From positions 64,765-128,764 of the forward strand of contig CAVYYV010000003.1 of the NCBI GenBank assembly GCA_963772815.1: DNA of 64,000 bases, in the 5' to 3' direction. The notes beneath the pieces were generated by a model, which saw nothing but the letters and a program-made list of their open reading frames with translations, ran no database searches and was not told the DNA's origin. The position numbers were made by a program, and so were the translations under genes. Shown here piece by piece: positions 1 through 64,000 of this stretch (within the stretch, counting starts at the first letter, position 1; each line of letters starts with the position of its first letter). This DNA comes from an uncultured Acidimicrobiia bacterium. GTDB taxonomy: Bacteria > Actinomycetota > Acidimicrobiia > Spongiisociales > ZC4RG35.

Positions 1-716
1 TTCGCCGACGGCCCGGGCTGGGCGTCCTCGTCGGTCTCGAACACGGCCGGCTCCGACTGCACTCCCAGCTCGATCATCCGCGCTTCGGGGCTGAACAGCT
101 GCCACAGACCCCAGGCGATCGCACCGCCCACAAGCGGAAAGATGAGGTACACCCACAACCCGGTCAGGTCCCCACCGACTATCGCCGGAGCGAAGGAGCG
201 GGCCGGGTTGACCGATGACCCCGAGAAGGGGATGCCGGCGAAGTGAACCACCAGGAGGGTCAATGAGATGACGATGCCGGCCACGGCGGGCGCCGTCCTG
301 GTGGCGGCGAGTATGACCAGCACGAACACCGCTGTCAGCACGATCTCGGAAGTGATCCCCACCCCTAGACCGACGGGGTACCTGGTGATGGTGTTGGCAA
401 CGTCGGCCCGGCTGGTGACGAGGCCGAGCAGCAATGAAGCCAGGAGTGCTCCGACGAACTGCGATATCCAGTAGCCGACCAGGTCGATGCCCGAGGTGCG
501 CTTGTCCAGGAACATGGCCAGGGTGACGGCAGGGTTGAAGTGACCCCCGGATACGTGGCCCACGGAATAGATGGCGGCGAGGAGGCCCAGACCGAAACCG
601 AAGGGCACCGTTAGCAGCGGGGTGCCGATACTGCCGGCCGAGATGATCGCCATCGATCCGACGATCACCAGGATGAAGGTCCCGACGAGCTCGGCCAGGT
701 ACTTGTTGATTACCAC
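1..716 (-). CDS. aqpZ: Aquaporin Z / MIP-family water channel, C-terminus runs off the window start
   Basis: Reverse-strand translation reads VVINKYLAELVGTFILV...SGGHFNPAVTLA...SVNPARSFAPA with both NPA motifs; GTG start at 716 preceded by GGAGA. Confidence 0.85.
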   Translation of the reverse strand, partial: MVINKYLAELVGTFILVIVGSMAIISAGSIGTPLLTVPFGFGLGLLAAIYSVGHVSGGHFNPAVTLAMFLDKRTSGIDLVGYWISQFVGALLASLLLGLVTSRADVANTITRYPVGLGVGITSEIVLTAVFVLVILAATRTAPAVAGIVISLTLLVVHFAGIPFSGSSVNPARSFAPAIVGGDLTGLWVYLIFPLVGGAIAWGLWQLFSPEARMIELGVQSEPAVFETDEDAQPGPSA

Positions 717-788
717 GGGTTCTCCTCTGGAATAGGCATCGCTGGGGCCTGAATCTACAGTCCGAGATAGCCGAAGAGGTGGATAATC

Positions 789-1184
789 GTGCTGGCAGCG
801 GTCCGTTGGAAGGGGGTTCTCCTCGGGATCGGGGTGGGGATTCTCGCCCTGGCCGGGCTGGCCCTCGTCCTGTGGCTGATCCTCTCCGCCGTCGGCGTGG
901 ACGGTGCGGTCGGCGCAGCGACGACGTTTGCCACCGTGCTCACCTTCCCCCTGGCGGGCTGGCTGGCCGGGCGACACGCGCCTTTCTCACCCTGGTTCCA
1001 CGGTGCTCTCGCCGGGATGGGCATCGCCTTGCTGGTGGTCGCCACGGCGGCCCGGAGTGGCAGCCCCTCCCCGGCCGGGACCGTCCTCCTCCTGGCTCTC
1101 ATGGCAATCGTCGGAGGCGCTGTGGGCGGCCACCTCGGTGGCTACCGAACCCGCAACGCGGCGGAATCGGGTACCCGGCCCTAA
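789..1184 (+). CDS. small hydrophobic hypothetical membrane protein
   Basis: 131-aa ORF rich in G/A/L transmembrane-like stretches; no recognisable family. Confidence 0.35.
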   Translation: MLAAVRWKGVLLGIGVGILALAGLALVLWLILSAVGVDGAVGAATTFATVLTFPLAGWLAGRHAPFSPWFHGALAGMGIALLVVATAARSGSPSPAGTVLLLALMAIVGGAVGGHLGGYRTRNAAESGTRP

Positions 1185-1283
1185 GAGCCGGCGGCCTCAC
1201 CTGTCGGGGCTCCGGCGATGGCTTCATGTCGACGCCGGACGATCTTCGACTAGATTGTTTTGAGCACAACCCAGCAGAAGCGT

Positions 1284-1372
1284 TCATCTAGAGCGGTGGA
1301 GGGACAGGCCCTTTGAAACCGCGGCGTCCGACCGGTCCAGTCCGGCACGGTGCCAATGCCTGATCGATGAGC
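1284..1372 (+). promoter_or_regulatory. SAM-I (S-box) riboswitch in the metH leader
   Basis: UCAUCUAGAGcGGUGGAGGGAcaGGCCCuuUGAAaCCgcGGC...GGUGCCAAUgCC...GAUGAG matches the S-box consensus core, with the 5' UCAUC / 3' GAUGA P1 helix. Confidence 0.6.
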
Positions 1373-1443
1373 AGCCTCGTCGGCGGTGAACCCGCCCGGG
1401 GCGCTCGTTGAGCGTTTCGGGATCGACAACGGAGGAGCCGCGC

Positions 1444-4400
1444 ATGTCTGCTGCTGCGCACGGACCAACCGACCAATATCTCGCTGCCATCGTCTCCGGC
1501 AATCCCGTCGTCTACGACGGCGCCACCGGGACGAATCTCCAACGTCTCGAGCTGACGGCCGACGACTTCGGGGGGGAGAGCCTCGAGGGCTGCAACGAGA
1601 TGCTCAACATCACGCGGCCCGACGTGGTCGAGAAGCTCCATCGGAGCTTCTTCGAGGTGGGTGTGGACGTGGTGGAGACCAATACATTCGGAGCCTTCGC
1701 CATTCCCCTGGCCGAGTACGACTCGGCCGACCGCGCTTACGAAATCGCCGCGTCCGGAGCGGCCATCGCCCGCCAGGTCGCGGATTCGTTTTCAGCCTCC
1801 GACGGCCGTTCCCGCTGGGTGGCAGGGTCGATTGGGCCCGGCACCAAATTCCCCACCCTGGGACAGGTTCCGTACCGAACCCTTCGTGACGCCTACCAGG
1901 TCGAAGCGAATGGGCTGATCGACGGCGGAGTCGACCTGCTGATAATCGAGACCCAGTTCGACCTGCTGGGAGCCAAGGCCGCCATCCACGGAGCCCGCCG
2001 GGCCATGGAGAAGGGGGGCCGGGAGCTGCCCCTCCAGGTACAGGTGACCATCGAGCTCACCGGCCGGATGCTGCCCGGGACCGAAATCGGCGCCGCCCTG
2101 ATCGCTCTCGACGCTCTCGGCGTGGACGTGATCGGGCTCAACTGTGCCACCGGGCCGGAGGAGATGTACGAGGCAATCCGGCACCTCAGCCACCACTCAC
2201 GCCGCCCGCTGTCGTGCCTGCCCAATGCGGGCCTCCCGTCGGTGGTCGACGGTGCCATGCACTACGACCTCGGCCCCCAAGGCCTGGCCGAGCACCTTCA
2301 CCGATTCGTGACGGAATTCGGAGTGGGCGTGGTGGGCGGTTGCTGTGGCACCACCCCGGAGCATTTGTCGGCTGTGGTGAACCGTCTCGGCGGCGTACCG
2401 GTGGCCGAGCGCTCCCCCGACCACGACCCTTCGGCAACCTCGACCTATTCCGCCGTCCCCCTCGATCAAGACACCTCATTCCTGATCATCGGGGAGCGAA
2501 CCAACGCCAATGGATCCCGCGCCTTCAAACAGGCCCTGGTCTCGGGCGACATCGACACTTGCCTCGGGATCGGCGAGGAGCAGGTCGCCGAGTCGGCCCA
2601 CCTGGTCGACCTGTGCGTCGACTATGTGGGGCGGGACGGAGTCGCCGACATGACTACGCTCGCCTCCCGTTTCGCCACCGACATAACGGTCCCGGTCGTG
2701 TTGGACTCGACCGAGCCCGAGGTGATGGAGGCCGGCCTGGAGTGCCTGGGAGGGCGATCGGTACTCAACTCGGCCAATCTGGAAGACGGAGAGAGCCCCG
2801 GCTCCCGCTTCGACCGGGTCATCGGCCTCGCCCGCCTGCACGGCGCCGCCGTCATCTGCCTGCTCATCGACGAGAAAGGCCAGGCACGTACCACCGAATG
2901 GAAGATGGAGGTTGCGCGTCGCATCTATGAGTTGGCCGTGGGCCGATACGGTCTGGAGCCGTCCGACCTCATCTTTGACCCACTCACATTCCCTCTCAGC
3001 ACCGGCGGCGACGATCTCCGCGGCGACGGTCTGGCCACGATCGAGGCGATCCGGGGGATCAAGAAGGAGTTGCCGGGGGTGCGCACGGTCCTGGGCATCT
3101 CAAACGTGTCATTCGGCCTCAACCCGGCCACGCGTCGGGTGCTCAACTCGGTCTTCCTCCACGAGTGCCTGGAAGCAGGTCTGGACGCAGCCATCCTCCA
3201 CGCCGGCAAGCTCACCCCCCTCAACCAGATCGATTCCAACCACGTCGAGCTGTGCCTGGACCTGATCCACGACCGGCGACGGGAGGGCTACGACCCCCTC
3301 GAGGAGATCCTGGCCGCCTTCGCCGATGTCTCGGAGGCCAAGGCGCCCGGCGACGACCTGGACACTCTTCCCCTCCATGAACGGTTGGAGCGACGGATCG
3401 TGGATGGGAATCGGCGTGGCCTGGAAGACGACCTGGAGGCGGCGCTCGAGGAGGGGCTGTCCCCCCTGGACGTGATCAACCGCATCCTCCTGGACGGGAT
3501 GAAGACTGTGGGCGACCTCTTCGCCTCCGGGGACATGCAGCTCCCGTTCGTCCTCCGCTCTGCCGAGACCATGAAGGCGGCCGTCGGCTATCTGGAACCA
3601 CGAATGGAGAAGTCGGAGCAGTCCGCCAAGGGCTCGATAGTGCTCGCCACGGTCAAAGGCGACGTCCACGACATCGGCAAGAACCTGGTCGACATCATCC
3701 TCACCAACAACGGCTACACGGTCCACAATCTCGGCATCAAGGTCGGCATCGACGATCTCATCGCCCGATATGTCGAGGTGGGCGCCGACGCCATCGGGAT
3801 GAGTGGCCTGCTGGTCAAGTCGACTTTGGTAATGCGCGACAACCTCGATGAGCTTGCCCGCCGGGGCATGGGAGAGGTCCCGATCCTGCTCGGGGGCGCG
3901 GCGTTGACCCGCTCTTATGTTGAGGCCGACTTGCGCTCCCGCTATGGGGGGCCTCTGTTCTACGGCAAGGACGCCTTCGCCGGCTTGGCCGCCATGCAGG
4001 AAATCACGTCCGTCGAGCACCTGGAGGCTCCCCCGCCCCGTCCTTTGCGCACGTCCTCGTCGGCCCATCGGCCGGCTCCCGGCGATGAGGTGCCGACCCG
4101 AGCTCCCTCCGTGACGACCGACAACCCGATACCCACCCCTCCTTTCGTCGGAACCCGGGTGGTGAAGGGGCTGCCCATCGACGAGATCGCCGAGTTCCTG
4201 AACCTCACCGCGCTCTTCCGCAACCAATGGCAATACCGCCCCGAGGGTGGGGAGACGCACCCGGAGTTCCTGGAACGGCTCCGCCCCCTGCTGCGCGAGC
4301 AGCTCCGCCGGGCCCGAACCGACGACCTGCTCACTCCCCAGGTGGTCTACGGCTACTTGCCGGTCAACTCCGATGGTGACGAGCTCGTGGTGTGGGCCGA

Positions 4401-4956
4401 CGACTCCCGCCAGGGCGAGACGGCCCGGATGTCCTTCCCCCGCCAGCCTGAGGACCCTTGGCTTTGCATCTCCGACTTCTTCCGCCCGGTGGGCTCGCCC
4501 GATCCCGACTATGCCGCCTTCCACATCGTCACGATGGGCCCGAGGGTCAGCGAGCGAACCGCCCGCTATTTCGCCGAGAACAGATATCAGGATTACCTCC
4601 ACCTACACGGGCTCGGTGTGGAGATGGCCGAGGCTCTGGCCGAATACTGGCACCTGCGGATCCGCCAGGAGTGGGGCTTCGCCGACGAGGACGGCCCCAC
4701 CCTGACCGGCCTGTTCCGCCAGCAATACCGGGGCGGCCGCTACTCATGGGGCTACCCGGCCTGCCCTGACCTGCGAGACAACGAGACCGTGGCCCGACTC
4801 CTGGATGCCGGGCGGATCGGCCTGGAGGTGAGCCAGGAGACCGGCTACCAGTACCACCCCGAGCAGACCACATCCGCCATCATCTGCCACCACTCCCAGG
4901 CCAAGTACTTCATCGCCGTGGACCCGAGAGAGATCCGCCGTGCTGACGCGTCATGA
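1444..4956 (+). CDS. metH: cobalamin-dependent methionine synthase
   Basis: Homocysteine-binding, pterin-binding, B12-binding (DxHDIGK) and AdoMet-activation modules; GGAGGAG RBS before ATG 1444 (ORF track start 1408 is likely an extension). Confidence 0.95.
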   Translation: MSAAAHGPTDQYLAAIVSGNPVVYDGATGTNLQRLELTADDFGGESLEGCNEMLNITRPDVVEKLHRSFFEVGVDVVETNTFGAFAIPLAEYDSADRAYEIAASGAAIARQVADSFSASDGRSRWVAGSIGPGTKFPTLGQVPYRTLRDAYQVEANGLIDGGVDLLIIETQFDLLGAKAAIHGARRAMEKGGRELPLQVQVTIELTGRMLPGTEIGAALIALDALGVDVIGLNCATGPEEMYEAIRHLSHHSRRPLSCLPNAGLPSVVDGAMHYDLGPQGLAEHLHRFVTEFGVGVVGGCCGTTPEHLSAVVNRLGGVPVAERSPDHDPSATSTYSAVPLDQDTSFLIIGERTNANGSRAFKQALVSGDIDTCLGIGEEQVAESAHLVDLCVDYVGRDGVADMTTLASRFATDITVPVVLDSTEPEVMEAGLECLGGRSVLNSANLEDGESPGSRFDRVIGLARLHGAAVICLLIDEKGQARTTEWKMEVARRIYELAVGRYGLEPSDLIFDPLTFPLSTGGDDLRGDGLATIEAIRGIKKELPGVRTVLGISNVSFGLNPATRRVLNSVFLHECLEAGLDAAILHAGKLTPLNQIDSNHVELCLDLIHDRRREGYDPLEEILAAFADVSEAKAPGDDLDTLPLHERLERRIVDGNRRGLEDDLEAALEEGLSPLDVINRILLDGMKTVGDLFASGDMQLPFVLRSAETMKAAVGYLEPRMEKSEQSAKGSIVLATVKGDVHDIGKNLVDIILTNNGYTVHNLGIKVGIDDLIARYVEVGADAIGMSGLLVKSTLVMRDNLDELARRGMGEVPILLGGAALTRSYVEADLRSRYGGPLFYGKDAFAGLAAMQEITSVEHLEAPPPRPLRTSSSAHRPAPGDEVPTRAPSVTTDNPIPTPPFVGTRVVKGLPIDEIAEFLNLTALFRNQWQYRPEGGETHPEFLERLRPLLREQLRRARTDDLLTPQVVYGYLPVNSDGDELVVWADDSRQGETARMSFPRQPEDPWLCISDFFRPVGSPDPDYAAFHIVTMGPRVSERTARYFAENRYQDYLHLHGLGVEMAEALAEYWHLRIRQEWGFADEDGPTLTGLFRQQYRGGRYSWGYPACPDLRDNETVARLLDAGRIGLEVSQETGYQYHPEQTTSAIICHHSQAKYFIAVDPREIRRADAS

Positions 4957-5153
4957 GGGATGGCTGCGGCCAGCCGAGGTGAACCCGCCCGAGTTACCCG
5001 GCATGGATCACCTTGCCCCTGGCCGGATGGAATCCATGGGTGCCGCTCCCGTCACCGAAAAGGCCGTCTCCGCGTTCTTATCAGCAAAACGGGACCCTGT
5101 AGGGACCGTTTCGTAGGGGAGAACGCGAAGGGGGGCGAAGTAGACTGGATGCG

Positions 5154-5515
<362 letters not shown>

Positions 5516-5520
5516 AAAAC

Positions 5521-5550
5521 GTGGAGAGGCTCCTGAAGGAGCCTCTCCAC
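5521..5550 (+). terminator. perfect 13-bp stem / UGAA-loop hairpin just after rnpB, no U-tract
   Basis: GTGGAGAGGCTCC-TGAA-GGAGCCTCTCCAC. Confidence 0.4.
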
Positions 5551-5786
5551 CTGTAAGGGCGGACGGTTATATGGGAGCAGTCCCTCGTTCAAGACTGCAA
5601 CGATCAGCATCCCGTCTGAGCGGGCCAACCCTCACCCACGGTCGATGGGCAGCATGCAGGGACCTTCGGTTCGTCTTTAGAGTCCAAGGTCCCTATTTCG
5701 ACTCCTGCTGTCCTGTCAGCTTGACTCCTGCTGGCGTGCCAGCTTTGAATGCATGCAAGAAGACACGAGACAACCCGGAGGTCGAA

Positions 5787-6347
5787 ATGCGGACTCCAAA
5801 CTTCTATTGGCGTTCGATAACGTTACTCACGACTGTTTTCATGCTGGGGATGCTGCTCTCAGCGTGCAGCGGTCGAGAGGAACAGGTTGAGACGACGGCG
5901 GCTTCGAGTGTCAACGCGGATCTGACGGTTCAGGCAGACATAGTCCAGGGCTCGGCCAACATCCCCGAGGATCAGCGGGCCACTGCCGTCTGTGTGCTCA
6001 ACAGCCGATACCCGCGTAACGGTGAGGTCGTTTTTCGTGCCCGGATTACCGATCCTGTCACGGGTGAGGAACTCGACGATCAGGCCCTGGAGAGTGTGCA
6101 GGTGAAGCTGAGCGACGGCACGACGCTGGACATGAACTACGGAGGCCACCCTCACGACGACCCCGTCGACTTCTTCTGGGCCAAAGGTTGGGATATACCG
6201 GCCGACTACCCCACCGGCACCGTGGAATACGAGGTAGTCGCCACGGACCAGGACGGTCGCTCCGGGACCTTCTCCCAGTTCAACGTCCAGTCCTCACTGC
6301 TGACCGTGACCGACGAGGTTCTCGAGCCAATCGAGCAGAGCAGCTGA
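5787..6347 (+). CDS. lipoprotein, unknown function
   Basis: GGAGG RBS; signal peptide with lipobox LLSACSG; the ORF-track start 5445 overlaps rnpB and is rejected. Confidence 0.6.
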   Translation: MRTPNFYWRSITLLTTVFMLGMLLSACSGREEQVETTAASSVNADLTVQADIVQGSANIPEDQRATAVCVLNSRYPRNGEVVFRARITDPVTGEELDDQALESVQVKLSDGTTLDMNYGGHPHDDPVDFFWAKGWDIPADYPTGTVEYEVVATDQDGRSGTFSQFNVQSSLLTVTDEVLEPIEQSS

Positions 6348-7867
6348 TGCACCGACAGCATCGGCGAGTGCCGGCGCTGCTCTTGGCCGGCCTCGTGGCT
6401 GTCGCCGCTACGTCGTGCGCCGAGGCGGGCCAGACCGCGGGAGCCGATGGAGCGGCCGCGGCGGCCCCGAGCACCACCACGGCTGACTCGACTCCAGACA
6501 CCACCCAGCCGGTCGACATAACCGGGACTGTCTCTCTCGATCCGGCCAGCGGTCCGGAGGGAACCCAAGTCCAGTTGCACGGCGAGGGGCTGCCCGCTTC
6601 TCAGGCTCTGGAGCTGCGCTGGAGCACGGCCGACGGACACTGGCTCCTGGAGGGCGAGCGCAACGAGGAGTACCACGGTCGAGAGTACACCCTCGGCTCT
6701 CAGACGATGGCCACGGTTACAACCGATGCCGACGGGGCGCTCGACGCTTCGTTCACGGTTCCTGCCGGATTTGGGTTCGCCCACGATGTGACCCTGGTCG
6801 ACTCCTCCGGCGTGATCCGGAACAAAGCCCTCTTCGACGTCAGCCCCGAGGTGACGATTACGCCTTCATCGGGACCCGAGGGCACTCCCATCACCATCGA
6901 GGTGCGGGGGATGGGCTGGCAGACCCTGGAGAACAGCAGAACGCTTGTCTATGACAACAGCTTCGTGGGTTTCATGTCTGGCGTCACCACCCACGGCTAT
7001 GCGAAAGCGGTAATTCCGGCCGTCGGGGCGCCCGGCCCACACGCGATCCGGGTGCTGCGCGGCGCCTACACCTTCCCGTATCTCAATCCCCAGCAGTCAC
7101 CCCGGCCCGACATCCCTGTATTCGAGGAGACATTCACCTTGACCGACGGTGAGGCGGTTCAACCACCGGCGATCAGCGAACAGAACCCCCTAACTATCGA
7201 GAGAGCCGGCAATGACGCCGGCGGTGATGGTCCGCAACTCACGACCGACCTGGCTTCCGGTCCGGTAGAAACGGGAATCGAGCTACTCGGAGCCGGGTTC
7301 CAACCCGGCGCTGACGTCGATCTCGTGTGGTATCGGGTTGTGGGCAACCGGGTGAGCGGCCAGGGCTGGGATGAACAGAGCCTCCCACTCACCCAGGCCA
7401 CGGCCTCGGCGGACGGCTCGTTCTCGGTTCCGGTCGAGGTGCCCCACGACGTGGGCGGTGCCCATCGGATCGAAGCCCAAGTGGGCGGCGAAACGGTTTC
7501 CACGACCGAGTTCGCAATCACGCCCGCCGCCAGCTCTCTGACGCCCGCCTCCGGCCCGTCAGGGACGATGATGAAGATCAATCTCACCGGTGTCGGATGG
7601 ACGGAGACCGCCAACATCTACACGTTGGTCTATGACAACTCGTACATCGGGTACGCCTGCGGCTTCAACAGCCAGGGGGATGTGGAGATAACACTGCCGG
7701 CGACCGGCGAACCGGGTTGGCACTACATCGATCTCTACCCCGCCATCTACAAGGGCAAAGAGACGGCCGGACAGCAGCACTTCAGGACTCCACAGCTGAC
7801 ATACGAGCAGGACCACCCCGGCGAAGACCTCCCCGCCTTCCACTTCGCCTTCCACCTGGAGGGATGA
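6347..7867 (+). CDS. secreted lipoprotein with repeated IPT/TIG-like modules
   Basis: ATGA overlap with the upstream gene; lipobox ATSC; repeated ...P(A/S)SGPxGT...G(M/V)GW units (ITGTVSLDPASGPEGTQ / ITPSSGPEGTPITI / LTPASGPSGTMMKI). Confidence 0.6.
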   Translation: MHRQHRRVPALLLAGLVAVAATSCAEAGQTAGADGAAAAAPSTTTADSTPDTTQPVDITGTVSLDPASGPEGTQVQLHGEGLPASQALELRWSTADGHWLLEGERNEEYHGREYTLGSQTMATVTTDADGALDASFTVPAGFGFAHDVTLVDSSGVIRNKALFDVSPEVTITPSSGPEGTPITIEVRGMGWQTLENSRTLVYDNSFVGFMSGVTTHGYAKAVIPAVGAPGPHAIRVLRGAYTFPYLNPQQSPRPDIPVFEETFTLTDGEAVQPPAISEQNPLTIERAGNDAGGDGPQLTTDLASGPVETGIELLGAGFQPGADVDLVWYRVVGNRVSGQGWDEQSLPLTQATASADGSFSVPVEVPHDVGGAHRIEAQVGGETVSTTEFAITPAASSLTPASGPSGTMMKINLTGVGWTETANIYTLVYDNSYIGYACGFNSQGDVEITLPATGEPGWHYIDLYPAIYKGKETAGQQHFRTPQLTYEQDHPGEDLPAFHFAFHLEG

Positions 7868-7874
7868 GTCGGCG

Positions 7875-8615
7875 GTGAAGACCGAACCCCACCACACGCA
7901 CCTCTGGAAGAGAGCAATCCGTGGCGTGGGCTTTGCGGTGCTTGCGTTCCCTTTCTTGCTCTATTACACCGCCACCCCCGCCACAGCCCTTGTGCAGACC
8001 GATACTGCCTCCGCTGGAGAGAACGTCTTTGCGGGTGAGTGCGCCGGGTGTCACGGTGCCAAGGGTGAGGGCGCCTTGGAGGGTCCTAGCCTCCAGTCGG
8101 TCCTGGACAATCAGGCGGCCGTCACCGGAGTGGCCGAGATCGTGCGACAGGGCTACGGCGAAATGGACTCGTTCGAGAGCAAGTTGACCGAGGACCAGAT
8201 CCAGGCCGTGGCGCACTACGTGGTGTCTGCTTTCGGCACCACCGGAGACGTGCCCCAGGGAGGGGTGCTGTTCCGCCTCAACTGCGCAGGTTGCCACGGC
8301 GCTTCCGCCCGGGGTGGAGCCCTGATCTACAGCGAAGACAACGCCCCCAGCCTGCTGGATGTCGCCACTCCCGAGGTGTCGGCCGCCGTTCGCAGCGGCC
8401 CCTCAACCATGCCTGCCTACAACGAGGGAGCTCTGACGGACGCCCAGGTGGCCTCTATCGCTGCCTATGTAGAGAGCATCCAGGCACCGCCACAGCCGGG
8501 CGGGTACGAAATGACCTACCACGGTCCGGTCAGTGAGGGCCTGATCGCCATAGTCGGCGGCCTGGGCGCGGCGATTCTGGCAGCTCTATGGATGGAGAGG
8601 GGGGGACGTGGCTGA
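7875..8615 (+). CDS. qcrC: diheme cytochrome c subunit of menaquinol-cytochrome c reductase
   Basis: Two CxxCH motifs (CAGCHGAKG, CAGCHGASA), C-terminal TM helix, immediately followed by a Rieske gene. Confidence 0.85.
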   Translation: MKTEPHHTHLWKRAIRGVGFAVLAFPFLLYYTATPATALVQTDTASAGENVFAGECAGCHGAKGEGALEGPSLQSVLDNQAAVTGVAEIVRQGYGEMDSFESKLTEDQIQAVAHYVVSAFGTTGDVPQGGVLFRLNCAGCHGASARGGALIYSEDNAPSLLDVATPEVSAAVRSGPSTMPAYNEGALTDAQVASIAAYVESIQAPPQPGGYEMTYHGPVSEGLIAIVGGLGAAILAALWMERGGRG

Positions 8616-9468
8616 GACTCCGGACGACGCTGGCCGCGGGAAGTTCGTGATCGGTCCCGAGGCTTTCCTGATCGTGGGCACGATCGCCACGATCGGAGCA
8701 GTGATCGCGTTCTGGGCGGGCAGCAATACCCAGATCTTCGGAGGCTTGGTTGCTCTGGCACTTCTCGCCACGGGATTGGGGCTGATCTGGTGGGCCCGAC
8801 GGGGCATGCCCGATGAGGTAGCGACTGAGGAGAGAGAGACAATCGAGTCTTCCGATGAGGAACGAGCGGAGGTGGTGGCCGAGATCAACTATGGACAGAC
8901 CTCGGTCACCCGCAGGCGGCTTCTTACTGTCTCGTTCTTGGCTTTCGCAGGTGGCGTAGGCGCGACGGCGCTCTCGATGCTGCGGTCTTTCGGTCCCAAT
9001 CCCAATCCGATCTTGGCCAAGACGGCCTGGACGAAGGGATCGAAGCTGGTCCGCGCCGACGGGACCCCGATCGGCGCTGACGATTTGCGGATCGATGGCG
9101 TTCTCACCGTTTACCCGGAAGGAAACGCCGGTGATGCGCGGGCTCAGACTCTTCTGATTCGGGTGAGGCCGAATCTGCTCGAGCTCCCCCAGGATCGCCA
9201 GGCGTGGACACCCAACGGTCTGGTTGCCTATTCCAAGATATGCACCCACGCCGCCTGCCCGCTCGGTCTGTATCAGAAGGAACAGCATCTCCTCCTGTGC
9301 CCCTGTCACCAGTCGACCTTCGATGTGCTCAGGGGTGCGCTGCCCACGTCTGGTCCGGCAACGCGAGCATTGCCTCAGCTGCCCCTGGAAGTCGACTCGG
9401 ACGGATTTTTGGTGGCGGGGGGCGACTACGACACTCCAGTCGGACCCGGGTACTGGAGCATGCCGTGA
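8608..9468 (+). CDS. qcrA: Rieske iron-sulfur subunit of the bc1 complex
   Basis: CTHAACPLG...CPCHQSTFD Rieske boxes; N-terminal TM segments. Confidence 0.9.
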   Translation: MAETPDDAGRGKFVIGPEAFLIVGTIATIGAVIAFWAGSNTQIFGGLVALALLATGLGLIWWARRGMPDEVATEERETIESSDEERAEVVAEINYGQTSVTRRRLLTVSFLAFAGGVGATALSMLRSFGPNPNPILAKTAWTKGSKLVRADGTPIGADDLRIDGVLTVYPEGNAGDARAQTLLIRVRPNLLELPQDRQAWTPNGLVAYSKICTHAACPLGLYQKEQHLLLCPCHQSTFDVLRGALPTSGPATRALPQLPLEVDSDGFLVAGGDYDTPVGPGYWSMP

Positions 9469-10796
9469 TCAGCGGGATCGGGCGCTGGATGGACTACCAG
9501 CTCGGTTTGGCCAGATTCGTCAAGAAGAATCTCCGCAAAGTCTTTCCCGACCACTGGTCCTTCGTCCTGGGCGAAGTCGCCCTCTACTCGTTCGTGATCC
9601 TGGTGCTTACCGGTACCTACCTGGCCTTCTTCTTCCGCGCCAGCGCGCAGCCGATCGCCTATGTAGGCAGCTACGGTCCCCTCAACCAGGTCGAGATGTC
9701 AGAGGCCTATGCCTCCGTTCTCAACATCAGTTTCGACGTCCGAGGGGGGCTATTCGTTCGCCAGGTCCATCACTGGGCGGCTCTGGTGTTCGTCGCAGCC
9801 ATCGCCCTCCACTTGTGCAGAGTCTTCTTTACGGGCGCCTATCGCCGGCCCCGACAACTCAACTGGGTAATCGGAGTGACACTCTTGTTCATTGCCATCT
9901 TCAGCGGGTTCACCGGATATTCGGTCGTGGACGATCTCCTTTCCGGCACCGGGCTCGTGATCGGTTACTCGGTGCTGCTCTCGATGCCCTTGGTGGGAGC
10001 CTGGATAGCCTTCCTCCTCTTCGGCGGCCCCGTTCCCAACCCGAGCCTCGTACCAAGGCTCTACTCAATCCACATCATGATTCTGCCTGGGCTGATTGCC
10101 GTGCTGCTGGCCCTTCACCTTGCGATCCTCTGGCGCCAGAAGCACACCAACTACCCGGGCCCTCAGCGAACCAACAAGACGATCGTCGGTACCCGTCTCT
10201 GGCCGGTCTATGCGACCAAGGCATTCGGCCTCTTCTTCGTGGTATTCGGAATACTCGCCATCCTCGGTGCCTTCGTCCAGATCAACCCGGTGTGGCTCTA
10301 CGGCCCCTTCGACCCCTCTTCGGTGACGGTAGGTTCACAGCCCGATTGGTACCTGGGATGGCTGGAAGGGGCTCTTAGGCTCGCGCCGGCCTGGGAGATG
10401 AAGGTCTTCGGTCATCTGGTCCCGAGCCCCTTCTTCGCCGGCGGGTTACTGGCATTGCTGATGCTGGCCGGCCTCTACGTGTGGCCCTTCCTCGATGCCC
10501 GCATCACCGGCGACCATGAAATCCACCACGTCCTGGACAGACCGCGCGATCGCCCGGTCCGCACCGCGGTAGGAACCTTCAGCATTACGTTCTTCGTGGT
10601 ACTCCTCATCGCAGGAAGCGACGACGTTCTAGCGGTGATCTTCGACGCCAGCATCGAAACCCTGCGGAGTGTGCTAACCGTGGTTGCGATCCTTCTTCCG
10701 ATAATCGCCGGCGTGACCGCCTATTTCGTCAGTCGATGGCTCTCCACCAGGTCGCCCTTACCCGTCTCCCAACAGAGCAACCCTTCCGCTAATTGA
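9465..10796 (+). CDS. qcrB: cytochrome b subunit of the bc1 complex
   Basis: Strong match to actinobacterial QcrB (VFPDHWSFVLGEVALYSF...RQVHHWAAL...); GTG start overlaps the qcrA stop by 4 nt (GTGA). Confidence 0.9.
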   Translation: MISGIGRWMDYQLGLARFVKKNLRKVFPDHWSFVLGEVALYSFVILVLTGTYLAFFFRASAQPIAYVGSYGPLNQVEMSEAYASVLNISFDVRGGLFVRQVHHWAALVFVAAIALHLCRVFFTGAYRRPRQLNWVIGVTLLFIAIFSGFTGYSVVDDLLSGTGLVIGYSVLLSMPLVGAWIAFLLFGGPVPNPSLVPRLYSIHIMILPGLIAVLLALHLAILWRQKHTNYPGPQRTNKTIVGTRLWPVYATKAFGLFFVVFGILAILGAFVQINPVWLYGPFDPSSVTVGSQPDWYLGWLEGALRLAPAWEMKVFGHLVPSPFFAGGLLALLMLAGLYVWPFLDARITGDHEIHHVLDRPRDRPVRTAVGTFSITFFVVLLIAGSDDVLAVIFDASIETLRSVLTVVAILLPIIAGVTAYFVSRWLSTRSPLPVSQQSNPSAN

Positions 10797-11224
10797 GGCG
10801 TCGTTCGCCCCGGAGAATCCGACTCACAGGCTCGCTCGCACAGAATCCGCTGCCACCTCGGTGGCCGCTTGCACGGATGGAGGGCTGTGGACAATGCGGC
10901 TAGCCGCGTGGGCAGAACGCACCATCGCCGAAATCGACACCTGGACGACCTCAGGCCCTCCGATGAGAAGAACAAGAGGGGCTCGAGAAGATGGCCACAC
11001 TTCCAGTCGACCCCACTGAGTTCGTCCCGGGTGGGCGGCTCACCACCGATGAGTCTGTAGAGGGCCGGTCCGAGACAACGGCCACCGCCTCTCATCCTCC
11101 GCACCCGACGGCGTGAGGTTGAGCCGAGCAGATTTCGCTCGTCTCGAGGGCAGTGTGATGGAATGCAACGGCACCCACGACTCCAACAGGCCGCCCGAAC
11201 CCGCCCGGATGAGGGACAACCAGG

Positions 11225-11554
11225 TCACCCCGATGGTTGCTTCCAGCTCTGAACGGTCAGGGTGCGGCCCCGAACGGGATCGAAGTCGAGCAGACCCGTC
11301 ACCTCCACCGATTGCCCGAGATGAGTGGCCGCCGTCTCGGCCGGGAGGAGCAGGACCCGGTTCTGAGCGTCGTCTTCCAGTATGTATGAGGTGGTCCCGT
11401 CCGGCTCCTGGAAGGACGACACCGTGCCGCCGGTGGTCACCACCTGTCCGGTGTAACGGTCCTGTCGATTGACCAGGCGCTCCAGGGGAACGGTTGAACC
11501 GCTACAGGAGGCCACCAGCGCAACCACCAGGAAGGTCCCGAGCACCCGAGCCAT
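11225..11554 (-). CDS. small lipoprotein, unknown function
   Basis: MARVLGTFLVVALVASCSGS lipobox; the longer ORF-track start is an N-terminal extension. Confidence 0.5.
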   Translation of the reverse strand: MARVLGTFLVVALVASCSGSTVPLERLVNRQDRYTGQVVTTGGTVSSFQEPDGTTSYILEDDAQNRVLLLPAETAATHLGQSVEVTGLLDFDPVRGRTLTVQSWKQPSG

Positions 11555-11577
11555 GCCCGACGACGGCCGGCGCCTTC

Positions 11578-12684
11578 TCACGGCGCCCCTAGCTGTCGAA
11601 TCATGGTGGATAGGAGCTCCTCGTCGTCCGGGCCGGCCACCGGGATCGAGAACTCGACCCCACTGCATACGCCCGCAAACCGGTCCCGGACCTTGGCCGC
11701 TATCTCGTCGTAGGTGCCGACCACGGCAATCGCCTCGATCATCTCATCCGTCACGTGGCGCTCCATCTCATCCCACTCCTGGCGTCGCGACAGCACCGAG
11801 AGGTGTTCTGCCACCTCACCCCATCCGTGGGTGTCGAACACCGCCCGGTAGGTGCGGGTCGATGCGTAGAAGCTGATCCTGGCCCGGACATCGGACATGC
11901 GGCGTTCGACCGTCGCCTGGTCGGGCCCGGTGACGATGAGGGGACTGGCCACGACCTCCACCTCGGCCGGATCGCGACCCGCCTCGGCCGCGCCTCGCTC
12001 GATGGCGGGCCCGAGCACGCTCTCGATGTAAGCGCGGGTGCAGATCGGGTGGGGACGAACGCCGTCGGCGCTACGACCACCCACCCGCGCCATATGGGCG
12101 TTCACAGCCGCCAGATGTATGGGTATGTCGGGCCATTCGATAGGACCCGGGTCGAAAAGGGGGTTCATGAGCGTGAGGTCGTAGTGGTCTCCGTGGAAGT
12201 CGAGCCGGGCGCCGTTCTGCCATGTGTCCCAGACGGCCCGCACCGCCGCCACGTACTCCTCTATCCAGGGCCCGGGGGCGGACCATTCCATCCCGTAACG
12301 CCGCACGATGTGGCCCTTCACCTGAGTGCCGAGCCCGAGGACGAAGCGTCCCCGCGAGGCCCGCTGCAACGTCCAGGCCGTCATGGCGGCCGACGTGGGG
12401 CTGCGAGCGAAGGCAATGGCCACGGCGGTGGTGAGACGAATCTGTTGCGTGGCGGCGGCCGCAAGCGCCATGACGACGAAGGGGTCCTCCTTGGTCTCGG
12501 TCAGGGCCAGCCCATCGAACCCGAGCCGCTCCACCAGACGCGCATCCTCGGGGACCCGATCGACGGCCACCGGCCGATCGGCCTCCCGCAGCCCGGGATC
12601 GACCTTGCCGAGTGGGAGTTGAGTTTCGACGAGCATGAGGCCGATTGTGGCAGCCCCCGGGCGATCCTCACCCGGGGAAGCCAA
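11578..12684 (-). CDS. LLM-class (luciferase-like) F420/flavin-dependent oxidoreductase
   Basis: Luciferase-like monooxygenase fold sequence features; start could be 12636 or 12684. Confidence 0.75.
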   Translation of the reverse strand: MASPGEDRPGAATIGLMLVETQLPLGKVDPGLREADRPVAVDRVPEDARLVERLGFDGLALTETKEDPFVVMALAAAATQQIRLTTAVAIAFARSPTSAAMTAWTLQRASRGRFVLGLGTQVKGHIVRRYGMEWSAPGPWIEEYVAAVRAVWDTWQNGARLDFHGDHYDLTLMNPLFDPGPIEWPDIPIHLAAVNAHMARVGGRSADGVRPHPICTRAYIESVLGPAIERGAAEAGRDPAEVEVVASPLIVTGPDQATVERRMSDVRARISFYASTRTYRAVFDTHGWGEVAEHLSVLSRRQEWDEMERHVTDEMIEAIAVVGTYDEIAAKVRDRFAGVCSGVEFSIPVAGPDDEELLSTMIRQLGAP

Positions 12685-12715
12685 ATCACGAGCGCCTTAC
12701 GATCTGTGGTGGCAG

Positions 12716-13204
12716 ATGAACTACTTCGCCTACGGCTCCAACCTTCTCGCCGCCTGGCTGCGCAGGCCCAGCCGATGCCCATCGGCCGCCCCGATTGGCC
12801 CTGCCGTTCTCAGCGGCCACCGGTTGGTATGGAACAAGCCCGGAGCAGACGGGTCGGCCAAGCTCAACATCGCCCTCCACCAGCCGAGCCAGGTGTGGGG
12901 AGCCCTCTACCGGGTCGCCGACGAGGATCGCCCCGGCCTGACCGCCTCCGAGCCGGGATACGGCGAGTACCCGGTCCTGGTACGAAACCAGGTCCGTCAG
13001 GTGGAGGCGATCACCTTCCGGTGGCTCGAGCAGGAGGCTGACCCACCCCCGCCCTTCGACTGGTATGTGGCGATCGTCGTGGAAGGAGCCCGCCGTCAAG
13101 GGCTTCCCGATGGATGGATCGACAGCCTGGCGGTGGCCTCCCGGCCGGATCCCGATCACACTCGCCGGGCCGCCGGCCTCTCCTTTCTGACCATCCCCGA
13201 TTGA
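12716..13204 (+). CDS. gamma-glutamylcyclotransferase (AIG2/GGCT-like) family protein
   Basis: N-terminal MNYFAYGSNL signature. Confidence 0.7.
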   Translation: MNYFAYGSNLLAAWLRRPSRCPSAAPIGPAVLSGHRLVWNKPGADGSAKLNIALHQPSQVWGALYRVADEDRPGLTASEPGYGEYPVLVRNQVRQVEAITFRWLEQEADPPPPFDWYVAIVVEGARRQGLPDGWIDSLAVASRPDPDHTRRAAGLSFLTIPD

Positions 13205-13217
13205 GGCCGGTGCAGCG

Positions 13218-13955
13218 TCACTCCGGGCCGGGCGTGACCTCCTGGGCGGGGATCCGGTCCGGGTCATCCCGCCACACGAAGTAGGAGTAGGCGACGAGGT
13301 AGATAACACCGACGCCGATCAAGGCCAGCATCGCCCATATGGCCCACTCCCCACCTACGAAGGCTCCGATGATGGTCACCAGCCCGGCGAGGATGAAGAC
13401 CCGCCCGCCGGCCCGGTGGGTCTTCACCCACGAAAGCTTGCTGGACAGGGTCCAGGGGGTGCGGATCCCGGCGAACCAGTTGGGCCTGAATTTGCCCATG
13501 GCGCCGCCCAGGATGATGAACAGGACTCCAACTGCGCCCAGTATCAGGCTGGTCATGGGAACGCCCTCGGGATCCCCAATGGCGAGATTGGTAATCACAT
13601 AGAAATAGCCCAGGTAGAGCATCAGGACGACTCGCAACAGCATGTACGTCCCGGCGAAGCTCTCGTAATTGCGACGCGCCGGGTCGATCCGCGGAACGTA
13701 CTTGAGCAGGAAGTACAGCCCCAGCGACAGGATCGGGATGAGGAGCAGCCCCATGAACTTGCCCCCGTACCCGTCCACCTGGCCGGCGGCGTTCCAATGC
13801 ACGGGAATGCGGTCGGGCACCAATCCCCACCGGACGGCGGCAACGACGAACATGGCCGCCAGGATCGTCAGCTGCAACCCCTCCCAGAGCTTCCTGTGCT
13901 CAGCCACTACCCACCTCCTGTGAAGAGCCGACCGCGGTGCCGGAATGGTCGCCAC
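13218..13955 (-). CDS. SdpI/YhfL-family membrane protein with N-terminal DUF1648
   Basis: LVPDRIPVHWNAAGQVDGY (DUF1648) followed by four or more TM segments; overlaps an ArsR/SdpR-like gene. Confidence 0.7.
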   Translation of the reverse strand: MATIPAPRSALHRRWVVAEHRKLWEGLQLTILAAMFVVAAVRWGLVPDRIPVHWNAAGQVDGYGGKFMGLLLIPILSLGLYFLLKYVPRIDPARRNYESFAGTYMLLRVVLMLYLGYFYVITNLAIGDPEGVPMTSLILGAVGVLFIILGGAMGKFRPNWFAGIRTPWTLSSKLSWVKTHRAGGRVFILAGLVTIIGAFVGGEWAIWAMLALIGVGVIYLVAYSYFVWRDDPDRIPAQEVTPGPE

Positions 13956-14250
13956 GCCGTCGCTTTCCTTCTAAGAACGACATGACGGCGGAGACGACGT
14001 CGTCGAAGGCGGACATGTTGATCGAGTAGACGACGTTGTTGCGGCTTCGCTCCGACACGACCAGCCCGACGCCTTTCAAGACATTGAAATGACCCGACAT
14101 CGTCGATCGGGCCAGGTCGAAGTGCTCGGCCAACTCCCCGGCGGTCAGGTCGCCATCGCGGAGGAGTCGCAAAATCTCCCGACGGGTCGGGTCGGCCAGT
14201 GCCTTGAACGTGTCGTCAATGCCCATCAGTTTCGGTCTTTCGCCAAACAC
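13900..14250 (-). CDS. ArsR/SdpR-family transcriptional regulator
   Basis: LADPTRREILRLL...GELAE...STMSGHFNVLKGVGLV wHTH; start 14226 (ATG) or 14250 (GTG). Confidence 0.8.
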   Translation of the reverse strand: MFGERPKLMGIDDTFKALADPTRREILRLLRDGDLTAGELAEHFDLARSTMSGHFNVLKGVGLVVSERSRNNVVYSINMSAFDDVVSAVMSFLEGKRRRGDHSGTAVGSSQEVGSG

Positions 14251-14377
14251 CGTAATGGTACATCCGAGGGTGACACATGTACACCACTTCCGAAGGCGTT
14301 ATTTTCGGGTCCAGGAATCCGAACGGAGACGTCTTGAGTCGAAACCTTCCCCGGCCATCCCCCTCGCCGACACTGCC

Positions 14378-14656
14378 ATGAGAGCCACCACTCGAAGAGG
14401 CCTGGCGATGATCATGCTGTTGGGCGGGGTGGTGCTGGTGGTGCCGGGCCTATTGGGCATCAAGTGGTATGTGTGGGACATCGCCGTATCCCAGACGGGT
14501 CAGCCCGATCGTTCCATGTTGTTTTGGGGACTGCCGATTCTATTCCTCGCTTTCGGATCGATTGCCGTCGGTGGCCTACTGGGATGGGCCGGACGTAGGC
14601 TGGCCAGACGCCGACCCGGTGGCCGGTCCGAACCGAAAACCGGAGCCGACCCGTGA
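14378..14656 (+). CDS. small membrane protein, hypothetical
   Basis: MRATTRRGLAMIMLLGGVVLVVPG... two TM helices; ORF-track start 14204 is probably an extension. Confidence 0.35.
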   Translation: MRATTRRGLAMIMLLGGVVLVVPGLLGIKWYVWDIAVSQTGQPDRSMLFWGLPILFLAFGSIAVGGLLGWAGRRLARRRPGGRSEPKTGADP

Positions 14657-15307
14657 GCCGCCTGATCGACCTGTCCCACACCATCGAGCCCGGCATGACA
14701 ACCTACCCGGGATTGCCCGGGCCCGTCATCAGCGACCATCTCAGCCGGGAGGAGTCGCGCTCCCACTATGCCCCGGGAACCGAGTTCCACATCGGTCGGA
14801 TCGAGATGGTGGCCAATACGGGTACGTACCTGGACACTCCCGCCCATCGCTACGCCGACGGCCCGGACCTGTCAGGGACCAGTCTGGATCAAATGGCCGA
14901 CCTGGGGGGCCTGTGCCTTGCGGCTCCGGGGCCCGGGATCGGGCCCAACGTGTTGGGCGACAACTCGCCGGCCGGCCGCGCCGTTCTCTTCCACACCGGC
15001 TGGGACGTGTACTGGCGGACACACGAATACGGGTCGGAGAGTCATCCATTTCTGGAAGCGGCGACGGTCGAAGCGCTGATCGAAGCCGATGCCGCGCTGG
15101 TTGGCATCGACTCGGTCAACATCGACGACAGGGGGTGAGCGACCCGCCCATACTCGGCTCCTCGCCACCGGTGTGCCCATCGTGGAGCACCTGACCGGGC
15201 TCTCCGCTCTGGTCGGTCGGGAGTTCCGGTTCTTCGCCGTACCGCCCAAGGTGGCCGGTCTGGGTACATTCCCCGTACGCGCTTTCGCCCTGATCGAGGA
15301 CGACTAG
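14653..15307 (+). CDS. cyclase-family protein (kynurenine formamidase-like) with an apparent +1 frameshift at the G5 run 15131-15135
   Basis: N-part ...GIDSVNIDDRG* in one frame; conserved C-part ERPAHTRLLATGVPIVEHLTGL...FRFFAVPPKVAGLGTFPVRAFA in the next; removing one G joins them. The stop TAG is abutted by the IS left inverted repeat. Confidence 0.65.
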
Positions 15308-17070
15308 AAGGCTGTTGAACAACTCGGGTTAGGGGGCCCTGAGTGTTGCTGCGTCACTGGCCATGGGCCTGGTTTCGGGTTCTGTCGGCGTCACGGGTGA
15401 CGTGATCTGCGATTCCAGCGGTTCTTGTCGCAGGGTGAGCTAGATGGTTCAGGCGGGATTGCTGGATTGGGTCAGCCGGTGAGGGCCCAGGTGGTGCCGT
15501 CGTGGTTGAGTCCGAGGTTGACGAGCCGTCTCAGGTTGATGGCGGCGACGCGGAGGGCGAGTTGGCCTCGGTTGGCTTCGACTCCCCGGTATCGGAGACG
15601 CCGGTGGTGTTTGCCGACCAGCCAGGCGATGGACCGTTCCACCATGGGCCGGAACTGTCGGTAGTCGTCGGTGAACTCGCCGGCTGCCCATGCTCGACGG
15701 GCAGCGACCAGCTCGGCGTCGTGTGTCGAGATATTTAGAACCCGTCCGCCTTTGGCGGTGGTGCATCGGCTTTGGAGGGGACAGCCGAGGCAGTGTTTTC
15801 CGAAACTGGCGGAGCCTTTGGCGGCGATGTGGACTGTGTGTCCTCCCGGGCAGGTGACGGTGCGGTTGTCGTGGTCGACACAGAAGTCGTCTCGGGTGAG
15901 CCCTCCTTCGATTCTGGGACGGGCCAGCGGGATGGGTTTGATCGCCAGGTCGTGTCCCGCCTCCCGGATCCGGGCTCTTGTTTCTCCCGACCCGTAGGCG
16001 GAGTCGGCCAGCACCTGAAGACCCGGTTCCTCACCTTCCAGCAGCTCCAATCCGGTGGGTCCGTCGCCGGCGTTGGCTGGGGTGAGCTGAGAGGCGGTGA
16101 CGATCCCTGTTTCAGGTTCGACCGCGACATGCGCCTTGTAGCCGTCCCGGTATTGGCTGGTCGACTTGTGCATATGACGGGCCTCAGGGTCGACCGTGGA
16201 GATCACCCCGTCCGCGACGGTGCCTTCGGTGATCCGCCAGGTGCCCTCAGTGTCGCCGGGTTCGACATCCTGGCCAGAAACCAACGCCAACAATCCCACC
16301 GCATCAGCCTGATCCTCGGTGAGATCGACTCCTTCCAACGCTGTGATCAGGGCCAGAGCATCGTTGACCAGGGCAGACACCAGAGCGGCCTTCGCTTCGG
16401 GGTCGTCCCAAGCGCACACCGGCTTGCCTGAAGTGTCGTAATCATGCGCCGACACCACCACTGCGGCGGCTTCGGGGATGAGACGACGCACCCGGCGGAT
16501 CTGAGATACCAGTTGGGTGACCGTGTCCTGGGTGGCCACCGCATCATCCAAAAGCGTCGAATCCAACGCCCTGCGACGTCTCCCCGCCAACACACCCGTC
16601 GCCTCCACCACCTCGGTGACCGTCTCACGGATCCGATCGGGACGCTCCGATCCGGCCAGCCGCTGCCGCCAATAGGTGAACACCGTGTAATGAGGACCCT
16701 CATCGTCGAGAGCCAGCCCACAGGCCACCTTCCAACGGATATCACAGCGGAGAGCATCAGCCGCCTCCCGATCCGACAGGCCCTCCAACTCCTTGAGGAT
16801 CATCGCCGAGGCCATCACATCCACCGGAATCGAGGGACGTCCCCGACCCGACGGAAACAAGTCCGAGAACATCACATCGGGAAACAGCTCAGCCCGATGG
16901 TCGGCCAAAAACGCATAGACCGACCCCTCCGAGACCAGCTGCCGACACAACGCCGCCGCATCCAACAACATCCGCTCCGGTCGAGAAGAACCCTGCATAC
17001 GCTACATTCTCCCAAACCACGCTCGCGATCGCGAGCACCAAATCAGCGATTAAATCAACAGCCTTCTAGG
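15304..17070 (-). mobile_element. IS1182-family insertion sequence (~1.77 kb) with 15-bp perfect terminal inverted repeats
   Basis: IRL CTAGAAGGCTGTTGA at 15304-15318; IRR TCAACAGCCTTCTAG at 17056-17070; a single intact 508-aa transposase ORF inside. Confidence 0.8.
15472..16998 (-). CDS. IS1182-family (IS5 superfamily) DDE transposase
   Basis: N-terminal DUF772-like region (LKELEGLSDREAADALRCDIRWKVACGL) and C-terminal DDE region (CPGGHTV...GKHCLGCPLQSRCTTAKGGRVLNISTHDAEL...RSIAWL...RYRGVEANRGQLALRVAAINLRRL). Confidence 0.9.
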   Translation of the reverse strand: MQGSSRPERMLLDAAALCRQLVSEGSVYAFLADHRAELFPDVMFSDLFPSGRGRPSIPVDVMASAMILKELEGLSDREAADALRCDIRWKVACGLALDDEGPHYTVFTYWRQRLAGSERPDRIRETVTEVVEATGVLAGRRRRALDSTLLDDAVATQDTVTQLVSQIRRVRRLIPEAAAVVVSAHDYDTSGKPVCAWDDPEAKAALVSALVNDALALITALEGVDLTEDQADAVGLLALVSGQDVEPGDTEGTWRITEGTVADGVISTVDPEARHMHKSTSQYRDGYKAHVAVEPETGIVTASQLTPANAGDGPTGLELLEGEEPGLQVLADSAYGSGETRARIREAGHDLAIKPIPLARPRIEGGLTRDDFCVDHDNRTVTCPGGHTVHIAAKGSASFGKHCLGCPLQSRCTTAKGGRVLNISTHDAELVAARRAWAAGEFTDDYRQFRPMVERSIAWLVGKHHRRLRYRGVEANRGQLALRVAAINLRRLVNLGLNHDGTTWALTG

Positions 17071-17253
17071 AGTCTGCTGGATAATGCCGTTGCTCGGATT
17101 GGCGGCCAGGCGCGCCAGCCGCAAGGCCGAGGTTTCGCCACTCCTTGTGCCGGAATGGCGGGGCCGAGAACGCAGCGGGTGTCGATGCACGGTCGTCAAG
17201 ATGGGTGAGATGCATTGTTCAAGGGGCTCCAAGTAGGGAGATAGCCTGGTCTC

Positions 17254-17645
17254 GTGCCCTACGTGGATCCGATCGAGGAACAGATCCAGGAGGCGATCGC
17301 CGGGAATTCGACGATCTTCCCGGAGCGGGGCATCCCCTGCGCATCAAGGACACACGGCCCGGCTGGTGGGCGCGGCGCAAGGTTGCGGAACTGAAGGTGC
17401 AAGACGATCTCGAAGAGCTGGCCCGTAAGGTCCAGCGCCTCGATGACGGTCTTTGCCTCCTGCCCGACGAAGAGGCGGTTAAACGGCAGGTCAAAGCCAT
17501 CAACCGCCGGATCGCGGCCATCAATTCCCGCCTGGCCTCAGACGACCCGTTCGAGCCACTCGACTCCGAGCGTCTCGTCCGCACCTGGGGCAAGATGTAC
17601 CGGGCCCGCCCTTCCCCACTCCGTAGGCGACGAAGGAGCAAATGA
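17254..17645 (+). CDS. DUF1992 (DnaJ-C28-like) protein with an apparent frameshift at GGG 17302-17304
   Basis: VPYVDPIEEQIQEAIAG in one frame, then EFDDLPGAGHPLRIKD...PFEPLDSERL in the next; inserting one G joins them. Confidence 0.55.
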
Positions 17646-17712
17646 AGACGGGGCAAGGGGGTGCTGTACCTCCGGTACAGTGAGGGGCCATCCCGCTGGA
17701 GCCTGAAGAGCG

Positions 17713-18492
17713 ATGACCGACTCACCACGCCTGCTCGTCCTGGCCGACGACGGCACACCCCCTTCCACCACCGCCTGGATCTGGCTGACCCAGCAACCGT
17801 GGAAGGCCTGGCGGATCGCGGTGATGACCGCCGACGAGACGGCGATCGAATGGGGCCGGCCGGCCGAGGTCGTCGAATGGACTCCCGACTGGGAACGGCT
17901 GCCTGAGGCCATTCCGGGTGCAGCGATGAGCTTCCTCCACGTCAACGCCGACCCCCGCGCCATGCTCGCCGAGCGGGAGGATGCCGACCTGATCGTGGTC
18001 GGGATGCGGGCGGAGAGCCACCTGGAAGCGGTCGTCTCGGGGAGCACCACCGAGTGGCTGCTGCATCACCCGCCTGCCCCCCTGGTGGTGGTGAGCCGGT
18101 CCGGGGCGGTTCGCAACGTGTCGGTATGTGTGGATGGCTCCACCCACGCACTGGCTGCCCTCGACAGCTTTCTGGCCTTGCCGCTTTCGGTCGACACCAA
18201 GGTGACGTTGCTCTCGATCGCAGACGGGCGCGTGAACGCCAAAGCGGCGGTGGAGCAAGCTCGAGCACGACTGAAGGACGAGCCAGTCACAGTGCGCGCC
18301 ACCATCGCCCTGGGCCGACCCACTCCGGCCATACTCGACCACATCGCCACCCACACCCCCGACCTGGTGGTCATGGGCACGAGGGGACTGACCGGATGGC
18401 AGAGGCTGCGGCTGGGCTCGACCGCCTCGGCCGTGGTCCGATCTGCCAAGACGACCTCCCTGGTGGCCTCCGAGCCGACCGTCAACGGTTGA
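17713..18492 (+). CDS. tandem-domain universal stress protein
   Basis: Two UspA-like halves (...DLIVVGMRAES..., ...DLVVMGTRGLTGWQRLRLGSTASAVV). Confidence 0.8.
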   Translation: MTDSPRLLVLADDGTPPSTTAWIWLTQQPWKAWRIAVMTADETAIEWGRPAEVVEWTPDWERLPEAIPGAAMSFLHVNADPRAMLAEREDADLIVVGMRAESHLEAVVSGSTTEWLLHHPPAPLVVVSRSGAVRNVSVCVDGSTHALAALDSFLALPLSVDTKVTLLSIADGRVNAKAAVEQARARLKDEPVTVRATIALGRPTPAILDHIATHTPDLVVMGTRGLTGWQRLRLGSTASAVVRSAKTTSLVASEPTVNG

Positions 18493-18502
18493 GAGTGTCC
18501 GC

Positions 18503-19499
18503 GTGACAACCACCGTGATCTGGGCGACGCCGGCACTTGCGGCCGCCAACGCCCAGAGCGGGTTTGCCGATTTCACCGTGCCCGGGTGGGCCTGGGCAGC
18601 GTTCATCGCCGGCATAAGCGGCCTGCTCGTGTTCGACTTGCTAGTCCTCCATCGCAGGCCTCACGTGATCAGCCTGCGCGAGGCGGCCATCGAATCCAGC
18701 GTGTGGATCAGCATCGGGCTGGGATTCGCCGTCGTGATGCTGGTGTGGCACGGGGGGGCAGCGGCGGGTGAGTACCTGGCGGGGTACCTGGTCGAGGAGA
18801 GTCTCTCGGTCGACAACGTGTTCGTGTGGGCAGTGATTCTGGGCTATTTCGCGGTGCCACGCCGAATACCAGTTCCGGGTCCTGTTCTGGGGCATCTTCG
18901 GGGCCCTGATACTACGTGCCGCCTTCATCTTCGCCGGAGTGGCGCTGATCCAAAACTTCGATTGGATCCTCTACGTGTTCGGAGGATTCCTCATCTTCAC
19001 CGCCATCCGGATCGCCCGCCATGAAGACGTGGAGGTGCATCCCGAGACCAACCCGGTTCTGAAGGTGATGCGGCGAATAATCCCGTCGACCACCGACTAT
19101 GACGGCCAGAAGCTGTTCACGACTCGGAGTGGACGGCTTCTCGCCACCCCACTGTTCGCAGTCCTGATCCTGATCGAAACGACCGACGTACTTTTCGCGG
19201 TCGACTCGATACCGGCCGTGCTGGCCGTCAGCCGACATCCTTTCATCGTCTTCACCTCCAACGCGTTCGCCATCATGGGACTGAGGGCCCTCTACTTCCT
19301 CCTGGCCGGGATGGCGGGGCGATTCCGCTATCTCAACCTGGGGATCGGAGTCATCCTCGGTTTCGTCGGCTTGAAGATGATCGCCACCGAGTGGTACCAC
19401 CTCCCCACCTGGGCCAGCCTGGTGGTCATAGTGGTGGTGCTGATAGTCACGGTGGTGGCCTCCCTCTACGCCGAGCGAAAGGAAGCTCCTTCAGGCTGA
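18503..19499 (+). CDS. TerC-family integral membrane protein with an apparent frameshift near 18858-18864
   Basis: EESLSVDNVFVWAVILGYFAVP (frame 1) continues as EYQFRVLFWGIFGALILRAAFIFAGVALIQNFDWILYVFGGFL (frame 2); both are canonical TerC motifs. Confidence 0.75.
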
Positions 19500-19537
19500 G
19501 GGTTGAGTTGGCGCGGGGCCGGTGACCCACCCACGCC

Positions 19538-19591
19538 GGAGGTCCGGGAGCGCATTGGCGTACCTCCTCCCGATCCAAGGATCGGACCTCC
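19538..19591 (+). terminator. compound hairpin downstream of the TerC gene
   Basis: GGAGGTCCG ... CGATCCAAGGATCG GACCTCC nested inverted repeats. Confidence 0.3.
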
Positions 19592-19649
19592 TATCCGCCG
19601 TTCTTGCGCTCTCGGACTCCCCCGCCAACCCCGTTAGTGTCAGCACCTG

Positions 19650-21032
19650 ATGCCCGCCACCGCCTCCTCCCGGCTGATAGTTGCCGCCAACCGACTGCCG
19701 GTTAGGTGGGATGAGGAGACGCAGTCCTGGATCACCAGCCCCGGCGGCCTGGTATCGGCTCTGGCCCCGGTCCTGCAGGAACGGGGCGGCGTGTGGGTGG
19801 GGTGGAACGGCACCGCTGGTGGAAGAGGCGAGCGATTCGAAGCCGCGGGCATCGTCAACCAGCCGGTGACGCTGGAACCCGAGGAGATCGAGAACCACTA
19901 CGACGGTTTCTGCAACGGCACCATATGGCCCCTCTACCACGATGCCATCCGCCCACCCGAGTACCATCGCCACTGGTGGCGTCCCCATCGACAGGTCAAC
20001 CAGCGTTTCGCCGACACCGTGGCCGACGTGTTCGAGCCCAATGACCTGATATGGGTGCACGATTACCAGCTCCAGCTCGTGCCGGGAATGGTCCGTGACT
20101 TGATACCCGGGGCGAGAATCGGCTTCTTCCTGCACATCCCTTTTCCTCCGCCGGAGATCTTCGAGCGCCTCCCCTGGCGTCACTCCATCGTCGATGGGTT
20201 GCTGGGGGCCGACTACATCGGCTTCCAGACCAGGCGCGCAGCCCTCAACTTCGCCGCCGCGGCGCGGGAATTCTCGGGGGCCAAAGGGCCGGCCGGTGCC
20301 CTGCGGCTCGACGGGCGTCACATCCGGGCTGAGGCGGTGCCGATATCGATCGAGACCGAGCGGTATGCGGCAGCAGCCGCCCGGCCGGAAGCCCAGCGGG
20401 TGGCAGCCGAGCTCCGGACCGACCTGGGTGATCCCGAGACCATCATCCTGGGTGTGGACCGACTCGACTACACGAAGGGAATCGACTTGCGTCTCCGGGC
20501 CATCGAGACCCTATTCGACGACCATCCCGAGCTGCATGGACGGGCCTCGTTCGTCCAGGTGGCCGTTCCAAGCCGGGAGGACGTCGACGAGTATCAGGAG
20601 ATCCGGCGGCGTGTGGAAGAGCTGGTGGGCAGGGTCAACGGACGCTTCGGCCGAGCCGGTTGGCTGCCGGTCCATTACATGTTCCGCTCGCTCCCCTTCG
20701 AAGAGCTGATCGGGGCCTACGTTGCCGCCGACGTCATGTTGGTCACGCCCCTACGAGACGGGATGAACCTCGTCGCCAAGGAGTACGTGGCCACCCGGCT
20801 GAACGACTCGGGCGTGCTGATCCTGAGCGAATTCGCCGGAGCCGCCGAGCGTCTCGACGATGCCCTCCTGGTCAACCCTTATCACCTCGATGCCCTGGCG
20901 GAGACGATTGCCCGGGCGGTGGACATGAGCGCCCAGGAACAACAGGACAGGATGCGGCGCCTCCGGCGCGTCGTGCAGCGCTGGAACGTGCACGACTGGG
21001 CCCACCACAACCTCGAGGCCATCGCAGGATGA
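19650..21032 (+). CDS. otsA: alpha,alpha-trehalose-phosphate synthase (GT20)
   Basis: [10 protein letters not shown]...[11 protein letters not shown]...VWVGW...[11 protein letters not shown]...GFFLHIPFP... family hallmarks. Confidence 0.9.
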
Positions 21033-21087
21033 TCGGAGAGGAGCTGCACCTCGGCCGCCAACCAGGAACAGCGAGGGCGGGCTGATC

Positions 21088-21765
21088 ATGTGCGGCCGGT
21101 TCGCCTTGACCGGAGACCTCGACTTCTACCGGGACTACTACGGCATCGACGACACGGACTCCGAGTTCCTCCCTCCCAGCTGGAACCTGGCTCCGACCGA
21201 CCCGGCGTACGTGGTCTCGCCCGGCGAGACGGGCCGGTCTCTCTCCACCATGACCTGGGGCCTGATCGCGCCCTGGTCGTCCGACCCCCGCACGATCCAC
21301 ATCAACGCCCGGGTCGAGACCATCGCCGACAAGCCCGCCTTTCGGGCCGCCTTGGCCCGTCACCGGTGCCTGGTGCCCGCCGACGGGTTCTACGAATGGG
21401 AGCCGAAAGAGAAAGGGAGAACTGCCCACTGGATCTACCGAGCCGACGGCTTCCCGATGACATTCGCCGGCATCTGGGCGGCGCGGAAGGACCCCGACCA
21501 GGGCTGGCAAAGACGCTTCTCTATCGTCACCACCTCCGCCACCGGGATCATCGCATCACTCCACGACCGTATGCCGGTGATGCTGCCCGACGACTCCTGG
21601 GACGGGTGGCTCGATCCGTCTGTCGACGATCCCCAAGCCGCCGCGGGCCTGATCGGGACCATCGACCCCGACCTGCTGATGGAGCACCCGGTGTCCTCCC
21701 GGGTCAACTCGGTCCGCAACGACGGACCAGAGCTGACCGAGCGCGTCCGGGAGACATTGTTCTGA
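21088..21765 (+). CDS. yedK: SOS-response-associated peptidase (SRAP/YedK, abasic-site processing protein)
   Basis: N-terminal MCGRFAL with catalytic Cys2; WNLAPT, YEW motifs. Confidence 0.85.
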   Translation: MCGRFALTGDLDFYRDYYGIDDTDSEFLPPSWNLAPTDPAYVVSPGETGRSLSTMTWGLIAPWSSDPRTIHINARVETIADKPAFRAALARHRCLVPADGFYEWEPKEKGRTAHWIYRADGFPMTFAGIWAARKDPDQGWQRRFSIVTTSATGIIASLHDRMPVMLPDDSWDGWLDPSVDDPQAAAGLIGTIDPDLLMEHPVSSRVNSVRNDGPELTERVRETLF

Positions 21766-21832
21766 GTGTCCTCCGACTGGCGGTGGCTCCTCGACCGGAC
21801 CGGTACCTCCCGTCCGTTAGCCTCCCCTGATC

Positions 21833-22444
21833 ATGGCCCGACTCCTGCTGATACGGCACGCCCCGACTGACGAGACGGGCAAACGGCTGACGGGCCGCCT
21901 TCCCGGTGCACACCTGGGCGAAGAGGGAAGGGCGATGGCGCAACGAACGGCCGATGCACTGGTGGACGTGAAGCTCAGGGCGGTCTACTCCTCGCCAATC
22001 GAGCGGACCTGGGAGACGGCGGAGATAATCGCCCGGCCGCACGATCTGGAACCGGTCGCCGAGCAAGGCTTGCTCGAAGTCGACTACGGGAGATGGTCGG
22101 GCCGAACCCTGAAGTCACTGTATCGGCTCAAGGCGTGGCGGACCGTGCAGATGACGCCGTCACGGATGGTGTTTCCTGGTGGAGAGGCCATCGCTGAGGC
22201 CCAACGGCGGGCTGTCGAGACTTGTGAGGCGCTGTCGCGTCGTCACGTCAGGGACACGATCGCCCTGGTCAGTCATGCCGACATCATCAAGGCGATCCTG
22301 TCTCATTTCCTGGGCCAGCCCCTCGACCTCTTTCAGCGAATCGTCGTCTCGCCCGCCTCCGTCAGCGTCGTCGATCTCCCCCGCCAGGGGCTCCCTACCC
22401 TGGTGGCCATGAACACCCTCGCTCCAGAGCCGAATCGAGCATGA
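21833..22444 (+). CDS. histidine phosphatase family protein (MSMEG_4193-type putative phosphomutase)
   Basis: LLLIRHAPT catalytic RHG-like motif; sits next to DUF3090 as in the conserved actinobacterial set. Confidence 0.75.
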   Translation: MARLLLIRHAPTDETGKRLTGRLPGAHLGEEGRAMAQRTADALVDVKLRAVYSSPIERTWETAEIIARPHDLEPVAEQGLLEVDYGRWSGRTLKSLYRLKAWRTVQMTPSRMVFPGGEAIAEAQRRAVETCEALSRRHVRDTIALVSHADIIKAILSHFLGQPLDLFQRIVVSPASVSVVDLPRQGLPTLVAMNTLAPEPNRA

Positions 22445-22926
22445 GAGACCTGGGACCGGCGGAGGAACTCGTCGCAGGCGCCACCGGCGAGCCGGGCCGG
22501 CGCCACTTCTACCTCCAGATCACGGCCGCCGGTGAGACGGTGTGGCTTCCGGCCGAGAAACAGCAGGTTGCCACGCTGGCCTCTCAGTCGTTGACGCTGC
22601 TCACCGCCGCCGACCTCTCCCCCGATAAGGAGTCCGTGGCGTTGATGAAGGCCCGGTTGACGCTTCGGACGCCCGAGCTGGAGGGGTTCCGGGTGGGCGG
22701 CATCCAGATCGCCGTTCTCGAATCACAGCTCATCACCCTGGTGGTTACCTCTCCCGACGAGGACGACTCACTCCGATTCCTCGTCACGCCTGAGCAGCTG
22801 GCGGCCATGGCCGAAGTCGCCCTCGAGGTGGTGGCGGCCGGGCGCCCGATGTGTCCACGCTGCCAACTGCCCGAGGAGCCTGAAGGCCATCGCTGCCCGG
22901 CGGTGAATGGTCACCACGCCCCCTGA
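22441..22926 (+). CDS. DUF3090 family protein
   Basis: GEPGRRHFYLQI... and C-terminal CPRCQLP...HRCP motifs; ATGA overlap with the upstream gene. Confidence 0.75.
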   Translation: MRDLGPAEELVAGATGEPGRRHFYLQITAAGETVWLPAEKQQVATLASQSLTLLTAADLSPDKESVALMKARLTLRTPELEGFRVGGIQIAVLESQLITLVVTSPDEDDSLRFLVTPEQLAAMAEVALEVVAAGRPMCPRCQLPEEPEGHRCPAVNGHHAP

Positions 22927-22930
22927 GCCC

Positions 22931-23527
22931 ATGACCGCCGAGATGACCCCCAAGCGTCGCGCCAAGCGCCAGGCCATCTTCGACGCCGCCGCCAGTCGCT
23001 TCGCTCAGCACGGGTACCACGCAGCGCGGATGCAGGACATCGCCGACGACCTGGGCTTGGTGAAGGCCGCTCTCTACTACTACTTCGACTCGAAGGAGTC
23101 GGTCTTGGTCGAACTGATTCGCGATCGAGTCGGCCTGGCGTTGGAGGCGGTGTCCCAAATCGCCCGGTCCGACGCCTCCCCCACCCAGAAGATCGATCAG
23201 GCCGTCCTGACCCATCTGCGGGTCTTCAACCAGCATGCTGACCTCTACACGATATTCAACTCCGAGAAGCTGCACTCGGTCAGCCCCGAGGCGGCCCGGC
23301 TTGTCGACGATCTGGGCAGGGCCTACGAGAAGCGATGGGAAGAGATGATGAGCGAGGGGGTCCGATCCGGTGCCTTCCGCCCCAACCTGGACGTGCCGGT
23401 GACGATAAAGGCGGTGATGGGGATGCTCAACAACACTCTCACGTGGTACTCATCCACAGGGCGCCTCACCATCGACGCGCTGGCAGAACGCTACGTATCC
23501 CTGATCCGCTCCGGAGTCATGGCCTGA
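22931..23527 (+). CDS. TetR/AcrR-family transcriptional regulator
   Basis: AIFDAAASRFAQHGYHAARMQDIADDLGLVKAALYYYFDSKE HTH signature. Confidence 0.8.
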   Translation: MTAEMTPKRRAKRQAIFDAAASRFAQHGYHAARMQDIADDLGLVKAALYYYFDSKESVLVELIRDRVGLALEAVSQIARSDASPTQKIDQAVLTHLRVFNQHADLYTIFNSEKLHSVSPEAARLVDDLGRAYEKRWEEMMSEGVRSGAFRPNLDVPVTIKAVMGMLNNTLTWYSSTGRLTIDALAERYVSLIRSGVMA

Positions 23528-23942
23528 CCCGGCGCCAGAGAAGACGATTGACGATCGGCACACCCGATCTCCCCTGCTCGGGGTCCGAGGACAGCTCCAG
23601 GTCCTCTCCAACCCACCTGATGTTGCGGATCTGGTCGCGGCCCACCCAGTTCGGGAGGAGGGACACCTCGACGTGGTGGTGCACCTGCCGGCCCTCAACC
23701 GTATAGGTTCCGGCATAGCTCAAATACCCGGCGGCGGCACGGGCCCGTTCCCTGGCAGTGGCTCCGGCCAGCGTGGTGGCCGAGACGGCTGGGCGGCTCC
23801 GGCGCATGAGCGTGGCGGACATGCTTCCGTCGGCGGTGTAGATGAGAAATCCGGACACATCGCCCCCAAACGGAAGCTGAGTCCTCTCACCTACTTCGGC
23901 GATCCAGCGGACCAGCTCCCAGGTGCCCACGAGGCGCGACAT
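23517..23942 (-). CDS. lipocalin-like domain protein
   Basis: LVGTWELV...YTADGSMSAT...YAGTYTVEG...W.G...R pattern. Confidence 0.5.
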   Translation of the reverse strand: MSRLVGTWELVRWIAEVGERTQLPFGGDVSGFLIYTADGSMSATLMRRSRPAVSATTLAGATARERARAAAGYLSYAGTYTVEGRQVHHHVEVSLLPNWVGRDQIRNIRWVGEDLELSSDPEQGRSGVPIVNRLLWRRVRP

Positions 23943-23971
23943 AAGAGCGGCGATACTAGCGCGACACGAAT

Positions 23972-25522
23972 TTGACCCGCCGGTTGAATTTCGACCTGGG
24001 CAACGATAGATTCCATGCCGAACCGACCGGGAGCCAGATAGTGGTGAGTCTCCGTAACGACGCCCTCAACGTCGCCCTCGACACGACCGACAACCCCTAC
24101 CTGATGGACGGGTACGCGCCCGTCGACACCGAGATCGATGCTCGCGACCTCACGATCATCGGGGAGATCCCGTCCGACCTCAACGGCCTCTACGTTCGCA
24201 ATGGCCCCAACCCCCAGCACGCCCCGGCGGGTCGCTATCACTGGTTCGATGGCGACGGGATGCTCCATGCCATCCACTTCCGCGACGGAACAGCCTCGTA
24301 CCGGAACCGCTGGGTGCGCACCATCGGCTTCCAGCGCGAATCCCGCAAAGGCCGCTCTCTGTACAAGGGGATGATTGAGCCATCGGACCGCAACCCCGAG
24401 GACGGGAGTCACCGGCCCCATTACCGCTCCCTCAAGGACACCGCCAACACAGACGTGATCTTCCACAACGGCAACCTGATGGCGCTGTGGTACCTGGCGG
24501 GTGAGCCCTACAAGGTCGATCCCGAGACGCTGGCGACTCTGGGCACGGAAGACTGGGGAGGGAGACGGCAGGGTTGTGTATCTGCCCACGCCAAGGTAGA
24601 CGAGCACACCGGCGAACTCCTGTTCTTCGACTATGGCCCTGAAGCCCCCTACATGTGGTACGGGGTAGTGACCGCCGCCGGCGTGCTGCGCCACTACGTC
24701 CCGGTGCCTCTGCCGGCCGCCCGGCTTCCCCACGACATGGCCGTGACCGAGCACTACTCCGTCCTGATGGACCTGCCTCTGTTCGCCGATCCGGAGGTGT
24801 ACGCCGCCGGGCGCCACCGCCTGGTGTTCGCCGCCGAACTTCCCACCCGCTTCGCCGTGATACCCAGGTACGGAAACACCGGGGACGTCCGCTGGTTCGA
24901 GGCTGATCCGTGCTACATCTACCACACGATCAACGCCTGGGAGGATGGCGAACAGATCGTGCTGGACGTGTGCCGCACCCGCCGTCCCCAACCTCCGGCC
25001 ACGCCGATCACCGGGCCCCTCGAGTCGCTGCTCGAGTATCTGCGCCTCGATGCACAGTGGTACCGATACCAATTCGATCTCAGGACCGGGAGGACAAGCG
25101 AGGGACCTCTCGACGACCTCAACACCGAGTTCCCGGTGATCAACACGACCGGGTTGGGGAGGCCCACCCGGTTCTCATATCACGTAGCCATCGAGAACAG
25201 CTACACGACTCTGTTCGACGGCATCGTCAAGTACGACAACCGAAACGGTGTCGGCACTCGCTACGACTTCGGGCCGGGCCGATGGGGATCGGAGGCGCCC
25301 TTCGCCCCCAGGGGCGGGGCGCGGGCCGAAGACGACGGCTACCTGGTCTCGTTCGTGTACGACGAGCGGGACGGCCACTCGGAGTGTCTGGTCCTCGACG
25401 CCGAGACCATGTCCGAGGTGGGACGGGTGCTGATTCCCCAGCGGATTCCCAACGGATTCCATGCCTGCTGGGTGCCCCAGGATGCTCTGGACGCCCGGGC
25501 GGCGCAGCGTCTCGAGCCATGA
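23972..25522 (+). CDS. carotenoid cleavage dioxygenase (RPE65/CCD family)
   Basis: NPYLMDGYAPV...LNGLYVRNGPNP...HWFDGDGMLH...four-His seven-blade propeller hallmarks; start may be the internal GTG ~24046. Confidence 0.85.
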   Translation: MTRRLNFDLGNDRFHAEPTGSQIVVSLRNDALNVALDTTDNPYLMDGYAPVDTEIDARDLTIIGEIPSDLNGLYVRNGPNPQHAPAGRYHWFDGDGMLHAIHFRDGTASYRNRWVRTIGFQRESRKGRSLYKGMIEPSDRNPEDGSHRPHYRSLKDTANTDVIFHNGNLMALWYLAGEPYKVDPETLATLGTEDWGGRRQGCVSAHAKVDEHTGELLFFDYGPEAPYMWYGVVTAAGVLRHYVPVPLPAARLPHDMAVTEHYSVLMDLPLFADPEVYAAGRHRLVFAAELPTRFAVIPRYGNTGDVRWFEADPCYIYHTINAWEDGEQIVLDVCRTRRPQPPATPITGPLESLLEYLRLDAQWYRYQFDLRTGRTSEGPLDDLNTEFPVINTTGLGRPTRFSYHVAIENSYTTLFDGIVKYDNRNGVGTRYDFGPGRWGSEAPFAPRGGARAEDDGYLVSFVYDERDGHSECLVLDAETMSEVGRVLIPQRIPNGFHACWVPQDALDARAAQRLEP

Positions 25523-25562
25523 GCCCTCGCCGATGGGTGGCCGTGGGGCAGGAAGCGCCCTG

Positions 25563-26780
25563 ATGACCGATCGCGACGTGTTCGTCCTGGGGGGATGCCA
25601 GAGCGACTTCGCCCGCAACTGGGCGACCGAGGAGATCACCCAGTTCGACGTCATACGCGAGGTCGCCCTGGGCGCCCTGGAGGACGCGGGCGTCGGCCCG
25701 GACCAGGTGGATGGGTTCGAGGTGGGGAACTTCGTGGGAGAGCTCTTCACCGGCCAAGGCCATCTGGGCGGCATGATCGCCTCCATCGATCCCGGGCTGG
25801 CCGCCGTGTCCGGAGCACGCCACGAAGCTGCGTGCGCGTCGGGCTCCATGGCGGCTCTATCGGCCCTCGCCCAGATCCAAGCAGGCTGGGCCGACGTGAT
25901 CCTGGTGGTGGGATCCGAGCAGATGCGGAACGTGGACGCGGCAACGGCGGCCTCCCACCTGGGTGCGGCCATGTGGGTGGGCCGGGAATCGATCGATGCC
26001 CGATTCCCCTGGCCACATCAGTTCGCCCGGATCGCCGACGCCTACGCCGAACGCTACGGGCTGGAGCACGAGCATCTGGCCGCCATCGCCGACAAGAACT
26101 TCACAAACGCCCGGGCCAATCCCCTGGCCCAGGCGCGAGCCTGGAGCTTCGAGCCCGACGCATTCGCAGAGGACGACCAACTCAACCCGGTGATCGAGGG
26201 ACGGCTCCGCAAGCAGGACTGCGGACGCATCACCGACGGCGCAGCGGCCATCGTCCTCGCCTCTGCCCGGTTCATGTCGGACAACCACGTCCCCCTCGAC
26301 CACTTCGCCCGCATCGCGGGGTGGGGACGTAGGACGGCACCCTTGTTGCTGGACACCAAGCTGGCCGCTCCCCCCAACGGCGGGCCCATGTTTCCTCATG
26401 TATCCGAAGCGGTCCAGATGGCACGGGAACGGGCCAGCGTGGGCCTGGCCGACATCGACGTGATCGAGACGCACGACTGCTTCACGATCTCGGAGTACCT
26501 GGCCTACGACCATGTCGGCCTGGCCCCTCCGGGCGAATCCTGGAAGGCGGTTGAGGAGGGCTGGGCGCAGAAGGGGGGCCGTCTTCCCGTCAATCCCTCC
26601 GGGGGGCTCATCGGAGCCGGGCACCCTGTCGGCGCAACCGGGGTCCGGATGCTCTGGGACGCTGCCCGCCAGGTGACCGACACTGCGGGCGAGATGCAGG
26701 TGCCGGGTGCCCGGACGGCGCAAACGATCAACATTGGGGGCAGCACCACCACAGTCGCCAGCTTCGTGCTGCGCTCGTGA
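25563..26780 (+). CDS. thiolase-family protein (SCP-x-like / thiolase C-terminal domain type)
   Basis: MTDRDVFVLGGCQSDF...GGLIGAGHPVGATGVRM... Confidence 0.8.
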   Translation: MTDRDVFVLGGCQSDFARNWATEEITQFDVIREVALGALEDAGVGPDQVDGFEVGNFVGELFTGQGHLGGMIASIDPGLAAVSGARHEAACASGSMAALSALAQIQAGWADVILVVGSEQMRNVDAATAASHLGAAMWVGRESIDARFPWPHQFARIADAYAERYGLEHEHLAAIADKNFTNARANPLAQARAWSFEPDAFAEDDQLNPVIEGRLRKQDCGRITDGAAAIVLASARFMSDNHVPLDHFARIAGWGRRTAPLLLDTKLAAPPNGGPMFPHVSEAVQMARERASVGLADIDVIETHDCFTISEYLAYDHVGLAPPGESWKAVEEGWAQKGGRLPVNPSGGLIGAGHPVGATGVRMLWDAARQVTDTAGEMQVPGARTAQTINIGGSTTTVASFVLRS

Positions 26781-26790
26781 CTCTCGAGCC

Positions 26791-27985
26791 ATGAACCCGG
26801 TCTACCTATGCCAGGGGGTGAGGACGCCGCGCGGCAAGGCCTCTCCCCGGGGCGGTTTGGCCGGCGTGGCACCACTCCAGCTGGCCCAGGCGGTTCTGGA
26901 CGAGCTGATGAAGCGGAGCGGGGTCGACCCGGAGGCAGTCGACGACCTGATCCTCGGCGTGGCATCCCAGACCGACGCCCAGGGAGCGAACCTGGCCAAG
27001 ACGGCCGCGCTGATGGCGGGATGGCCGCCGTCAGTCCCGGGGGTGACGATCAACCGTTTCTGCGCCTCCGGCATCGATGCCGTGAACCACGCCGCCGCCC
27101 AGGTGGCGGCAGGCCGCGTCGGACCTGGTGGTGGCGGGTGGCGTCGAGTCGGTATCGGCGGTGCCGATGTTCGCCGACAAGGGTCCCCTGTGGACCGACC
27201 CCCGTGTGATCCACCAAACCGGGTTCGTCCACATGGGTATCGCCGCCGACCTGGTGGCGACGATGGAGCGATTCGATCGTGAAGAGCTCGACCGATACGG
27301 CGTGGAAACCCATCATCGCGCCGCTCAGGCGTGGGCGGAAGGCCGGTTCGCATCATCGTTGGTGGTCGTTCCGGGTCCCGACGGAACCCTCGAGACCGAT
27401 GAGCACGTGCGCCCCGGAGTGACCATGGAACAGGCGGCGGCGCTCGAACCGGCATTCACCGATCTCGAGGAGATGGATGCCCGGGTACTGGCTCGCTTCC
27501 CGGAGCTGGAAGGGATTCGCCACGTCCATCACCGAGGAAACTCACCCTCGCTCGCCGACGGCGCCGGGGCTGTGATCGTCGCATCCGAGGAGGCACTCCG
27601 TACCCACGGGCTCGAGCCCCGGGCGCGATTGGTGTCGTTCGCCACCACTTCGGTGGACCCCGTGATCATGCTCACGTCAGGTCAAGAAGCAACAATGAAG
27701 GCCCTGGGCAAGGCAGATCTCAGCCCCGATGACGTGGACCGATTCGAGTTCGCCGAGGCCTTCGCCGCCGTGTGCGTCAAGTTCTGCCGCGACCTGGGGG
27801 TGGATGTAGATCGCTTCAACCCGAACGGTGGCACCATTGCCATGGGCCACGCGTTCGGTGCCACCGGCGCGATCCTGACCGTGTGCCTGCTGGACGAGCT
27901 CGAGAGGAGCGGCACCGGACGGGGCGTGGTGGCGGTCTCGGGAGCGGCCGGGCTGGGTGTGGCGAGCGTCATAGAGCGCGTCTGA
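26791..27985 (+). CDS. acetyl-CoA C-acyltransferase (thiolase) with an apparent frameshift near 27109-27118
   Basis: YLCQGVRTPRGK...NRFCASGIDAVNHAAAQVAAG (frame 1) then DLVVAGGVESVSAVPMF...GHAFGATGAILTVCLLDEL (frame 2). Confidence 0.75.
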
Positions 27986-28052
27986 GAACCCCGCTGCTGT
28001 CCGCCCGGGGCGAGGCAGGAGGCAAACCCACAACGTCGTTAGCCTTCACGCC

Positions 28053-28733
28053 ATGCCGGCCGCCTCATCTGATACGGAACTGACCCTGGTTGTGGTGGAG
28101 GGCCTTCTCCCCGGCGCCTCCAACGCCACCCTGCTGGCCCGGGACGAGGCCGGCCGGGCCTGGGTCTATAAGCCCGCCCGAGGCGAGAGGGCACTTTGGG
28201 ACTTCCCCCACGGAAGCCTGGCCCGTCGGGAGGTGGCCTGTTACCGCCTTTCGGAGGCCTTCGGCCTGGGGGTGGTTCCAGAGACGCGGATGGCAACCGG
28301 TCCATACGGGCCCGGATCCGCCCAACGATTCCTGGACGAAGACCAGACCTGGGATCCCCGCCCCACCATCATGGAGGCGGACCCGGGCCTTTGGTCGATC
28401 GTGGTGTTGGACCTGGTCGCCAACAACGCCGATCGTAAGATCGGACACCTGTTGCGAGAACCGGGCACTGCGGCCATCTGGGCCATCGACAACGGGCTCA
28501 CGTTCCACGTCGACGACAAGCTGCGCACCGTGATGTGGTCATTCGCCGGCCGGTCGATCCCGCAGCCATGGTTGGAGGTCCTCGAGGAGGACGCCTTGAT
28601 CGACGCTCTCGAGGGGCTCTTGTCGCCGGTCGAGGTAAATGCGGCCCTCGAGCGGCTCAGGCGACTCCGATCGGACCCCCGTCATCCCGATCCCCCCCTC
28701 GATCGGCCACCTCTCCCATGGCCGGTGTGGTGA
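28053..28733 (+). CDS. SCO1664-family protein (TIGR03843-like)
   Basis: ...LLARDEAGRAWVYKP..GERALWDFPHGSLARREVAAY...DLVANNADRK.GHLL... typical of the family that co-occurs with DUF3090 and the phosphomutase. Confidence 0.7.
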   Translation: MPAASSDTELTLVVVEGLLPGASNATLLARDEAGRAWVYKPARGERALWDFPHGSLARREVACYRLSEAFGLGVVPETRMATGPYGPGSAQRFLDEDQTWDPRPTIMEADPGLWSIVVLDLVANNADRKIGHLLREPGTAAIWAIDNGLTFHVDDKLRTVMWSFAGRSIPQPWLEVLEEDALIDALEGLLSPVEVNAALERLRRLRSDPRHPDPPLDRPPLPWPVW

Positions 28734-28739
28734 AGACAG

Positions 28740-28998
28740 TCAGGCTCGCGCCTTCATCCAGCGATAGACCAGTAAGGCGACGATCGCACCGATGATGGAG
28801 CCGATCAATCCCGTAGTCGAGAAGTCGAGGATCTTCCGGCCGCTCGAGAAGAGAGCGAAGATGAACCCCCCCACAAACGAGCCGACGATCCCCAACAGCA
28901 AGGTGGCCAGAATCCCCATCGGGTCCTTGCCCGGGACCAGCGCCCGGGCCAGGAACCCGGCGATGAGGCCCACGATAAGAAACCAGATGATGTTCACG
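28740..28998 (-). CDS. GlsB/YeaQ/YmgE-family stress-response membrane protein
   Basis: AAAGGAG RBS + GTG; VNIIWFLIVGLIAGFLARALVPGKDPMGILATLLLGIVGSFVGGFIF... Confidence 0.75.
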
Positions 28999-29054
28999 TC
29001 AGCTCCTTTGGCTCGGCTAGGACGTGACCCGATTATGGCAGTCATGCTCGGGGC

Positions 29055-30702
<1,648 letters not shown>

Positions 30703-30739
30703 CGCTCTACAGTCGGCCGCGACTGATGGAGGTTCACCT

Positions 30740-31723
30740 TTGACGAAGTTCGCCTATTTCTGCGGTCACGAGCAATTTCAGCCCGAAGAGCTGGTCGAGC
30801 ATGCGGTGCTGGCCGAGCAGGCAGGGTTCGACATGGCCGTGGTATCGGAGCATTTCCACCCCTGGGTCGACGACCAGTCCGCCGCCGGGTTCGCTTTCTC
30901 CACCATCGCCGCCATGGCCCAGGCCACCCGCCGCATCGTCTTCACGACCGGTGTGACGACACCTCTGTTTCGCTATCACCCGGGCGTAGTGGCCCAGGCC
31001 GCCGCCACACTGGATCGCATCTCGGGTGGCCGCTTCAACCTCGGCGTCGGTTTGGGTGAGAACATCAACGAGGGCCCGCTGGGCTATGAGTTTCCCGCCT
31101 ACGCCGAGCGGAATGCCCGCATGACAGAGGCCCTGAAGATCATGCGCCGCTTGCTGGACGGCGAGAAGCTGACCTTCGACGGTGACTACTACGAGACCGA
31201 CAGGGCCCGGCTCTACTCACCACCGCTCCAGGACCACCTGCCCATCTATCTGGCGGCGGGTGGCCCCAAGTCCGCCACCCTGGCGGGCGAGCTCAGCGAC
31301 GGGGTCATCACCTCGGTCAAGGATCCCGACGACACCGTGACCCGGGTGGTCGAGCCGCTGCGGGAAGCGGCGAGTGTAGCCGACAAGCCCGATCCCACCG
31401 TGATAGCCACCCGGTGGTCGATCTGGGCGGCAGACGACGACGAAGCGTGGAAGGCGCTGACATCCTGGCGGGGCCTGCGAGCACCCGGCCGTCTGGAGGC
31501 GGTCGACCCCATGACCTTGCGCCAGCGCGCCGACGAGATGCCCCGTGCCGACATCCTGGCTCGCTACTCGCGCGTCCATGACCCCGAGAGTGTGATCGAG
31601 GTCTACCGGCCCCTGATCGACGGCCTGGAGGCCGACGTGGTGACGTTCCAGATGACCTGCGTCGACCAACCCTCGCTGATCCAGACCCTGGGCAAGGAGG
31701 TCCTTCCCCGGCTCAGGGACTAA
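30740..31723 (+). CDS. F420-dependent glucose-6-phosphate dehydrogenase-family (LLM) oxidoreductase
   Basis: GGAGG RBS + TTG; TKFAYFCGHEQFQPEELVEHAVLAEQAGFD..VVSEHFHPW close to the FGD family N-terminus. Confidence 0.8.
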   Translation: MTKFAYFCGHEQFQPEELVEHAVLAEQAGFDMAVVSEHFHPWVDDQSAAGFAFSTIAAMAQATRRIVFTTGVTTPLFRYHPGVVAQAAATLDRISGGRFNLGVGLGENINEGPLGYEFPAYAERNARMTEALKIMRRLLDGEKLTFDGDYYETDRARLYSPPLQDHLPIYLAAGGPKSATLAGELSDGVITSVKDPDDTVTRVVEPLREAASVADKPDPTVIATRWSIWAADDDEAWKALTSWRGLRAPGRLEAVDPMTLRQRADEMPRADILARYSRVHDPESVIEVYRPLIDGLEADVVTFQMTCVDQPSLIQTLGKEVLPRLRD

Positions 31724-31757
31724 CGCCGTCCCGGTGTCCGGTCTACGAGTCGGGACC

Positions 31758-32456
31758 TCAGCCGATCCTGGTCACCCGCTCGATCAAAGCCAGCAGCGAC
31801 TGGCGAACCTCGGCCCCCAAGTCGGGGTTCTGGGTAGCCACCTCCAGCGAAGGAGCAGCTCGTCGGAGCTGTTCCAGGACGGCGCCGGCATCGGGATTGG
31901 CCGATTGCAACAGATTGTCCACGGGGGGAACCATCCGTTCAGCGAGGATGGGCGCGAACGTCGCCATGAGGTCGACTTCCCAGCGACCGTTGTGATGTAG
32001 CACGAACACCTGCGGGTCACCCTCCGGCGCTTCGACCGTGACAGGCAGGAACTCCATGCCCCCCTGTTCGATCGTTTCGCCTACCGAGATCTGAAGGTCG
32101 GACGACGAGAAGCCGGACGGGAGTGTCTGGGCGAAGCCGGACCAGAAGTTGGCCGACACGTCCTCTCCGCCTCCGGCCAGGAGATCGGCCACCTCGGAGG
32201 GGTCGGCGCCCTCGATGAGAGTGAGAAGCGCCGCCTGGGACGCGTCGGTGAGGGCGGCCGCATCCTCGAACCGCCCTTCATCCACTGCAGCCATGAGACG
32301 GCCCACCAGGTCCTCGGGGGCCAATGACTGGGCGGGCGCGGTCGTCTCCGGCGGAGGTTCCTGCTTGGCCGAGCACGCCGTCACCGACATGAGGACCAGG
32401 ATCAGGACAAGGGACGCCGCCGACCAACGCCGGGCGCCGGGAACGGACAAGGGCAT
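31758..32456 (-). CDS. lipoprotein, unknown function
   Basis: MPLSVPGARRWSAASLVLILVLMSVTACSAKQE lipobox. Confidence 0.55.
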   Translation of the reverse strand: MPLSVPGARRWSAASLVLILVLMSVTACSAKQEPPPETTAPAQSLAPEDLVGRLMAAVDEGRFEDAAALTDASQAALLTLIEGADPSEVADLLAGGGEDVSANFWSGFAQTLPSGFSSSDLQISVGETIEQGGMEFLPVTVEAPEGDPQVFVLHHNGRWEVDLMATFAPILAERMVPPVDNLLQSANPDAGAVLEQLRRAAPSLEVATQNPDLGAEVRQSLLALIERVTRIG

Positions 32457-32536
32457 GAGACCAGGACGGTAGTGCCCGCGGGTGAATTCTGATGCGTGCA
32501 CCTTGCCTCCGTCGGGCGTCTCAGGGCGGATGGGGG

Positions 32537-33064
32537 CTACCGACCGTCGGACGGCAATGGAAGCCGGCCTGTACGCCACAGTTCGGAACGGGTGTCCGCC
32601 TCGGACACCCGCGCCTCGCGGCCCAGCCAGATCAGATAGGCCAGCCCGGCCAGCTCGAGGATCCATCGCCACGGATGACCCAGCGCCCGGTGCCATGCCC
32701 CGGGCCAGAAGGCAGATCCACCCAGCGGGAGGTCCCACCCGAATACGGGCCACAGAAAGACCCGTCCATCGGTCCACATGCCGTCCAACAGCAGGTGAAA
32801 CAGCCAGGCGACCACCAACGCCATCCAGGCACGACGACGCCTACCCCGGCGTGTCGTGAGCAAGACCACCACGGTGACCAGGGTGGGCACCACCAGAGCG
32901 TGCCCCCACAGCTCACCCCGACTGCCTCCTGCCACAGTCACCACCGTCAGGTCGATCAGATCGGGGAGGAGGGCACCGGCGGCCAGGAACCTCAAGTCGA
33001 CCTTGGGATCCCGGAAGATCCACCGAAACAGAAACGTGACCGCGCCCAGGTGCCAGAAGAGCAT
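32537..33064 (-). CDS. membrane-bound metal-dependent hydrolase (YbcI/DUF457-like)
   Basis: Small four-TM protein with His-rich loops (WGHAL..HLLLDG). Confidence 0.5.
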   Translation of the reverse strand: MLFWHLGAVTFLFRWIFRDPKVDLRFLAAGALLPDLIDLTVVTVAGGSRGELWGHALVVPTLVTVVVLLTTRRGRRRRAWMALVVAWLFHLLLDGMWTDGRVFLWPVFGWDLPLGGSAFWPGAWHRALGHPWRWILELAGLAYLIWLGREARVSEADTRSELWRTGRLPLPSDGR

Positions 33065-33082
33065 CGGCCTACCTAGGGAACA

Positions 33083-33790
33083 CTACGGGACGAGTATGCG
33101 CCTGCAGTGGACGCAGCGCGGCGGGTCCGACTTGCTCACCTCCGCAACCTCGGTCGGGGAAAGCCGCATATGACAACCCCCGCAAGTGTCGTCCTCGAGC
33201 CGGCCGATGGCCACACCCTCTTTGGTGGTGCGCAGCTTCTCGTACAACTCCGCGAGATCATCGGGCACCGGGGCGAGAGCCTCTCGCTTCCGTTCCTCCT
33301 TGCGAGCCAGCTCCGAATCGATGGACCGCCACTCCGAGGTGATAATGCTCTCGAGCTCGGTCTTCTCCTCGGTCAGCTCCTGGTGTTGCGCCTCCAGTCC
33401 GACGACCTCGTCCCGAGCCGGGTCGAGCCGATCGAGCAGCCCCAGCACCCTCTCCTCGGAGGCTCCCTTCTGCCCCTCGAGGCTCTGCACCTCCAGCCTC
33501 ATGTGTTCCGTCTCACGGGCCGACATCCCCCCGGCGAAGAGGCGGGTCTCGGTCTCGCTCAGCTTGTTCTCGAGGACTTCGAGCTCCCCTTCCGCCTTGT
33601 CGGTCTCCAGCTCGAGCCGGCGCAACTCGCGCCGGGCAGCCTCGAGTTGGGATTCCACCTCGTCCAGGGACTCCTGGGTCGCCTTGTAACGCTGCAACTC
33701 CGGCAGCCCGGCGCGGCGCGCCAGGAGCCGATCGATCTCGAGGTCCAGGTCCTGGACGTCGAGGAGGTCGGAGAGAGCGGGAATCTCCAT
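33083..33790 (-). CDS. zinc-ribbon/coiled-coil protein (DUF164 family), the usual partner of Nif3
   Basis: Long coiled coil followed by CGGCHMRLSP...CVHCRRIL C4 ribbon. Confidence 0.75.
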   Translation of the reverse strand: MEIPALSDLLDVQDLDLEIDRLLARRAGLPELQRYKATQESLDEVESQLEAARRELRRLELETDKAEGELEVLENKLSETETRLFAGGMSARETEHMRLEVQSLEGQKGASEERVLGLLDRLDPARDEVVGLEAQHQELTEEKTELESIITSEWRSIDSELARKEERKREALAPVPDDLAELYEKLRTTKEGVAIGRLEDDTCGGCHMRLSPTEVAEVSKSDPPRCVHCRRILVP

Positions 33791-33798
33791 CAAGGTTG

Positions 33799-34905
33799 TC
33801 AGGGTAGTGGGCCGGGGCCGATGTCCACCCAAGGGCCGGCCCCATCACCGGACAGGTCGGACACCTCGACGTCCAGACCGCGTACCACGTCGACCAGCGC
33901 CCGCACCCCCGGCAGCTCGGTTGCCCCATGACCGGGGTCGATCACGGCCAGCCCCCGGTCCAGCGCGCTCACCGCCCGGTGATGATCGACATCCCCTGTG
34001 ACGATCACGTCCGCCCCTGCGGCGCGAGCCGCGTCGAGAAACGAAGACCCGGATCCGGGGACGACCGCCACCCGGCGAACCTGGGTTCCGAGACTGCCGG
34101 CCACCCGCAGCGCGGCGGAGCCGAGCGATTCCGCCACCATCCCCGCTAGAGCTCCCAGACTCCCTTCCCATCGGCCGATCCGCCCAATCAGGCCATGGTT
34201 GGAAGACACCTCGTACACGTCGAAGGCGGGCTCCTCGTAGGGATGGGCGGCTACCAGCGCTGCGATCACTCCCGCCTGGGCCGATTTTGGGGCAAGGATC
34301 TCCAGGCGCGCCTCGGCGACGTTGGCCGTCTCCCCCGCTCGGCCCACGACCGGCGAAGCCCCCGGACCGGCGGTGAACGAGCCGGTCCCACCGGTTCGGA
34401 AGAAGCATCTCTCGTAGTTGCCGATATTGCCGGCGCCGGCCCGGGCCATGGCCGCCGCCAACGCATCGACCGATTCCTCAGGGGCGAACACCACCACCTT
34501 CACCTGTGCGTCGCCCTCGATCGGCCCGAACGGCCGAACCTCGTCCAGGCCCAGGACTCTGGCCAACGAGTCGGCGGTGCCGCCGGGGCACGAGTCGAAA
34601 TCTGTGTGGGTGACCATGAGACCTATACCGGCGGAGGCGAGCCTCCAGGCCCGCCCCGAGGCGGACCGACCGGCCACGAGCCGGGTGGTGGGACGGAACA
34701 GCAGTGGGTGATACGACACCACCGCCTGAGGCGGGTGAGCCAGCACACGCTCCACGACTGTCTCGGTGGCCTCATGGCACACGGCTACATGCCAGACCTG
34801 GGCGGCGGGATCTCCGAGCTGGAGCCCGACCGGGTCCCAGGATGCCGCTCGGTCGGACCGGGTGATCTGGGCCAGCCGGGAGGCGAGCGAACCGAGAGTG
34901 GGCAT
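33799..34905 (-). CDS. Nif3-family dinuclear metal center protein
   Basis: SWDPVGLQLGDP...VAVCHEAT...H..DID.H. motifs. Confidence 0.8.
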   Translation of the reverse strand: MPTLGSLASRLAQITRSDRAASWDPVGLQLGDPAAQVWHVAVCHEATETVVERVLAHPPQAVVSYHPLLFRPTTRLVAGRSASGRAWRLASAGIGLMVTHTDFDSCPGGTADSLARVLGLDEVRPFGPIEGDAQVKVVVFAPEESVDALAAAMARAGAGNIGNYERCFFRTGGTGSFTAGPGASPVVGRAGETANVAEARLEILAPKSAQAGVIAALVAAHPYEEPAFDVYEVSSNHGLIGRIGRWEGSLGALAGMVAESLGSAALRVAGSLGTQVRRVAVVPGSGSSFLDAARAAGADVIVTGDVDHHRAVSALDRGLAVIDPGHGATELPGVRALVDVVRGLDVEVSDLSGDGAGPWVDIGPGPLP

Positions 34906-34986
34906 GAGGCGGGATCCTAGGGGTTCTGCCCCGGGCACCCGCCGAACAGCATCAAATCCGGTCCGGGCCTCTAACCTTGTTCGCCG

Positions 34987-37614
34987 ATGTCCACCCGCCC
35001 CAGTGCACCCCCATTTCCTATCGTCGCCTGGTTCTCCCGCAGGTCGAGGTTCCAGCGCCGACTGGGCATGGTGCTGGTCGTCCTGGCGGGCCTGGCGGTC
35101 GTCGCCCGAATCGCGGCCGGGATGGCGCTCGACAAGTGGTGGTTCGACACCGTCACCTCCACCGACGTGTGGGGCACCAAAGTGCGGGCTCAGATCTTCC
35201 TGGCCGTCGCGGCAGGAATCATCTCCGGTGGGATCTTGATCGGCTCAGCCGTGGTCGCCTACCGAACCCGACCCGCACCCGACAGCGGGCCCAATCGCAT
35301 CGTGGTCCGATACCGGGAACGAATGGGGCCGGCCCACAAGTGGCTCCTGATCGGCGGCGCCGTCTATTTCACCCTGCGGACCGCCTCGGCGGCGATGGGC
35401 CGGTGGAAGCCGTGGCTCCTGTTCCTCGACAGCCCCGACCTGGGCGTGTCGGCTCCCGACGTCGGCTGGGATCTCGGATACCACTTGTTCCGGCTCCCCT
35501 TTGTTGTGATCCTCAGCTCTTGGCTCCGGGGCCTGGTGATCATGGCCTTCGGCTTCGCCCTGGTGGGCCATATCGCCAACGGAGCACTCAAGATTCCGCG
35601 CGGGGACCGGCGATCCTCACCCCGGACTCTCAAGCATCTCGGTCTCCTGGGCACTGCCTTCGCCGGCCTTCAGGCCCTCGATTACATATTCGCTCGTTGG
35701 CCCGGCAATGGAACCAATCAGTACGGGGCGTTCGATGGACCCGGCTACACCGAGATCAAGGTCGTGGTGCCCTCTCTCGTGGTGCTGGCGATGGTGGCGG
35801 CCATAACGGCCCTGATCACCCTGTGGGCGATCCGCACCCAGCGCTGGCGTCCCGCATTGATCGCCTACGGAGTTTGGGGAGTACTTCAGTTGGTGTTGAT
35901 CGGTGTCGTTCCCGCCCTGGTCACCCGCCTGGTGGTGACCCCGGCCGAGGCGGTCCACCAGCTCCCCTACATCGCCCACAACCTCACCGCCACCAAGACC
36001 GCCTATAGCCTCGATTCCGTCGAACAGGTCACCGAGACCTTCACCGACGGCCTCACCCAGCCCCCCGACCCGAGCCAGAACGAAGAGCTCAACAAGGTGC
36101 CGGTGTTCGGAGAGTCCATGCTCGTCGCCCCCCTTCAGGTGCTGCAAGGAACCACCGGGACCCGCATCACCGACGTGGACCTCGATCGATACGAGGTGGA
36201 CGGGCAGATGCGTCCGGTACTGATCGCCGCCCGCAACGCCAACCGCGCCGATCTCCCCGAAAGGGGCTGGGTGCAGCTCCACCTGGTGTATACGCACGGG
36301 GACGGGATCGTGGCCGTGCCGGCCGACTCGACCTCGTCAGACGGTCGACCCAACGTCGATGCCCTGGCCCGGAAGCTGGCCCCGCAACGCCCCGAGCTGT
36401 ACTTCGGGGAGAACCTGGCCGGGTGGTATGCCATCGTTGGGACGAAGCGTGAGGAGCTGGGGGGAGTCACCTTCGAAGCGAAGACCGGCATCGACCTGTC
36501 CAGCGGGTGGCGGCGTCTGGCGCTGGCCATGACCGTGAAGGAGATCGAGCCCTTCGTCTCCGCCGAGCTCGGGGACCACCCCCAGCTGCTGTACCGGCGT
36601 GACGTCAAGGAGCGCCTGAGGATGCTGGCCCCCTTCCTGTCCTTCGACGCCAACCCCTATCCCGTAGTGGCCGATGGCCAGGTCACCTGGATCGTGGACG
36701 GCTACACCAGCGCCAGCACGTACCCCCACTCTCAATTCGCCCGCTCGGTAGGCCTACCCGGTCAGAGCGACATGGCGGGACACGCCTTCAACTACATGCA
36801 TGCCTCGATCAAGGCGACGGTCAACGCCTACGACGGCACCGTCCACCTGTACCGAACGGAGGTGGGTGGAGCCGACGATCCCATCCTCGACGCCTGGACG
36901 AGGATCTTCCCCGGATTGATCGAGCCCATCGCCACCATGCCCGACAGCCTGCGGCGCCACCTGCTCTACCCCCAGGACCTGCTCACCGTCCAGACCGCCA
37001 TGCTGGGCCGCTACCACGTCTCCGATGCCGAGACCCTGTTCAACGGCTCCGACAGCTGGGCGGTCAGTGCTTCGGCGGGAGCAGGCGTGGCCCGGCCCTC
37101 CTCCTCCTCGCAGGGCTCCTCCGCTCCCACACCCGCCGCGGCCGTTTCCCTCTTCATGCCCTCATCGGAGCCGCTGGGAGGGCACTGGGTGGCGATCCGT
37201 CCCTACGGCCCGGGCTCGTCCCTCAACCCGACATCCACCCGTGACGAGCTGGCAGCTCTGGCCATCGCCGATCACGACAACCCCGAGAATCTGCGCCTGG
37301 TCAGGATCGAGGTGAACTCGGGCCGGCTCATCTCCAGCCCCAAGGTCGCGCAGGCGGCGATCGACACCGATCGCGACCTGGCCGCCCTGTTCACCCTCCT
37401 CAACGCCAACGGCTCGGCGGTCCAGTTCGGGCCGATGACGCCCGTCCCGCTTCAGAACGCCCTGGTCTGGGCCCGCTCCATCATCGTCACCGGCACTGCC
37501 GACACGACCGCTCCCCGTCTCCACGGTGTCACCGCCGTCTCCAACGGGCTGGTAGGGGAATCCGACTCGGTGGTGAAGGCCTTGGACGAAGCCATCGCCG
37601 CCACCCCGGGCTGA
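34987..37614 (+). CDS. UPF0182-family large membrane protein
   Basis: Seven N-terminal TM segments plus a large extracytoplasmic domain; family-typical ...YIAHNLTATKTAYSL... Confidence 0.8.
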   Translation: MSTRPSAPPFPIVAWFSRRSRFQRRLGMVLVVLAGLAVVARIAAGMALDKWWFDTVTSTDVWGTKVRAQIFLAVAAGIISGGILIGSAVVAYRTRPAPDSGPNRIVVRYRERMGPAHKWLLIGGAVYFTLRTASAAMGRWKPWLLFLDSPDLGVSAPDVGWDLGYHLFRLPFVVILSSWLRGLVIMAFGFALVGHIANGALKIPRGDRRSSPRTLKHLGLLGTAFAGLQALDYIFARWPGNGTNQYGAFDGPGYTEIKVVVPSLVVLAMVAAITALITLWAIRTQRWRPALIAYGVWGVLQLVLIGVVPALVTRLVVTPAEAVHQLPYIAHNLTATKTAYSLDSVEQVTETFTDGLTQPPDPSQNEELNKVPVFGESMLVAPLQVLQGTTGTRITDVDLDRYEVDGQMRPVLIAARNANRADLPERGWVQLHLVYTHGDGIVAVPADSTSSDGRPNVDALARKLAPQRPELYFGENLAGWYAIVGTKREELGGVTFEAKTGIDLSSGWRRLALAMTVKEIEPFVSAELGDHPQLLYRRDVKERLRMLAPFLSFDANPYPVVADGQVTWIVDGYTSASTYPHSQFARSVGLPGQSDMAGHAFNYMHASIKATVNAYDGTVHLYRTEVGGADDPILDAWTRIFPGLIEPIATMPDSLRRHLLYPQDLLTVQTAMLGRYHVSDAETLFNGSDSWAVSASAGAGVARPSSSSQGSSAPTPAAAVSLFMPSSEPLGGHWVAIRPYGPGSSLNPTSTRDELAALAIADHDNPENLRLVRIEVNSGRLISSPKVAQAAIDTDRDLAALFTLLNANGSAVQFGPMTPVPLQNALVWARSIIVTGTADTTAPRLHGVTAVSNGLVGESDSVVKALDEAIAATPG

Positions 37615-37615
37615 A

Positions 37616-38361
37616 TCAGGGCCGGGGCGAATCGGCGTATTTCTCGTAGCGGGCGATGACCCTCTTGGCCTCACCGTCCGCTTTGAGACGGCCCTGTTCG
37701 ATCCACAGCACCCTCGGACACTGGGCCTCGATGTCATTCAGGGAGTGACTGACCAGCAGCAGCGTGCCGGCTTTCTCCAGCAGGGCCTCTATCCGTGCCC
37801 GAGACTTCTTGCGAAAGGCGTAGTCACCCACCGCCAGCGCCTCGTCGATGAGCAGGATCTTGGGCTGCACCGAGGTTGCGATGGCAAAATGGAGGCGCCC
37901 TCTCATACCCGATGAGTAGGTGCGGAGGGGCCGGTCGAGAGCTTCACCCAGGTCGGTGAAGTCGGCGATCTCATCCATCCTCTCTTCCAGCTCGTCGTTG
38001 CTCATGCCCAGCGCCAGACAGCCGATGCGTATGTTGCGGTATCCGGTAGCGGTGGGGATGAGGGTTGCGCCGACACCGAGCAGCTTGGGCTCAGCAGAAA
38101 CCAGGATGTCTCCCGAAGTGGGTGGCAATAGGCCGGCCACAGCCGTGAGAAGCGTCGACTTCCCGGAGCCGTTGGAGCCGATTATCCCCACGGCCTCTCC
38201 CTTAGACACGTCGAAGGACACTCCCTTGAGGGCCCGAACCACCTTGCGACCCGTCCCCTTGCGCTTGACCAGCCGCTCCCGGATAGCGGCGCGCCGATCC
38301 TCGAAGATCTCGTAATCGAGATACAGATCGCGAACGCTGATGGACAGAGGCTGGGTCATGC
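37616..38361 (-). CDS. wzt: polysaccharide/teichoic-acid-type ABC exporter ATP-binding protein
   Basis: Walker A GSNGSGKST, signature SSGMRGRL, Walker B ILLIDEAL. Confidence 0.85.
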
Positions 38362-39210
38362 GCGTCCATACCTCCACTCGGCCGCCCTGAAGTAGCGGAA
38401 CCCGAACCACATGATCAGGGCCGCCAGCCCGGCCGTGCGGGCCATGCTCCCCCAATCGAGGGCTGTGCCGAGGAACACCCACCGGTAGAGCTCGATGATG
38501 CGCATGATCGGGTTCAGCGAGACCAAGGTTGCGGCCCATTTGTTGTTACCCAGTCCTGAGATGAGACGCTCGATGGGGAACATCACCCCGGACAGGTATT
38601 GCAGCAGCCTGAATATGAACGGAATGATCTGCTGCACGTCTTTGAAGGCATCGTTGAGCCGGGCGGAGATGAAGGCCCCGCCCAGGTTGAGGGCGGTGTG
38701 AACCGCAAGAACTAGAGGGAGCACGAGCCATCGACGGGAAACCCCGACCCCGGACAGCAGCACGAGCACACCCATCACCCCCATCTCGATCAGGAACGTG
38801 AGGGTCTGACTGACCACGACCGAGATCGGCAGCAGGGCGCGCGGAAACCGCATCGCCTTGATGAGGCCGGCGTTGGAGGTGATGGCGTTGGCGCCGCCCA
38901 GCACCGTGCTGCTGGTGAGCCGGAAGGCGAACACACCGATCGTCAGCCACAAGAGGAAGTGGTCCACACCGCGGTTGACCTGGAAGATCACACCGAAGAT
39001 CAGGTAATAGACGGCGATGGACAGGAGCGGGTTGCCCAGATGCCAAACGTTCCCGAGCAGGGTCAGCTTGTGAGCAGATCGGAGCTGCTCCAGAGGCACC
39101 TCGATGGCAAACTCGCGCCGCCCCCACATCTCGGCCAGGTACTTGGGGGTCGAGAGGGGGGCATTGATCGAGGTCAGCCCGGACGAAGCTTCGGTATCCA
39201 CGGTGTCCAT
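38356..39210 (-). CDS. wzm: ABC-2 type polysaccharide export permease
   Basis: Six-TM ABC-2 permease; overlaps the ATPase start. Confidence 0.7.
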   Translation of the reverse strand: MDTVDTEASSGLTSINAPLSTPKYLAEMWGRREFAIEVPLEQLRSAHKLTLLGNVWHLGNPLLSIAVYYLIFGVIFQVNRGVDHFLLWLTIGVFAFRLTSSTVLGGANAITSNAGLIKAMRFPRALLPISVVVSQTLTFLIEMGVMGVLVLLSGVGVSRRWLVLPLVLAVHTALNLGGAFISARLNDAFKDVQQIIPFIFRLLQYLSGVMFPIERLISGLGNNKWAATLVSLNPIMRIIELYRWVFLGTALDWGSMARTAGLAALIMWFGFRYFRAAEWRYGRA

Positions 39211-39343
39211 GACGGGGGTCTCCACGGGAGAAAAACGGTGTAGGAACTCTAATAGCGAAGCCGCTCGAGCCAGTGGAGACCCAACTCGGCCGGCCAACTA
39301 GAAGGGGGTAGGAATTGTCGGTGGGGTTCGATATGTTGATCGT

Positions 39344-40507
39344 ATGGGCGAACATACGTTCGGGTGGGGAGAGGACCGGGAACCGGCTAACGGCCCCGAG
39401 CTGATGGAAGCGATCCGGGCCGCCACCTCCGAGTTGGACCGGTCGAGCCTGGACCGCCTGGAACGCATCGCCGCCCTGGATACCTCGGAGGGGTTCCGTT
39501 ACGACGGATACACGTCGGTTTCTGCGTTTCTAGCTCACCGGTGTGGGATGGGAGTGCGAGAAGCCAACCGCAGCGTATTCCTGGCTCGAGCGTTGGAACA
39601 GATGGCCTATTCGGTCAAACTGGTCCGCACCGGCGATTTGTCCCTATCTCAGTTCGAGATCCTGGCTCATGCCCAATCTCAGCATCCCCAAGGGTTCGCC
39701 ACCGACGAAACCACCCTGGCCCAATCGGTAGTCGACCTGTCCTGGACAGACACCAAAAGGGCCGTCACCTACTGGTGTTGCCTGCACGAAGAACCCCAAG
39801 ACCTTTCGGACCCCGAACCGTCCCGGATACATCTCTCCAAAACATTCGGGGCTCGAGGGCGCCTGGACGGGGACCTGACACCCGAAGACCACAACCTCCT
39901 AGAAACCGCCCTCGAGCCGCTCATCTCAGAGATCGTCAACACCACCCCCAAAGACCAGTTGCCGACCCGCTCAATACTCAGAGCCATGGCCCTAACCGAA
40001 CTGATCCGCCGCCACCTCGCTTCTAACCAGTCTCCGTCCGATCACGGCAACCGTCCCCAAGTCAACGTCATCATCCCCTGGGACACCCTCATCGGTAACA
40101 ACGATCAGCCCGCCGAATTCACCGACGGGACCCTCATATCAGCCGCCGACGCCCGCCGACTCGCCTGCGACGCTTCGGTGTGTCGCCTCCTGATAGGTCC
40201 CAACTCTGAGATCCTCGACCTGGGTAGGAGCCGACGCACCGTCATCCGCCGCCCAATGGCGGGCCCTGGTCATCCGAGACCGCCACTGCCGCTTCCCCGG
40301 CTGCCGCCGGCCCGCTTCCTGGTGCGACGCCCACCACACCCTGTCATGGGACCAACTCGGGAACACCGACCTGTGCGACATGTGCCTCCTCTGCCGAAAC
40401 CACCACACCCTGATTCACCGAGACGGCTGGACCATCACCAACCAAGGCAACGGCCAACTCGTCTTCACCCGACCCGACACAACCACCCTCCCCAACGCAC
40501 CCCCATA
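39344..40507 (+). CDS. DUF222 + HNH endonuclease (13E12-repeat family) with an apparent frameshift near 40244
   Basis: DUF222 region in frame 1; HNH motif WRALVIRDRHCRFPGCRRPASWCDAHHTLSWDQLGNTDLCDMCLLCRNHHTLIHRDGW in frame 3 ending at TAG 40507. Confidence 0.7.
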
Positions 40508-40627
40508 GCAGAGGATTACGCCCCCAAGGCGCGACGAACTCCCTCCTGATTCGAACGAACCAATCGGTTCAGATTGCCGTTGAACCTCGCTCACCGTGCT
40601 CTACGGTGCCGGACCGTGGCTACCGAC

Positions 40628-40966
40628 ATGCTGAAGAGTCTTACCGGTGGATTTCGGCGTCCGTCGATCCGGGAACGACTCAGGATCGATGACTCGTTCG
40701 ACGACGGCCGGGTCGAGCGTCGCCCACCGCCCGCGCCTCGGCACCGGCCCGAGGCAGCCCCCGTGCTGGCCTTCTTCATCGAGTGCGCCTGTCCGATCGG
40801 ATTACGAGAGGCGTCGGTGGCAGGCGGTGGCCTGACCTCGCCCGCCGAGTTCCTGGACACCTATCACCTGACACACATCGAGTGTCAGACGTGTCATCGC
40901 TACTACCGCCTGGTGGGATACATCGACGAAAGCGGCGAGCAACACGGCGTCGAGAAGCACCGCTGA
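40628..40966 (+). CDS. small Cys-containing hypothetical protein
   Basis: ...FFIECACPIGL...HIECQTCHRYYRLVGY; possible metal-binding; start uncertain. Confidence 0.3.
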   Translation: MLKSLTGGFRRPSIRERLRIDDSFDDGRVERRPPPAPRHRPEAAPVLAFFIECACPIGLREASVAGGGLTSPAEFLDTYHLTHIECQTCHRYYRLVGYIDESGEQHGVEKHR

Positions 40967-40996
40967 CCCGTCTCACGGCTTTCTAGGCTGAGATCG

Positions 40997-41548
40997 ATGG
41001 CCTGGATCGAGACCATTCCCGAGGACAAATGGGAGGGAGAGCTGCGCGAGTTATACCCCAAGGTGTCAGATCTGGCTCAGGATCGGGTGGACAACATCAT
41101 GCAGATCCACTCACTCAATCATCGGGCGCTGGCCGCCCATCACAACCTCTACACGTCGGCCATGTCCGGGACGCCGGGCCTGCGCAAGGTTGATCGGGAG
41201 ATGATCGCGCTGGTGGTGAGCGGCATCAACGAATGCCACTACTGAATCGTCCACCATCGGCGCGGTCTGCGCCGGCTGCTCAAGAACGATGAGTTGCTCG
41301 ACGCCATCGAGAGCGACTGGCAGACGGCTGAGCTCGACCCCCGAAGGGATGCCATGCTCGCCTACGCCGAGAAGCTGACCGTCAACCCCGCCCGAGTGAC
41401 TCAAGACGACATCGAGGGCCTCCGGGCGGTCGGATTCTCCGACCGGGACATCCTCGACATCTGCGAGGTAGCCGCCTACTACGCCTACGTCAACCGCATC
41501 GCCGACGGACTCGGAGTGAAGTTGGAGACCTGGCTATCGCCTGATTGA
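40997..41548 (+). CDS. AhpD/carboxymuconolactone-decarboxylase-family (peroxidase-related) protein with in-frame TGA (41243-41245) at the second Cys of CxxC(x3)H; probable selenoprotein (CxxU)
   Basis: ...LVVSGINECHY[TGA]IVHHRRGLRRL...: family consensus N.CHYC..SH; reading continues in-frame to TGA... through LSPD (84 more residues of conserved CMD-family sequence). Confidence 0.7.
41258..41274 (+). promoter_or_regulatory. bacterial SECIS-like hairpin (apical stem-loop) downstream of the in-frame UGA
   Basis: CGGCGC-GGUCU-GCGCCG; loop GGUCU occupies nt +22 to +26 from the U of UGA, identical in spacing and loop to E. coli fdhF (UGA CACGGCCCAUCGGUUGCA GGUCU GCACC) and with a similar CCAUCGG lower stem. 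Confidence 0.65.
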
Positions 41549-41556
41549 CTCCTACG

Positions 41557-42069
41557 TCAACGACGAGACAGGACTCTGTAGGCGAGACCCACCCCGGCAC
41601 CGAAGGCCAGATGTGCGGAGAGATCCTTCCACAGCGTTTCGATGTCGTACTCCCAGATCGGCTTGTAGAGGCCGGCCGGCGCCAGGGTCGCATACGAGGT
41701 GAGCCATGCCCCCGCCCCGGTCAATAGACCAGTCAGCACTCTCTGTCGCTGCATGGAGCCGTTGACGACCCCATGCAGCGCACCCCAACCCAGCCCGGTT
41801 CCCCAGTGAACGACGTTGTTCATTGGGCCCGCCGTAGCCGGGTCGAGTTTGACATCAAACAGACCCTCAAGCACCCGCTTGCCCACTTGCGCAGGCGCCG
41901 GTGCGTTGTCGTACCCCTCGAGGCCGGCCGAGAACTCCCACTCGGCGAAAGTCTGGTCGCCGCCACCCGACCGATAGCGCGTGTACCAGACCAGGTCCAT
42001 GGCTACGACCCCGGCCACTCCGGCCAGGGCCCCCTTGAAGATTGTCCCTAGTGGGGTCCCATTCCTCAT
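41557..42069 (-). CDS. DUF1440-like hypothetical membrane protein
   Basis: MRNGTPLGTIFKGALAGVAGVVAMD...; family assignment tentative. Confidence 0.45.
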   Translation of the reverse strand: MRNGTPLGTIFKGALAGVAGVVAMDLVWYTRYRSGGGDQTFAEWEFSAGLEGYDNAPAPAQVGKRVLEGLFDVKLDPATAGPMNNVVHWGTGLGWGALHGVVNGSMQRQRVLTGLLTGAGAWLTSYATLAPAGLYKPIWEYDIETLWKDLSAHLAFGAGVGLAYRVLSRR

Positions 42070-42177
42070 CGGCCCAACCCTACCGCTATAGGTGTGCCAA
42101 CAGATTCGGGCCGCCCGGGGCCAAGCCGGACCATCGTCGTGCACGCGGCACGGTTCAGGTCATAGTCTCCGTCAGAC

Positions 42178-42693
42178 ATGGCTCCGTACTTCTTCCACAC
42201 CCAATGGATCCTCGAGGCGCCGATGCGGGAGGTCTTCGACGCTCTGACGAGCCCCGACGACCTTCTGTCATGGTGGCCGGCCATCCGTAGAGCCCGTCTC
42301 ATGGACCGAGGGGACGAGCGAGGCGTCGGTGCCCGAGCTTCCTACTCGATCCAGAGCCCTCTCCTCTACCGCGTCCACTTCGAGCTGACCTCGACTGACC
42401 TCGATCCCCCTCGACGGATCCGAGGATTAGCCACCGGCGACCTGGTCGGAACGAGTGACTCGATCCTCGAAGAAGGGGGCGCTGCGACCACAGTCCACTT
42501 TCACTGGTATGTGTCAACCACGAAACGCTGGATGAATCTGATGACGCCCGTTGCCAGGCCGCTCTTCATCTGGGCCCACGACCGCGTCATGAAACAAGGT
42601 TGCGCGGCTCTGGCCCGACACCTCGACATCCGAGCCGTATCTGCAACGACGAACCTCATCGACCGACCGATGCCATCCCCCGGCCCCGACTGA
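42178..42693 (+). CDS. SRPBCC (polyketide cyclase/dehydrase-like) family protein
   Basis: LEAPMREVFDALTSPDDLLSWWP... signature. Confidence 0.6.
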   Translation: MAPYFFHTQWILEAPMREVFDALTSPDDLLSWWPAIRRARLMDRGDERGVGARASYSIQSPLLYRVHFELTSTDLDPPRRIRGLATGDLVGTSDSILEEGGAATTVHFHWYVSTTKRWMNLMTPVARPLFIWAHDRVMKQGCAALARHLDIRAVSATTNLIDRPMPSPGPD

Positions 42694-42742
42694 CCAGGGA
42701 CCGATCTCGCCAGGCCGCTCTGAGGCAGATACTCTCGGGCTG

Positions 42743-44014
42743 GTGTCGGCTGGGCGAGACTCCGATCTCTGGAAGCGCTTCATAGAACTGGGGTCGAGTC
42801 CATCCGATACAGACCAGCAGAAGGCGTACAAGTCGACACACGTCTTGATGTCGGCCGTGACTGCAGCTGTCGTGTTGCTGTGGTCGGTCGTCTACCTGGT
42901 TCTCGGTCTTGGCCTTTCGGCCGCCATTCCGCTCGTCTACGCCTCGCTCACCCTCCTCGGGCTAGTCGTGGTCGCCCGGACCAAGCGAATCAGGCTGTTC
43001 CGCGCTTCACAGATGACAATGTGGCTCACGTTCCCCTTCCTGCTCCAGTGGAGCGTTGGCGGCTTCGTGAACGGCAGCGGCGTCGGCATATGGGCGGTAG
43101 GGGCGCCACTCTTGGCTTCCCTGATCGGAGCCGTGCCCGGCCCGTGGTTCGTGGGCTTCATCGGCCTGTCGATCGTGTCCGGCCTGATAGACAGCTTGGT
43201 GGCGGTCTCAGCTCCGCCGATTCCACCAGGAGTGGTCACCACCATGTTCGTCCTCAACTTCCTCGGCGTGGCATTCGTGATCTTCGTGTCCCTGCGCTAC
43301 TTCGTCCGCGAGCGTGAGCGCACCCTCCACTCACTCGAATTAGAGCAGGAGAAATCGGAGAGTTTGCTTCTCAACATCCTGCCCGAGGAGGTGGCAACCA
43401 GGCTGAAGGCGGGTGAAGCCGTGATCGCCGACAGAATCGAAGACGTGACGATCCTGTTCGCCGACCTGGTCGGGTCCACACCGTTGTCAGAGCGCCTCAG
43501 CCCCGATGAGCTCGTCCGGTTCCTGAACGAGATATTCACGCCCTTCGACGACCTCGCCGACCGGCTAGGCCTGGAGAAGATCAAGATCATCGGTGATGCC
43601 TACATGGTGGTGGGCGGGTTGCCCACGCCGAGGCCGGACCACGCCGAGGTTGTGGCGGACATGGCCCTGGCTATGCGTGAGGAGCTCAGGAAGCATCCAC
43701 TCGATGGATTCGGCCCCCTCCAGATGCGTTACGGGATCCACACGGGAACCGTGGTTGCCGGGGTGATCGGCAAACGAAAGTTCAGCTACGACCTCTATGG
43801 GGACGCGGTCAACACCGCTTCCCGGATGGAGTCCCAGGGCATCCCCGACGAAATCCAGGTGAGCGAAGAGGTGTATCTGGAGCTTCGGGACGACTACGTG
43901 CTCGAACCGCGGGGGCCGGTCGATATCAAGGGCAAGGGCATCATGAACACCTACCTCTTGAAGGAGACGCGGCATCCTGTCTCGCAGGAAAGTGAACGCC
44001 TCGGCGGGCATTAA
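42743..44014 (+). CDS. membrane-anchored class III adenylate/guanylate cyclase
   Basis: Six N-terminal TM helices; catalytic domain ILFADLVGSTPLSE...KIKIIGDAYMVVGGLP...GIHTGTVVAGVIG...YDLYGDAVNTASRMES. Confidence 0.85.
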   Translation: MSAGRDSDLWKRFIELGSSPSDTDQQKAYKSTHVLMSAVTAAVVLLWSVVYLVLGLGLSAAIPLVYASLTLLGLVVVARTKRIRLFRASQMTMWLTFPFLLQWSVGGFVNGSGVGIWAVGAPLLASLIGAVPGPWFVGFIGLSIVSGLIDSLVAVSAPPIPPGVVTTMFVLNFLGVAFVIFVSLRYFVRERERTLHSLELEQEKSESLLLNILPEEVATRLKAGEAVIADRIEDVTILFADLVGSTPLSERLSPDELVRFLNEIFTPFDDLADRLGLEKIKIIGDAYMVVGGLPTPRPDHAEVVADMALAMREELRKHPLDGFGPLQMRYGIHTGTVVAGVIGKRKFSYDLYGDAVNTASRMESQGIPDEIQVSEEVYLELRDDYVLEPRGPVDIKGKGIMNTYLLKETRHPVSQESERLGGH

Positions 44015-44423
44015 CCACTCGAAACGCCAGGGGACGAGAACATTCCTAAAGAGGAACGACAGCGTTTCGACCGAGAGGTGGACGACCTCATGTGACGGCC
44101 GGGCAAGGCCATCCACTCGTCGGCCGGTAAGAGTAGAGGGCAGTCCAGATCGCCCGCGGCTTCCTTCGGGGACTGTACGGGCGCAGGCCCTATTGCCTGG
44201 TCAGAGGCCTGGGCCACCCCAGAGCCGGTCCGAGAGCCGCATAAAGAGCCTGTTATGCGACCCGAGACGCATAGACGTGTCCGCTCACGAGAGACTCCGA
44301 GCTCCTCGTCGGGAGTGCGGGTGGGCCAAGCGGATTGACCATCGCCAGCTCCGACGTACCCCTTGACGGCCAGTGACGAAAAAGCCTCGGCCGCCCTACG
44401 AATGGCATTCCGGCGATCCTCGC

Positions 44424-45635
44424 TCAGTCGCCAGGCCTATGCACCCAAACCCCGACCACGGCCGGTTGCATGACCTCGGCAACGACCGCCACCGACTCGG
44501 CGGTCAACTGCCCCACATCCAAACCGTCCTGGAGGCGGTCAGCGAAGTCATCGACTACCCGCTGGGCGTCGTATTGGGAGCGGTTGAAGCGCCGATCCAC
44601 CCACCACAACACCCGACGCCGCACCGGATTGAACAGTGCTGCCACCACCAGGGTCGACCCGGCCACGAACAACTGAGGCTGCTTCCCCATGATCTTGGTG
44701 GGTAGCCACACCGCTCCCACAACGTAAACGAGACCGAGGCCCGCCACCACCAGGGCGTAGCCCACCGTACGGGAGATGATCCGGTCGATTTCAAACAGTC
44801 GGTAGCGGGTGATCGCCACCGTGATAGCGATAGGAATGAACGCCAGGGAGACCGACATGAGAAAGCCGAAAATGCCGCCTTCGGTCCCGGTGACGGCGTT
44901 ATCGAAGAGATTTAGGGCGTACATGACGACGAACACGACGAACGAGAAGGTCACCCACCTGATCTGGGCACGAATCGTCTGTGACGACCGGCGATAGCGC
45001 ACCACCACCGCCGGTATGGCCCCAACGATGAGAGAGAAAAGAGCCAGGCCGAAGATCCACTGGAGCCATCCTCCGTCAGCCCACCACTCTGTGGGGATGA
45101 ACCCGAACGGGTTGTGCGTAGTCCAGTTCTGGTCTGGAAAATCGGATAGTCCGACCTCATTCAGAAACAGATAGACGAGGAGCAGTTCGACACTCAACAC
45201 GGCAGCCACCCAACCAGCCCATGCCCAGCGACGGGTGAGGAAATGCCCAGTCGGGAACACATACAGCAGCAGCAGTACCAACGCAGAACCGATGAAGAAA
45301 CCAGAGTTGACCCCGGCCAGGATCGCTACATCCCACAGAGAAGGTGGCTCGGGATGGTTGGCCACCAGATTGAGTCCAATCGCCTCCAGCAGGAATGCTG
45401 GGCCGACCAGGAGAAACAGCCAGGAGATAGGGTTACCTGGGTTCCGTGTGGCGATGATGACTCCGAGAACCGCAAAGCCGATTGGGACCAGAGCGAATGA
45501 GAGGTTGAAGAGGCCGACCTGCTCGCTTTCGGACACGACGACGAAGATCGTCAGGGCGAGAGTCAGCGTCGTCGTCGCCCACGGCAGGACAGTCCCGAAC
45601 CGGGACCATCCTGTCGTGCCGCGTGGCGCCGTCAT
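44424..45635 (-). CDS. polytopic membrane protein (sensor-kinase-like N-terminal membrane domain, no kinase module)
   Basis: ~10 TM helices then ...RRRVLWWVDRRFNRSQYDAQRVVDDFADRLQ..., a segment commonly found before HK domains. Confidence 0.5.
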   Translation of the reverse strand: MTAPRGTTGWSRFGTVLPWATTTLTLALTIFVVVSESEQVGLFNLSFALVPIGFAVLGVIIATRNPGNPISWLFLLVGPAFLLEAIGLNLVANHPEPPSLWDVAILAGVNSGFFIGSALVLLLLYVFPTGHFLTRRWAWAGWVAAVLSVELLLVYLFLNEVGLSDFPDQNWTTHNPFGFIPTEWWADGGWLQWIFGLALFSLIVGAIPAVVVRYRRSSQTIRAQIRWVTFSFVVFVVMYALNLFDNAVTGTEGGIFGFLMSVSLAFIPIAITVAITRYRLFEIDRIISRTVGYALVVAGLGLVYVVGAVWLPTKIMGKQPQLFVAGSTLVVAALFNPVRRRVLWWVDRRFNRSQYDAQRVVDDFADRLQDGLDVGQLTAESVAVVAEVMQPAVVGVWVHRPGD

Positions 45636-45798
45636 GTCACAGAACCTAGACCTTCACCGGTTACGAGATCGTTACGTGTGGCGAGACCGACCTCCGGTCA
45701 ACCAGATGCGGGCGGATTTACCCGACACCTAACAAGGTCACCCCGACTCCAGACGCAAGCGCGCGAAACCCCTGGTCCGGGCATCCCTGCGACAGCCT

Positions 45799-45860
45799 GT
45801 GACCTGGGCCTTTGTCGTGGGCGTTGACGGATTCGAACCGCCGACCTCTTCCTGTAAGGG
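45799..45860 (-). repeat. 62-nt direct repeat of the 3' half of tRNA-Val plus 18 nt of 3' flank (att-like, island distal end)
   Basis: Identical except for 1 indel to 47770-47832: TGACCTGGGCCTTTGTCGTGGGCGTTGACGGATTCGAACCGCCGACCTCTTCCT(T)GTAAGGGA. Confidence 0.75.
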
Positions 45861-46051
45861 ACTATTGGCCCGATTCGGCGACCTCGGGAAACGGGCGAAA
45901 AGGGGCCTCTGATACATGGGGAAATGATCTCGAACTGTCTCGGGCCATCTCGGGCCGTTCGGACCCCTCTGGTGTGGGCGCCGTGTGGCTGTGTGGTTGC
46001 AATAGGCCCTGAGAGCCGATTCCGTCCGAGTGCGTCTACTAGCGTGACCGC

Positions 46052-47416
46052 ATGGCTCAGGACCAGAAGTTGCAGAGGGCACGCCTAATACCGGTCTCTG
46101 GGATCGGTTCAGTACAAGAAGCCGAGCAGCGAGCCACCTCCGCTCTCCTGGCCGTACTCACCGTCGTGCGAGATCTCTCCGACGAACTGCTTGGGCCTCT
46201 GGGTGCCTCCCGGGCCGCCAAAGCAACGGTGGATGCTTACTCCGAGGTCATCATGAACCTCGACGGGAGGAACATCCGGCCTGACGGTTTGATCCGGGTC
46301 ACGTATGGGAAATCGTCTTGGTCCACGCTGGTAGAGGTGAAGACGGGGGACAACACGTTGGAAGCGGACCAGATCAACGCCTACTGGGACCTCGCCCGGG
46401 GTAACGGCATCGACCACATCCTCACCATCTCGAACGAGATCGCCCCCAACCCTGACGCACACCCCACTGACGGGTTGAAGGTGAGATCCAACTCACGGGT
46501 GGGGGTGTCCCACCTGTCCTGGACGGCGATCCTCTCAGCCGCCATCCGTATCCAGCAGCACACCGGCGTTCAGGACCCCGAGCAGGCATGGATCCTGGGT
46601 GAGCTGATCCGTTACCTCCAGCACCCGAAGTCAGGGGCGCTTGATTTTGAGGACATGGGACCCAACTGGGTGTCAGTCAGAGAGGCGGCTCACACCGGGG
46701 ACATCACCAAGCACTTCGACGGAGTCGACGACGTGTGTGCCCGATGGGATCAACTCATCCGCTTCGCAGCGCTTCACCTCGCCTCCGAGATCGGAGAGGA
46801 CGTCACCATGGTGCTCAAGCGAGGGCACCAGGACCCGAAAAAACGGATGGCAGCCCTGGTGGATGACCTCTGCTCCGACGGTGTGATGTCCGGTGTCCTC
46901 CGTATCCCCAAGACGGCCGGGGACCTGGAGATCTGGGCAGACCTCCGCTCCCGGCAAATCTCAGCTGCCATGGAGGTGGGCGCTCCGGAAGACAAGGGTG
47001 CTGTCGGGCGTGTCTCGTGGCTGGCCCGCCAACTGTTAGACGGCCCAGGAGACTTGATCATCGAGTCCTATCCAAAGAACGCCCGCACACCGACAATGGC
47101 CAGTCTGGAAGAGGTCAGGGACGACCGTCGAACCGTGCTGGATGAGCAGAAACGAGACCCCTACCGCTTCCGATTGCTGCTACGTCGGGATATGGGGATG
47201 GGGCGCAAGACGGGCCGCAAGAACCCGGGGTTCATCACGTCCGTGATGGCGTTGATCGAGACCTTCTACGGCGAGGTCGTGCAGTACGTTCAGCCGTGGC
47301 AACCACCAGCACCCCAGATGAAACGCTCCAGCCAAGCACCGGCGGACGACGAGGCTGATGACGAAGTCACTGAGGAGGAAAGCTGGACAGGATCTGAATC
47401 GACCCGGGCGACATAA
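46052..47416 (+). CDS. 454-aa hypothetical protein with an N-terminal PD-(D/E)xK-like nuclease motif and an acidic C-terminal tail; the only gene in the tRNA-Val mini-island
   Basis: ...IRPDGLIRVTYGKSSWSTLVEVKTGDN... (D...E.K spacing typical of the restriction-endonuclease fold); no recognisable family otherwise. Confidence 0.45.
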   Translation: MAQDQKLQRARLIPVSGIGSVQEAEQRATSALLAVLTVVRDLSDELLGPLGASRAAKATVDAYSEVIMNLDGRNIRPDGLIRVTYGKSSWSTLVEVKTGDNTLEADQINAYWDLARGNGIDHILTISNEIAPNPDAHPTDGLKVRSNSRVGVSHLSWTAILSAAIRIQQHTGVQDPEQAWILGELIRYLQHPKSGALDFEDMGPNWVSVREAAHTGDITKHFDGVDDVCARWDQLIRFAALHLASEIGEDVTMVLKRGHQDPKKRMAALVDDLCSDGVMSGVLRIPKTAGDLEIWADLRSRQISAAMEVGAPEDKGAVGRVSWLARQLLDGPGDLIIESYPKNARTPTMASLEEVRDDRRTVLDEQKRDPYRFRLLLRRDMGMGRKTGRKNPGFITSVMALIETFYGEVVQYVQPWQPPAPQMKRSSQAPADDEADDEVTEEESWTGSESTRAT

Positions 47417-47769
47417 CCGACCGAGTGGATTCTAACCCCCAGTGTGCCGGGTCGTAGTTTTGAAGGTGGTGGCTTCGGCTTCGTGGACGTGAGGCGACCC
47501 GCCGGGCGTCCTCCAGGTAATCCGATGCCCTATTGGCGTGTTGCCTGCATCGAAGTATCCCATGCCCGAACGGGCGGCCGACTCCCTACTGCGCCTCCCT
47601 GCTCCCATCCCCACCAGGTGGAGGAGTTCGTCATCGAGATGGCCAGGCCCGGGTGGCTATCGCCAGGGGGTTCGGGTGACCGTACTCGGTGCTACGCCTC
47701 TGACCCAGCTGTGTGGCCCTGGTGTGGCTGGCCCCACGGACAAGGCCCAGTCCGGAGCAGAAAACGCTC

Positions 47770-47832
47770 TGACCTGGGCCTTTGTCGTGGGCGTTGACGG
47801 ATTCGAACCGCCGACCTCTTCCTTGTAAGGGA
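47770..47832 (-). repeat. direct repeat copy overlapping the intact tRNA-Val (att-like, island proximal end)
   Basis: See the 45799-45860 repeat. Confidence 0.75.
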
Positions 47833-47861
47833 AGCGCTCTAGCCAACTGAGCTAAACGCCC
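47788..47861 (-). tRNA. tRNA-Val (anticodon TAC)
   Basis: rc: GGGCGTT-TA-GCTC-AGTTGGCTA-GAGC-G-CTTCC-CTTACAA-GGAAG-AGGTC-GGCGG-TTCGAAT-CCGTC-AACGCCC-A cloverleaf, 74 nt, CCA not encoded. Confidence 0.85.
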
Positions 47862-48039
47862 GATCGGGTCGGTCATTGTATCGGTCGAGGCGGAGCCCGC
47901 TTTCGGACTAGTGATTTCGATGATCTATCAATTCACCCCCGTGACGGCTTCACTTTCCGGAGACCTGGGCCGATATCCCCTACAGGACGGATCGCCGCGA
48001 CCCGTCGTCACCAGGATCGCCACGCTCACCGGGACGGAC

Positions 48040-48981
48040 ATGGCCAACGCAAGACAGAGAGAGACCGACGCCGATGCCATCCGCCGGTATCTCGATGGGA
48101 TAGGGCAGTTTGCCCTGCTCACTGCCGAAGACGAGGTACGGCTCGCCAAGCAGATGGAACGGGGGCGCCGGGCCGCCAAGGCCCTCGAAGAGGGCACCGA
48201 GTCCGAGGATCGAGTCAAACTGCGCCGCTACGTGACGGTCGGAGACCGGGCACGACGGGAGTTCATCCAGTCGAATCTCCGTCTGGTGGTCTCCATCGCC
48301 AAGCGTTACCCACACGCCAATCTGTCCTTCCTGGATCTGGTTCAGGAAGGAAATCTCGGCCTGATCCGGGCGGTCGAGAAGTTTCAGTACCGGAAGGGAT
48401 TCAAGTTCTCCACCTATGCCACATGGTGGATCCGTCAGGCCATCACCCGCGCTATTGCCGACAAGTCACGGACAATTCGGGTCCCGGTTCACATGATCGA
48501 CACCATCTCGGCGGTCCAGACTGCTGAGGCCAGCCTCGTCAAGCGCCTCGGGCGCGCCCCTACGGACTCGGAGATCGCCGAGGAGTCCGGCGTTGATCTG
48601 AAGAAGGTGCGCGACGCAAAGCGCGTTGCACCGGAGCCGGTGTCACTGTTCCAGCCCGTGGGAGAGGATTCGGCAGTTCTGGGTGACTTCATCGAGGACG
48701 AGGATGCGATTCCCGCCTACGACCTGGTTGTGCTCCAGCTCGATCTGGAGAGCTTGCGTTCGGTACTGACCCAACTGGGCGACCGGGAGCGGCGCATCCT
48801 CGAAATGCGCTACGGACTCAACGGACAGGATCCTTCCACCCTCGACGAGGTAGGTCGGGAATTCAAGGTCACCCGAGAGAGAATCCGCCAGATCGAGACC
48901 CGCGCCATCGAGAAGCTCCGCCAGACGTCGCCTGCCGACCCTCGGGCGCTCATCGGGAGCTTCCCGGGCCGCTCCGACTGA
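48040..48981 (+). CDS. group 1/2 sigma-70 family RNA polymerase sigma factor (SigB-like)
   Basis: Region 2 [43 protein letters not shown], region 4 present. Confidence 0.85.
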
Positions 48982-49021
48982 ACGGGACGGTCGAGTCGAT
49001 CGTCCCGTCCCCCTGGTGGAT

Positions 49022-49324
49022 TCAGGCCGACTCGACCAGAGCCGCCAGTTCGTCGCGAGCCGCCTCGACGGGCAGGTGAGCCTCGGAGTGTCGGGGTCTC
49101 CCCCGCCCCCGCTTTCGGTGGTAGGCCTGACCGTCCCAGAAGATCACGCCTCCCCACACCCCGTACTCGAAGCCTTCGGCCAGGGCCAGTTCCAGGCAGG
49201 GAATGCGGACAGGGCACCCTCGGCACACCTCCTGGGCCGCAGCCAGGTCGGATGCCCGCTGGGAAAAGAACAGATGATGGCTGCTGCCTTCGCTGCAACT
49301 TCCGGACTTGTAGATGTCGTGCAT
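49022..49324 (-). CDS. WhiB-family (Wbl) transcriptional regulator
   Basis: Four Cys (C..C...CRGCPVRIPC) and GVWGG turn. Confidence 0.7.
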   Translation of the reverse strand: MHDIYKSGSCSEGSSHHLFFSQRASDLAAAQEVCRGCPVRIPCLELALAEGFEYGVWGGVIFWDGQAYHRKRGRGRPRHSEAHLPVEAARDELAALVESA

Positions 49325-49591
49325 TTGCAAACCTTTCGAGAGGATTGGCGACCAACAAAAAAGCCGCCGGGTCGGTGGCCGGCGGCTGTAGTCGAGGGGA
49401 TGCTCGGATCTATTGCGTGAGCCGCCGGATGGGGGTATCGCCGAGAACAACGGCGTCGCCCGTAGCGAAAACGGACGCGGCGAAACCCGTCATGGTGAAG
49501 ATCGGGTTGATGGTGCGCTTCCGCTCCACTTGTTCCTCGTGGTTTGCGATGCGATGAAACGTACGGTGTCGCCGACGGCCTGTCAAGGGAA

Positions 49592-51076
49592 TTACGACGA
49601 CGGCGCCATCGGATGGTCGGGGCGGTCCGGAAGCTGCCAGATGCGACCAGTTCGAGCCAGCAGCTCCGTTGCCGAGGGCGGGCCCCAGGAGCCGGCCGGG
49701 TAGGGATCCGGATTATCGCGGTCGAGCGCCGGTTCCACGATGCGCCACGCCTCCTCGACCTCGTCAGCTCGGACGAACAGCGTTTGATCGCCGGCCATGA
49801 CGTCTGCCAGCAGAGTCACATAGGCTGCGGGGAGGGATCCATACGCCTCGTCATACTGGAAGTGAAGTCGGTTGGTTTGGAGCTTGTACCCCTCGCCCGG
49901 CACTTTCATCTCGAAAGCCAGTTCGAAGCCCTCGGACGGCTGCAGGCGAATATCGAAGACGTTGGGGTGCATCACCATGGCGGAGTCCGGCTCGAACAGG
50001 CAAACAGGGGGCTCCTTGAACACAACCGACACCTGGGTGAGGCGAGTGGTCATTCGTTTACCCGCCTGGATGTAGAACGGTACGTCTTTCCACCGCCAGT
50101 TGTCCAGGTTCAACCGGAGGGCGGCGAACGTGGCCGTGGTGGAGCCGGAGGCGACTCCCGGCTCGGAACGGTAACCCTGAACCTCCTCACCATCTATCTC
50201 CCCGTCGACGTACTGACCTCGCACACAATCGTCGGGATCCACCGGGTAGATCGACTTGAGAACCTTGACCTTCTCGTCCCTGATCGCCTCCGGGGTGGTC
50301 TTCACGGGAGGCTCCATCGCTACCAGCGTCAACACTTGGAGAGCGTGGTTCTGGATGATGTCGCGGATCACGCCCGCCTTCTCGTAATAACCCGCCCGAT
50401 TGGCGATGCCGATGTCTTCGGCGACGGTGATCTGCACGGAGTCGATCCGGTCCCGATTCCAAGACGATTCGAAGAACGGGTTGGCGAAGCGGAGCGCCAG
50501 CAGGTTCTGGACGGTCTCTTTGGCGAGGTAGTGGTCGATGCGATAGATCTGGTTCTCGTCGAGCCAACGATGGAGCACAGAGTTGAGGTGCGCGGCCGTG
50601 TCCGAATCGCTCCCGAAAGGCTTCTCGACCACCACCCGCACCCATCCCGAAGACGAGACCAGGCCATGCTTGCCCAGTCCCTCGATGGTGTCATCGAAGA
50701 CAGACGGCGGAATCGCCAGGTAGAAAGCGCGGTTACCGGACAAGTCGAAGCTCTTCTCCACCTCACAAATGCGGGTGGCAAGCTTCTCGAACCCGTCATC
50801 TATCGCCTGGTACTGGACGTGGTCACTGCACCAGGCGGGCGCATCGTCAAAACCAACGTCGGCGAGGGCCTCGGCGACCATGTCCTGATAGGCCTCGTCG
50901 GTCATCTGGCCCGCAGCCACTCCGAGTACTTCGACCTCGTCATCGAAGTCGCGCCGGCGCAGCAGTTCATAGAGAGCGGGAAGGAGCCTCTTGTGGGCCA
51001 GGTCTCCGGTTCCTCCAAAGACGATGAAGAGGTGGGGGTCGATCCCAACGGTCATCACGCCCGGCGTGTAAGTCAT
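49592..51076 (-). CDS. zwf: glucose-6-phosphate 1-dehydrogenase
   Basis: FIVFGGTGDLAHKRLLPAL, DHYLAKE, RIDHYLG motifs. Confidence 0.9.
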   Translation of the reverse strand: MTYTPGVMTVGIDPHLFIVFGGTGDLAHKRLLPALYELLRRRDFDDEVEVLGVAAGQMTDEAYQDMVAEALADVGFDDAPAWCSDHVQYQAIDDGFEKLATRICEVEKSFDLSGNRAFYLAIPPSVFDDTIEGLGKHGLVSSSGWVRVVVEKPFGSDSDTAAHLNSVLHRWLDENQIYRIDHYLAKETVQNLLALRFANPFFESSWNRDRIDSVQITVAEDIGIANRAGYYEKAGVIRDIIQNHALQVLTLVAMEPPVKTTPEAIRDEKVKVLKSIYPVDPDDCVRGQYVDGEIDGEEVQGYRSEPGVASGSTTATFAALRLNLDNWRWKDVPFYIQAGKRMTTRLTQVSVVFKEPPVCLFEPDSAMVMHPNVFDIRLQPSEGFELAFEMKVPGEGYKLQTNRLHFQYDEAYGSLPAAYVTLLADVMAGDQTLFVRADEVEEAWRIVEPALDRDNPDPYPAGSWGPPSATELLARTGRIWQLPDRPDHPMAPSS

Positions 51077-52648
51077 GACAATCCCTCTACCAGTGCCTCC
51101 AGGCCACCGTCGGTGACATCGACTCTCATCACCCTCCTGTCTACCTCCCGCAGGGCCGCATAGTCCCCATCCGCCTGGGCGGCGATGATCCGGCCGAAGG
51201 TGTAGTCGGTCTCGGGGACCGGTACGTCGTCGCTCGCCCTGTCCACCACCTGCACATACAGACCCGAGCTCGGTCCGCCCTTGTGGAGCTGACCGGTGGA
51301 GTGGAGGAAGCGGGGGCCGTAGCCGAATGTGGTGGCGCAATCGTGCCGCTCGGCCACCAGTTCGCGGAAGCGGTCAGCCGCCGCATCGTGGTCGGGACCC
51401 GGGGCGAGATATGCCTGAAGGGCCACATAGTCCCCGGGACGGACCTGAGCCAGGAAACGCTCCAGACGAACCCGGAAGGTCTCACCGCCCACCGGGACCG
51501 GCGCCGCCGCATCTTCGCCATCGGACTCACCCTCCATTGCCCGTCGGGCCAGCTTCTTGGCGCGCTCCACATCGGGCTGGTTGAAGGGGTGAACCCCCAT
51601 CACCTGTCCCGCTGTGGCAGTTGCTACCTCGGCGCGCAGCATCTCTGCTCCCAGGTCGAGAGGCTCGGTCAGGTGGAAGCGGACCGAAGGCAGACTCTCC
51701 GGCAGCGGGCGCCAGGTTCTCATCTCCAAGCACGTAGTCGACAAAGACCCTGTCGTAGGAGTAGTCGGACAGCGAGGGCTCACCGGCGACGGGGACGATG
51801 CCGGTGCCGTCCTTTCCGAGGCTTTCCGCCACCAGTTGCTCGAGCCAGAGGGGGAACGAGGCCAGGCCCGACGTGGTCCGGAACGTAAGTTTGTCGTGGC
51901 CGTTCATGGCATGCGCCGCCCAACCCAGCCCCAGAGCGATGGCGGGATCATCGGCCGCCTTGTTGCCGGCGGCCGACTGCGCCAGGCCCCGCGCCTTGTC
52001 CAGCAGCCCCTCGATATCCATCCCCATGATCGCTCCTGGCACCAGGCCGAAAGGGGTCAGGGCCGAATAGCGGCCACCCACATCGGGCGGCGCCAACACA
52101 ACGGCCCGGAATCCTCGCTCGGAGCCCAGGTCGGCCAAAGGCGTTCCCGGATCCGTCACGGCTATGAAACGGGATCCGTCGCCGCCGACCTGCGCCCAGA
52201 AGTAGCGGAAGAACGAGAGGGTCTCGAGCGTGGTGCCTGACTTGGAGGAGATCACGAAGGCTGCCCGCTCGAGATCGATCGCCGCCGTCGCCTCCAATAC
52301 GGCCGACGGATGCGTCGAGTCGAGGACCCGGACCCGCGGGAACGAGGGGCCGGATCCGAAGACCTGGGTGAATACCTCAGGCGCCAGGCTCGATCCTCCC
52401 ATTCCGCACACCACTACGTCGAGGATCCCGTCATCTACCAGGCCCGCGGCCAGGCCGGTCAACTCCTCCACACGGGGAGCCATGGTGTCGTACAGGTCCA
52501 GCCAGCCGAGGCGATCCGCCAACTCAGGGATCGGCTCCTCCGACCAGACGGTGGGATCTCCATCCCACAGTCTTTGGGGGTACGCGTCGGCATCCCAGCG
52601 GATGGCGGCCGAATCGAATCCGGCGATGGAAGTCAGGGATTCGTACAT
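51073..52648 (-). CDS. pgi: glucose-6-phosphate isomerase with an apparent frameshift near 51700 (GG vs expected GGG)
   Basis: N-part ...CGMGGSSLAPEV...ISSKSGTTLETL in one frame, C-part ...HLTEPLDLGAEMLRAEVATATAGQVMGVHPFNQPDVE in another; ATGA coupling to zwf. Confidence 0.8.
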
Positions 52649-52701
52649 GACATCGAGTATGGCAGCGGTCGCGGATCACCCCTCATGGGCCTCCAGCTGC
52701 A

Positions 52702-53172
52702 ATGATTGGTGTCATGTGGCGCCGCTTGCTCAAGGCCGTCATCGCCGTCAACCTCCTCGTCGCCCTGACGGGGCTGGCTGCGCGCCTTCTGCTCCGGAGC
52801 CGAGGCGGGCCCGACTCCGATGAGGTGGATCTGGTCACCGTGTTCGAGGGCCTGCACCTGCGCAGTCATTCGTCGGCGTTCATGGGTGGGAGCACCCTGG
52901 CCCTGTTCGGGGGGATCGTGCTCGACCTGAGGCGAGCCCAACTGGGACCGACCGGGGCCAACCTGACCGTCCTGACCCTGATGGGGCTCACCGGGATCGT
53001 TGTGCCACCCGACTGGCGAGTCGAGACCGACGCCCGGACATGGATCGGGGGCCTGGACGTGTCCAACGAGCGACCGCCGGATCCCGCCGCCCCGACACTG
53101 CGTATCCGGGCTCGCACCGTGTTCGGTGGTCTCCAGATCGAATCCCGTCCCCGCCTCGAAGCGGTCTCCTGA
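52702..53172 (+). CDS. LiaF-like (DUF2154-type) cell-envelope stress membrane protein
   Basis: Two N-terminal TM segments and C-terminal ...DWRVETDARTWIGGLDV...RARTVFGGLQI. Confidence 0.5.
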   Translation: MIGVMWRRLLKAVIAVNLLVALTGLAARLLLRSRGGPDSDEVDLVTVFEGLHLRSHSSAFMGGSTLALFGGIVLDLRRAQLGPTGANLTVLTLMGLTGIVVPPDWRVETDARTWIGGLDVSNERPPDPAAPTLRIRARTVFGGLQIESRPRLEAVS

Positions 53173-53190
53173 GCCGGCTCTCCCCCTTTA

Positions 53191-53212
53191 CCTGCCGCCT
53201 TCGGCAGCAGGG
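53191..53212. terminator. hairpin between convergent genes (bidirectional terminator candidate)
   Basis: CCTGCCGCC-TTC-GGCAGCAGG. Confidence 0.3.
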
Positions 53213-53283
53213 GACAACAACAAGGTCAGTCCGCCGAATCGAAGGTGGAAGGAGCGGGGTCCGATACCCGGCGTTGGCACGAT

Positions 53284-53925
53284 TCAGACGATGCGGCGGT
53301 CGGACGCCCAGCGGGTGAGCTCGTAGCGGCTCGACAACTGCAGCTTACGCAGGACCGACGAGACGTGTGTCTCCACCGTCTTGATCGAGATGGAGAGTCG
53401 ACGTGCAACCTGCTTGTAGGGATAACCCCGGGCGATCAGTCGAAGCACCTCTTTCTCCCGGGGCGTGAGCTGGTCGAGCTCCGGGTCGGCCTGTTCGGGC
53501 AGACGATGAGCGAAGGCGTCGAGCACGAACCCGGCCAGCCGGGGAGAGAAGACCGCATCCCCCGCATTTACCCGCTCGATGGCGTCGGCCAGTTCTTCGG
53601 AGGCGATCGACTTGGTCACGTACCCGCGAGCTCCGGCCCGGATCATGGCGATCACGTCCTCGGCGGCGTCGGAGACCGACAGGGCGAGGAAGGTGACGTC
53701 GGGGTGCGTCTCGGACACGTTGGTGACAACGGCCAGCCCTCCCCCACCGGGCATGTGCACATCGACCAGGACCACCTCCGGATCCGACTCGCGAATGGCC
53801 GAGATGGCGTCATCTACATCGGAGGCGGTTCCCACGATCTCGAACCGATCTGACATCTCGGCCAGTTCGGCCTTCACCCCCGACAGGAAGAGGGCGTGGT
53901 CGTCGACGACGAAGAGGCGGATCAC
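53284..53925 (-). CDS. NarL/FixJ (LuxR)-family response regulator
   Basis: REC domain with D...DVHMPGGGGL, C-terminal LTPREKEVLRLIARGYPYKQVARRLSISIKTVETHV; GAGGTGG RBS + GTG; GTGA overlap with the kinase. Confidence 0.85.
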   Translation of the reverse strand: MIRLFVVDDHALFLSGVKAELAEMSDRFEIVGTASDVDDAISAIRESDPEVVLVDVHMPGGGGLAVVTNVSETHPDVTFLALSVSDAAEDVIAMIRAGARGYVTKSIASEELADAIERVNAGDAVFSPRLAGFVLDAFAHRLPEQADPELDQLTPREKEVLRLIARGYPYKQVARRLSISIKTVETHVSSVLRKLQLSSRYELTRWASDRRIV

Positions 53926-55123
53926 AGAGCCACCTCGCCAACCTCGTCCACGATGCTGGAGACGGGCGCCCACATGTGGACCTCGGTTCCCTCGCCAGGG
54001 GTCGAATCGACCGTGGCCCCTCCGCCGGCCCGGGCCAGCCGGGCCTTGATGGAGTCACGCAGCCCTCGTCTGTCGTCGGCCACCGAAGTCTGATCAAAGC
54101 CGGCCCCCAAATCGGCCACCCACACGTCAGCCCGCCCGTCGGCCACCTCGGCATAGACCGAGATCTCATCGGCGCCGGAGTGCTTGGCGCCATTCACCAT
54201 GGCCTCGGTCGCCGCCGACAGGAGGGCCCGTCCGGTGTCGTCCACTGTGGTATCTCCAACGGTGATGACGTCTATTGGAATCGTAAAGTCCCCCTCGATT
54301 CGAGCCGCCGCTTGCTGCAACGCCGTGGAAAGCCGGTCTTCACCGTGGACCGTCCCGCCGTCGTAGAGCCAGGACCGAAGCTCCCGTTCCTGCTGGCGGG
54401 CCAGAGTCACGACCCGTTTGGGATCGCCGGTCCTCTGCATGAGTGCCAGGGTCTGGAGAACCGAATCGTGCAGGTGTGCGGCCATTTCCGCTCGTTCCTC
54501 CTGGCGTATCCGTTCCCGTCGCTCCGTGCCCAACTGACGGGCCAATGACACCAGCCAGGGTCCGAACACGAGCACCACACCCAGGATGGTGATTATCACG
54601 GCCGTGGCGACGGCACCCAGCGTGCGGATCCGAGACACGGATGCCAGCAGGATCCCCAGGCCGACCAGCAAGAGCACGACGCCCCCCACCACCCGCAGCT
54701 TGGAGGGTCGCGCCCTTTGGGGATCGAAAATCCGGCCCACCCAATCCGTGTCACCCAGGACTGCGACTCCAACGGCCAGGGTCGTGATCATCACCATGAG
54801 GGCATCGCCCGGCCACCATCCGATCCCGCGGAAGACCAGGACTCCCCCACCGAAGATGAGACCCAAGCCGGCTTGGCGAGACGGAGGCAGATCTACGCGA
54901 AGGCCGATCCTCCACTCGGTCAAAGCTGGCGATCCAGAGGGCGACGTAGAAGATGACACCCAGGCCCCACAGAGCCGACAGGACAACGAAGGCAGCGCGC
55001 ACGTAACCCGCCGACACTCCCAGCCGCGTCGCCCACGCCGCCTGCCACGCCGGCCAGGACACGATCGCGGGATCGGCGGGCGAGTTGTTCGAAGCTGAAT
55101 CTTCGCTCGGCGGTGGTTGGCAT
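53922..55123 (-). CDS. PspC-domain sensor histidine kinase (HisKA_3 type) with two apparent frameshifts (~55017 and ~54924)
   Basis: N-terminus MPTTAERRFSFEQLARRSRDRVLAGVAGGVGDAAG (frame c), then VSAGYVRAAFVVLSALWGLGVIFYVALWIAS (frame b, PspC TM part), then ...LTEWRIGL...AAHLHDSVLQTL...HATPase (frame a). Confidence 0.7.
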
Positions 55124-55235
55124 CAGCTAGATGTTGGCACCGCGACTCTCCGGCAACAATGGGGGAAGACCCTGAACCCATCTCGGGGTTGGAGTCTGCG
55201 ATCAGGGGTCATACCCGATAGACGAGGAGTCGACC

Positions 55236-56867
55236 GTGCCCGACGATGCGGACATGGACACCAATACCACATCCGCCGAGTCCAACGAGGCTCGGGCGCA
55301 AGCCAACCAGCCACCGCCGCGGCCACCCCTGGTGCGCCCCGTCCAACGACGGGTCATCGCCGGAGTCGCTGCGGGTCTGGCTCAGACGATGGGCATATCG
55401 ACCGGACTGGTGAGGCTGGCATTCGTGATCGCCACCTTGTTCGGAGGCGCGGGCATCGCCCTCTATCTGGCCGGCTGGCTGCTCATCCGCAGCGAAGACC
55501 GCTCCCAATCGCCAGTCCAGCGCCTGCTCGACAACCGCGGCTCCGTTCCGGCATGGATCGGCATCGGACTGCTCGTGTTGGCCGGAGTGATCGTGCTCGA
55601 TAGATTCACCGTCCTCTCCGGGTCGATGCTGTGGGCCACCGTGCTCGTCGTGGTCGGGGTTCTCCTCTATCGCGGTGACCTCAGCCTGACCCGACCCGAC
55701 GCCCCGCCTCGACCTCCCGCGCCGACCGGCTCCCAAAGCACGGAGATGGCCGCGGCGCCCGCCGAGACGGACTCCAGTCCCGCCGGCGAGTCCGCCGCCC
55801 AGAGTGGCGCCGGTGGCGGGGCCGGGACCAGCACGACACCGCCCACCCCGGCCGCTCCGCCACCCCCGGCCCCTCAGGCGCCACCTCCCCCGCCCCGGCC
55901 TCCTTCGATTCTGGGCCGACTGACAATGGGTCTGGGCCTCCTCGCCCTGGGTGTCCTGGCCGTGGTCGACAACGTCACCAACCTGGTCGATCCTCAGCCC
56001 CGCCATTACCTGGCCTTGGCAACGGTCATCATGGGCGCCGGCCTCCTGACCGGCGCGTTCGTGGGGCGAGCTCGCTGGATGATCCTGCTCGGCGTGTTCC
56101 TGCTCCCCCCTCTGGTGGTCTCACCGGCCGCCGAGATCAACTGGAACCGTGACCTGGACCGGACCATTCACCCCGCATCGCTCCAGGCGTTGGAGCCGTC
56201 CTATCAGGCTCCGGCCGGCCGCTACGTCTTCGATCTGACCGACGTGGACTGGAACGGCCAGTCGGCCAACCTGACCGTCGACATGGCTGCGGGCGAGATC
56301 ATCGTCGTCGTGCCCGACGGGGTGGGTCTGAGCGGCACGGCGAGCGTGAACGTCGGCGAAGTGCAGACTCCCAATGGAACGCGCAACGGCATCGGAGACG
56401 TCACCCAGGCCCTCGACCTGCCGGGTGACGACGGAAGCTTGAACCTGAACCTAAACCTCGGGTTCGGATCGATCCAGATCGAGACCAGCGCTCCCGGGTC
56501 CACGCAGCTCGGCAACAGCAGTGGATTCGGAGACTTCAGCGTGACACCGGTCGACGCCTCCCAGCTAGCCGACGTTTCCAAGCCGGCCGGCAACATAACC
56601 ATCGACCTGCGCAGCCTGAACCTGGATTCCGACGCCACATATCCGGTCTCCGTCGGAGCGGGCGACATCGACGTGACGGTCCCCGAGGACCTGCGAGTGG
56701 TGATCAACGCTCACACCGGCGCAGGAACCATTTCGATGTTCGGTCACACATCCAGTGGGCTCGGCACCGACGGCAGCTACACATCTCCCACCGCCACCGG
56801 ACCGACACTCGATCTGGAGCTGCAGACCGGCGCCGGAGACATCACCGTCAAGGAAGGAACCAGCTGA
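55236..56867 (+). CDS. PspC-domain protein with C-terminal DUF4097/putative-adhesin beta-helix domain
   Basis: VQRRVIAGVAAGLAQTMGISTGLVRLAFVIATLFGGAGIALYLAGWLLI (PspC), Pro/Ala-rich linker, ...LTVDMAAGEIIVVVP... Confidence 0.7.
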   Translation: MPDDADMDTNTTSAESNEARAQANQPPPRPPLVRPVQRRVIAGVAAGLAQTMGISTGLVRLAFVIATLFGGAGIALYLAGWLLIRSEDRSQSPVQRLLDNRGSVPAWIGIGLLVLAGVIVLDRFTVLSGSMLWATVLVVVGVLLYRGDLSLTRPDAPPRPPAPTGSQSTEMAAAPAETDSSPAGESAAQSGAGGGAGTSTTPPTPAAPPPPAPQAPPPPPRPPSILGRLTMGLGLLALGVLAVVDNVTNLVDPQPRHYLALATVIMGAGLLTGAFVGRARWMILLGVFLLPPLVVSPAAEINWNRDLDRTIHPASLQALEPSYQAPAGRYVFDLTDVDWNGQSANLTVDMAAGEIIVVVPDGVGLSGTASVNVGEVQTPNGTRNGIGDVTQALDLPGDDGSLNLNLNLGFGSIQIETSAPGSTQLGNSSGFGDFSVTPVDASQLADVSKPAGNITIDLRSLNLDSDATYPVSVGAGDIDVTVPEDLRVVINAHTGAGTISMFGHTSSGLGTDGSYTSPTATGPTLDLELQTGAGDITVKEGTS

Positions 56868-57094
56868 TGGAACGCCATCGCTTCGACACTCTCTCGTTCG
56901 CATTCGGGTTGATCTACCTACTGATCGGGCTCATCTTCCTGATCCCGGCTACGCCCTTCGATCTGGCACCAGTGGTGGCCGCGTCGTTGCGCTGGGTGTG
57001 GCCGCTGGCGATCATCGGCATCGGTGCTGCGATCATCATTCCGCTGGTGAGGGCAAACGCACCCAGCGAGCCCGAAGAGACCGAGCAAGGCTGA
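56867..57094 (+). CDS. small two-TM membrane protein, translationally coupled (ATGA) to the PspC-domain gene
   Basis: MERHRFDTLSFAFGLIYLLIGLIFLIP... Confidence 0.45.
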   Translation: MERHRFDTLSFAFGLIYLLIGLIFLIPATPFDLAPVVAASLRWVWPLAIIGIGAAIIIPLVRANAPSEPEETEQG

Positions 57095-57169
57095 GCGTGC
57101 CCCATTTCGGTGTGTTGCGTTCCCGGCTCGTGAGCCGGGAACGTGGCGCGTCCGGGGACGGTGTCGGTC

Positions 57170-58699
57170 TCAGCCGCGGCGCATCCCGGCGATGAGCTCC
57201 TGTTTCAAATCGCTGGACCCACTGCTCAGAGACACGTGATAAACGTGTGGATTGACGATACGTCGGACACCGGCGTCCAGCCGATCCAGGTCCCGGTCAC
57301 GACGCTTTCGAGCATCCTCGATCACAGCCCTCTCGTCGACGGAGGCCTGGATCTCCCGCTCCTCCAACAGGTCCTCCATGCCCGACACCTGGTCTGGTTC
57401 CAGGGTCCGCCTCACGCCGGGCTCGACCGGATGGTACAGCTCCAGGGGAGGTGCGAGGTTCTCACCCTTCTGGGCCAGAACGTCGGCCGTGGCCGCTCCC
57501 CTCTCGTCGTAAACCCGGACCACGTGCTTTCGTCCCGGGTTGATGACTTTGGCCGGCGTGTCTGAGAGCTTGATGGCCGGCACCCACTCCCCGTCACGCT
57601 GGATGGCCACCAGCTTGTATACGCCATCGAGGCTGGGATCACCATCACTCGTGACCATCTTGGTGCCGACTCCGTACACCAGGCGGCCGATGACCGAGTC
57701 GGCGTCGATGCCGTAGCGGGGAGCCTCGACCGCGATCTGGTTGAGGATCTGCCATATGGTCAGCTCATCGAGACCCGACGACACAACGATGCTGCACTCC
57801 TCGAATCCGGCCTTGTCCAACATCTGAGCGGACACCACGGCCAGGTGGGCCAGGTCGCCGGAGTCGAGTCGAATGCCGACGGGCTCGTGGCCTTTCGCCC
57901 TCAACTCCTCGAAGACGGTTATTGCGTTGGGCACCCCCGAATGAACCGTGTCGATGGTGTCCACCAGGAGCAGGCAGTCGTCGGGGTAGACGTCGGCATA
58001 GGCCCGGAAGGCGCCCAGCTCGCCCGCCCCCAGCGCCATGAACACTTGCACCATGGAGTGGGCGTGAGTGCCCTTGGGAGGGATCCCCACCTCGTGCGAG
58101 ACCCCGACTGCCGAAGAGAAGTCAGCACCGCCTATCAGTGAGGCGCGCGTGGCAGCGGTGGCACCTCGCTCCGGCGCCCGCCGCATCCCGAACTCGAGCA
58201 CCGTGCCATCGCGGGCGGCCTCGGACACTCTGGAAGCCTTGGTGGCAATGAGAGTCTGGAAGTTGAGATGATTGAGAAGGGAGGTCTCGACTATCTGAGC
58301 CAGCGCAAGTGGGCCCTCCACCACCGTGATGGGCACACCGGCATGGACCACCCGGCCTTCCGGGATCGCCTCGAAGTGGAGGGACGAAAAGTCCCCCACA
58401 TCCGAGAGCCATCCCAGGAAGTCGTCACCAAACACCCGGTGCCCGTCGTCGGTGGTATGGGATCTGAGCCGGTCAAGGGAGGCCTCGTCGAACCGAGCAC
58501 CGGCCGCCCATTCGCTGAACCACGCCCAGCCGGCATTGATGCAGTAGCCGGCCTGATGGCGACCGTAGTCGGGGTAGCTACGGAAGAAGTGCTCGAACCT
58601 CGCCGTTCTCTCTGCCAGGCCCTGGCGGTAGTAGAGCTGGGCCATGCTCAGCTGGTACTGGTCGGTGTACAAAACACCCTCGGCAACGGATCGGTCCAT
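57170..58699 (-). CDS. pncB: nicotinate phosphoribosyltransferase
   Basis: [15 protein letters not shown]...family signature. Confidence 0.85.
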
Positions 58700-58774
58700 G
58701 AGACTCAGGGTACGACGAAGGGGAAGCATGTCGCCGCCACTCCCTCAGCGCGCACCCAGCCCTAGCCTCAGAGT

Positions 58775-59356
58775 ATGACCTTCCACACCAGCACCGCCCT
58801 CGTAGTGGTCGATTGCCAGAACGACTTCGCCGATCCGGATGGATCCCTGTATGTCGTGGGGGCAGCCGACGTGATCTCCCATACCAACCGGCTGATCATC
58901 CAGGCGGTGGCGGCAGGCTCTCCCGTCTACTACACCCAGGATTGGCATCCGGAGTCGACTCCCCACTTCCAGAAGGACGGCGGAGTTTGGCCCGTCCATT
59001 GCGTTGCCGAGACCTGGGGCGCCCAGTTGCATCCTCGACTGATCGATGCCGGGCCCAAGATCCGCAAGGGCACCAAAGGCGAGGACGGCTACTCCGGCTT
59101 CACCGTCCGGGACCCCGTCAGCGGCGAGGAGACGCCCACCAGGCTCACCTCGATGCTCGAATCCGCAGGTGTGAAGCGGGTGGTGGTGGCCGGGCTCGCT
59201 TTCGACCATTGCGTCAAGGCCACAGCCCTGGATTCGACCGGGCTGGGCTATCAAACCGAGGTGCCATTGCGCGCCACCGCCGCGGTCGAGATGACGCCCG
59301 GTGATTCGGACCACGCCCAAGACGAGCTCAGCGAGGCGGGCGTGGAGCTGACCTGA
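58775..59356 (+). CDS. pncA: nicotinamidase / isochorismatase-family hydrolase
   Basis: ALVVVDCQNDF...catalytic C in WPVHCV... Confidence 0.8.
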   Translation: MTFHTSTALVVVDCQNDFADPDGSLYVVGAADVISHTNRLIIQAVAAGSPVYYTQDWHPESTPHFQKDGGVWPVHCVAETWGAQLHPRLIDAGPKIRKGTKGEDGYSGFTVRDPVSGEETPTRLTSMLESAGVKRVVVAGLAFDHCVKATALDSTGLGYQTEVPLRATAAVEMTPGDSDHAQDELSEAGVELT

Positions 59357-60122
59357 GCGACAGGGCCATGCGGATGGCCACCAACAGAGCGAAGCCACCG
59401 AAGATCCTCGTCAGCAGGGCCCCGTCGAGGGCGAGAGCCAGCGAAGAGCCCAGGAGCGCACTGATGACACCGGCTCCGCCGACGGTGAAAGCCTGACGAA
59501 GGTCGACCCGACCTGCTTGCCAGTTGACCCGGGTGGCCGCCAAAGCAGTGAACACGATCGCCATGAGCGAGGTGCCGCTGGCCGTGTGTTGCTCGATCCC
59601 GAGAAAGAAGACCAGGGAGGGAACGATGATGACGCCACCCCCGATCCCTGCCAGCGCCCCGGCGAATCCCGCCAGCAGGCCGACCGCCACTGCCACGACA
59701 CCAGCCACGAAGGCCTCCATCCCGGTGCCCAGGGCGATATCTCCCCCGGTCAACATGCGGATCGCGGCCACGGTCAGGACCACCACGAAGACTCCCCTCA
59801 GCAGACGAGGCGACATCCGGCCCATCAGTCGCGAACCGAACGTTGAGCCTGTGATGGCACCGATGCCCACCAGCGCACCCACCGCCCAATCCACTTCCCC
59901 GGCAACCCCGAGTCGAATGGCTCCGGTCAGGGCGATCACGAGAATCGCGGCCAATGAGGTGGCATGCGCCCGATGCTGGTCCAGCCCCACGACTCCCACG
60001 AGGAGGGGAACGAGGATGATGCCCCCTCCCACTCCCAGAAGACCCGACAGCATGCCTGCCGCCAGGCCTATGGACGCGTAGACCCAGATCGAGGCCGTCC
60101 CGGGGGCCGTGCGGGATTCCAT
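59328..60122 (-). CDS. TauE/SafE (DUF81) family sulfite-exporter-like membrane protein
   Basis: Duplicated GxLSGxLGVGGGxIxVP motifs. Confidence 0.7.
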   Translation of the reverse strand: MESRTAPGTASIWVYASIGLAAGMLSGLLGVGGGIILVPLLVGVVGLDQHRAHATSLAAILVIALTGAIRLGVAGEVDWAVGALVGIGAITGSTFGSRLMGRMSPRLLRGVFVVVLTVAAIRMLTGGDIALGTGMEAFVAGVVAVAVGLLAGFAGALAGIGGGVIIVPSLVFFLGIEQHTASGTSLMAIVFTALAATRVNWQAGRVDLRQAFTVGGAGVISALLGSSLALALDGALLTRIFGGFALLVAIRMALSLRSAPRPPR

Positions 60123-60199
60123 GGCCCGGTACGCTAGCCCGCACCGAGGTGGCGCCCGGGGTGGGCCGAATCCCCCTTCCCCGCTAGCGTCAACGGGCA

Positions 60200-61117
60200 A
60201 TGGGAGGGAGGACGACCGACATCGCCATCCGCGCCGAAGCCCTGACCAAGGTTTACGGCCGCACGCGAGGCCTCGACGGCCTCGACATGGAGGTGCGAGC
60301 TGGAGAGGTGTTCGGGTTCCTGGGTCCCAACGGCGCCGGGAAGACCACGACCATCCGTCTCCTTCTCGATCTGATCCGGCCCACGAGCGGGTCGGCCAGC
60401 GTGCTCGGCCTCCAGCCGCGTTCAGATGGGGTCGAGTTGCGCAGACGGATCGGCTACCTCTCGGGCGACTTCGTCGTCGATACACGCCAGACGCCGGCCG
60501 AGCTGCTCACCTATTTGGGACACCTGAGGGGCGGGGTCCCGGCCGGATCCATCGACGACCTGGCAACCCGCCTCGACCTCGACATGAAACGGCCGATCCG
60601 AACCCTGTCACGCGGGAACCGCCAGAAAGTGGGGGTTATCCAGGCATTCATGCACCGCCCGGAGCTGCTGATCCTGGACGAGCCAACCGTCGGCCTGGAC
60701 CCGTTTCTCCAGAAGGAATTCACGGCCATGGTTCGCCAGGCAAGTGCCGAAGGGCGCACCGTGTTCATGTCCTCGCACATCATGAGTGAGGTGCAGCGAG
60801 CCGCCGACCGGGTAGGGATCGTTCGCCAGGGCCGTCTGACGGCAGTTGAGGGCGTCGAACAACTCAGGCATCGAGCCCGACGCCGAATCGAGATCGTGTT
60901 CGACCAACCACCGACGGCCCCAGAATTCTCGGCGGTGGAAGGAGTCTCCGAGGTCGCCGTCGAGGGCACGACGCTCCGATGTCGCCTCGACGGCCGCGCC
61001 GACGCCTTGGTCAAGGCTGCCGCCCGCCACGGGGTGGTCACCTTCAGTGCCGAGGAGCCGGACCTGGAGGAACTGTTCTTCGACTACTTCACCGAGACGG
61101 ACCGAGATGCGGGCTGA
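60200..61117 (+). CDS. ABC transporter ATP-binding protein (ABC-2 subfamily)
   Basis: GPNGAGKTT, LSRGNRQKV, LLILDEPT. Confidence 0.85.
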   Translation: MGGRTTDIAIRAEALTKVYGRTRGLDGLDMEVRAGEVFGFLGPNGAGKTTTIRLLLDLIRPTSGSASVLGLQPRSDGVELRRRIGYLSGDFVVDTRQTPAELLTYLGHLRGGVPAGSIDDLATRLDLDMKRPIRTLSRGNRQKVGVIQAFMHRPELLILDEPTVGLDPFLQKEFTAMVRQASAEGRTVFMSSHIMSEVQRAADRVGIVRQGRLTAVEGVEQLRHRARRRIEIVFDQPPTAPEFSAVEGVSEVAVEGTTLRCRLDGRADALVKAAARHGVVTFSAEEPDLEELFFDYFTETDRDAG

Positions 61118-61901
61118 CAGCCTCATGAAGTGGCTACGGGACGACCGACGTTGGTTCCTCACCTGGGGCGTGTCCATCGCGGCAGTCGGTGGGATGTATG
61201 CCGCCTTCTGGCCCACGATCGACAACCCCGCTATCCGCGAGGCTCTGGCCAGCTACCCCAAGGCCATGATGGACGCTCTCAACTTCAACGACATTGCCAC
61301 ACCGGCCGGCTATCTCAATGCCAGCGTGTACGGGTTGGTGGTGGGATTGCTGGTGGTCGTGTTTTCCATCCAGGCCGGCGCCAAGGCCGTCGCCGGTGAG
61401 GAGGAGGCCGGCAGGCTCGACCTCATCCTCTCATATCCCGTCGGCCGGGCCAGGCTGGCCTTGCAACGCCTGGGCGCCTTCCTGGTTGCCGCCCTCGGCA
61501 TCTCAGCGCTGCTGTGGCTCGTTCTCCTGGCGGAGAGCGGTCCCGCTCACCTGGAGGGAATCGGCGTGGGCGATTTCGCTGCAATGCACCTGCACCTGTT
61601 CCTGTTCGCTGCCCTATTCGGATCCCTCGCTTTCGGTGTCGGCGCCGCCACCGGTCGCCGCGGCTGGGCGATCGGGGCCGGGGCGGCGGTGGCGGTGTTC
61701 GGTTTCGCCGCCAACGGTGTGCTGTCCCAGATCAACGGCTTCGAGTGGACCCGTGACCTCTCACCCTTCCAGTGGCTCAATGGAGGATCTCCGCTTCAGA
61801 ATGGGGTGCAGGGATGGGAGGCGCTGGTCATGGCGGGACTCGCGGCGCTGTTCGTGGCTCTCGGACTGTTGGGTCTCAACCGCCGCGACATCGCCGTGTG
61901 A
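61107..61901 (+). CDS. ABC-2 family transporter permease
   Basis: Six TM helices, overlaps the ATPase stop. Confidence 0.7.
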   Translation: MRADSLMKWLRDDRRWFLTWGVSIAAVGGMYAAFWPTIDNPAIREALASYPKAMMDALNFNDIATPAGYLNASVYGLVVGLLVVVFSIQAGAKAVAGEEEAGRLDLILSYPVGRARLALQRLGAFLVAALGISALLWLVLLAESGPAHLEGIGVGDFAAMHLHLFLFAALFGSLAFGVGAATGRRGWAIGAGAAVAVFGFAANGVLSQINGFEWTRDLSPFQWLNGGSPLQNGVQGWEALVMAGLAALFVALGLLGLNRRDIAV

Positions 61902-62006
61902 CGGTCGACCAGGGACCACCATCCAATCCCTTCCAGTAACTAGTCACTGCGCCGTCAACACCGTATGACGCTCTACCCAGAGACTCCGCAATCCGATTGA
62001 ACTGTT

Positions 62007-63437
62007 GTGGAGCCCTTCGACACCGCTCGCGCTGACCGGAGGTCGCGCCGGCTGGTAGCCATCACCGCCGGGGCGGCATTGGTCGTCGTGGCGATCAGTC
62101 TGACCTTGGTGTTCACCATCTCGACCACCACCGAGCGAGTCGCCGACAACGCCCGTGACCTCCATTGGACCAATGCAGCGTTGGGCTCGGCCGGGTTGCT
62201 TCGAGCGGCCAATTCCCAGGCGGTCTTCTTCGGGGTCGACGAGTCAGCGGGGGTCGCCTCCCCAGATGCCCTGGATCGCGCTCTCCAGGAGGACCTCAAA
62301 GCTGCAGCCGCCCTCGAGCAACTCGCACAGAGCCCGGAGCGTCCCGCGGAGACCATGGACGGCTCGATCGCGACGAGCCTGGACGGGCTGCTGGTTGCCG
62401 CGGCAAGAGTCGACTCGCTGATCGAGGCCAACGACGTGGCGGGCGCGGTCCAGGTGAATCAGAGCGATGTTGAGAGCCAATACCGGGCACTGGCTGGGAG
62501 CCTGGGTTCATACCAAGCCACGCTGGAGGGCAGGATTGTGCAGTCGCAGAGCTCTGCCGGCCGCATGAGCACTGTCATCCAGTTCGTGGTCACGCTGCTG
62601 ATCCCGATGGTGCTGCTTCTTCTGTATCGCTGGATCGCAAGGCGGCAGTTACGCGAGCAGCGGATCAAGATGAGCGAGAGGCTGAGGGCCGAACGCCGCC
62701 TCAGTGAGGCCAAAGACGAATTCATCGCCGGACTGTCGCACGAGTTTCGGACCCCGCTCACATCGATCTACGGGTTCTCTGAGATCCTGCTCGAGTCCGA
62801 GCTGGTGGATCCCTCCTCGAGTCGAGAGCTGGTCGCTCTGATCAACTCCGAATCATCGGAGCTGTCACGGATGGTGGACGATCTTCTCGTGGCGGCCCGC
62901 CTCGAGGCAGAGGCCCTGACCTTCAAGCCCTGCAGGATGGACGTGGCCGGCGAAGCGGCCACGGTTCTGGCGCCGTGGCGTCGAAACGGTCACCACGTGG
63001 AGGCGGAGATCTGCCAGACGCGGATCTGGGCTGATCCGTTGCGCTTCCGCCAGATACTCCGAAACCTGATCTCAAACGCGCTCAAGCACGGCGGATCCAA
63101 TGTCGGGATCTGGGGTCGTGTCCAGCGTCACGAATTCGTGTGCTCGGTCGTGGACGACGGGCCAGGCGTCCCCGATGCGATCGCCGGCCGCCTCTTCGAC
63201 CGCTTCGTCCACGACGGGCGACACGCCCTCCTGGCCGGCAGCGTGGGACTCGGGCTCAACATCGCCCGTTCTCTGGTCCTGGAGATGGGAGGTGAACTGG
63301 TCTACGAGCGGATCAACTCGAAGACCTGGTTTACGTTCCGCCTGCCGCTCGGCCCGGGCGACGTCATCGCCGAGGACGGAGTCGAGATCGTTCTGCCCGC
63401 CGCTGAGCCGTCCGAGCAAGGGGCGACACTGATATGA
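62007..63437 (+). CDS. sensor histidine kinase (HisKA + HATPase_c) with N-terminal TM/extracytoplasmic sensor
   Basis: GLSHEFRTPLTSIYG (H-box), ...NLISNALKHG... N-box, ...VDDGPGVP...GLGLNIAR. Confidence 0.8.
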   Translation: MEPFDTARADRRSRRLVAITAGAALVVVAISLTLVFTISTTTERVADNARDLHWTNAALGSAGLLRAANSQAVFFGVDESAGVASPDALDRALQEDLKAAAALEQLAQSPERPAETMDGSIATSLDGLLVAAARVDSLIEANDVAGAVQVNQSDVESQYRALAGSLGSYQATLEGRIVQSQSSAGRMSTVIQFVVTLLIPMVLLLLYRWIARRQLREQRIKMSERLRAERRLSEAKDEFIAGLSHEFRTPLTSIYGFSEILLESELVDPSSSRELVALINSESSELSRMVDDLLVAARLEAEALTFKPCRMDVAGEAATVLAPWRRNGHHVEAEICQTRIWADPLRFRQILRNLISNALKHGGSNVGIWGRVQRHEFVCSVVDDGPGVPDAIAGRLFDRFVHDGRHALLAGSVGLGLNIARSLVLEMGGELVYERINSKTWFTFRLPLGPGDVIAEDGVEIVLPAAEPSEQGATLI

Positions 63438-64000
63438 GTCGCCAGCGAATCCCGGACGTCGGCCGCTGTCGCCGGGCCCTGGCCGCCGGGTTGCTGGCCG
63501 CATTGCTGACCACCCTCCTGCCCTCGGTGGTCGATGCGACCATCGAGGGACGGACCGGGACCAAGCCGGACTCGACCCTCGGTTCCGGGTCCCCTTCCAT
63601 ATTCGAACTCGAGGGCTCCAGCACCCTACTGACCGACGATCACTACAACCGGCCGCCTCAATTCATCTCGGTGCCCAGGAGTGTGGAAGTCACCGAAGGC
63701 GACCATTTGGAGCTGTCGGTCGAGGCTGCCGATCCGGACGGCGACACGCTCATCTTCAGCGCGTGGGGACTCCCTCCGGGAGCCAAGATCGATCACGAGA
63801 CCGGAACCATCTCGGGCACGGTCAAGACCGGAACCACTCGCAGGACTCCGTATCACGCCGTGATCCAGGTGGTTGACGGCATGGGAGGCAAGGCAAGAGT
63901 GTGCCTGAGGATCATCGTCGATCCCGCCGAGGACCCCGAGCCATCCACCTCCACGACCTCCACCACCACGGAGCCCGCGACCACGACGACCTCCACCACC
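63434..64000 (+). CDS. secreted protein with putative Ig (He_PIG/cadherin-like) domain and S/T-rich tail; 3' end off the window
   Basis: Signal peptide; PQFISVPRSVEVTEGDHLELSVEAADPDGDTLIFSAWGLPPGAKIDHETGTISGT. Confidence 0.6.
   Translation, partial: MSRQRIPDVGRCRRALAAGLLAALLTTLLPSVVDATIEGRTGTKPDSTLGSGSPSIFELEGSSTLLTDDHYNRPPQFISVPRSVEVTEGDHLELSVEAADPDGDTLIFSAWGLPPGAKIDHETGTISGTVKTGTTRRTPYHAVIQVVDGMGGKARVCLRIIVDPAEDPEPSTSTTSTTTEPATTTTSTT

Follow-up and report, generated by a model that had tools for sequence, protein, structure and literature searches.

A gene within the 64-kb stretch of DNA that we analyzed (hereafter the window) very probably encodes a selenoprotein. Based on comparison with its orthologues, UGA codon 83 of this gene would be decoded as selenocysteine (Sec) in a SelB- and SECIS-dependent manner, giving rise to a C80-x-x-U83 center within an AhpD-type proton relay. 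The Sec reading is the best supported of those we considered because the TGA is conserved, a single reading frame continues through it, the adjacent hairpin appears to be under selection, and selA and selB accompany the orthologue in a relative. The features of the gene that are pertinent to this reading are as follows.

40997..41548, forward strand: predicted coding sequence of an AhpD-like, TIGR01926 "peroxidase-related" selenoprotein, 183 codons plus stop with Sec as codon 83, assigned from its translation and from full-length TIGR01926 and Pfam CMD matches.
41198..41200, forward strand: Glu68 codon, the putative proton-relay Glu (equivalent to MtAhpD Glu118 and PA0269 Glu36), 12 residues N-terminal of the first Cys as in the pairs E118/C130 and E36/C48.
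41234..41236, forward strand: Cys80 codon, first residue of the CxxU motif (equivalent to MtAhpD Cys130), Cys in 34 of 34 orthologues.
41243..41245, forward strand: in-frame UGA, read as Sec (U83), which aligns with the second Cys of CxxC.
41255..41257, forward strand: His87 codon, the putative proton-relay His (equivalent to MtAhpD His137), four codons past the TGA and His in 34 of 34 orthologues.

A first-pass annotation of this DNA had described two open reading frames of 82 and 84 aa separated by a single TGA, and this proved correct. The frame that runs from the ATG at 40997 to the stop at 41546-41548 holds one in-frame TGA, at 41243-41245, with NECHY immediately before it and IVHH immediately after it (the surrounding peptide reads SGINECHY, the TGA, and then IVHHRRGLRRLL), and the list of open reading frames accordingly splits the gene into 40997-41245 (82 aa) and 41294-41548 (84 aa, from a TTG start). 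All 100 codons 3' of the TGA are open in frame, GC3 is 0.79 before the TGA and 0.84 after it, and the N-terminus (MAWIET...) is kept from residue 1 across 35 orthologues. As TGA is the terminator of most of the GC3-rich open reading frames in the window, there appears to be no global, genome-wide reassignment of this codon.

To place the product in a family we scored the 183-residue translation with Cys put in at the TGA position. The NCBIfam model TIGR01926 ("peroxidase-related enzyme") matched with 146.6 bits against a curated cutoff of 81.8, residues 3-175 corresponding to positions 2-174 of the 178 in the profile, and the Pfam CMD model (PF02627) matched with 50.5 bits against 23. One family model thus spans the stop, which bears out the earlier proposal that the read-through product is one AhpD/CMD-family protein. 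The nearest solved structures (E = 1e-31 to 5e-27) are 3c1l, 2oyo and 2pfx, which are uncharacterized "peroxidase-related" proteins, and 6k40, named AhpD by its depositors. In the three alignments that we viewed (3c1l, 6k40 and 2oyo) the match is unbroken across the TGA and a Cys occupies the TGA column; the query stretch nechyCivhh, for instance, aligns with nhcyyCltah and nrcvyCavsh. These structures, together with the homologues described below, agree with the first-pass assignment of the TGA to the second Cys of a CxxC motif.

The match to Mycobacterium tuberculosis AhpD (1gu9/1knc) is more distant than those to the four structures above, with E = 0.0076 over one 40-residue stretch. Since the matched ranges, 58-97 in the window protein and 108-147 in MtAhpD, are equal in length, C80 would correspond to C130, U83 to C133, H87 to H137 and E68 to E118, a mapping that is read from these ranges rather than from a residue-level alignment. 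On the same basis, the previously claimed identity of the C/U/H spacing with that of MtAhpD C130/C133/H137 holds. An RE motif in the region of Glu68 is also seen in the translations of the orthologues. The AhpD proton relay comprises E118/C130/H132/C133/H137 in MtAhpD and E36/C48/Y50/C51/H55 in PA0269 (PMC3141380). The putative relay of the window protein, E68/C80/Y82/U83/H87, keeps the AhpD spacing and shows the Tyr variant found in PA0269. Thus the window protein shares the AhpD fold family and an identically spaced five-residue relay with MtAhpD (1knc/1gu9) and PA0269 (2o4d), but whereas both of these are Cys-based, it would have Sec in place of the second Cys.

In a protein homologue search, 576 sequences were recovered at E <= 1e-10, and the 25 that we inspected were of three kinds. 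The first consists of full-length Cys homologues such as P0007-P0009, which carry C-x-Y-C-LTHH and are 54-55% identical to the window protein; Cys also stands at the TGA column in P0028 and P0111. The second consists of "full-length" database entries (P0002-P0005, P0013, P0015 and P0019) with W at this column. The third is represented by hundreds of "peroxidase-related enzyme" entries of ~100 aa in public protein sets, which begin one codon past the TGA. For one of the W entries, P0019 (from a marine TARA/JGI metagenome, ~30% GC), the DNA reads TGA, and translation with code 11 does not give the W of the database entry. The W of P0019 is thus an artefact of translation; the other W entries are likely to be artefacts too, produced by a code-4-type translation of TGA.

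We also scanned DNA directly, using one genome per species, and found 37 loci, nearly all from Acidimicrobiia/Actinomycetota metagenome-assembled genomes (MAGs). Orthologue identity ranged from 46% to 73% and was mostly 59-73%. TGA occupied the column in 35/35 of the orthologues reaching it, neither TAA nor TAG was found there in any, and the protein was conserved on both sides; in one orthologue, L042, the Sec codon is replaced by TTA. Column entropy at the first, second and third codon positions, computed over 34 orthologues, was 0.62, 0.49 and 1.26 before the TGA and 0.57, 0.54 and 1.32 after it. The matching pattern on both sides indicates that the same coding constraint acts, in one frame, before and after the TGA.

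Immediately 3' of the UGA, and within the coding sequence, lies a candidate SECIS element.

41258..41274, forward strand: SECIS-type upper stem-loop, CGGCGC/GCGCCG (6 bp) with loop GGUCU, within the R-R-G-L-R-R codons.

Counting from the U of the UGA, nt 16-21 (CGGCGC) pair with nt 27-32 (GCGCCG) and the loop is G22-G23-U24-C25-U26. The minimum free energy (MFE) of the hairpin is -10.7 kcal/mol when 17 nt are folded, -12.2 with 19 nt and -12.3 with 24 nt. A 58-nt stretch showed no extra folding stability relative to shuffled sequences (z = -0.53); single-sequence thermodynamics was therefore not used as evidence, and support for the hairpin is taken from the comparison of orthologues. In the consensus bacterial SECIS (bSECIS) model (PMC13188914), 4-16 bp of upper stem carry an apical loop of 3-9 nt that is separated from the UGA by 16-37 nt, one of the first two loop nucleotides is G, as a rule with G or U after it, and the MFE does not exceed -7.5 kcal/mol. 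The window hairpin falls within this model on all four published counts. Its loop of 5 nt sits on a stem of 6 bp, or of 7 bp when U15-G33 is counted, a weak extension that is paired in 17/35 orthologues; the loop nucleotides G22, G23, C25 and U26 do not vary, and U24 is found in 34/35; the UGA-to-loop spacing is 18 nt (positions 4-21) and identical in 35/35; and the energy, -10.7 to -12.3 kcal/mol, lies below the limit of -7.5.

The arrangement is rare. On the two strands of the window together there is one TGA with GGTCT at +22 and a stem of 6 bp or more, the expectation being 0.013 per dinucleotide shuffle, with 4 of 300 shuffles containing a match. A looser scan for a TGA plus a GGTCT hairpin, covering the window and ~516 kb of loci, returned essentially this gene only; the extra matches were out-of-frame TGAs a few bases inside the element and one unrelated match in a short open reading frame (L018, 12155, reverse strand). 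No SECIS family of Rfam reached its gathering threshold in the window or in five loci.

The loop had been placed at +22 to +26 from the UGA by analogy with E. coli fdhF, and comparison with the actual fdhF gene of E. coli K-12 (in which the TGA is codon 140) upholds this placement: GGTCT begins at offset 22 in both, G23 and U24 are equally distant from the UGA, and both hairpins are intra-CDS and lie immediately 3' of the UGA. Of the stems that the first-pass annotation had described, the 6-bp stem with its GGUCU loop at 41258-41274 stands. The separate lower stem CCAUCGG does not, as its CGG is the first half of the 6-bp stem, and CCAUCGG is not in the fdhF register (nt 12-18 in the window, nt 10-16 in fdhF). 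The two elements also differ in form. Whereas fdhF has a GGUC tetraloop closed by A-U above a long lower helix, the loop of the window hairpin has five nucleotides and a C-G closing pair, its stem is free of bulges, and the pairing below it is weak and poorly conserved. The fdhF SECIS contains a bulged U17 that is required in E. coli; the 6-bp stem of the window has no counterpart of this nucleotide. A marine orthologue, L043, has an fdhF-like GGUC tetraloop with A-U closure.

Several lines of evidence suggest that the hairpin is maintained by selection. In an ungapped alignment of 35 sequences, which are mutually related, 89% of hairpin cells were paired and the covariation score was 0.234, as compared with 0.071 in shuffles, none of 500 of which reached 0.234. 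When the hairpin was slid along the alignment as a control, no more than 55.5% of cells were paired and the covariation score was at most 0.092. At pair 18-30, formed by the synonymous third positions of two Arg codons, we observed GC in 14 sequences, CG in 13, GU in 3, UA in 2 and UG in 2, with 1 unpaired; the covariation signal comes mainly from this one pair. RNAalifold independently gave the same hairpin, with a 5-bp consensus core in which nt 17-21 pair with nt 27-31. The loop and upper stem are moreover frozen at synonymous sites, with Arg+6 being CGC in 34/34, Gly+7 being GGT in 33/34 and Leu+8 being CTG in 34/34. Elsewhere in these genes GGT makes up ~20% of Gly codons, and other invariant Gly columns show mixed codons.

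The strongest case for selection on the hairpin is provided by the marine orthologue of 30% GC (L043/L044), in which the RNA structure appears to be kept while nucleotides and amino acids differ. Here the TGA is kept and a GGUC loop lies at nt 22-25, the same offset, on a stem of CGGAAAA/UUUUCCG closed by A21-U26, and the encoded peptide is HHGKGLFR as opposed to HHRRGLRR. Taken together, covariation and synonymous constraint argue for a hairpin that is maintained by selection, and the earlier view of it as a SECIS-type signature of Sec insertion gains support from its conservation, with covariation, among the orthologues.

Cys homologues might have served as negative controls for the hairpin, but we dropped this comparison, since the nearest Cys forms, L038 and L039, retain RRGLRR and most of the hairpin (intact with G:U pairs in L038, with the closing pair broken in L039). 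Presence of the hairpin alone thus does not separate Sec from Cys forms. Given that the control is non-discriminating, we placed weight on covariation at synonymous sites and on the AT-rich orthologue. In these two sequences (n = 2) the hairpin may be a fossil SECIS from before a recent change of Sec to Cys, or may persist because the peptide is constrained.

With regard to the Sec machinery, we found no tRNA-Sec in the 64-kb window, E. coli SelA, SelB and SelD gave no tblastn match there at E <= 1e-3, and NCBIfam models identified no sel gene among its 20 largest open reading frames. A window of 64 kb samples so little of a genome that its lack of sel genes carries little weight. Likewise, no tRNA-Sec or selD was seen in the Acidimicrobiia loci, each of which is 20 kb or shorter. 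An Actinomycetota MAG (L029), whose TGA orthologue is 59% identical to the window protein, encodes selA at 3955-5304 (TIGR00474, 496 bits against a cutoff of 268) and selB at 5304-7217 (TIGR00475, 323 bits against 242), both on the strand of the orthologue and 1.2 kb upstream of it. This locus shows that Sec machinery (selA and selB) is carried in the same genome as a TGA orthologue; the first-pass annotation had predicted selA, selB, selC and selD elsewhere in the genome of the window, and the first two of these are thus seen in a relative. The gene between selB and the orthologue specifies a topoisomerase IB, and we therefore set aside the idea of a dedicated sel-ahpD operon in L029. SelA homologues of at least 69% identity are numerous in Actinomycetota MAGs, their sources being named to phylum level rather than as Acidimicrobiia. 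The sole tRNA-SeC that we found is in a distant Desulfovibrio locus (L036), where its neighbors are FtsH and chemotaxis receptors and not sel genes.

These results bear on the possibility that the UGA mostly or only terminates translation, the organism having lost the Sec machinery or never possessed it, such that the gene is a recently inactivated relic yielding an 82-residue fragment. Selenoprotein losses are documented in Actinobacteria (PMC1794560), the window is devoid of sel genes and tRNA-Sec, and the TTA of L042 indicates that disruption of the Sec codon does occur in assemblies. Nevertheless, we consider such a relic quite unlikely, as the 3' half is intact, with its 100 open codons, its GC3 of 0.84 and a perfect hairpin, and as full-length identity to most orthologues is 59-73%; moreover, the window is a small share of the genome, and the relative L029 has both selA and selB.

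A different arrangement would be two small genes, one for an 82-aa N-terminal protein and another, separately started, for a C-terminal protein of 84-100 aa. Public gene callers do annotate the ~100-aa entries that begin one codon past the TGA, and an in-frame TTG is present at 41294. However, the codon next to the TGA is ATG or GTG in only 7 of 34 orthologues, being ATC, CTC, CTG, ACG, ATA or others in the rest, and there is no conserved start codon for a separate C-terminal gene after the TGA across these 34. The split would, in addition, fall inside the CxxC motif in the middle of a domain across which TIGR01926 and the solved structures are continuous, and the stop is TGA throughout, with no TAA or TAG, although a real boundary between genes could make do with any of the three. 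A genuine two-gene split in close homologues, named in the first-pass annotation as a finding that would count against Sec, was thus not seen (TGA in 35/35, a start codon after it in 7/34), and we regard two genes as highly improbable. No less improbable is that sequencing or assembly has turned a TGC or TGT into TGA, or that the TGA is read through without selenium (by near-cognate Trp or Cys insertion or under a reassigned code), as might be proposed from the W database entries at this column and the existence of Cys homologues P0007-P0009, given that the TGA recurs in 35/35 independent assemblies, which makes error implausible, that the W entry P0019 carries TGA in its DNA, that most GC3-rich open reading frames in the window terminate with TGA, and that the SECIS-type hairpin and the selA and selB of a relative point to Sec specifically.

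The surroundings of the gene resemble an actinobacterial chromosome, with an actinobacterial-type QcrB, several F420-dependent oxidoreductases, OtsA and Zwf; the window also holds an RpoD-like sigma factor and an IS1182-family transposase. The nearest neighbors are as follows.

40574-40966, forward strand: upstream neighbor, open reading frame without a family match.
41557-42144, reverse strand: downstream neighbor, open reading frame without a family match.
42178-42693: SRPBCC protein.
42743-44014: adenylate-cyclase-like neighbor.

No AhpC-type partner gene adjoins the selenoprotein gene in the window. When eight neighboring window proteins were sought near the orthologues, none had a counterpart there except for a generic ABC ATPase match. 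As neighbors are not shared near orthologues, context gives no clue to function.

Returning to the Sec reading, we envisage the product of positions 40997-41548 as one thiol/selenol oxidoreductase of 183 residues that has the CMD fold and belongs to the AhpD-like "peroxidase-related" family (TIGR01926/COG2128). As the ribosome nears the UGA, SelB carrying Sec-tRNA(Sec) would bind the mRNA hairpin 13 nt downstream and, competing with release factor 2, place Sec in the A site. In MtAhpD, Cys133 is the nucleophilic residue; if the equivalence drawn above holds, Sec would occupy the attacking position with Cys80 as its resolving partner. By homology, then, the selenol would replace the equivalent of Cys133, Cys80 would form the resolving selenenylsulfide, and the enzyme would likely act to reduce peroxides or an oxidized peroxiredoxin-type partner. 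Sec insertion in this organism, binding by SelB, enzymatic activity and the partner are all inferred from sequence.

AhpD-like (COG2128) CxxU selenoproteins were first described in 2005, from 27 sequences in the Sargasso Sea metagenome (PMC1088965). "AhpD-like 1" was subsequently the fourth most abundant selenoprotein family in the GOS data, with 299 sequences and 902 Cys homologues (PMC2398784); a 2026 review lists an "AhpD-like protein, TIGR01926, CxxU" (PMC13188914), and AhpD-like selenoproteins can be browsed in BSepDB (PMC13326102). The family has thus been known since 2005, its motif and mechanism are established, and the window gene adds a member. It is like the known members (COG2128/TIGR01926) in family model, in the position of Sec at the second Cys, in having a SECIS right after the UGA, and in the wide occurrence of Cys homologues. 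It differs in that it comes from a high-GC, Acidimicrobiia-like chromosome, whereas the first-described members came from marine reads, and in that the hairpin of its orthologue clade, which lies in the RRGLRR codons, is GC-rich and very uniform. Among the papers cited here, none takes up the Acidimicrobiia clade or its uniform hairpin, although neither deviates from the accepted model of selenoproteins.

For annotation, these findings mean that a single 183-codon selenoprotein gene should be called, with a translation exception at codon 83. In public protein sets the family is represented by hundreds of truncated halves of ~100 aa and by some entries with W at the Sec position. The gene is, furthermore, another well-supported case in which a SECIS has its loop where E. 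coli fdhF has it.

Actinobacteria are a recognized selenoprotein-rich phylum (PMC1794560), and the source organism, an Acidimicrobiia-like actinobacterium, is a probable selenium user. The selenoprotein described here might be a main reason why these aerobic actinobacteria retain the Sec machinery. The peptide that follows the active site is HH-RRGLRR in the high-GC genomes, HH-GKGLFR in the 30%-GC genome and H-G-A-A-(V/L)-R in more distant Cys forms. We tentatively suggest, while thinking it rather less than probable, that in the Acidimicrobiia/Actinomycetota clade the need for a GGUCU-loop SECIS dictated this peptide, and that L038, L039 and L042 changed from Sec only recently and still carry a fossil SECIS. 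Were this so, the clade would be a clear-cut natural system in which to date Sec-to-Cys conversions, and the orthologue set could be used to measure how far an intragenic RNA signal constrains the sequence of a protein.

The AhpD-like selenoprotein family (TIGR01926) is systematically mis-annotated in the public protein collection. Hundreds of public entries consist of C-terminal halves of about 100 residues that start one codon past the Sec codon, and several entries presented as "full-length" carry tryptophan at the Sec position; in P0019, the sole tryptophan entry for which the DNA was read, the codon at this position is TGA. The entries on which we base this statement are P0002-P0005, P0013, P0015 and P0019, together with P0022-P0120.

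The genes surrounding the selenoprotein gene, and the other features recognized in the window, are as follows.

1281-1373: SAM riboswitch (RF00162, 67.6 bits)
1390-4956: MetH, B12-dependent methionine synthase ORF (1188 aa)
5155-5518: complete class A RNase P RNA of the bacterial type (291 bits)
15472-17001, minus strand: transposase of the IS1182 family (331.8 bits; cutoff 270)
39344-40549: DUF222 ORF, second gene upstream from the selenoprotein gene
40574-40966, plus strand: upstream flanking gene, no NCBIfam or Pfam family match
41557-42144, minus strand: downstream flanking gene, no NCBIfam or Pfam family match

No counterparts of the two flanking genes were found near any orthologue of the selenoprotein gene. 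The product of the upstream one bears a C-x-x-C-H motif at its C-terminal end (IECQTCHRYY). The final ~100 residues of the DUF222 ORF are of low complexity and rich in proline and arginine; the ORF resembles a gene of the DUF222/HNH type that has undergone a frameshift close to the 3' end. The transposase is a mobile element inside the window. Elsewhere, the riboswitch lies directly 5' of the MetH ORF.

Selenocysteine genes accompany the family in an Actinomycetota MAG (locus L029), where selA, selB, a bacterial topoisomerase IB gene and a TGA-containing AhpD-like gene stand in a row on one strand (3955-8984); neither selD nor tRNA-Sec was found in the 19 kb of sequence covered at this locus. 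A tRNA-SeC with anticodon TCA is present at 13826-13919 of a Desulfovibrio MAG locus (L036) that entered the homologue set solely through a distant 31% match; the genes next to this tRNA encode FtsH and chemotaxis receptors, with no sel genes among them.

In an orthologue of 68% identity (L042, 2501-3049; GCA_024275815.1, contig JAJRYI010000263.1), the DNA at the Sec column reads TTA (Leu), a single-base difference from TGA, and the hairpin 3' of this codon (CGUCGC-GGUCU-GCGACG) is intact; the TTA stems either from a mistake in assembly or sequencing or from a mutation that inactivated the catalytic residue very recently. The nearest Cys-containing homologues, at 54-55% identity, are L038 (3001-3552) and L039 (3001-3582), both from ENA ERZ25039492. 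In both, the RRGLRR peptide is preserved, as is most of the SECIS-like hairpin, which is intact in L038, G:U pairs included, and has a G-G clash at its closing pair in L039. These hairpins may be fossil SECIS elements that persist after a recent change from Sec to Cys.

Follow-up and report, generated by a model that had tools for sequence, protein, structure and literature searches.

The tRNA-Val locus and its direct repeats

The locus described here lies within a 64-kb stretch of DNA (64,000 nt, the whole stretch that was analysed and hereafter "the window") from an uncultured Acidimicrobiia bacterium. It is centered on an intact tRNA-Val gene that was called by ARAGORN (anticodon tac) on the minus strand at 47787-47861 and matched by the Rfam tRNA model at 47788-47861 with 74 bits (Table 1). 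CCA is not encoded, and CGA comes after the discriminator A. Both a repeat finder and BLAST identified a pair of direct repeats, 45797/45800-45861 and 47767/47770-47832, which are the only two copies in the window (E = 1e-16 for the second one). As read directly from the sequence, the repeat is made up of the 3' 45 nt of the tRNA (47788-47832) and an 18-nt trailer (47770-47787). The two copies align over 57 nt at 98% identity, followed by a 1-nt deletion in the distal copy and then 7 identical nt. What is missing is a single A in the anticodon loop (CTTACAA in the intact tRNA, CTTACA in the distal copy). All of this reproduces the original prediction of an intact minus-strand tRNA-Val(TAC) with its 3' 45 nt and 18 nt of flank repeated but for one indel.

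The identity begins near tRNA position 29, within the anticodon stem, and runs past the 3' end of the tRNA, a start that coincides with a canonical sublocation for tRNA integration. The 3' end of the intact tRNA faces the island, i.e., the inserted DNA is found on the 3' side of the tRNA. Chance similarity is rejected outright. A larger tandem duplication, which had been named beforehand as something that would speak against an insertion, is rejected as well, no wider duplicated block being present around the repeat. Besides, the acceptor 3' strand of the tRNA and the trailer pair with element DNA to form a long hairpin. Its arms measure 26 nt and its loop 7 nt, the 101-nt fragment folds at -44.7 kcal/mol, and both its loop and its 3' arm are conserved in a full-size relative of the island (L085, see below).

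Table 1. Features of the tRNA-Val island, in coordinates of the window
Feature	Position	Strand	Remark
Distal att repeat: displaced tRNA-Val 3' part (44 nt) and 18-nt trailer	45800..45861	-	
Leader, non-coding, 190 nt	45862..46051	+	upstream of the cargo gene
Cargo gene, 454 aa	46052..47416	+	
Spacer, non-coding, 290 nt	47417..47706	.	position where L085 holds ~8.8 kb
Element-side att arm, running on into the trailer	47707..47769	-	47707-47788 80% identical to the end of L085
Long hairpin: tRNA acceptor 3' strand and trailer paired with element DNA	47733..47791	-	
Proximal att repeat: 18-nt trailer and 3' 45 nt of the intact tRNA-Val, from the anticodon stem on	47770..47832	-	
Intact tRNA-Val(TAC)	47788..47861	-	ARAGORN and Rfam

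Content and composition of the island

Between the repeats, no ORF other than the cargo gene looks coding; the remaining ones are small and overlapping, lack GC3 periodicity and matched no Pfam family. A tyrosine-integrase profile built from related loci had no match between the repeats or anywhere in the window, and no pseudogene remnant of an integrase or of any other gene was detected in the leader or in the spacer by profile HMM, tblastx or sensitive blastn. For the leader, neither homology to any related locus nor a match to a sigma-70-type promoter was found. ORF analysis and integrase profile are thus in agreement with the predicted content, a single 454-aa ORF and no integrase or recombinase. 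Since the integrase is absent, the island must be a remnant or derivative and not a complete tRNA-integrated element. A comparison of its composition with that of the flanks had been suggested as a further indication of insertion and revealed no anomaly: GC is ~0.62 throughout, and the GC3 of the cargo gene (0.75, z = 0.03) does not depart from that of the host. The insertion is therefore either old or derived from a close relative.

The cargo protein

The 454-aa protein consists of an N-terminal PD-(D/E)xK nuclease domain, a helical linker, an alpha/beta C-terminal half similar to YktB/DUF1054 and YbjN, and a disordered acidic tail (residues 427-454), the latter just as described before. The N-terminal domain has the alpha/beta core fold of the PD-(D/E)xK superfamily and carries the catalytic D...(D/E)xK and QxxxY of its RecB/Cas4-like branch. 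The active-site residues are E25, D78, E95-x-K97 and Q107xxxY111; five of them (D78, E95, K97, Q107, Y111) do not vary among 21 close and 27 distant members of the family, and E25 hardly varies. Fold and invariant residues thereby bear out the PD-(D/E)xK-like character that had been read from a short N-terminal motif (RPDGLIRV...VEVKTGD). We infer that this domain is an active-looking nuclease of the RecB/Cas4 type, its activity being predicted. Having two cysteines only, the protein would not hold the Fe-S cluster of Cas4, which takes four. The YktB/YbjN-like half is probably a regulatory or partner-binding module.

In keeping with the expectation that the protein belongs to no known family, no model of Pfam, NCBIfam, PADLOC (PADLOC-DB v2.0.0) or PHROGs matched it at E <= 1. 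A sequence-profile search of the PDB returned nothing, and Foldseek searches of PDB and BFVD gave weak matches to the nuclease domain and no global match. The TerD domain (PF02342) is absent from the window protein.

Distribution of the gene

The gene is present in 125 of ~185,000 species genomes and has no conserved neighbor or operon partner. In one relative, the gene (L006) and the tRNA-Val/sigma-70 locus (L088) are on different contigs. The possibility of a housekeeping gene fixed at this position, raised in the original prediction as a potential objection, is rejected on account of this patchiness and of the missing conserved neighbor. Selection on the gene is strongly purifying (dN/dS 0.08, from a comparison at dS ~1). 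Fusion to TerD is common in the family, TerD being confined to longer paralogues, and some members are annotated in their sources as "stress response" or "TerD family" proteins.

Over more than 60 loci the neighbors are mostly ordinary genes with few defence genes among them. The defence-like ones among the 125 nearest neighbors were, as raw counts, SspA/DndA (3), NERD with UvrD (2), STAND (1) and DUF4007 (1), and plasmid copies of the gene are found near a RES toxin and a ThiF/MPN system. No phage homologues of the gene were detected, and a full-text literature search for TerD-nuclease defence fusions returned nothing.

Sites without the gene

A way to examine the insertion is to look at the same tRNA-Val in relatives that do not have it. 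Four loci with orthologous sigma-70 genes (L088-L091, 79-83% aa identity) contain one tRNA-Val and no repeat, gene copy or integrase, their tRNA 3' flank being otherwise rearranged. These four loci are in line with the expectation of relatives without the insertion. An empty site in a related strain was not found: the relatives lacking the gene share only 79-83% sigma-70 identity, and their whole tRNA 3' flank differs. To the left of the tRNA-Val only a DUF222 gene is common with one of them (L089), so that the breakpoint cannot be refined. Orthologues of the 7TM gene of the left flank (L094 and L095) were rejected as an empty-site test; they have no tRNA-Val and their homology ends at 45697, which makes them uninformative in this respect.

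A full-size relative and a series of decay

A homologous element with an integrase was found at the same att site in a metagenomic contig (L085). Its cargo gene is 88% (aa) and 82% (nt) identical to that of the window and has the same orientation, and it is followed ~8 kb downstream by HTH_17, Prim-Pol/PriCT/AAA_25 and a tyrosine integrase. The ~8.8 kb that stand in the place of the window spacer hold hypothetical ORFs together with HTH_17, Prim-Pol and the integrase. After the latter comes an 84-nt arm that is 80% identical to window positions 47707-47788 and ends in the same tRNA-Val trailer. With dS at ~1, such conservation of the arm implies constraint. Since L085 has its left end beyond the contig, the comparison covers one att arm. 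The contig has, in addition, a type I R-M system and Mrr. Neither the trailer-tRNA junction nor the conserved att arm was matched in exact-pattern scans of metagenome and viral contigs (0 hits).

Two other loci are intermediate in content. One of them (L002) has a 3.6-kb island at the same tRNA-Val site, with a 117-aa integrase fragment and with 67-nt repeats whose start lies immediately 5' of the anticodon stem. Its gene is oriented opposite to that of the window relative to the tRNA-Val, and the islands at this site are consequently not all one lineage. In the other (L009), the gene is followed by what remains of an integrase C-terminus, a pseudogene interrupted by a stop, and then by tRNA-Pro. 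Across the family, integrases or their fragments are located within 10 kb of the gene in ~15 loci, which answers positively whether the same protein occurs beside integrases elsewhere, and the tRNAs within 2 kb of the gene have their 3' end facing it in 12 of 13 cases (p = 0.0017). Of the two options originally proposed, deletion of the integrase or mobilisation in trans, the former is directly supported by L085, in which cargo, att arm, integrase, Prim-Pol and HTH_17 are together, and by the two intermediates. Arranged as L085, L002, L009 and the window, these loci provide a clean natural example of an integrative element eroding to its useful cargo.

Origin of the island

Taken together, the repeat geometry, the lack of an integrase, the occurrence of a full-size homologue at this att site, the fold and catalytic residues of the protein, its patchy distribution and the purifying selection on its gene make it likely that 45800-47832 is the decayed remnant of a tyrosine-integrase element, and that the surviving gene codes for a conflict or stress nuclease. 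A tyrosine integrase would have inserted the element at the anticodon-stem/loop region of tRNA-Val(TAC). A new 3' half for the tRNA, together with trailer and hairpin, would have come with the incoming DNA, and the original one would have been displaced by ~2 kb to become the distal repeat. The integrase and the genes for replication and excision may have been lost later, an order of deletions that we infer, and the island has probably become immobile. We propose that one gene was retained for its benefit to the host. The nuclease might stay inactive until triggered, either by phage infection or by a TerD-type Ca2+/stress signal, and then cut nucleic acid.

The island might instead be a functional miniature element similar to CIMEs, the cis-mobilisable, att-flanked and integrase-less ICE derivatives known from ICESt1/ICESt3 of Streptococcus thermophilus (other decayed "islets" are similar), which would be excised and transferred in trans by an integrase of the L085 type and an excisionase encoded elsewhere in the genome. 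Both repeats are indeed 98% identical, and despite a dS of ~1 the att arm and hairpin have remained similar to the arm next to the integrase of L085, but this conservation may only reflect their use as the tRNA 3' hairpin. Moreover, there is no integrase in the window, and the nucleotide deleted from the distal anticodon loop falls in the likely crossover region, where its loss would impair recombination. Direct repeats that bracket the gene alone are ~10 times commoner at the homologues (8/64) than in control intervals (14/1188), and at one locus (L069) a 22-nt bracket of this kind has an intact integrase immediately next to it on the outside. The brackets are, however, heterogeneous: several correspond to paralogous flanking genes (L033, L058 and probably L037 and L054), and one to a palindromic repeat (L040). 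No core is shared among the short repeats of the different loci, for which reason a uniform insertion signature was rejected. We consider mobilisation in trans improbable.

Much less credible still is a nuclease gene that mobilises itself, as a homing-endonuclease-like or self-inserting cassette producing its own repeats. The gene does occur alone between direct repeats at various non-tRNA sites with very heterogeneous neighbors, but these repeats share neither sequence, length nor structure, and terminal inverted repeats or conserved ends are absent. What the window shares with L085 and L086 is limited to the ORF, from ~12 nt before the ATG; since divergence of neutral flanks is expected at dS ~1 in any case, this limit says nothing about self-mobilisation. 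The exact geometry from the anticodon to the 3' end of the tRNA is typical of tyrosine integrases, and these or their fragments accompany the gene in the ~15 loci mentioned above. We know of no PD-(D/E)xK nuclease that makes target duplications of 20-130 nt.

Defence or stress

A role of the gene product as a phage-defence or stress nuclease is plausible as a prediction. No known defence family was matched and the neighborhood is sparsely defence-like, so that "defence gene" is meant here as a hypothetical designation. It is possible that the cargo acts outside defence, as a DNA-repair or stress nuclease tied to the metal/Ca2+ pathways of the Ter (TerD) type or as an element-maintenance factor. 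Such a function would be consistent with the common TerD fusions and the annotations as "TerD family" or "stress response", with the missing PADLOC match and the mostly non-defence neighbors, and with purifying selection and full amelioration, which suggest a long residence in the host. On the other hand, TerD is missing from the window protein, and a distribution that is patchy and due to horizontal transfer is what one would rather expect of a conflict gene. In 2012, Anantharaman et al. reportedly connected the ter system with resistance to phages and with predicted DNA-processing modules of the restriction type, and with such ties defence and stress roles overlap. The gist of Anantharaman et al. 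2012 on ter systems is quoted in a passage of PMC10542128.

More tentatively, the protein may found an undescribed family of single-gene defence nucleases that is widespread in Actinomycetota (~1,700 clusters at 50% identity), in which the RecB-like domain would be gated by the YktB/YbjN-like half as a sensor, or by TerD in the fused paralogues, and which would have spread as the last-surviving or trans-mobilisable cargo of tRNA-targeting elements. If true, the long-enigmatic TerD domain would gain a concrete and testable effector partner.

Comparison with known systems

Integration sites in tRNA genes were reportedly classified by sublocation by Williams in 2002, with an anticodon-loop class among them. 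The island resembles the tRNA-integrated islands and integrative elements of tyrosine recombinases that belong to this class in its intact tRNA, in the repeat extending from the anticodon stem past the 3' end, in its position on the 3' side of the tRNA and in having a full-size homologue (L085) at the same site with the integrase next to the tRNA. It differs from them by the lack of integrase, excisionase, replication or transfer genes and compositional signal, with a single gene in 2 kb. With CIMEs it has in common the attL/attR-type repeats, the missing recombination module and a larger integrative ancestor; unlike them, it has no known resident helper, its distal att is shortened by 1 nt in the probable crossover region and its mobilisation is hypothetical.

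As for the protein, it differs from single-protein PD-(D/E)xK effectors of defence systems, such as Can2/Card1, the nuclease domain of Cap4, type IV/IIS REases and Cas4/RecB-type nucleases. It has no CARF or SAVED domain, no Fe-S cluster of the Cas4 type and no PADLOC match, and its C-terminal half is YktB/YbjN-like, a combination without global match in PDB or BFVD. Another parallel may be the restriction-endonuclease-fold nucleases linked to Ter (TerD/TerB/TerY) systems that were reportedly predicted by Anantharaman, Iyer and Aravind in 2012. The same module is fused to TerD in many actinobacterial proteins, the PD-(D/E)xK site is there and the plasmid copies have conflict-gene neighborhoods, whereas the window protein itself has neither a TerD domain nor ter genes nearby. 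Identity with the family predicted in 2012 would be a candidate assignment.

Decayed tRNA islets are common and the island as such is ordinary. The point of interest is a gene kept by selection while the rest was lost. Its family is large and entirely without annotation, keeps the active site of a nuclease intact, has an unprecedented combination of domains and is repeatedly fused to TerD. To our knowledge, there is no mechanistic account of what TerD does in resistance to tellurite and phages. The gene could add a new defence or stress effector to those of Actinobacteria and offer a handle on TerD signalling.

The tRNA-Val gene and the island

The original prediction had placed an intact tRNA-Val gene at one end of the island, with its 3' part and flank repeated at the other, and its coordinates and description were found to be correct by ARAGORN, Rfam, self-BLAST and reading of the sequence. 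The two copies align over 57 nt with 98% identity, one base (an A of the anticodon loop) being absent from the distal copy, and 7 identical bases follow. Reading of the sequence shows a repeat unit made up of 45 nt from the 3' part of the tRNA, which start in the anticodon stem and end at discriminator A73, and 18 nt of trailer; a search of the whole window recovered only two copies of this 45-mer. The tRNA 3' end points toward the island, and identity extends from the anticodon stem to the 3' end, the arrangement classically left by a tyrosine integrase at a tRNA gene. In a hairpin with 26-nt arms (-44.7 kcal/mol; z = -2.1 versus shuffles), the 3' strand of the tRNA acceptor and the trailer are paired with DNA of the element; the hairpin may be a tRNA terminator or processing signal, or an integrase arm site.

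Coordinates of the features described in the text (window positions unless a locus is named)
Feature	Position	Strand	Source or remark
tRNA-Val(TAC)	47787-47861	minus	ARAGORN; sole tRNA called in the 64-kb window
tRNA-Val	47788-47861		Rfam tRNA model, 74 bits
Repeat pair	47770-47832 and 45800-45861		Repeat finder and self-BLAST
Cargo gene	46052-47416		454 aa
Hairpin	47733-47791		
Left-flank gene	44424-45635		
DUF222/HNH-type gene	39344-40549		Mycobacterial '13E12 repeat'-like family
R-M/Mrr and HTH_17/Prim-Pol regions	L085:1836-7825 and 16238-20201		
tRNA-like repeats, ~130 nt	L003:7382-7513 and 9169-9298		= L015
Integrase and bracketed homologue	L069:6512-9837		
Intact tyrosine integrase	L069:6512-7690	minus	
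Perfect 22-nt direct repeats	L069:7799-7820 and 9816-9837		
Tightly bracketed homologues	L001, L037, L040, L054, L058, L059, L069, L072		Repeats 22-132 nt, spans 1.5-2.7 kb
TerD-fused forms	P0150-P0213; L092:6242-8284; L093:6260-8299		

Between the repeats, GC3 periodicity of the coding type marks the cargo gene alone; among the small overlapping ORFs GC is flat across codon positions and Pfam gave no match, and no integrase remnant was detectable in the island, which bears out the claim of one 454-aa ORF and no integrase. The proposed comparison of GC between island and flanks revealed no anomaly (GC ~0.62 throughout; cargo gene GC3 z = 0.03), and it follows that the insertion is old or has a close relative as its source. 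L085 is a metagenomic contig with a full-size element; in the sample from which it came, the chromosomal 7TM orthologues have 82-85% nucleotide identity and the cargo gene 82%, values compatible, we infer, with descent from an element already in the common ancestor. In one public assembly the left-flank protein is 100% identical (P0390); in a second, from ENA, it is 86% identical and longer (P0393), and there the island protein and sigma-70 show 100% identity, with shorter gene calls. Errors of assembly, or a close strain, may account for this discrepancy.

Loci without the repeat and the gene

Four loci whose sigma-70 is 79-83% identical (L088-L091) keep the sigma-70/WhiB/G6PD/PGI synteny and have a single tRNA-Val(TAC), with no second copy of the 3' segment, no homologue and no integrase. 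Their tRNA-Val encodes CCA; in the window each copy passes instead into the trailer that the two have in common. Synteny with window 40550-47861 breaks exactly at tRNA-Val: the genes to the right are colinear, everything to the left differs save a DUF222 gene, and orthologues of the window left-flank gene sit in other contexts. In the empty-site comparison that had been suggested, these four loci thus lack repeat and homologue, and no strain-level empty site was found, the left flank being different. This is evidence for tRNA-Val as a variable hotspot with non-universal occupancy.

Between tRNA-Val and sigma-70, L088-L091 have an extra gene (AI-2E transporter or beta-helix protein) not found in the window, and a cNMP-binding protein at L089 takes the position of the window adenylate cyclase. 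The L089 DUF222 orthologue (51% aa identity) matches the window gene in two frames, switching near 40242, and the window copy may be frameshifted. DUF222 genes recur near the homologue at other loci (cluster c3, 6 loci).

A full-size relative and probable intermediates of decay

L085 (ENA ERZ25039549) has a copy of the cargo gene that is 88% identical (82% at the nucleotide level) and in the same orientation. Upstream are type I R-M genes (M, S and R) with an Mrr nuclease gene inserted between S and R; the downstream part encodes hypothetical proteins, HTH_17, Prim-Pol/PriCT/AAA_25 and a tyrosine integrase. The contig ends, directly after the integrase, in 84 nt that are 80% identical to window 47707-47788 and run into the same tRNA-Val trailer. 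This stretch is the element-side arm and spans the hairpin loop and one arm of the hairpin, both conserved. For the window gene and the homologue of L086, at a distance similar to L085 (87% aa), dS = 1.0; at such divergence DNA free of constraint should no longer be recognisable, and the conserved element-side arm must accordingly be constrained. The window has the L085-type cargo gene and att arm without the ~8.8 kb between them, as expected if the integrase was deleted, one of the options originally put forward. Both the homologue and the integrase of L085 look frameshifted, possibly by long-read assembly errors.

At the same tRNA-Val, also beside an orthologous sigma-70, L002/L051 has a 3.6-kb island with 67-nt repeats at both ends, containing a DUF2510/SHOCT gene, the homologue and a 117-aa integrase fragment. 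At L009 the C-terminal part of an integrase, a pseudogene with an internal stop, comes directly after the homologue, and tRNA-Pro lies next. Larger islands bounded by tRNA-Gly (L039) and tRNA-Glu (L076) hold the homologue and intact integrases, and it is present too in islands at tRNA-Phe (L053) and tRNA-Met (L015). Homologues accompanied by integrases, which the original prediction had proposed to look for, thus occur at L085, L039 and L076, and with integrase fragments at L002 and L009. The L003 tRNA-like repeats, 1.8 kb apart and just downstream of the homologue, have an anticodon-loop-like CTCATAA without an ARAGORN call, and are related to a tRNA-Met 9 kb upstream, with a phage capsid gene and an integrase in between.

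Genomic neighbourhood of the family

No conserved neighbour was found across the family loci. Leaving the gene itself aside, the clusters met most often nearby are generic paralogue families, integrases (7 loci by BLAST clustering, ~15 by profile) and DUF222/HNH genes; the 125 nearest neighbours represent 145 Pfam families, each seen at most 3 times, with a few scattered defence models among them. tRNA gene density within 2 kb of homologues is ~2x that at 2-10 kb, and the tRNA 3' end faces the homologue in 12/13 cases (p = 0.0017). Direct repeats tightly bracket the homologue alone at 8/64 loci versus 14/1,188 control intervals (~10x). The brackets are of mixed type: att-type (window), palindromic (L040), paralogous flanking genes (L033, L058) and short, unexplained repeats (L001, L059, L069, L072). 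We read this as a gene of integration/recombination hotspots that tends to persist after the elements delivering it are gone; the pattern (tRNA bias, mixed brackets) was not taken as evidence of self-mobility. The L069 integrase lies just outside the homologue-only bracket, and the second repeat falls within the 5' part of an 857-aa ORF.

The cargo protein

The protein had zero model matches in Pfam, NCBIfam, PADLOC and PHROGs at E <= 1, and the family profile matched nothing in PDB by sequence; it is outside every curated family and PADLOC defence system. The family is nevertheless sizeable (>2,700 matches in a 90%-clustered database; 1,711 clusters at 50% identity), yet carried by only 125 of ~185,000 species genomes, chiefly those of Acidimicrobiia, Nitriliruptoria and various Actinomycetes, with occasional MAGs of Burkholderiales, Myxococcota and Dehalococcoidia. 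No phage genome encoded a homologue. Close homologues and members of 30-50% identity alike keep residues D78, E95, K97, Q107 and Y111 without exception and E25 almost without exception, which gives the E...D...ExK...QxxxY signature of RecB/Cas4-type nucleases; fold and motifs uphold the predicted membership of the PD-(D/E)xK superfamily. Unlike Cas4-type nucleases, the protein has only two cysteines and therefore no Fe-S cluster. For the cargo gene dN/dS = 0.08.

In many longer relatives the whole nuclease module is fused to a TerD domain, usually N-terminal (C-terminal in one case, P0141), which is why some are named 'stress response protein' or 'TerD family protein'. On large linear Rhodococcus and Streptomyces plasmids the fused form stands as a single gene, outside ter operons, with RES toxin, ThiF/MPN system and polymorphic-toxin genes as neighbours; at L093 it is flanked by a RES NAD+ phosphorylase toxin pair on one side and a ThiF/MPN (E1/JAB-like) cluster on the other. 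Anantharaman, Iyer and Aravind reportedly predicted in 2012 that TerD is linked with restriction-endonuclease-fold DNases. The gist of that predicted link is cited in PMC10542128.

Origin and role of the island

The original interpretation is essentially right, and the repeat geometry, L085, the decay intermediates and the unoccupied sites support it. An L085-type element would have integrated into tRNA-Val and then lost its integrase, replication and excision genes, leaving a stand-alone predicted nuclease kept by selection, and we consider it likely that the island is such a stripped remnant. The intact-looking repeats and conserved arm would also suit a CIME-like mini-element (att-flanked, without integrase) that can still be mobilised, which we regard as unlikely given the anticodon-loop deletion and the absence of a helper integrase from the window. 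That the nuclease gene is a cassette mobilising itself is highly improbable, contradicted by the integrase-type geometry and the lack of a common insertion signature.

As to function, a defence or stress nuclease is our tentative prediction, somewhat short of an even bet, and the YktB/YbjN-like C-terminal half probably gates the predicted nuclease. That the gene serves Ter-type stress response or DNA repair, and not defence, is rather less likely; this reading overlaps the preferred model and does not exclude it. The family is unannotated and widespread, the TerD fusions make it a reasonable lead, and it is cheap to test.

Compared with a complete integrative element, the island has no integrase, yet it has the att geometry, and a complete homologous element occupies the same site in L085. 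It is a decayed tRNA-integrated islet, ordinary as a structure.
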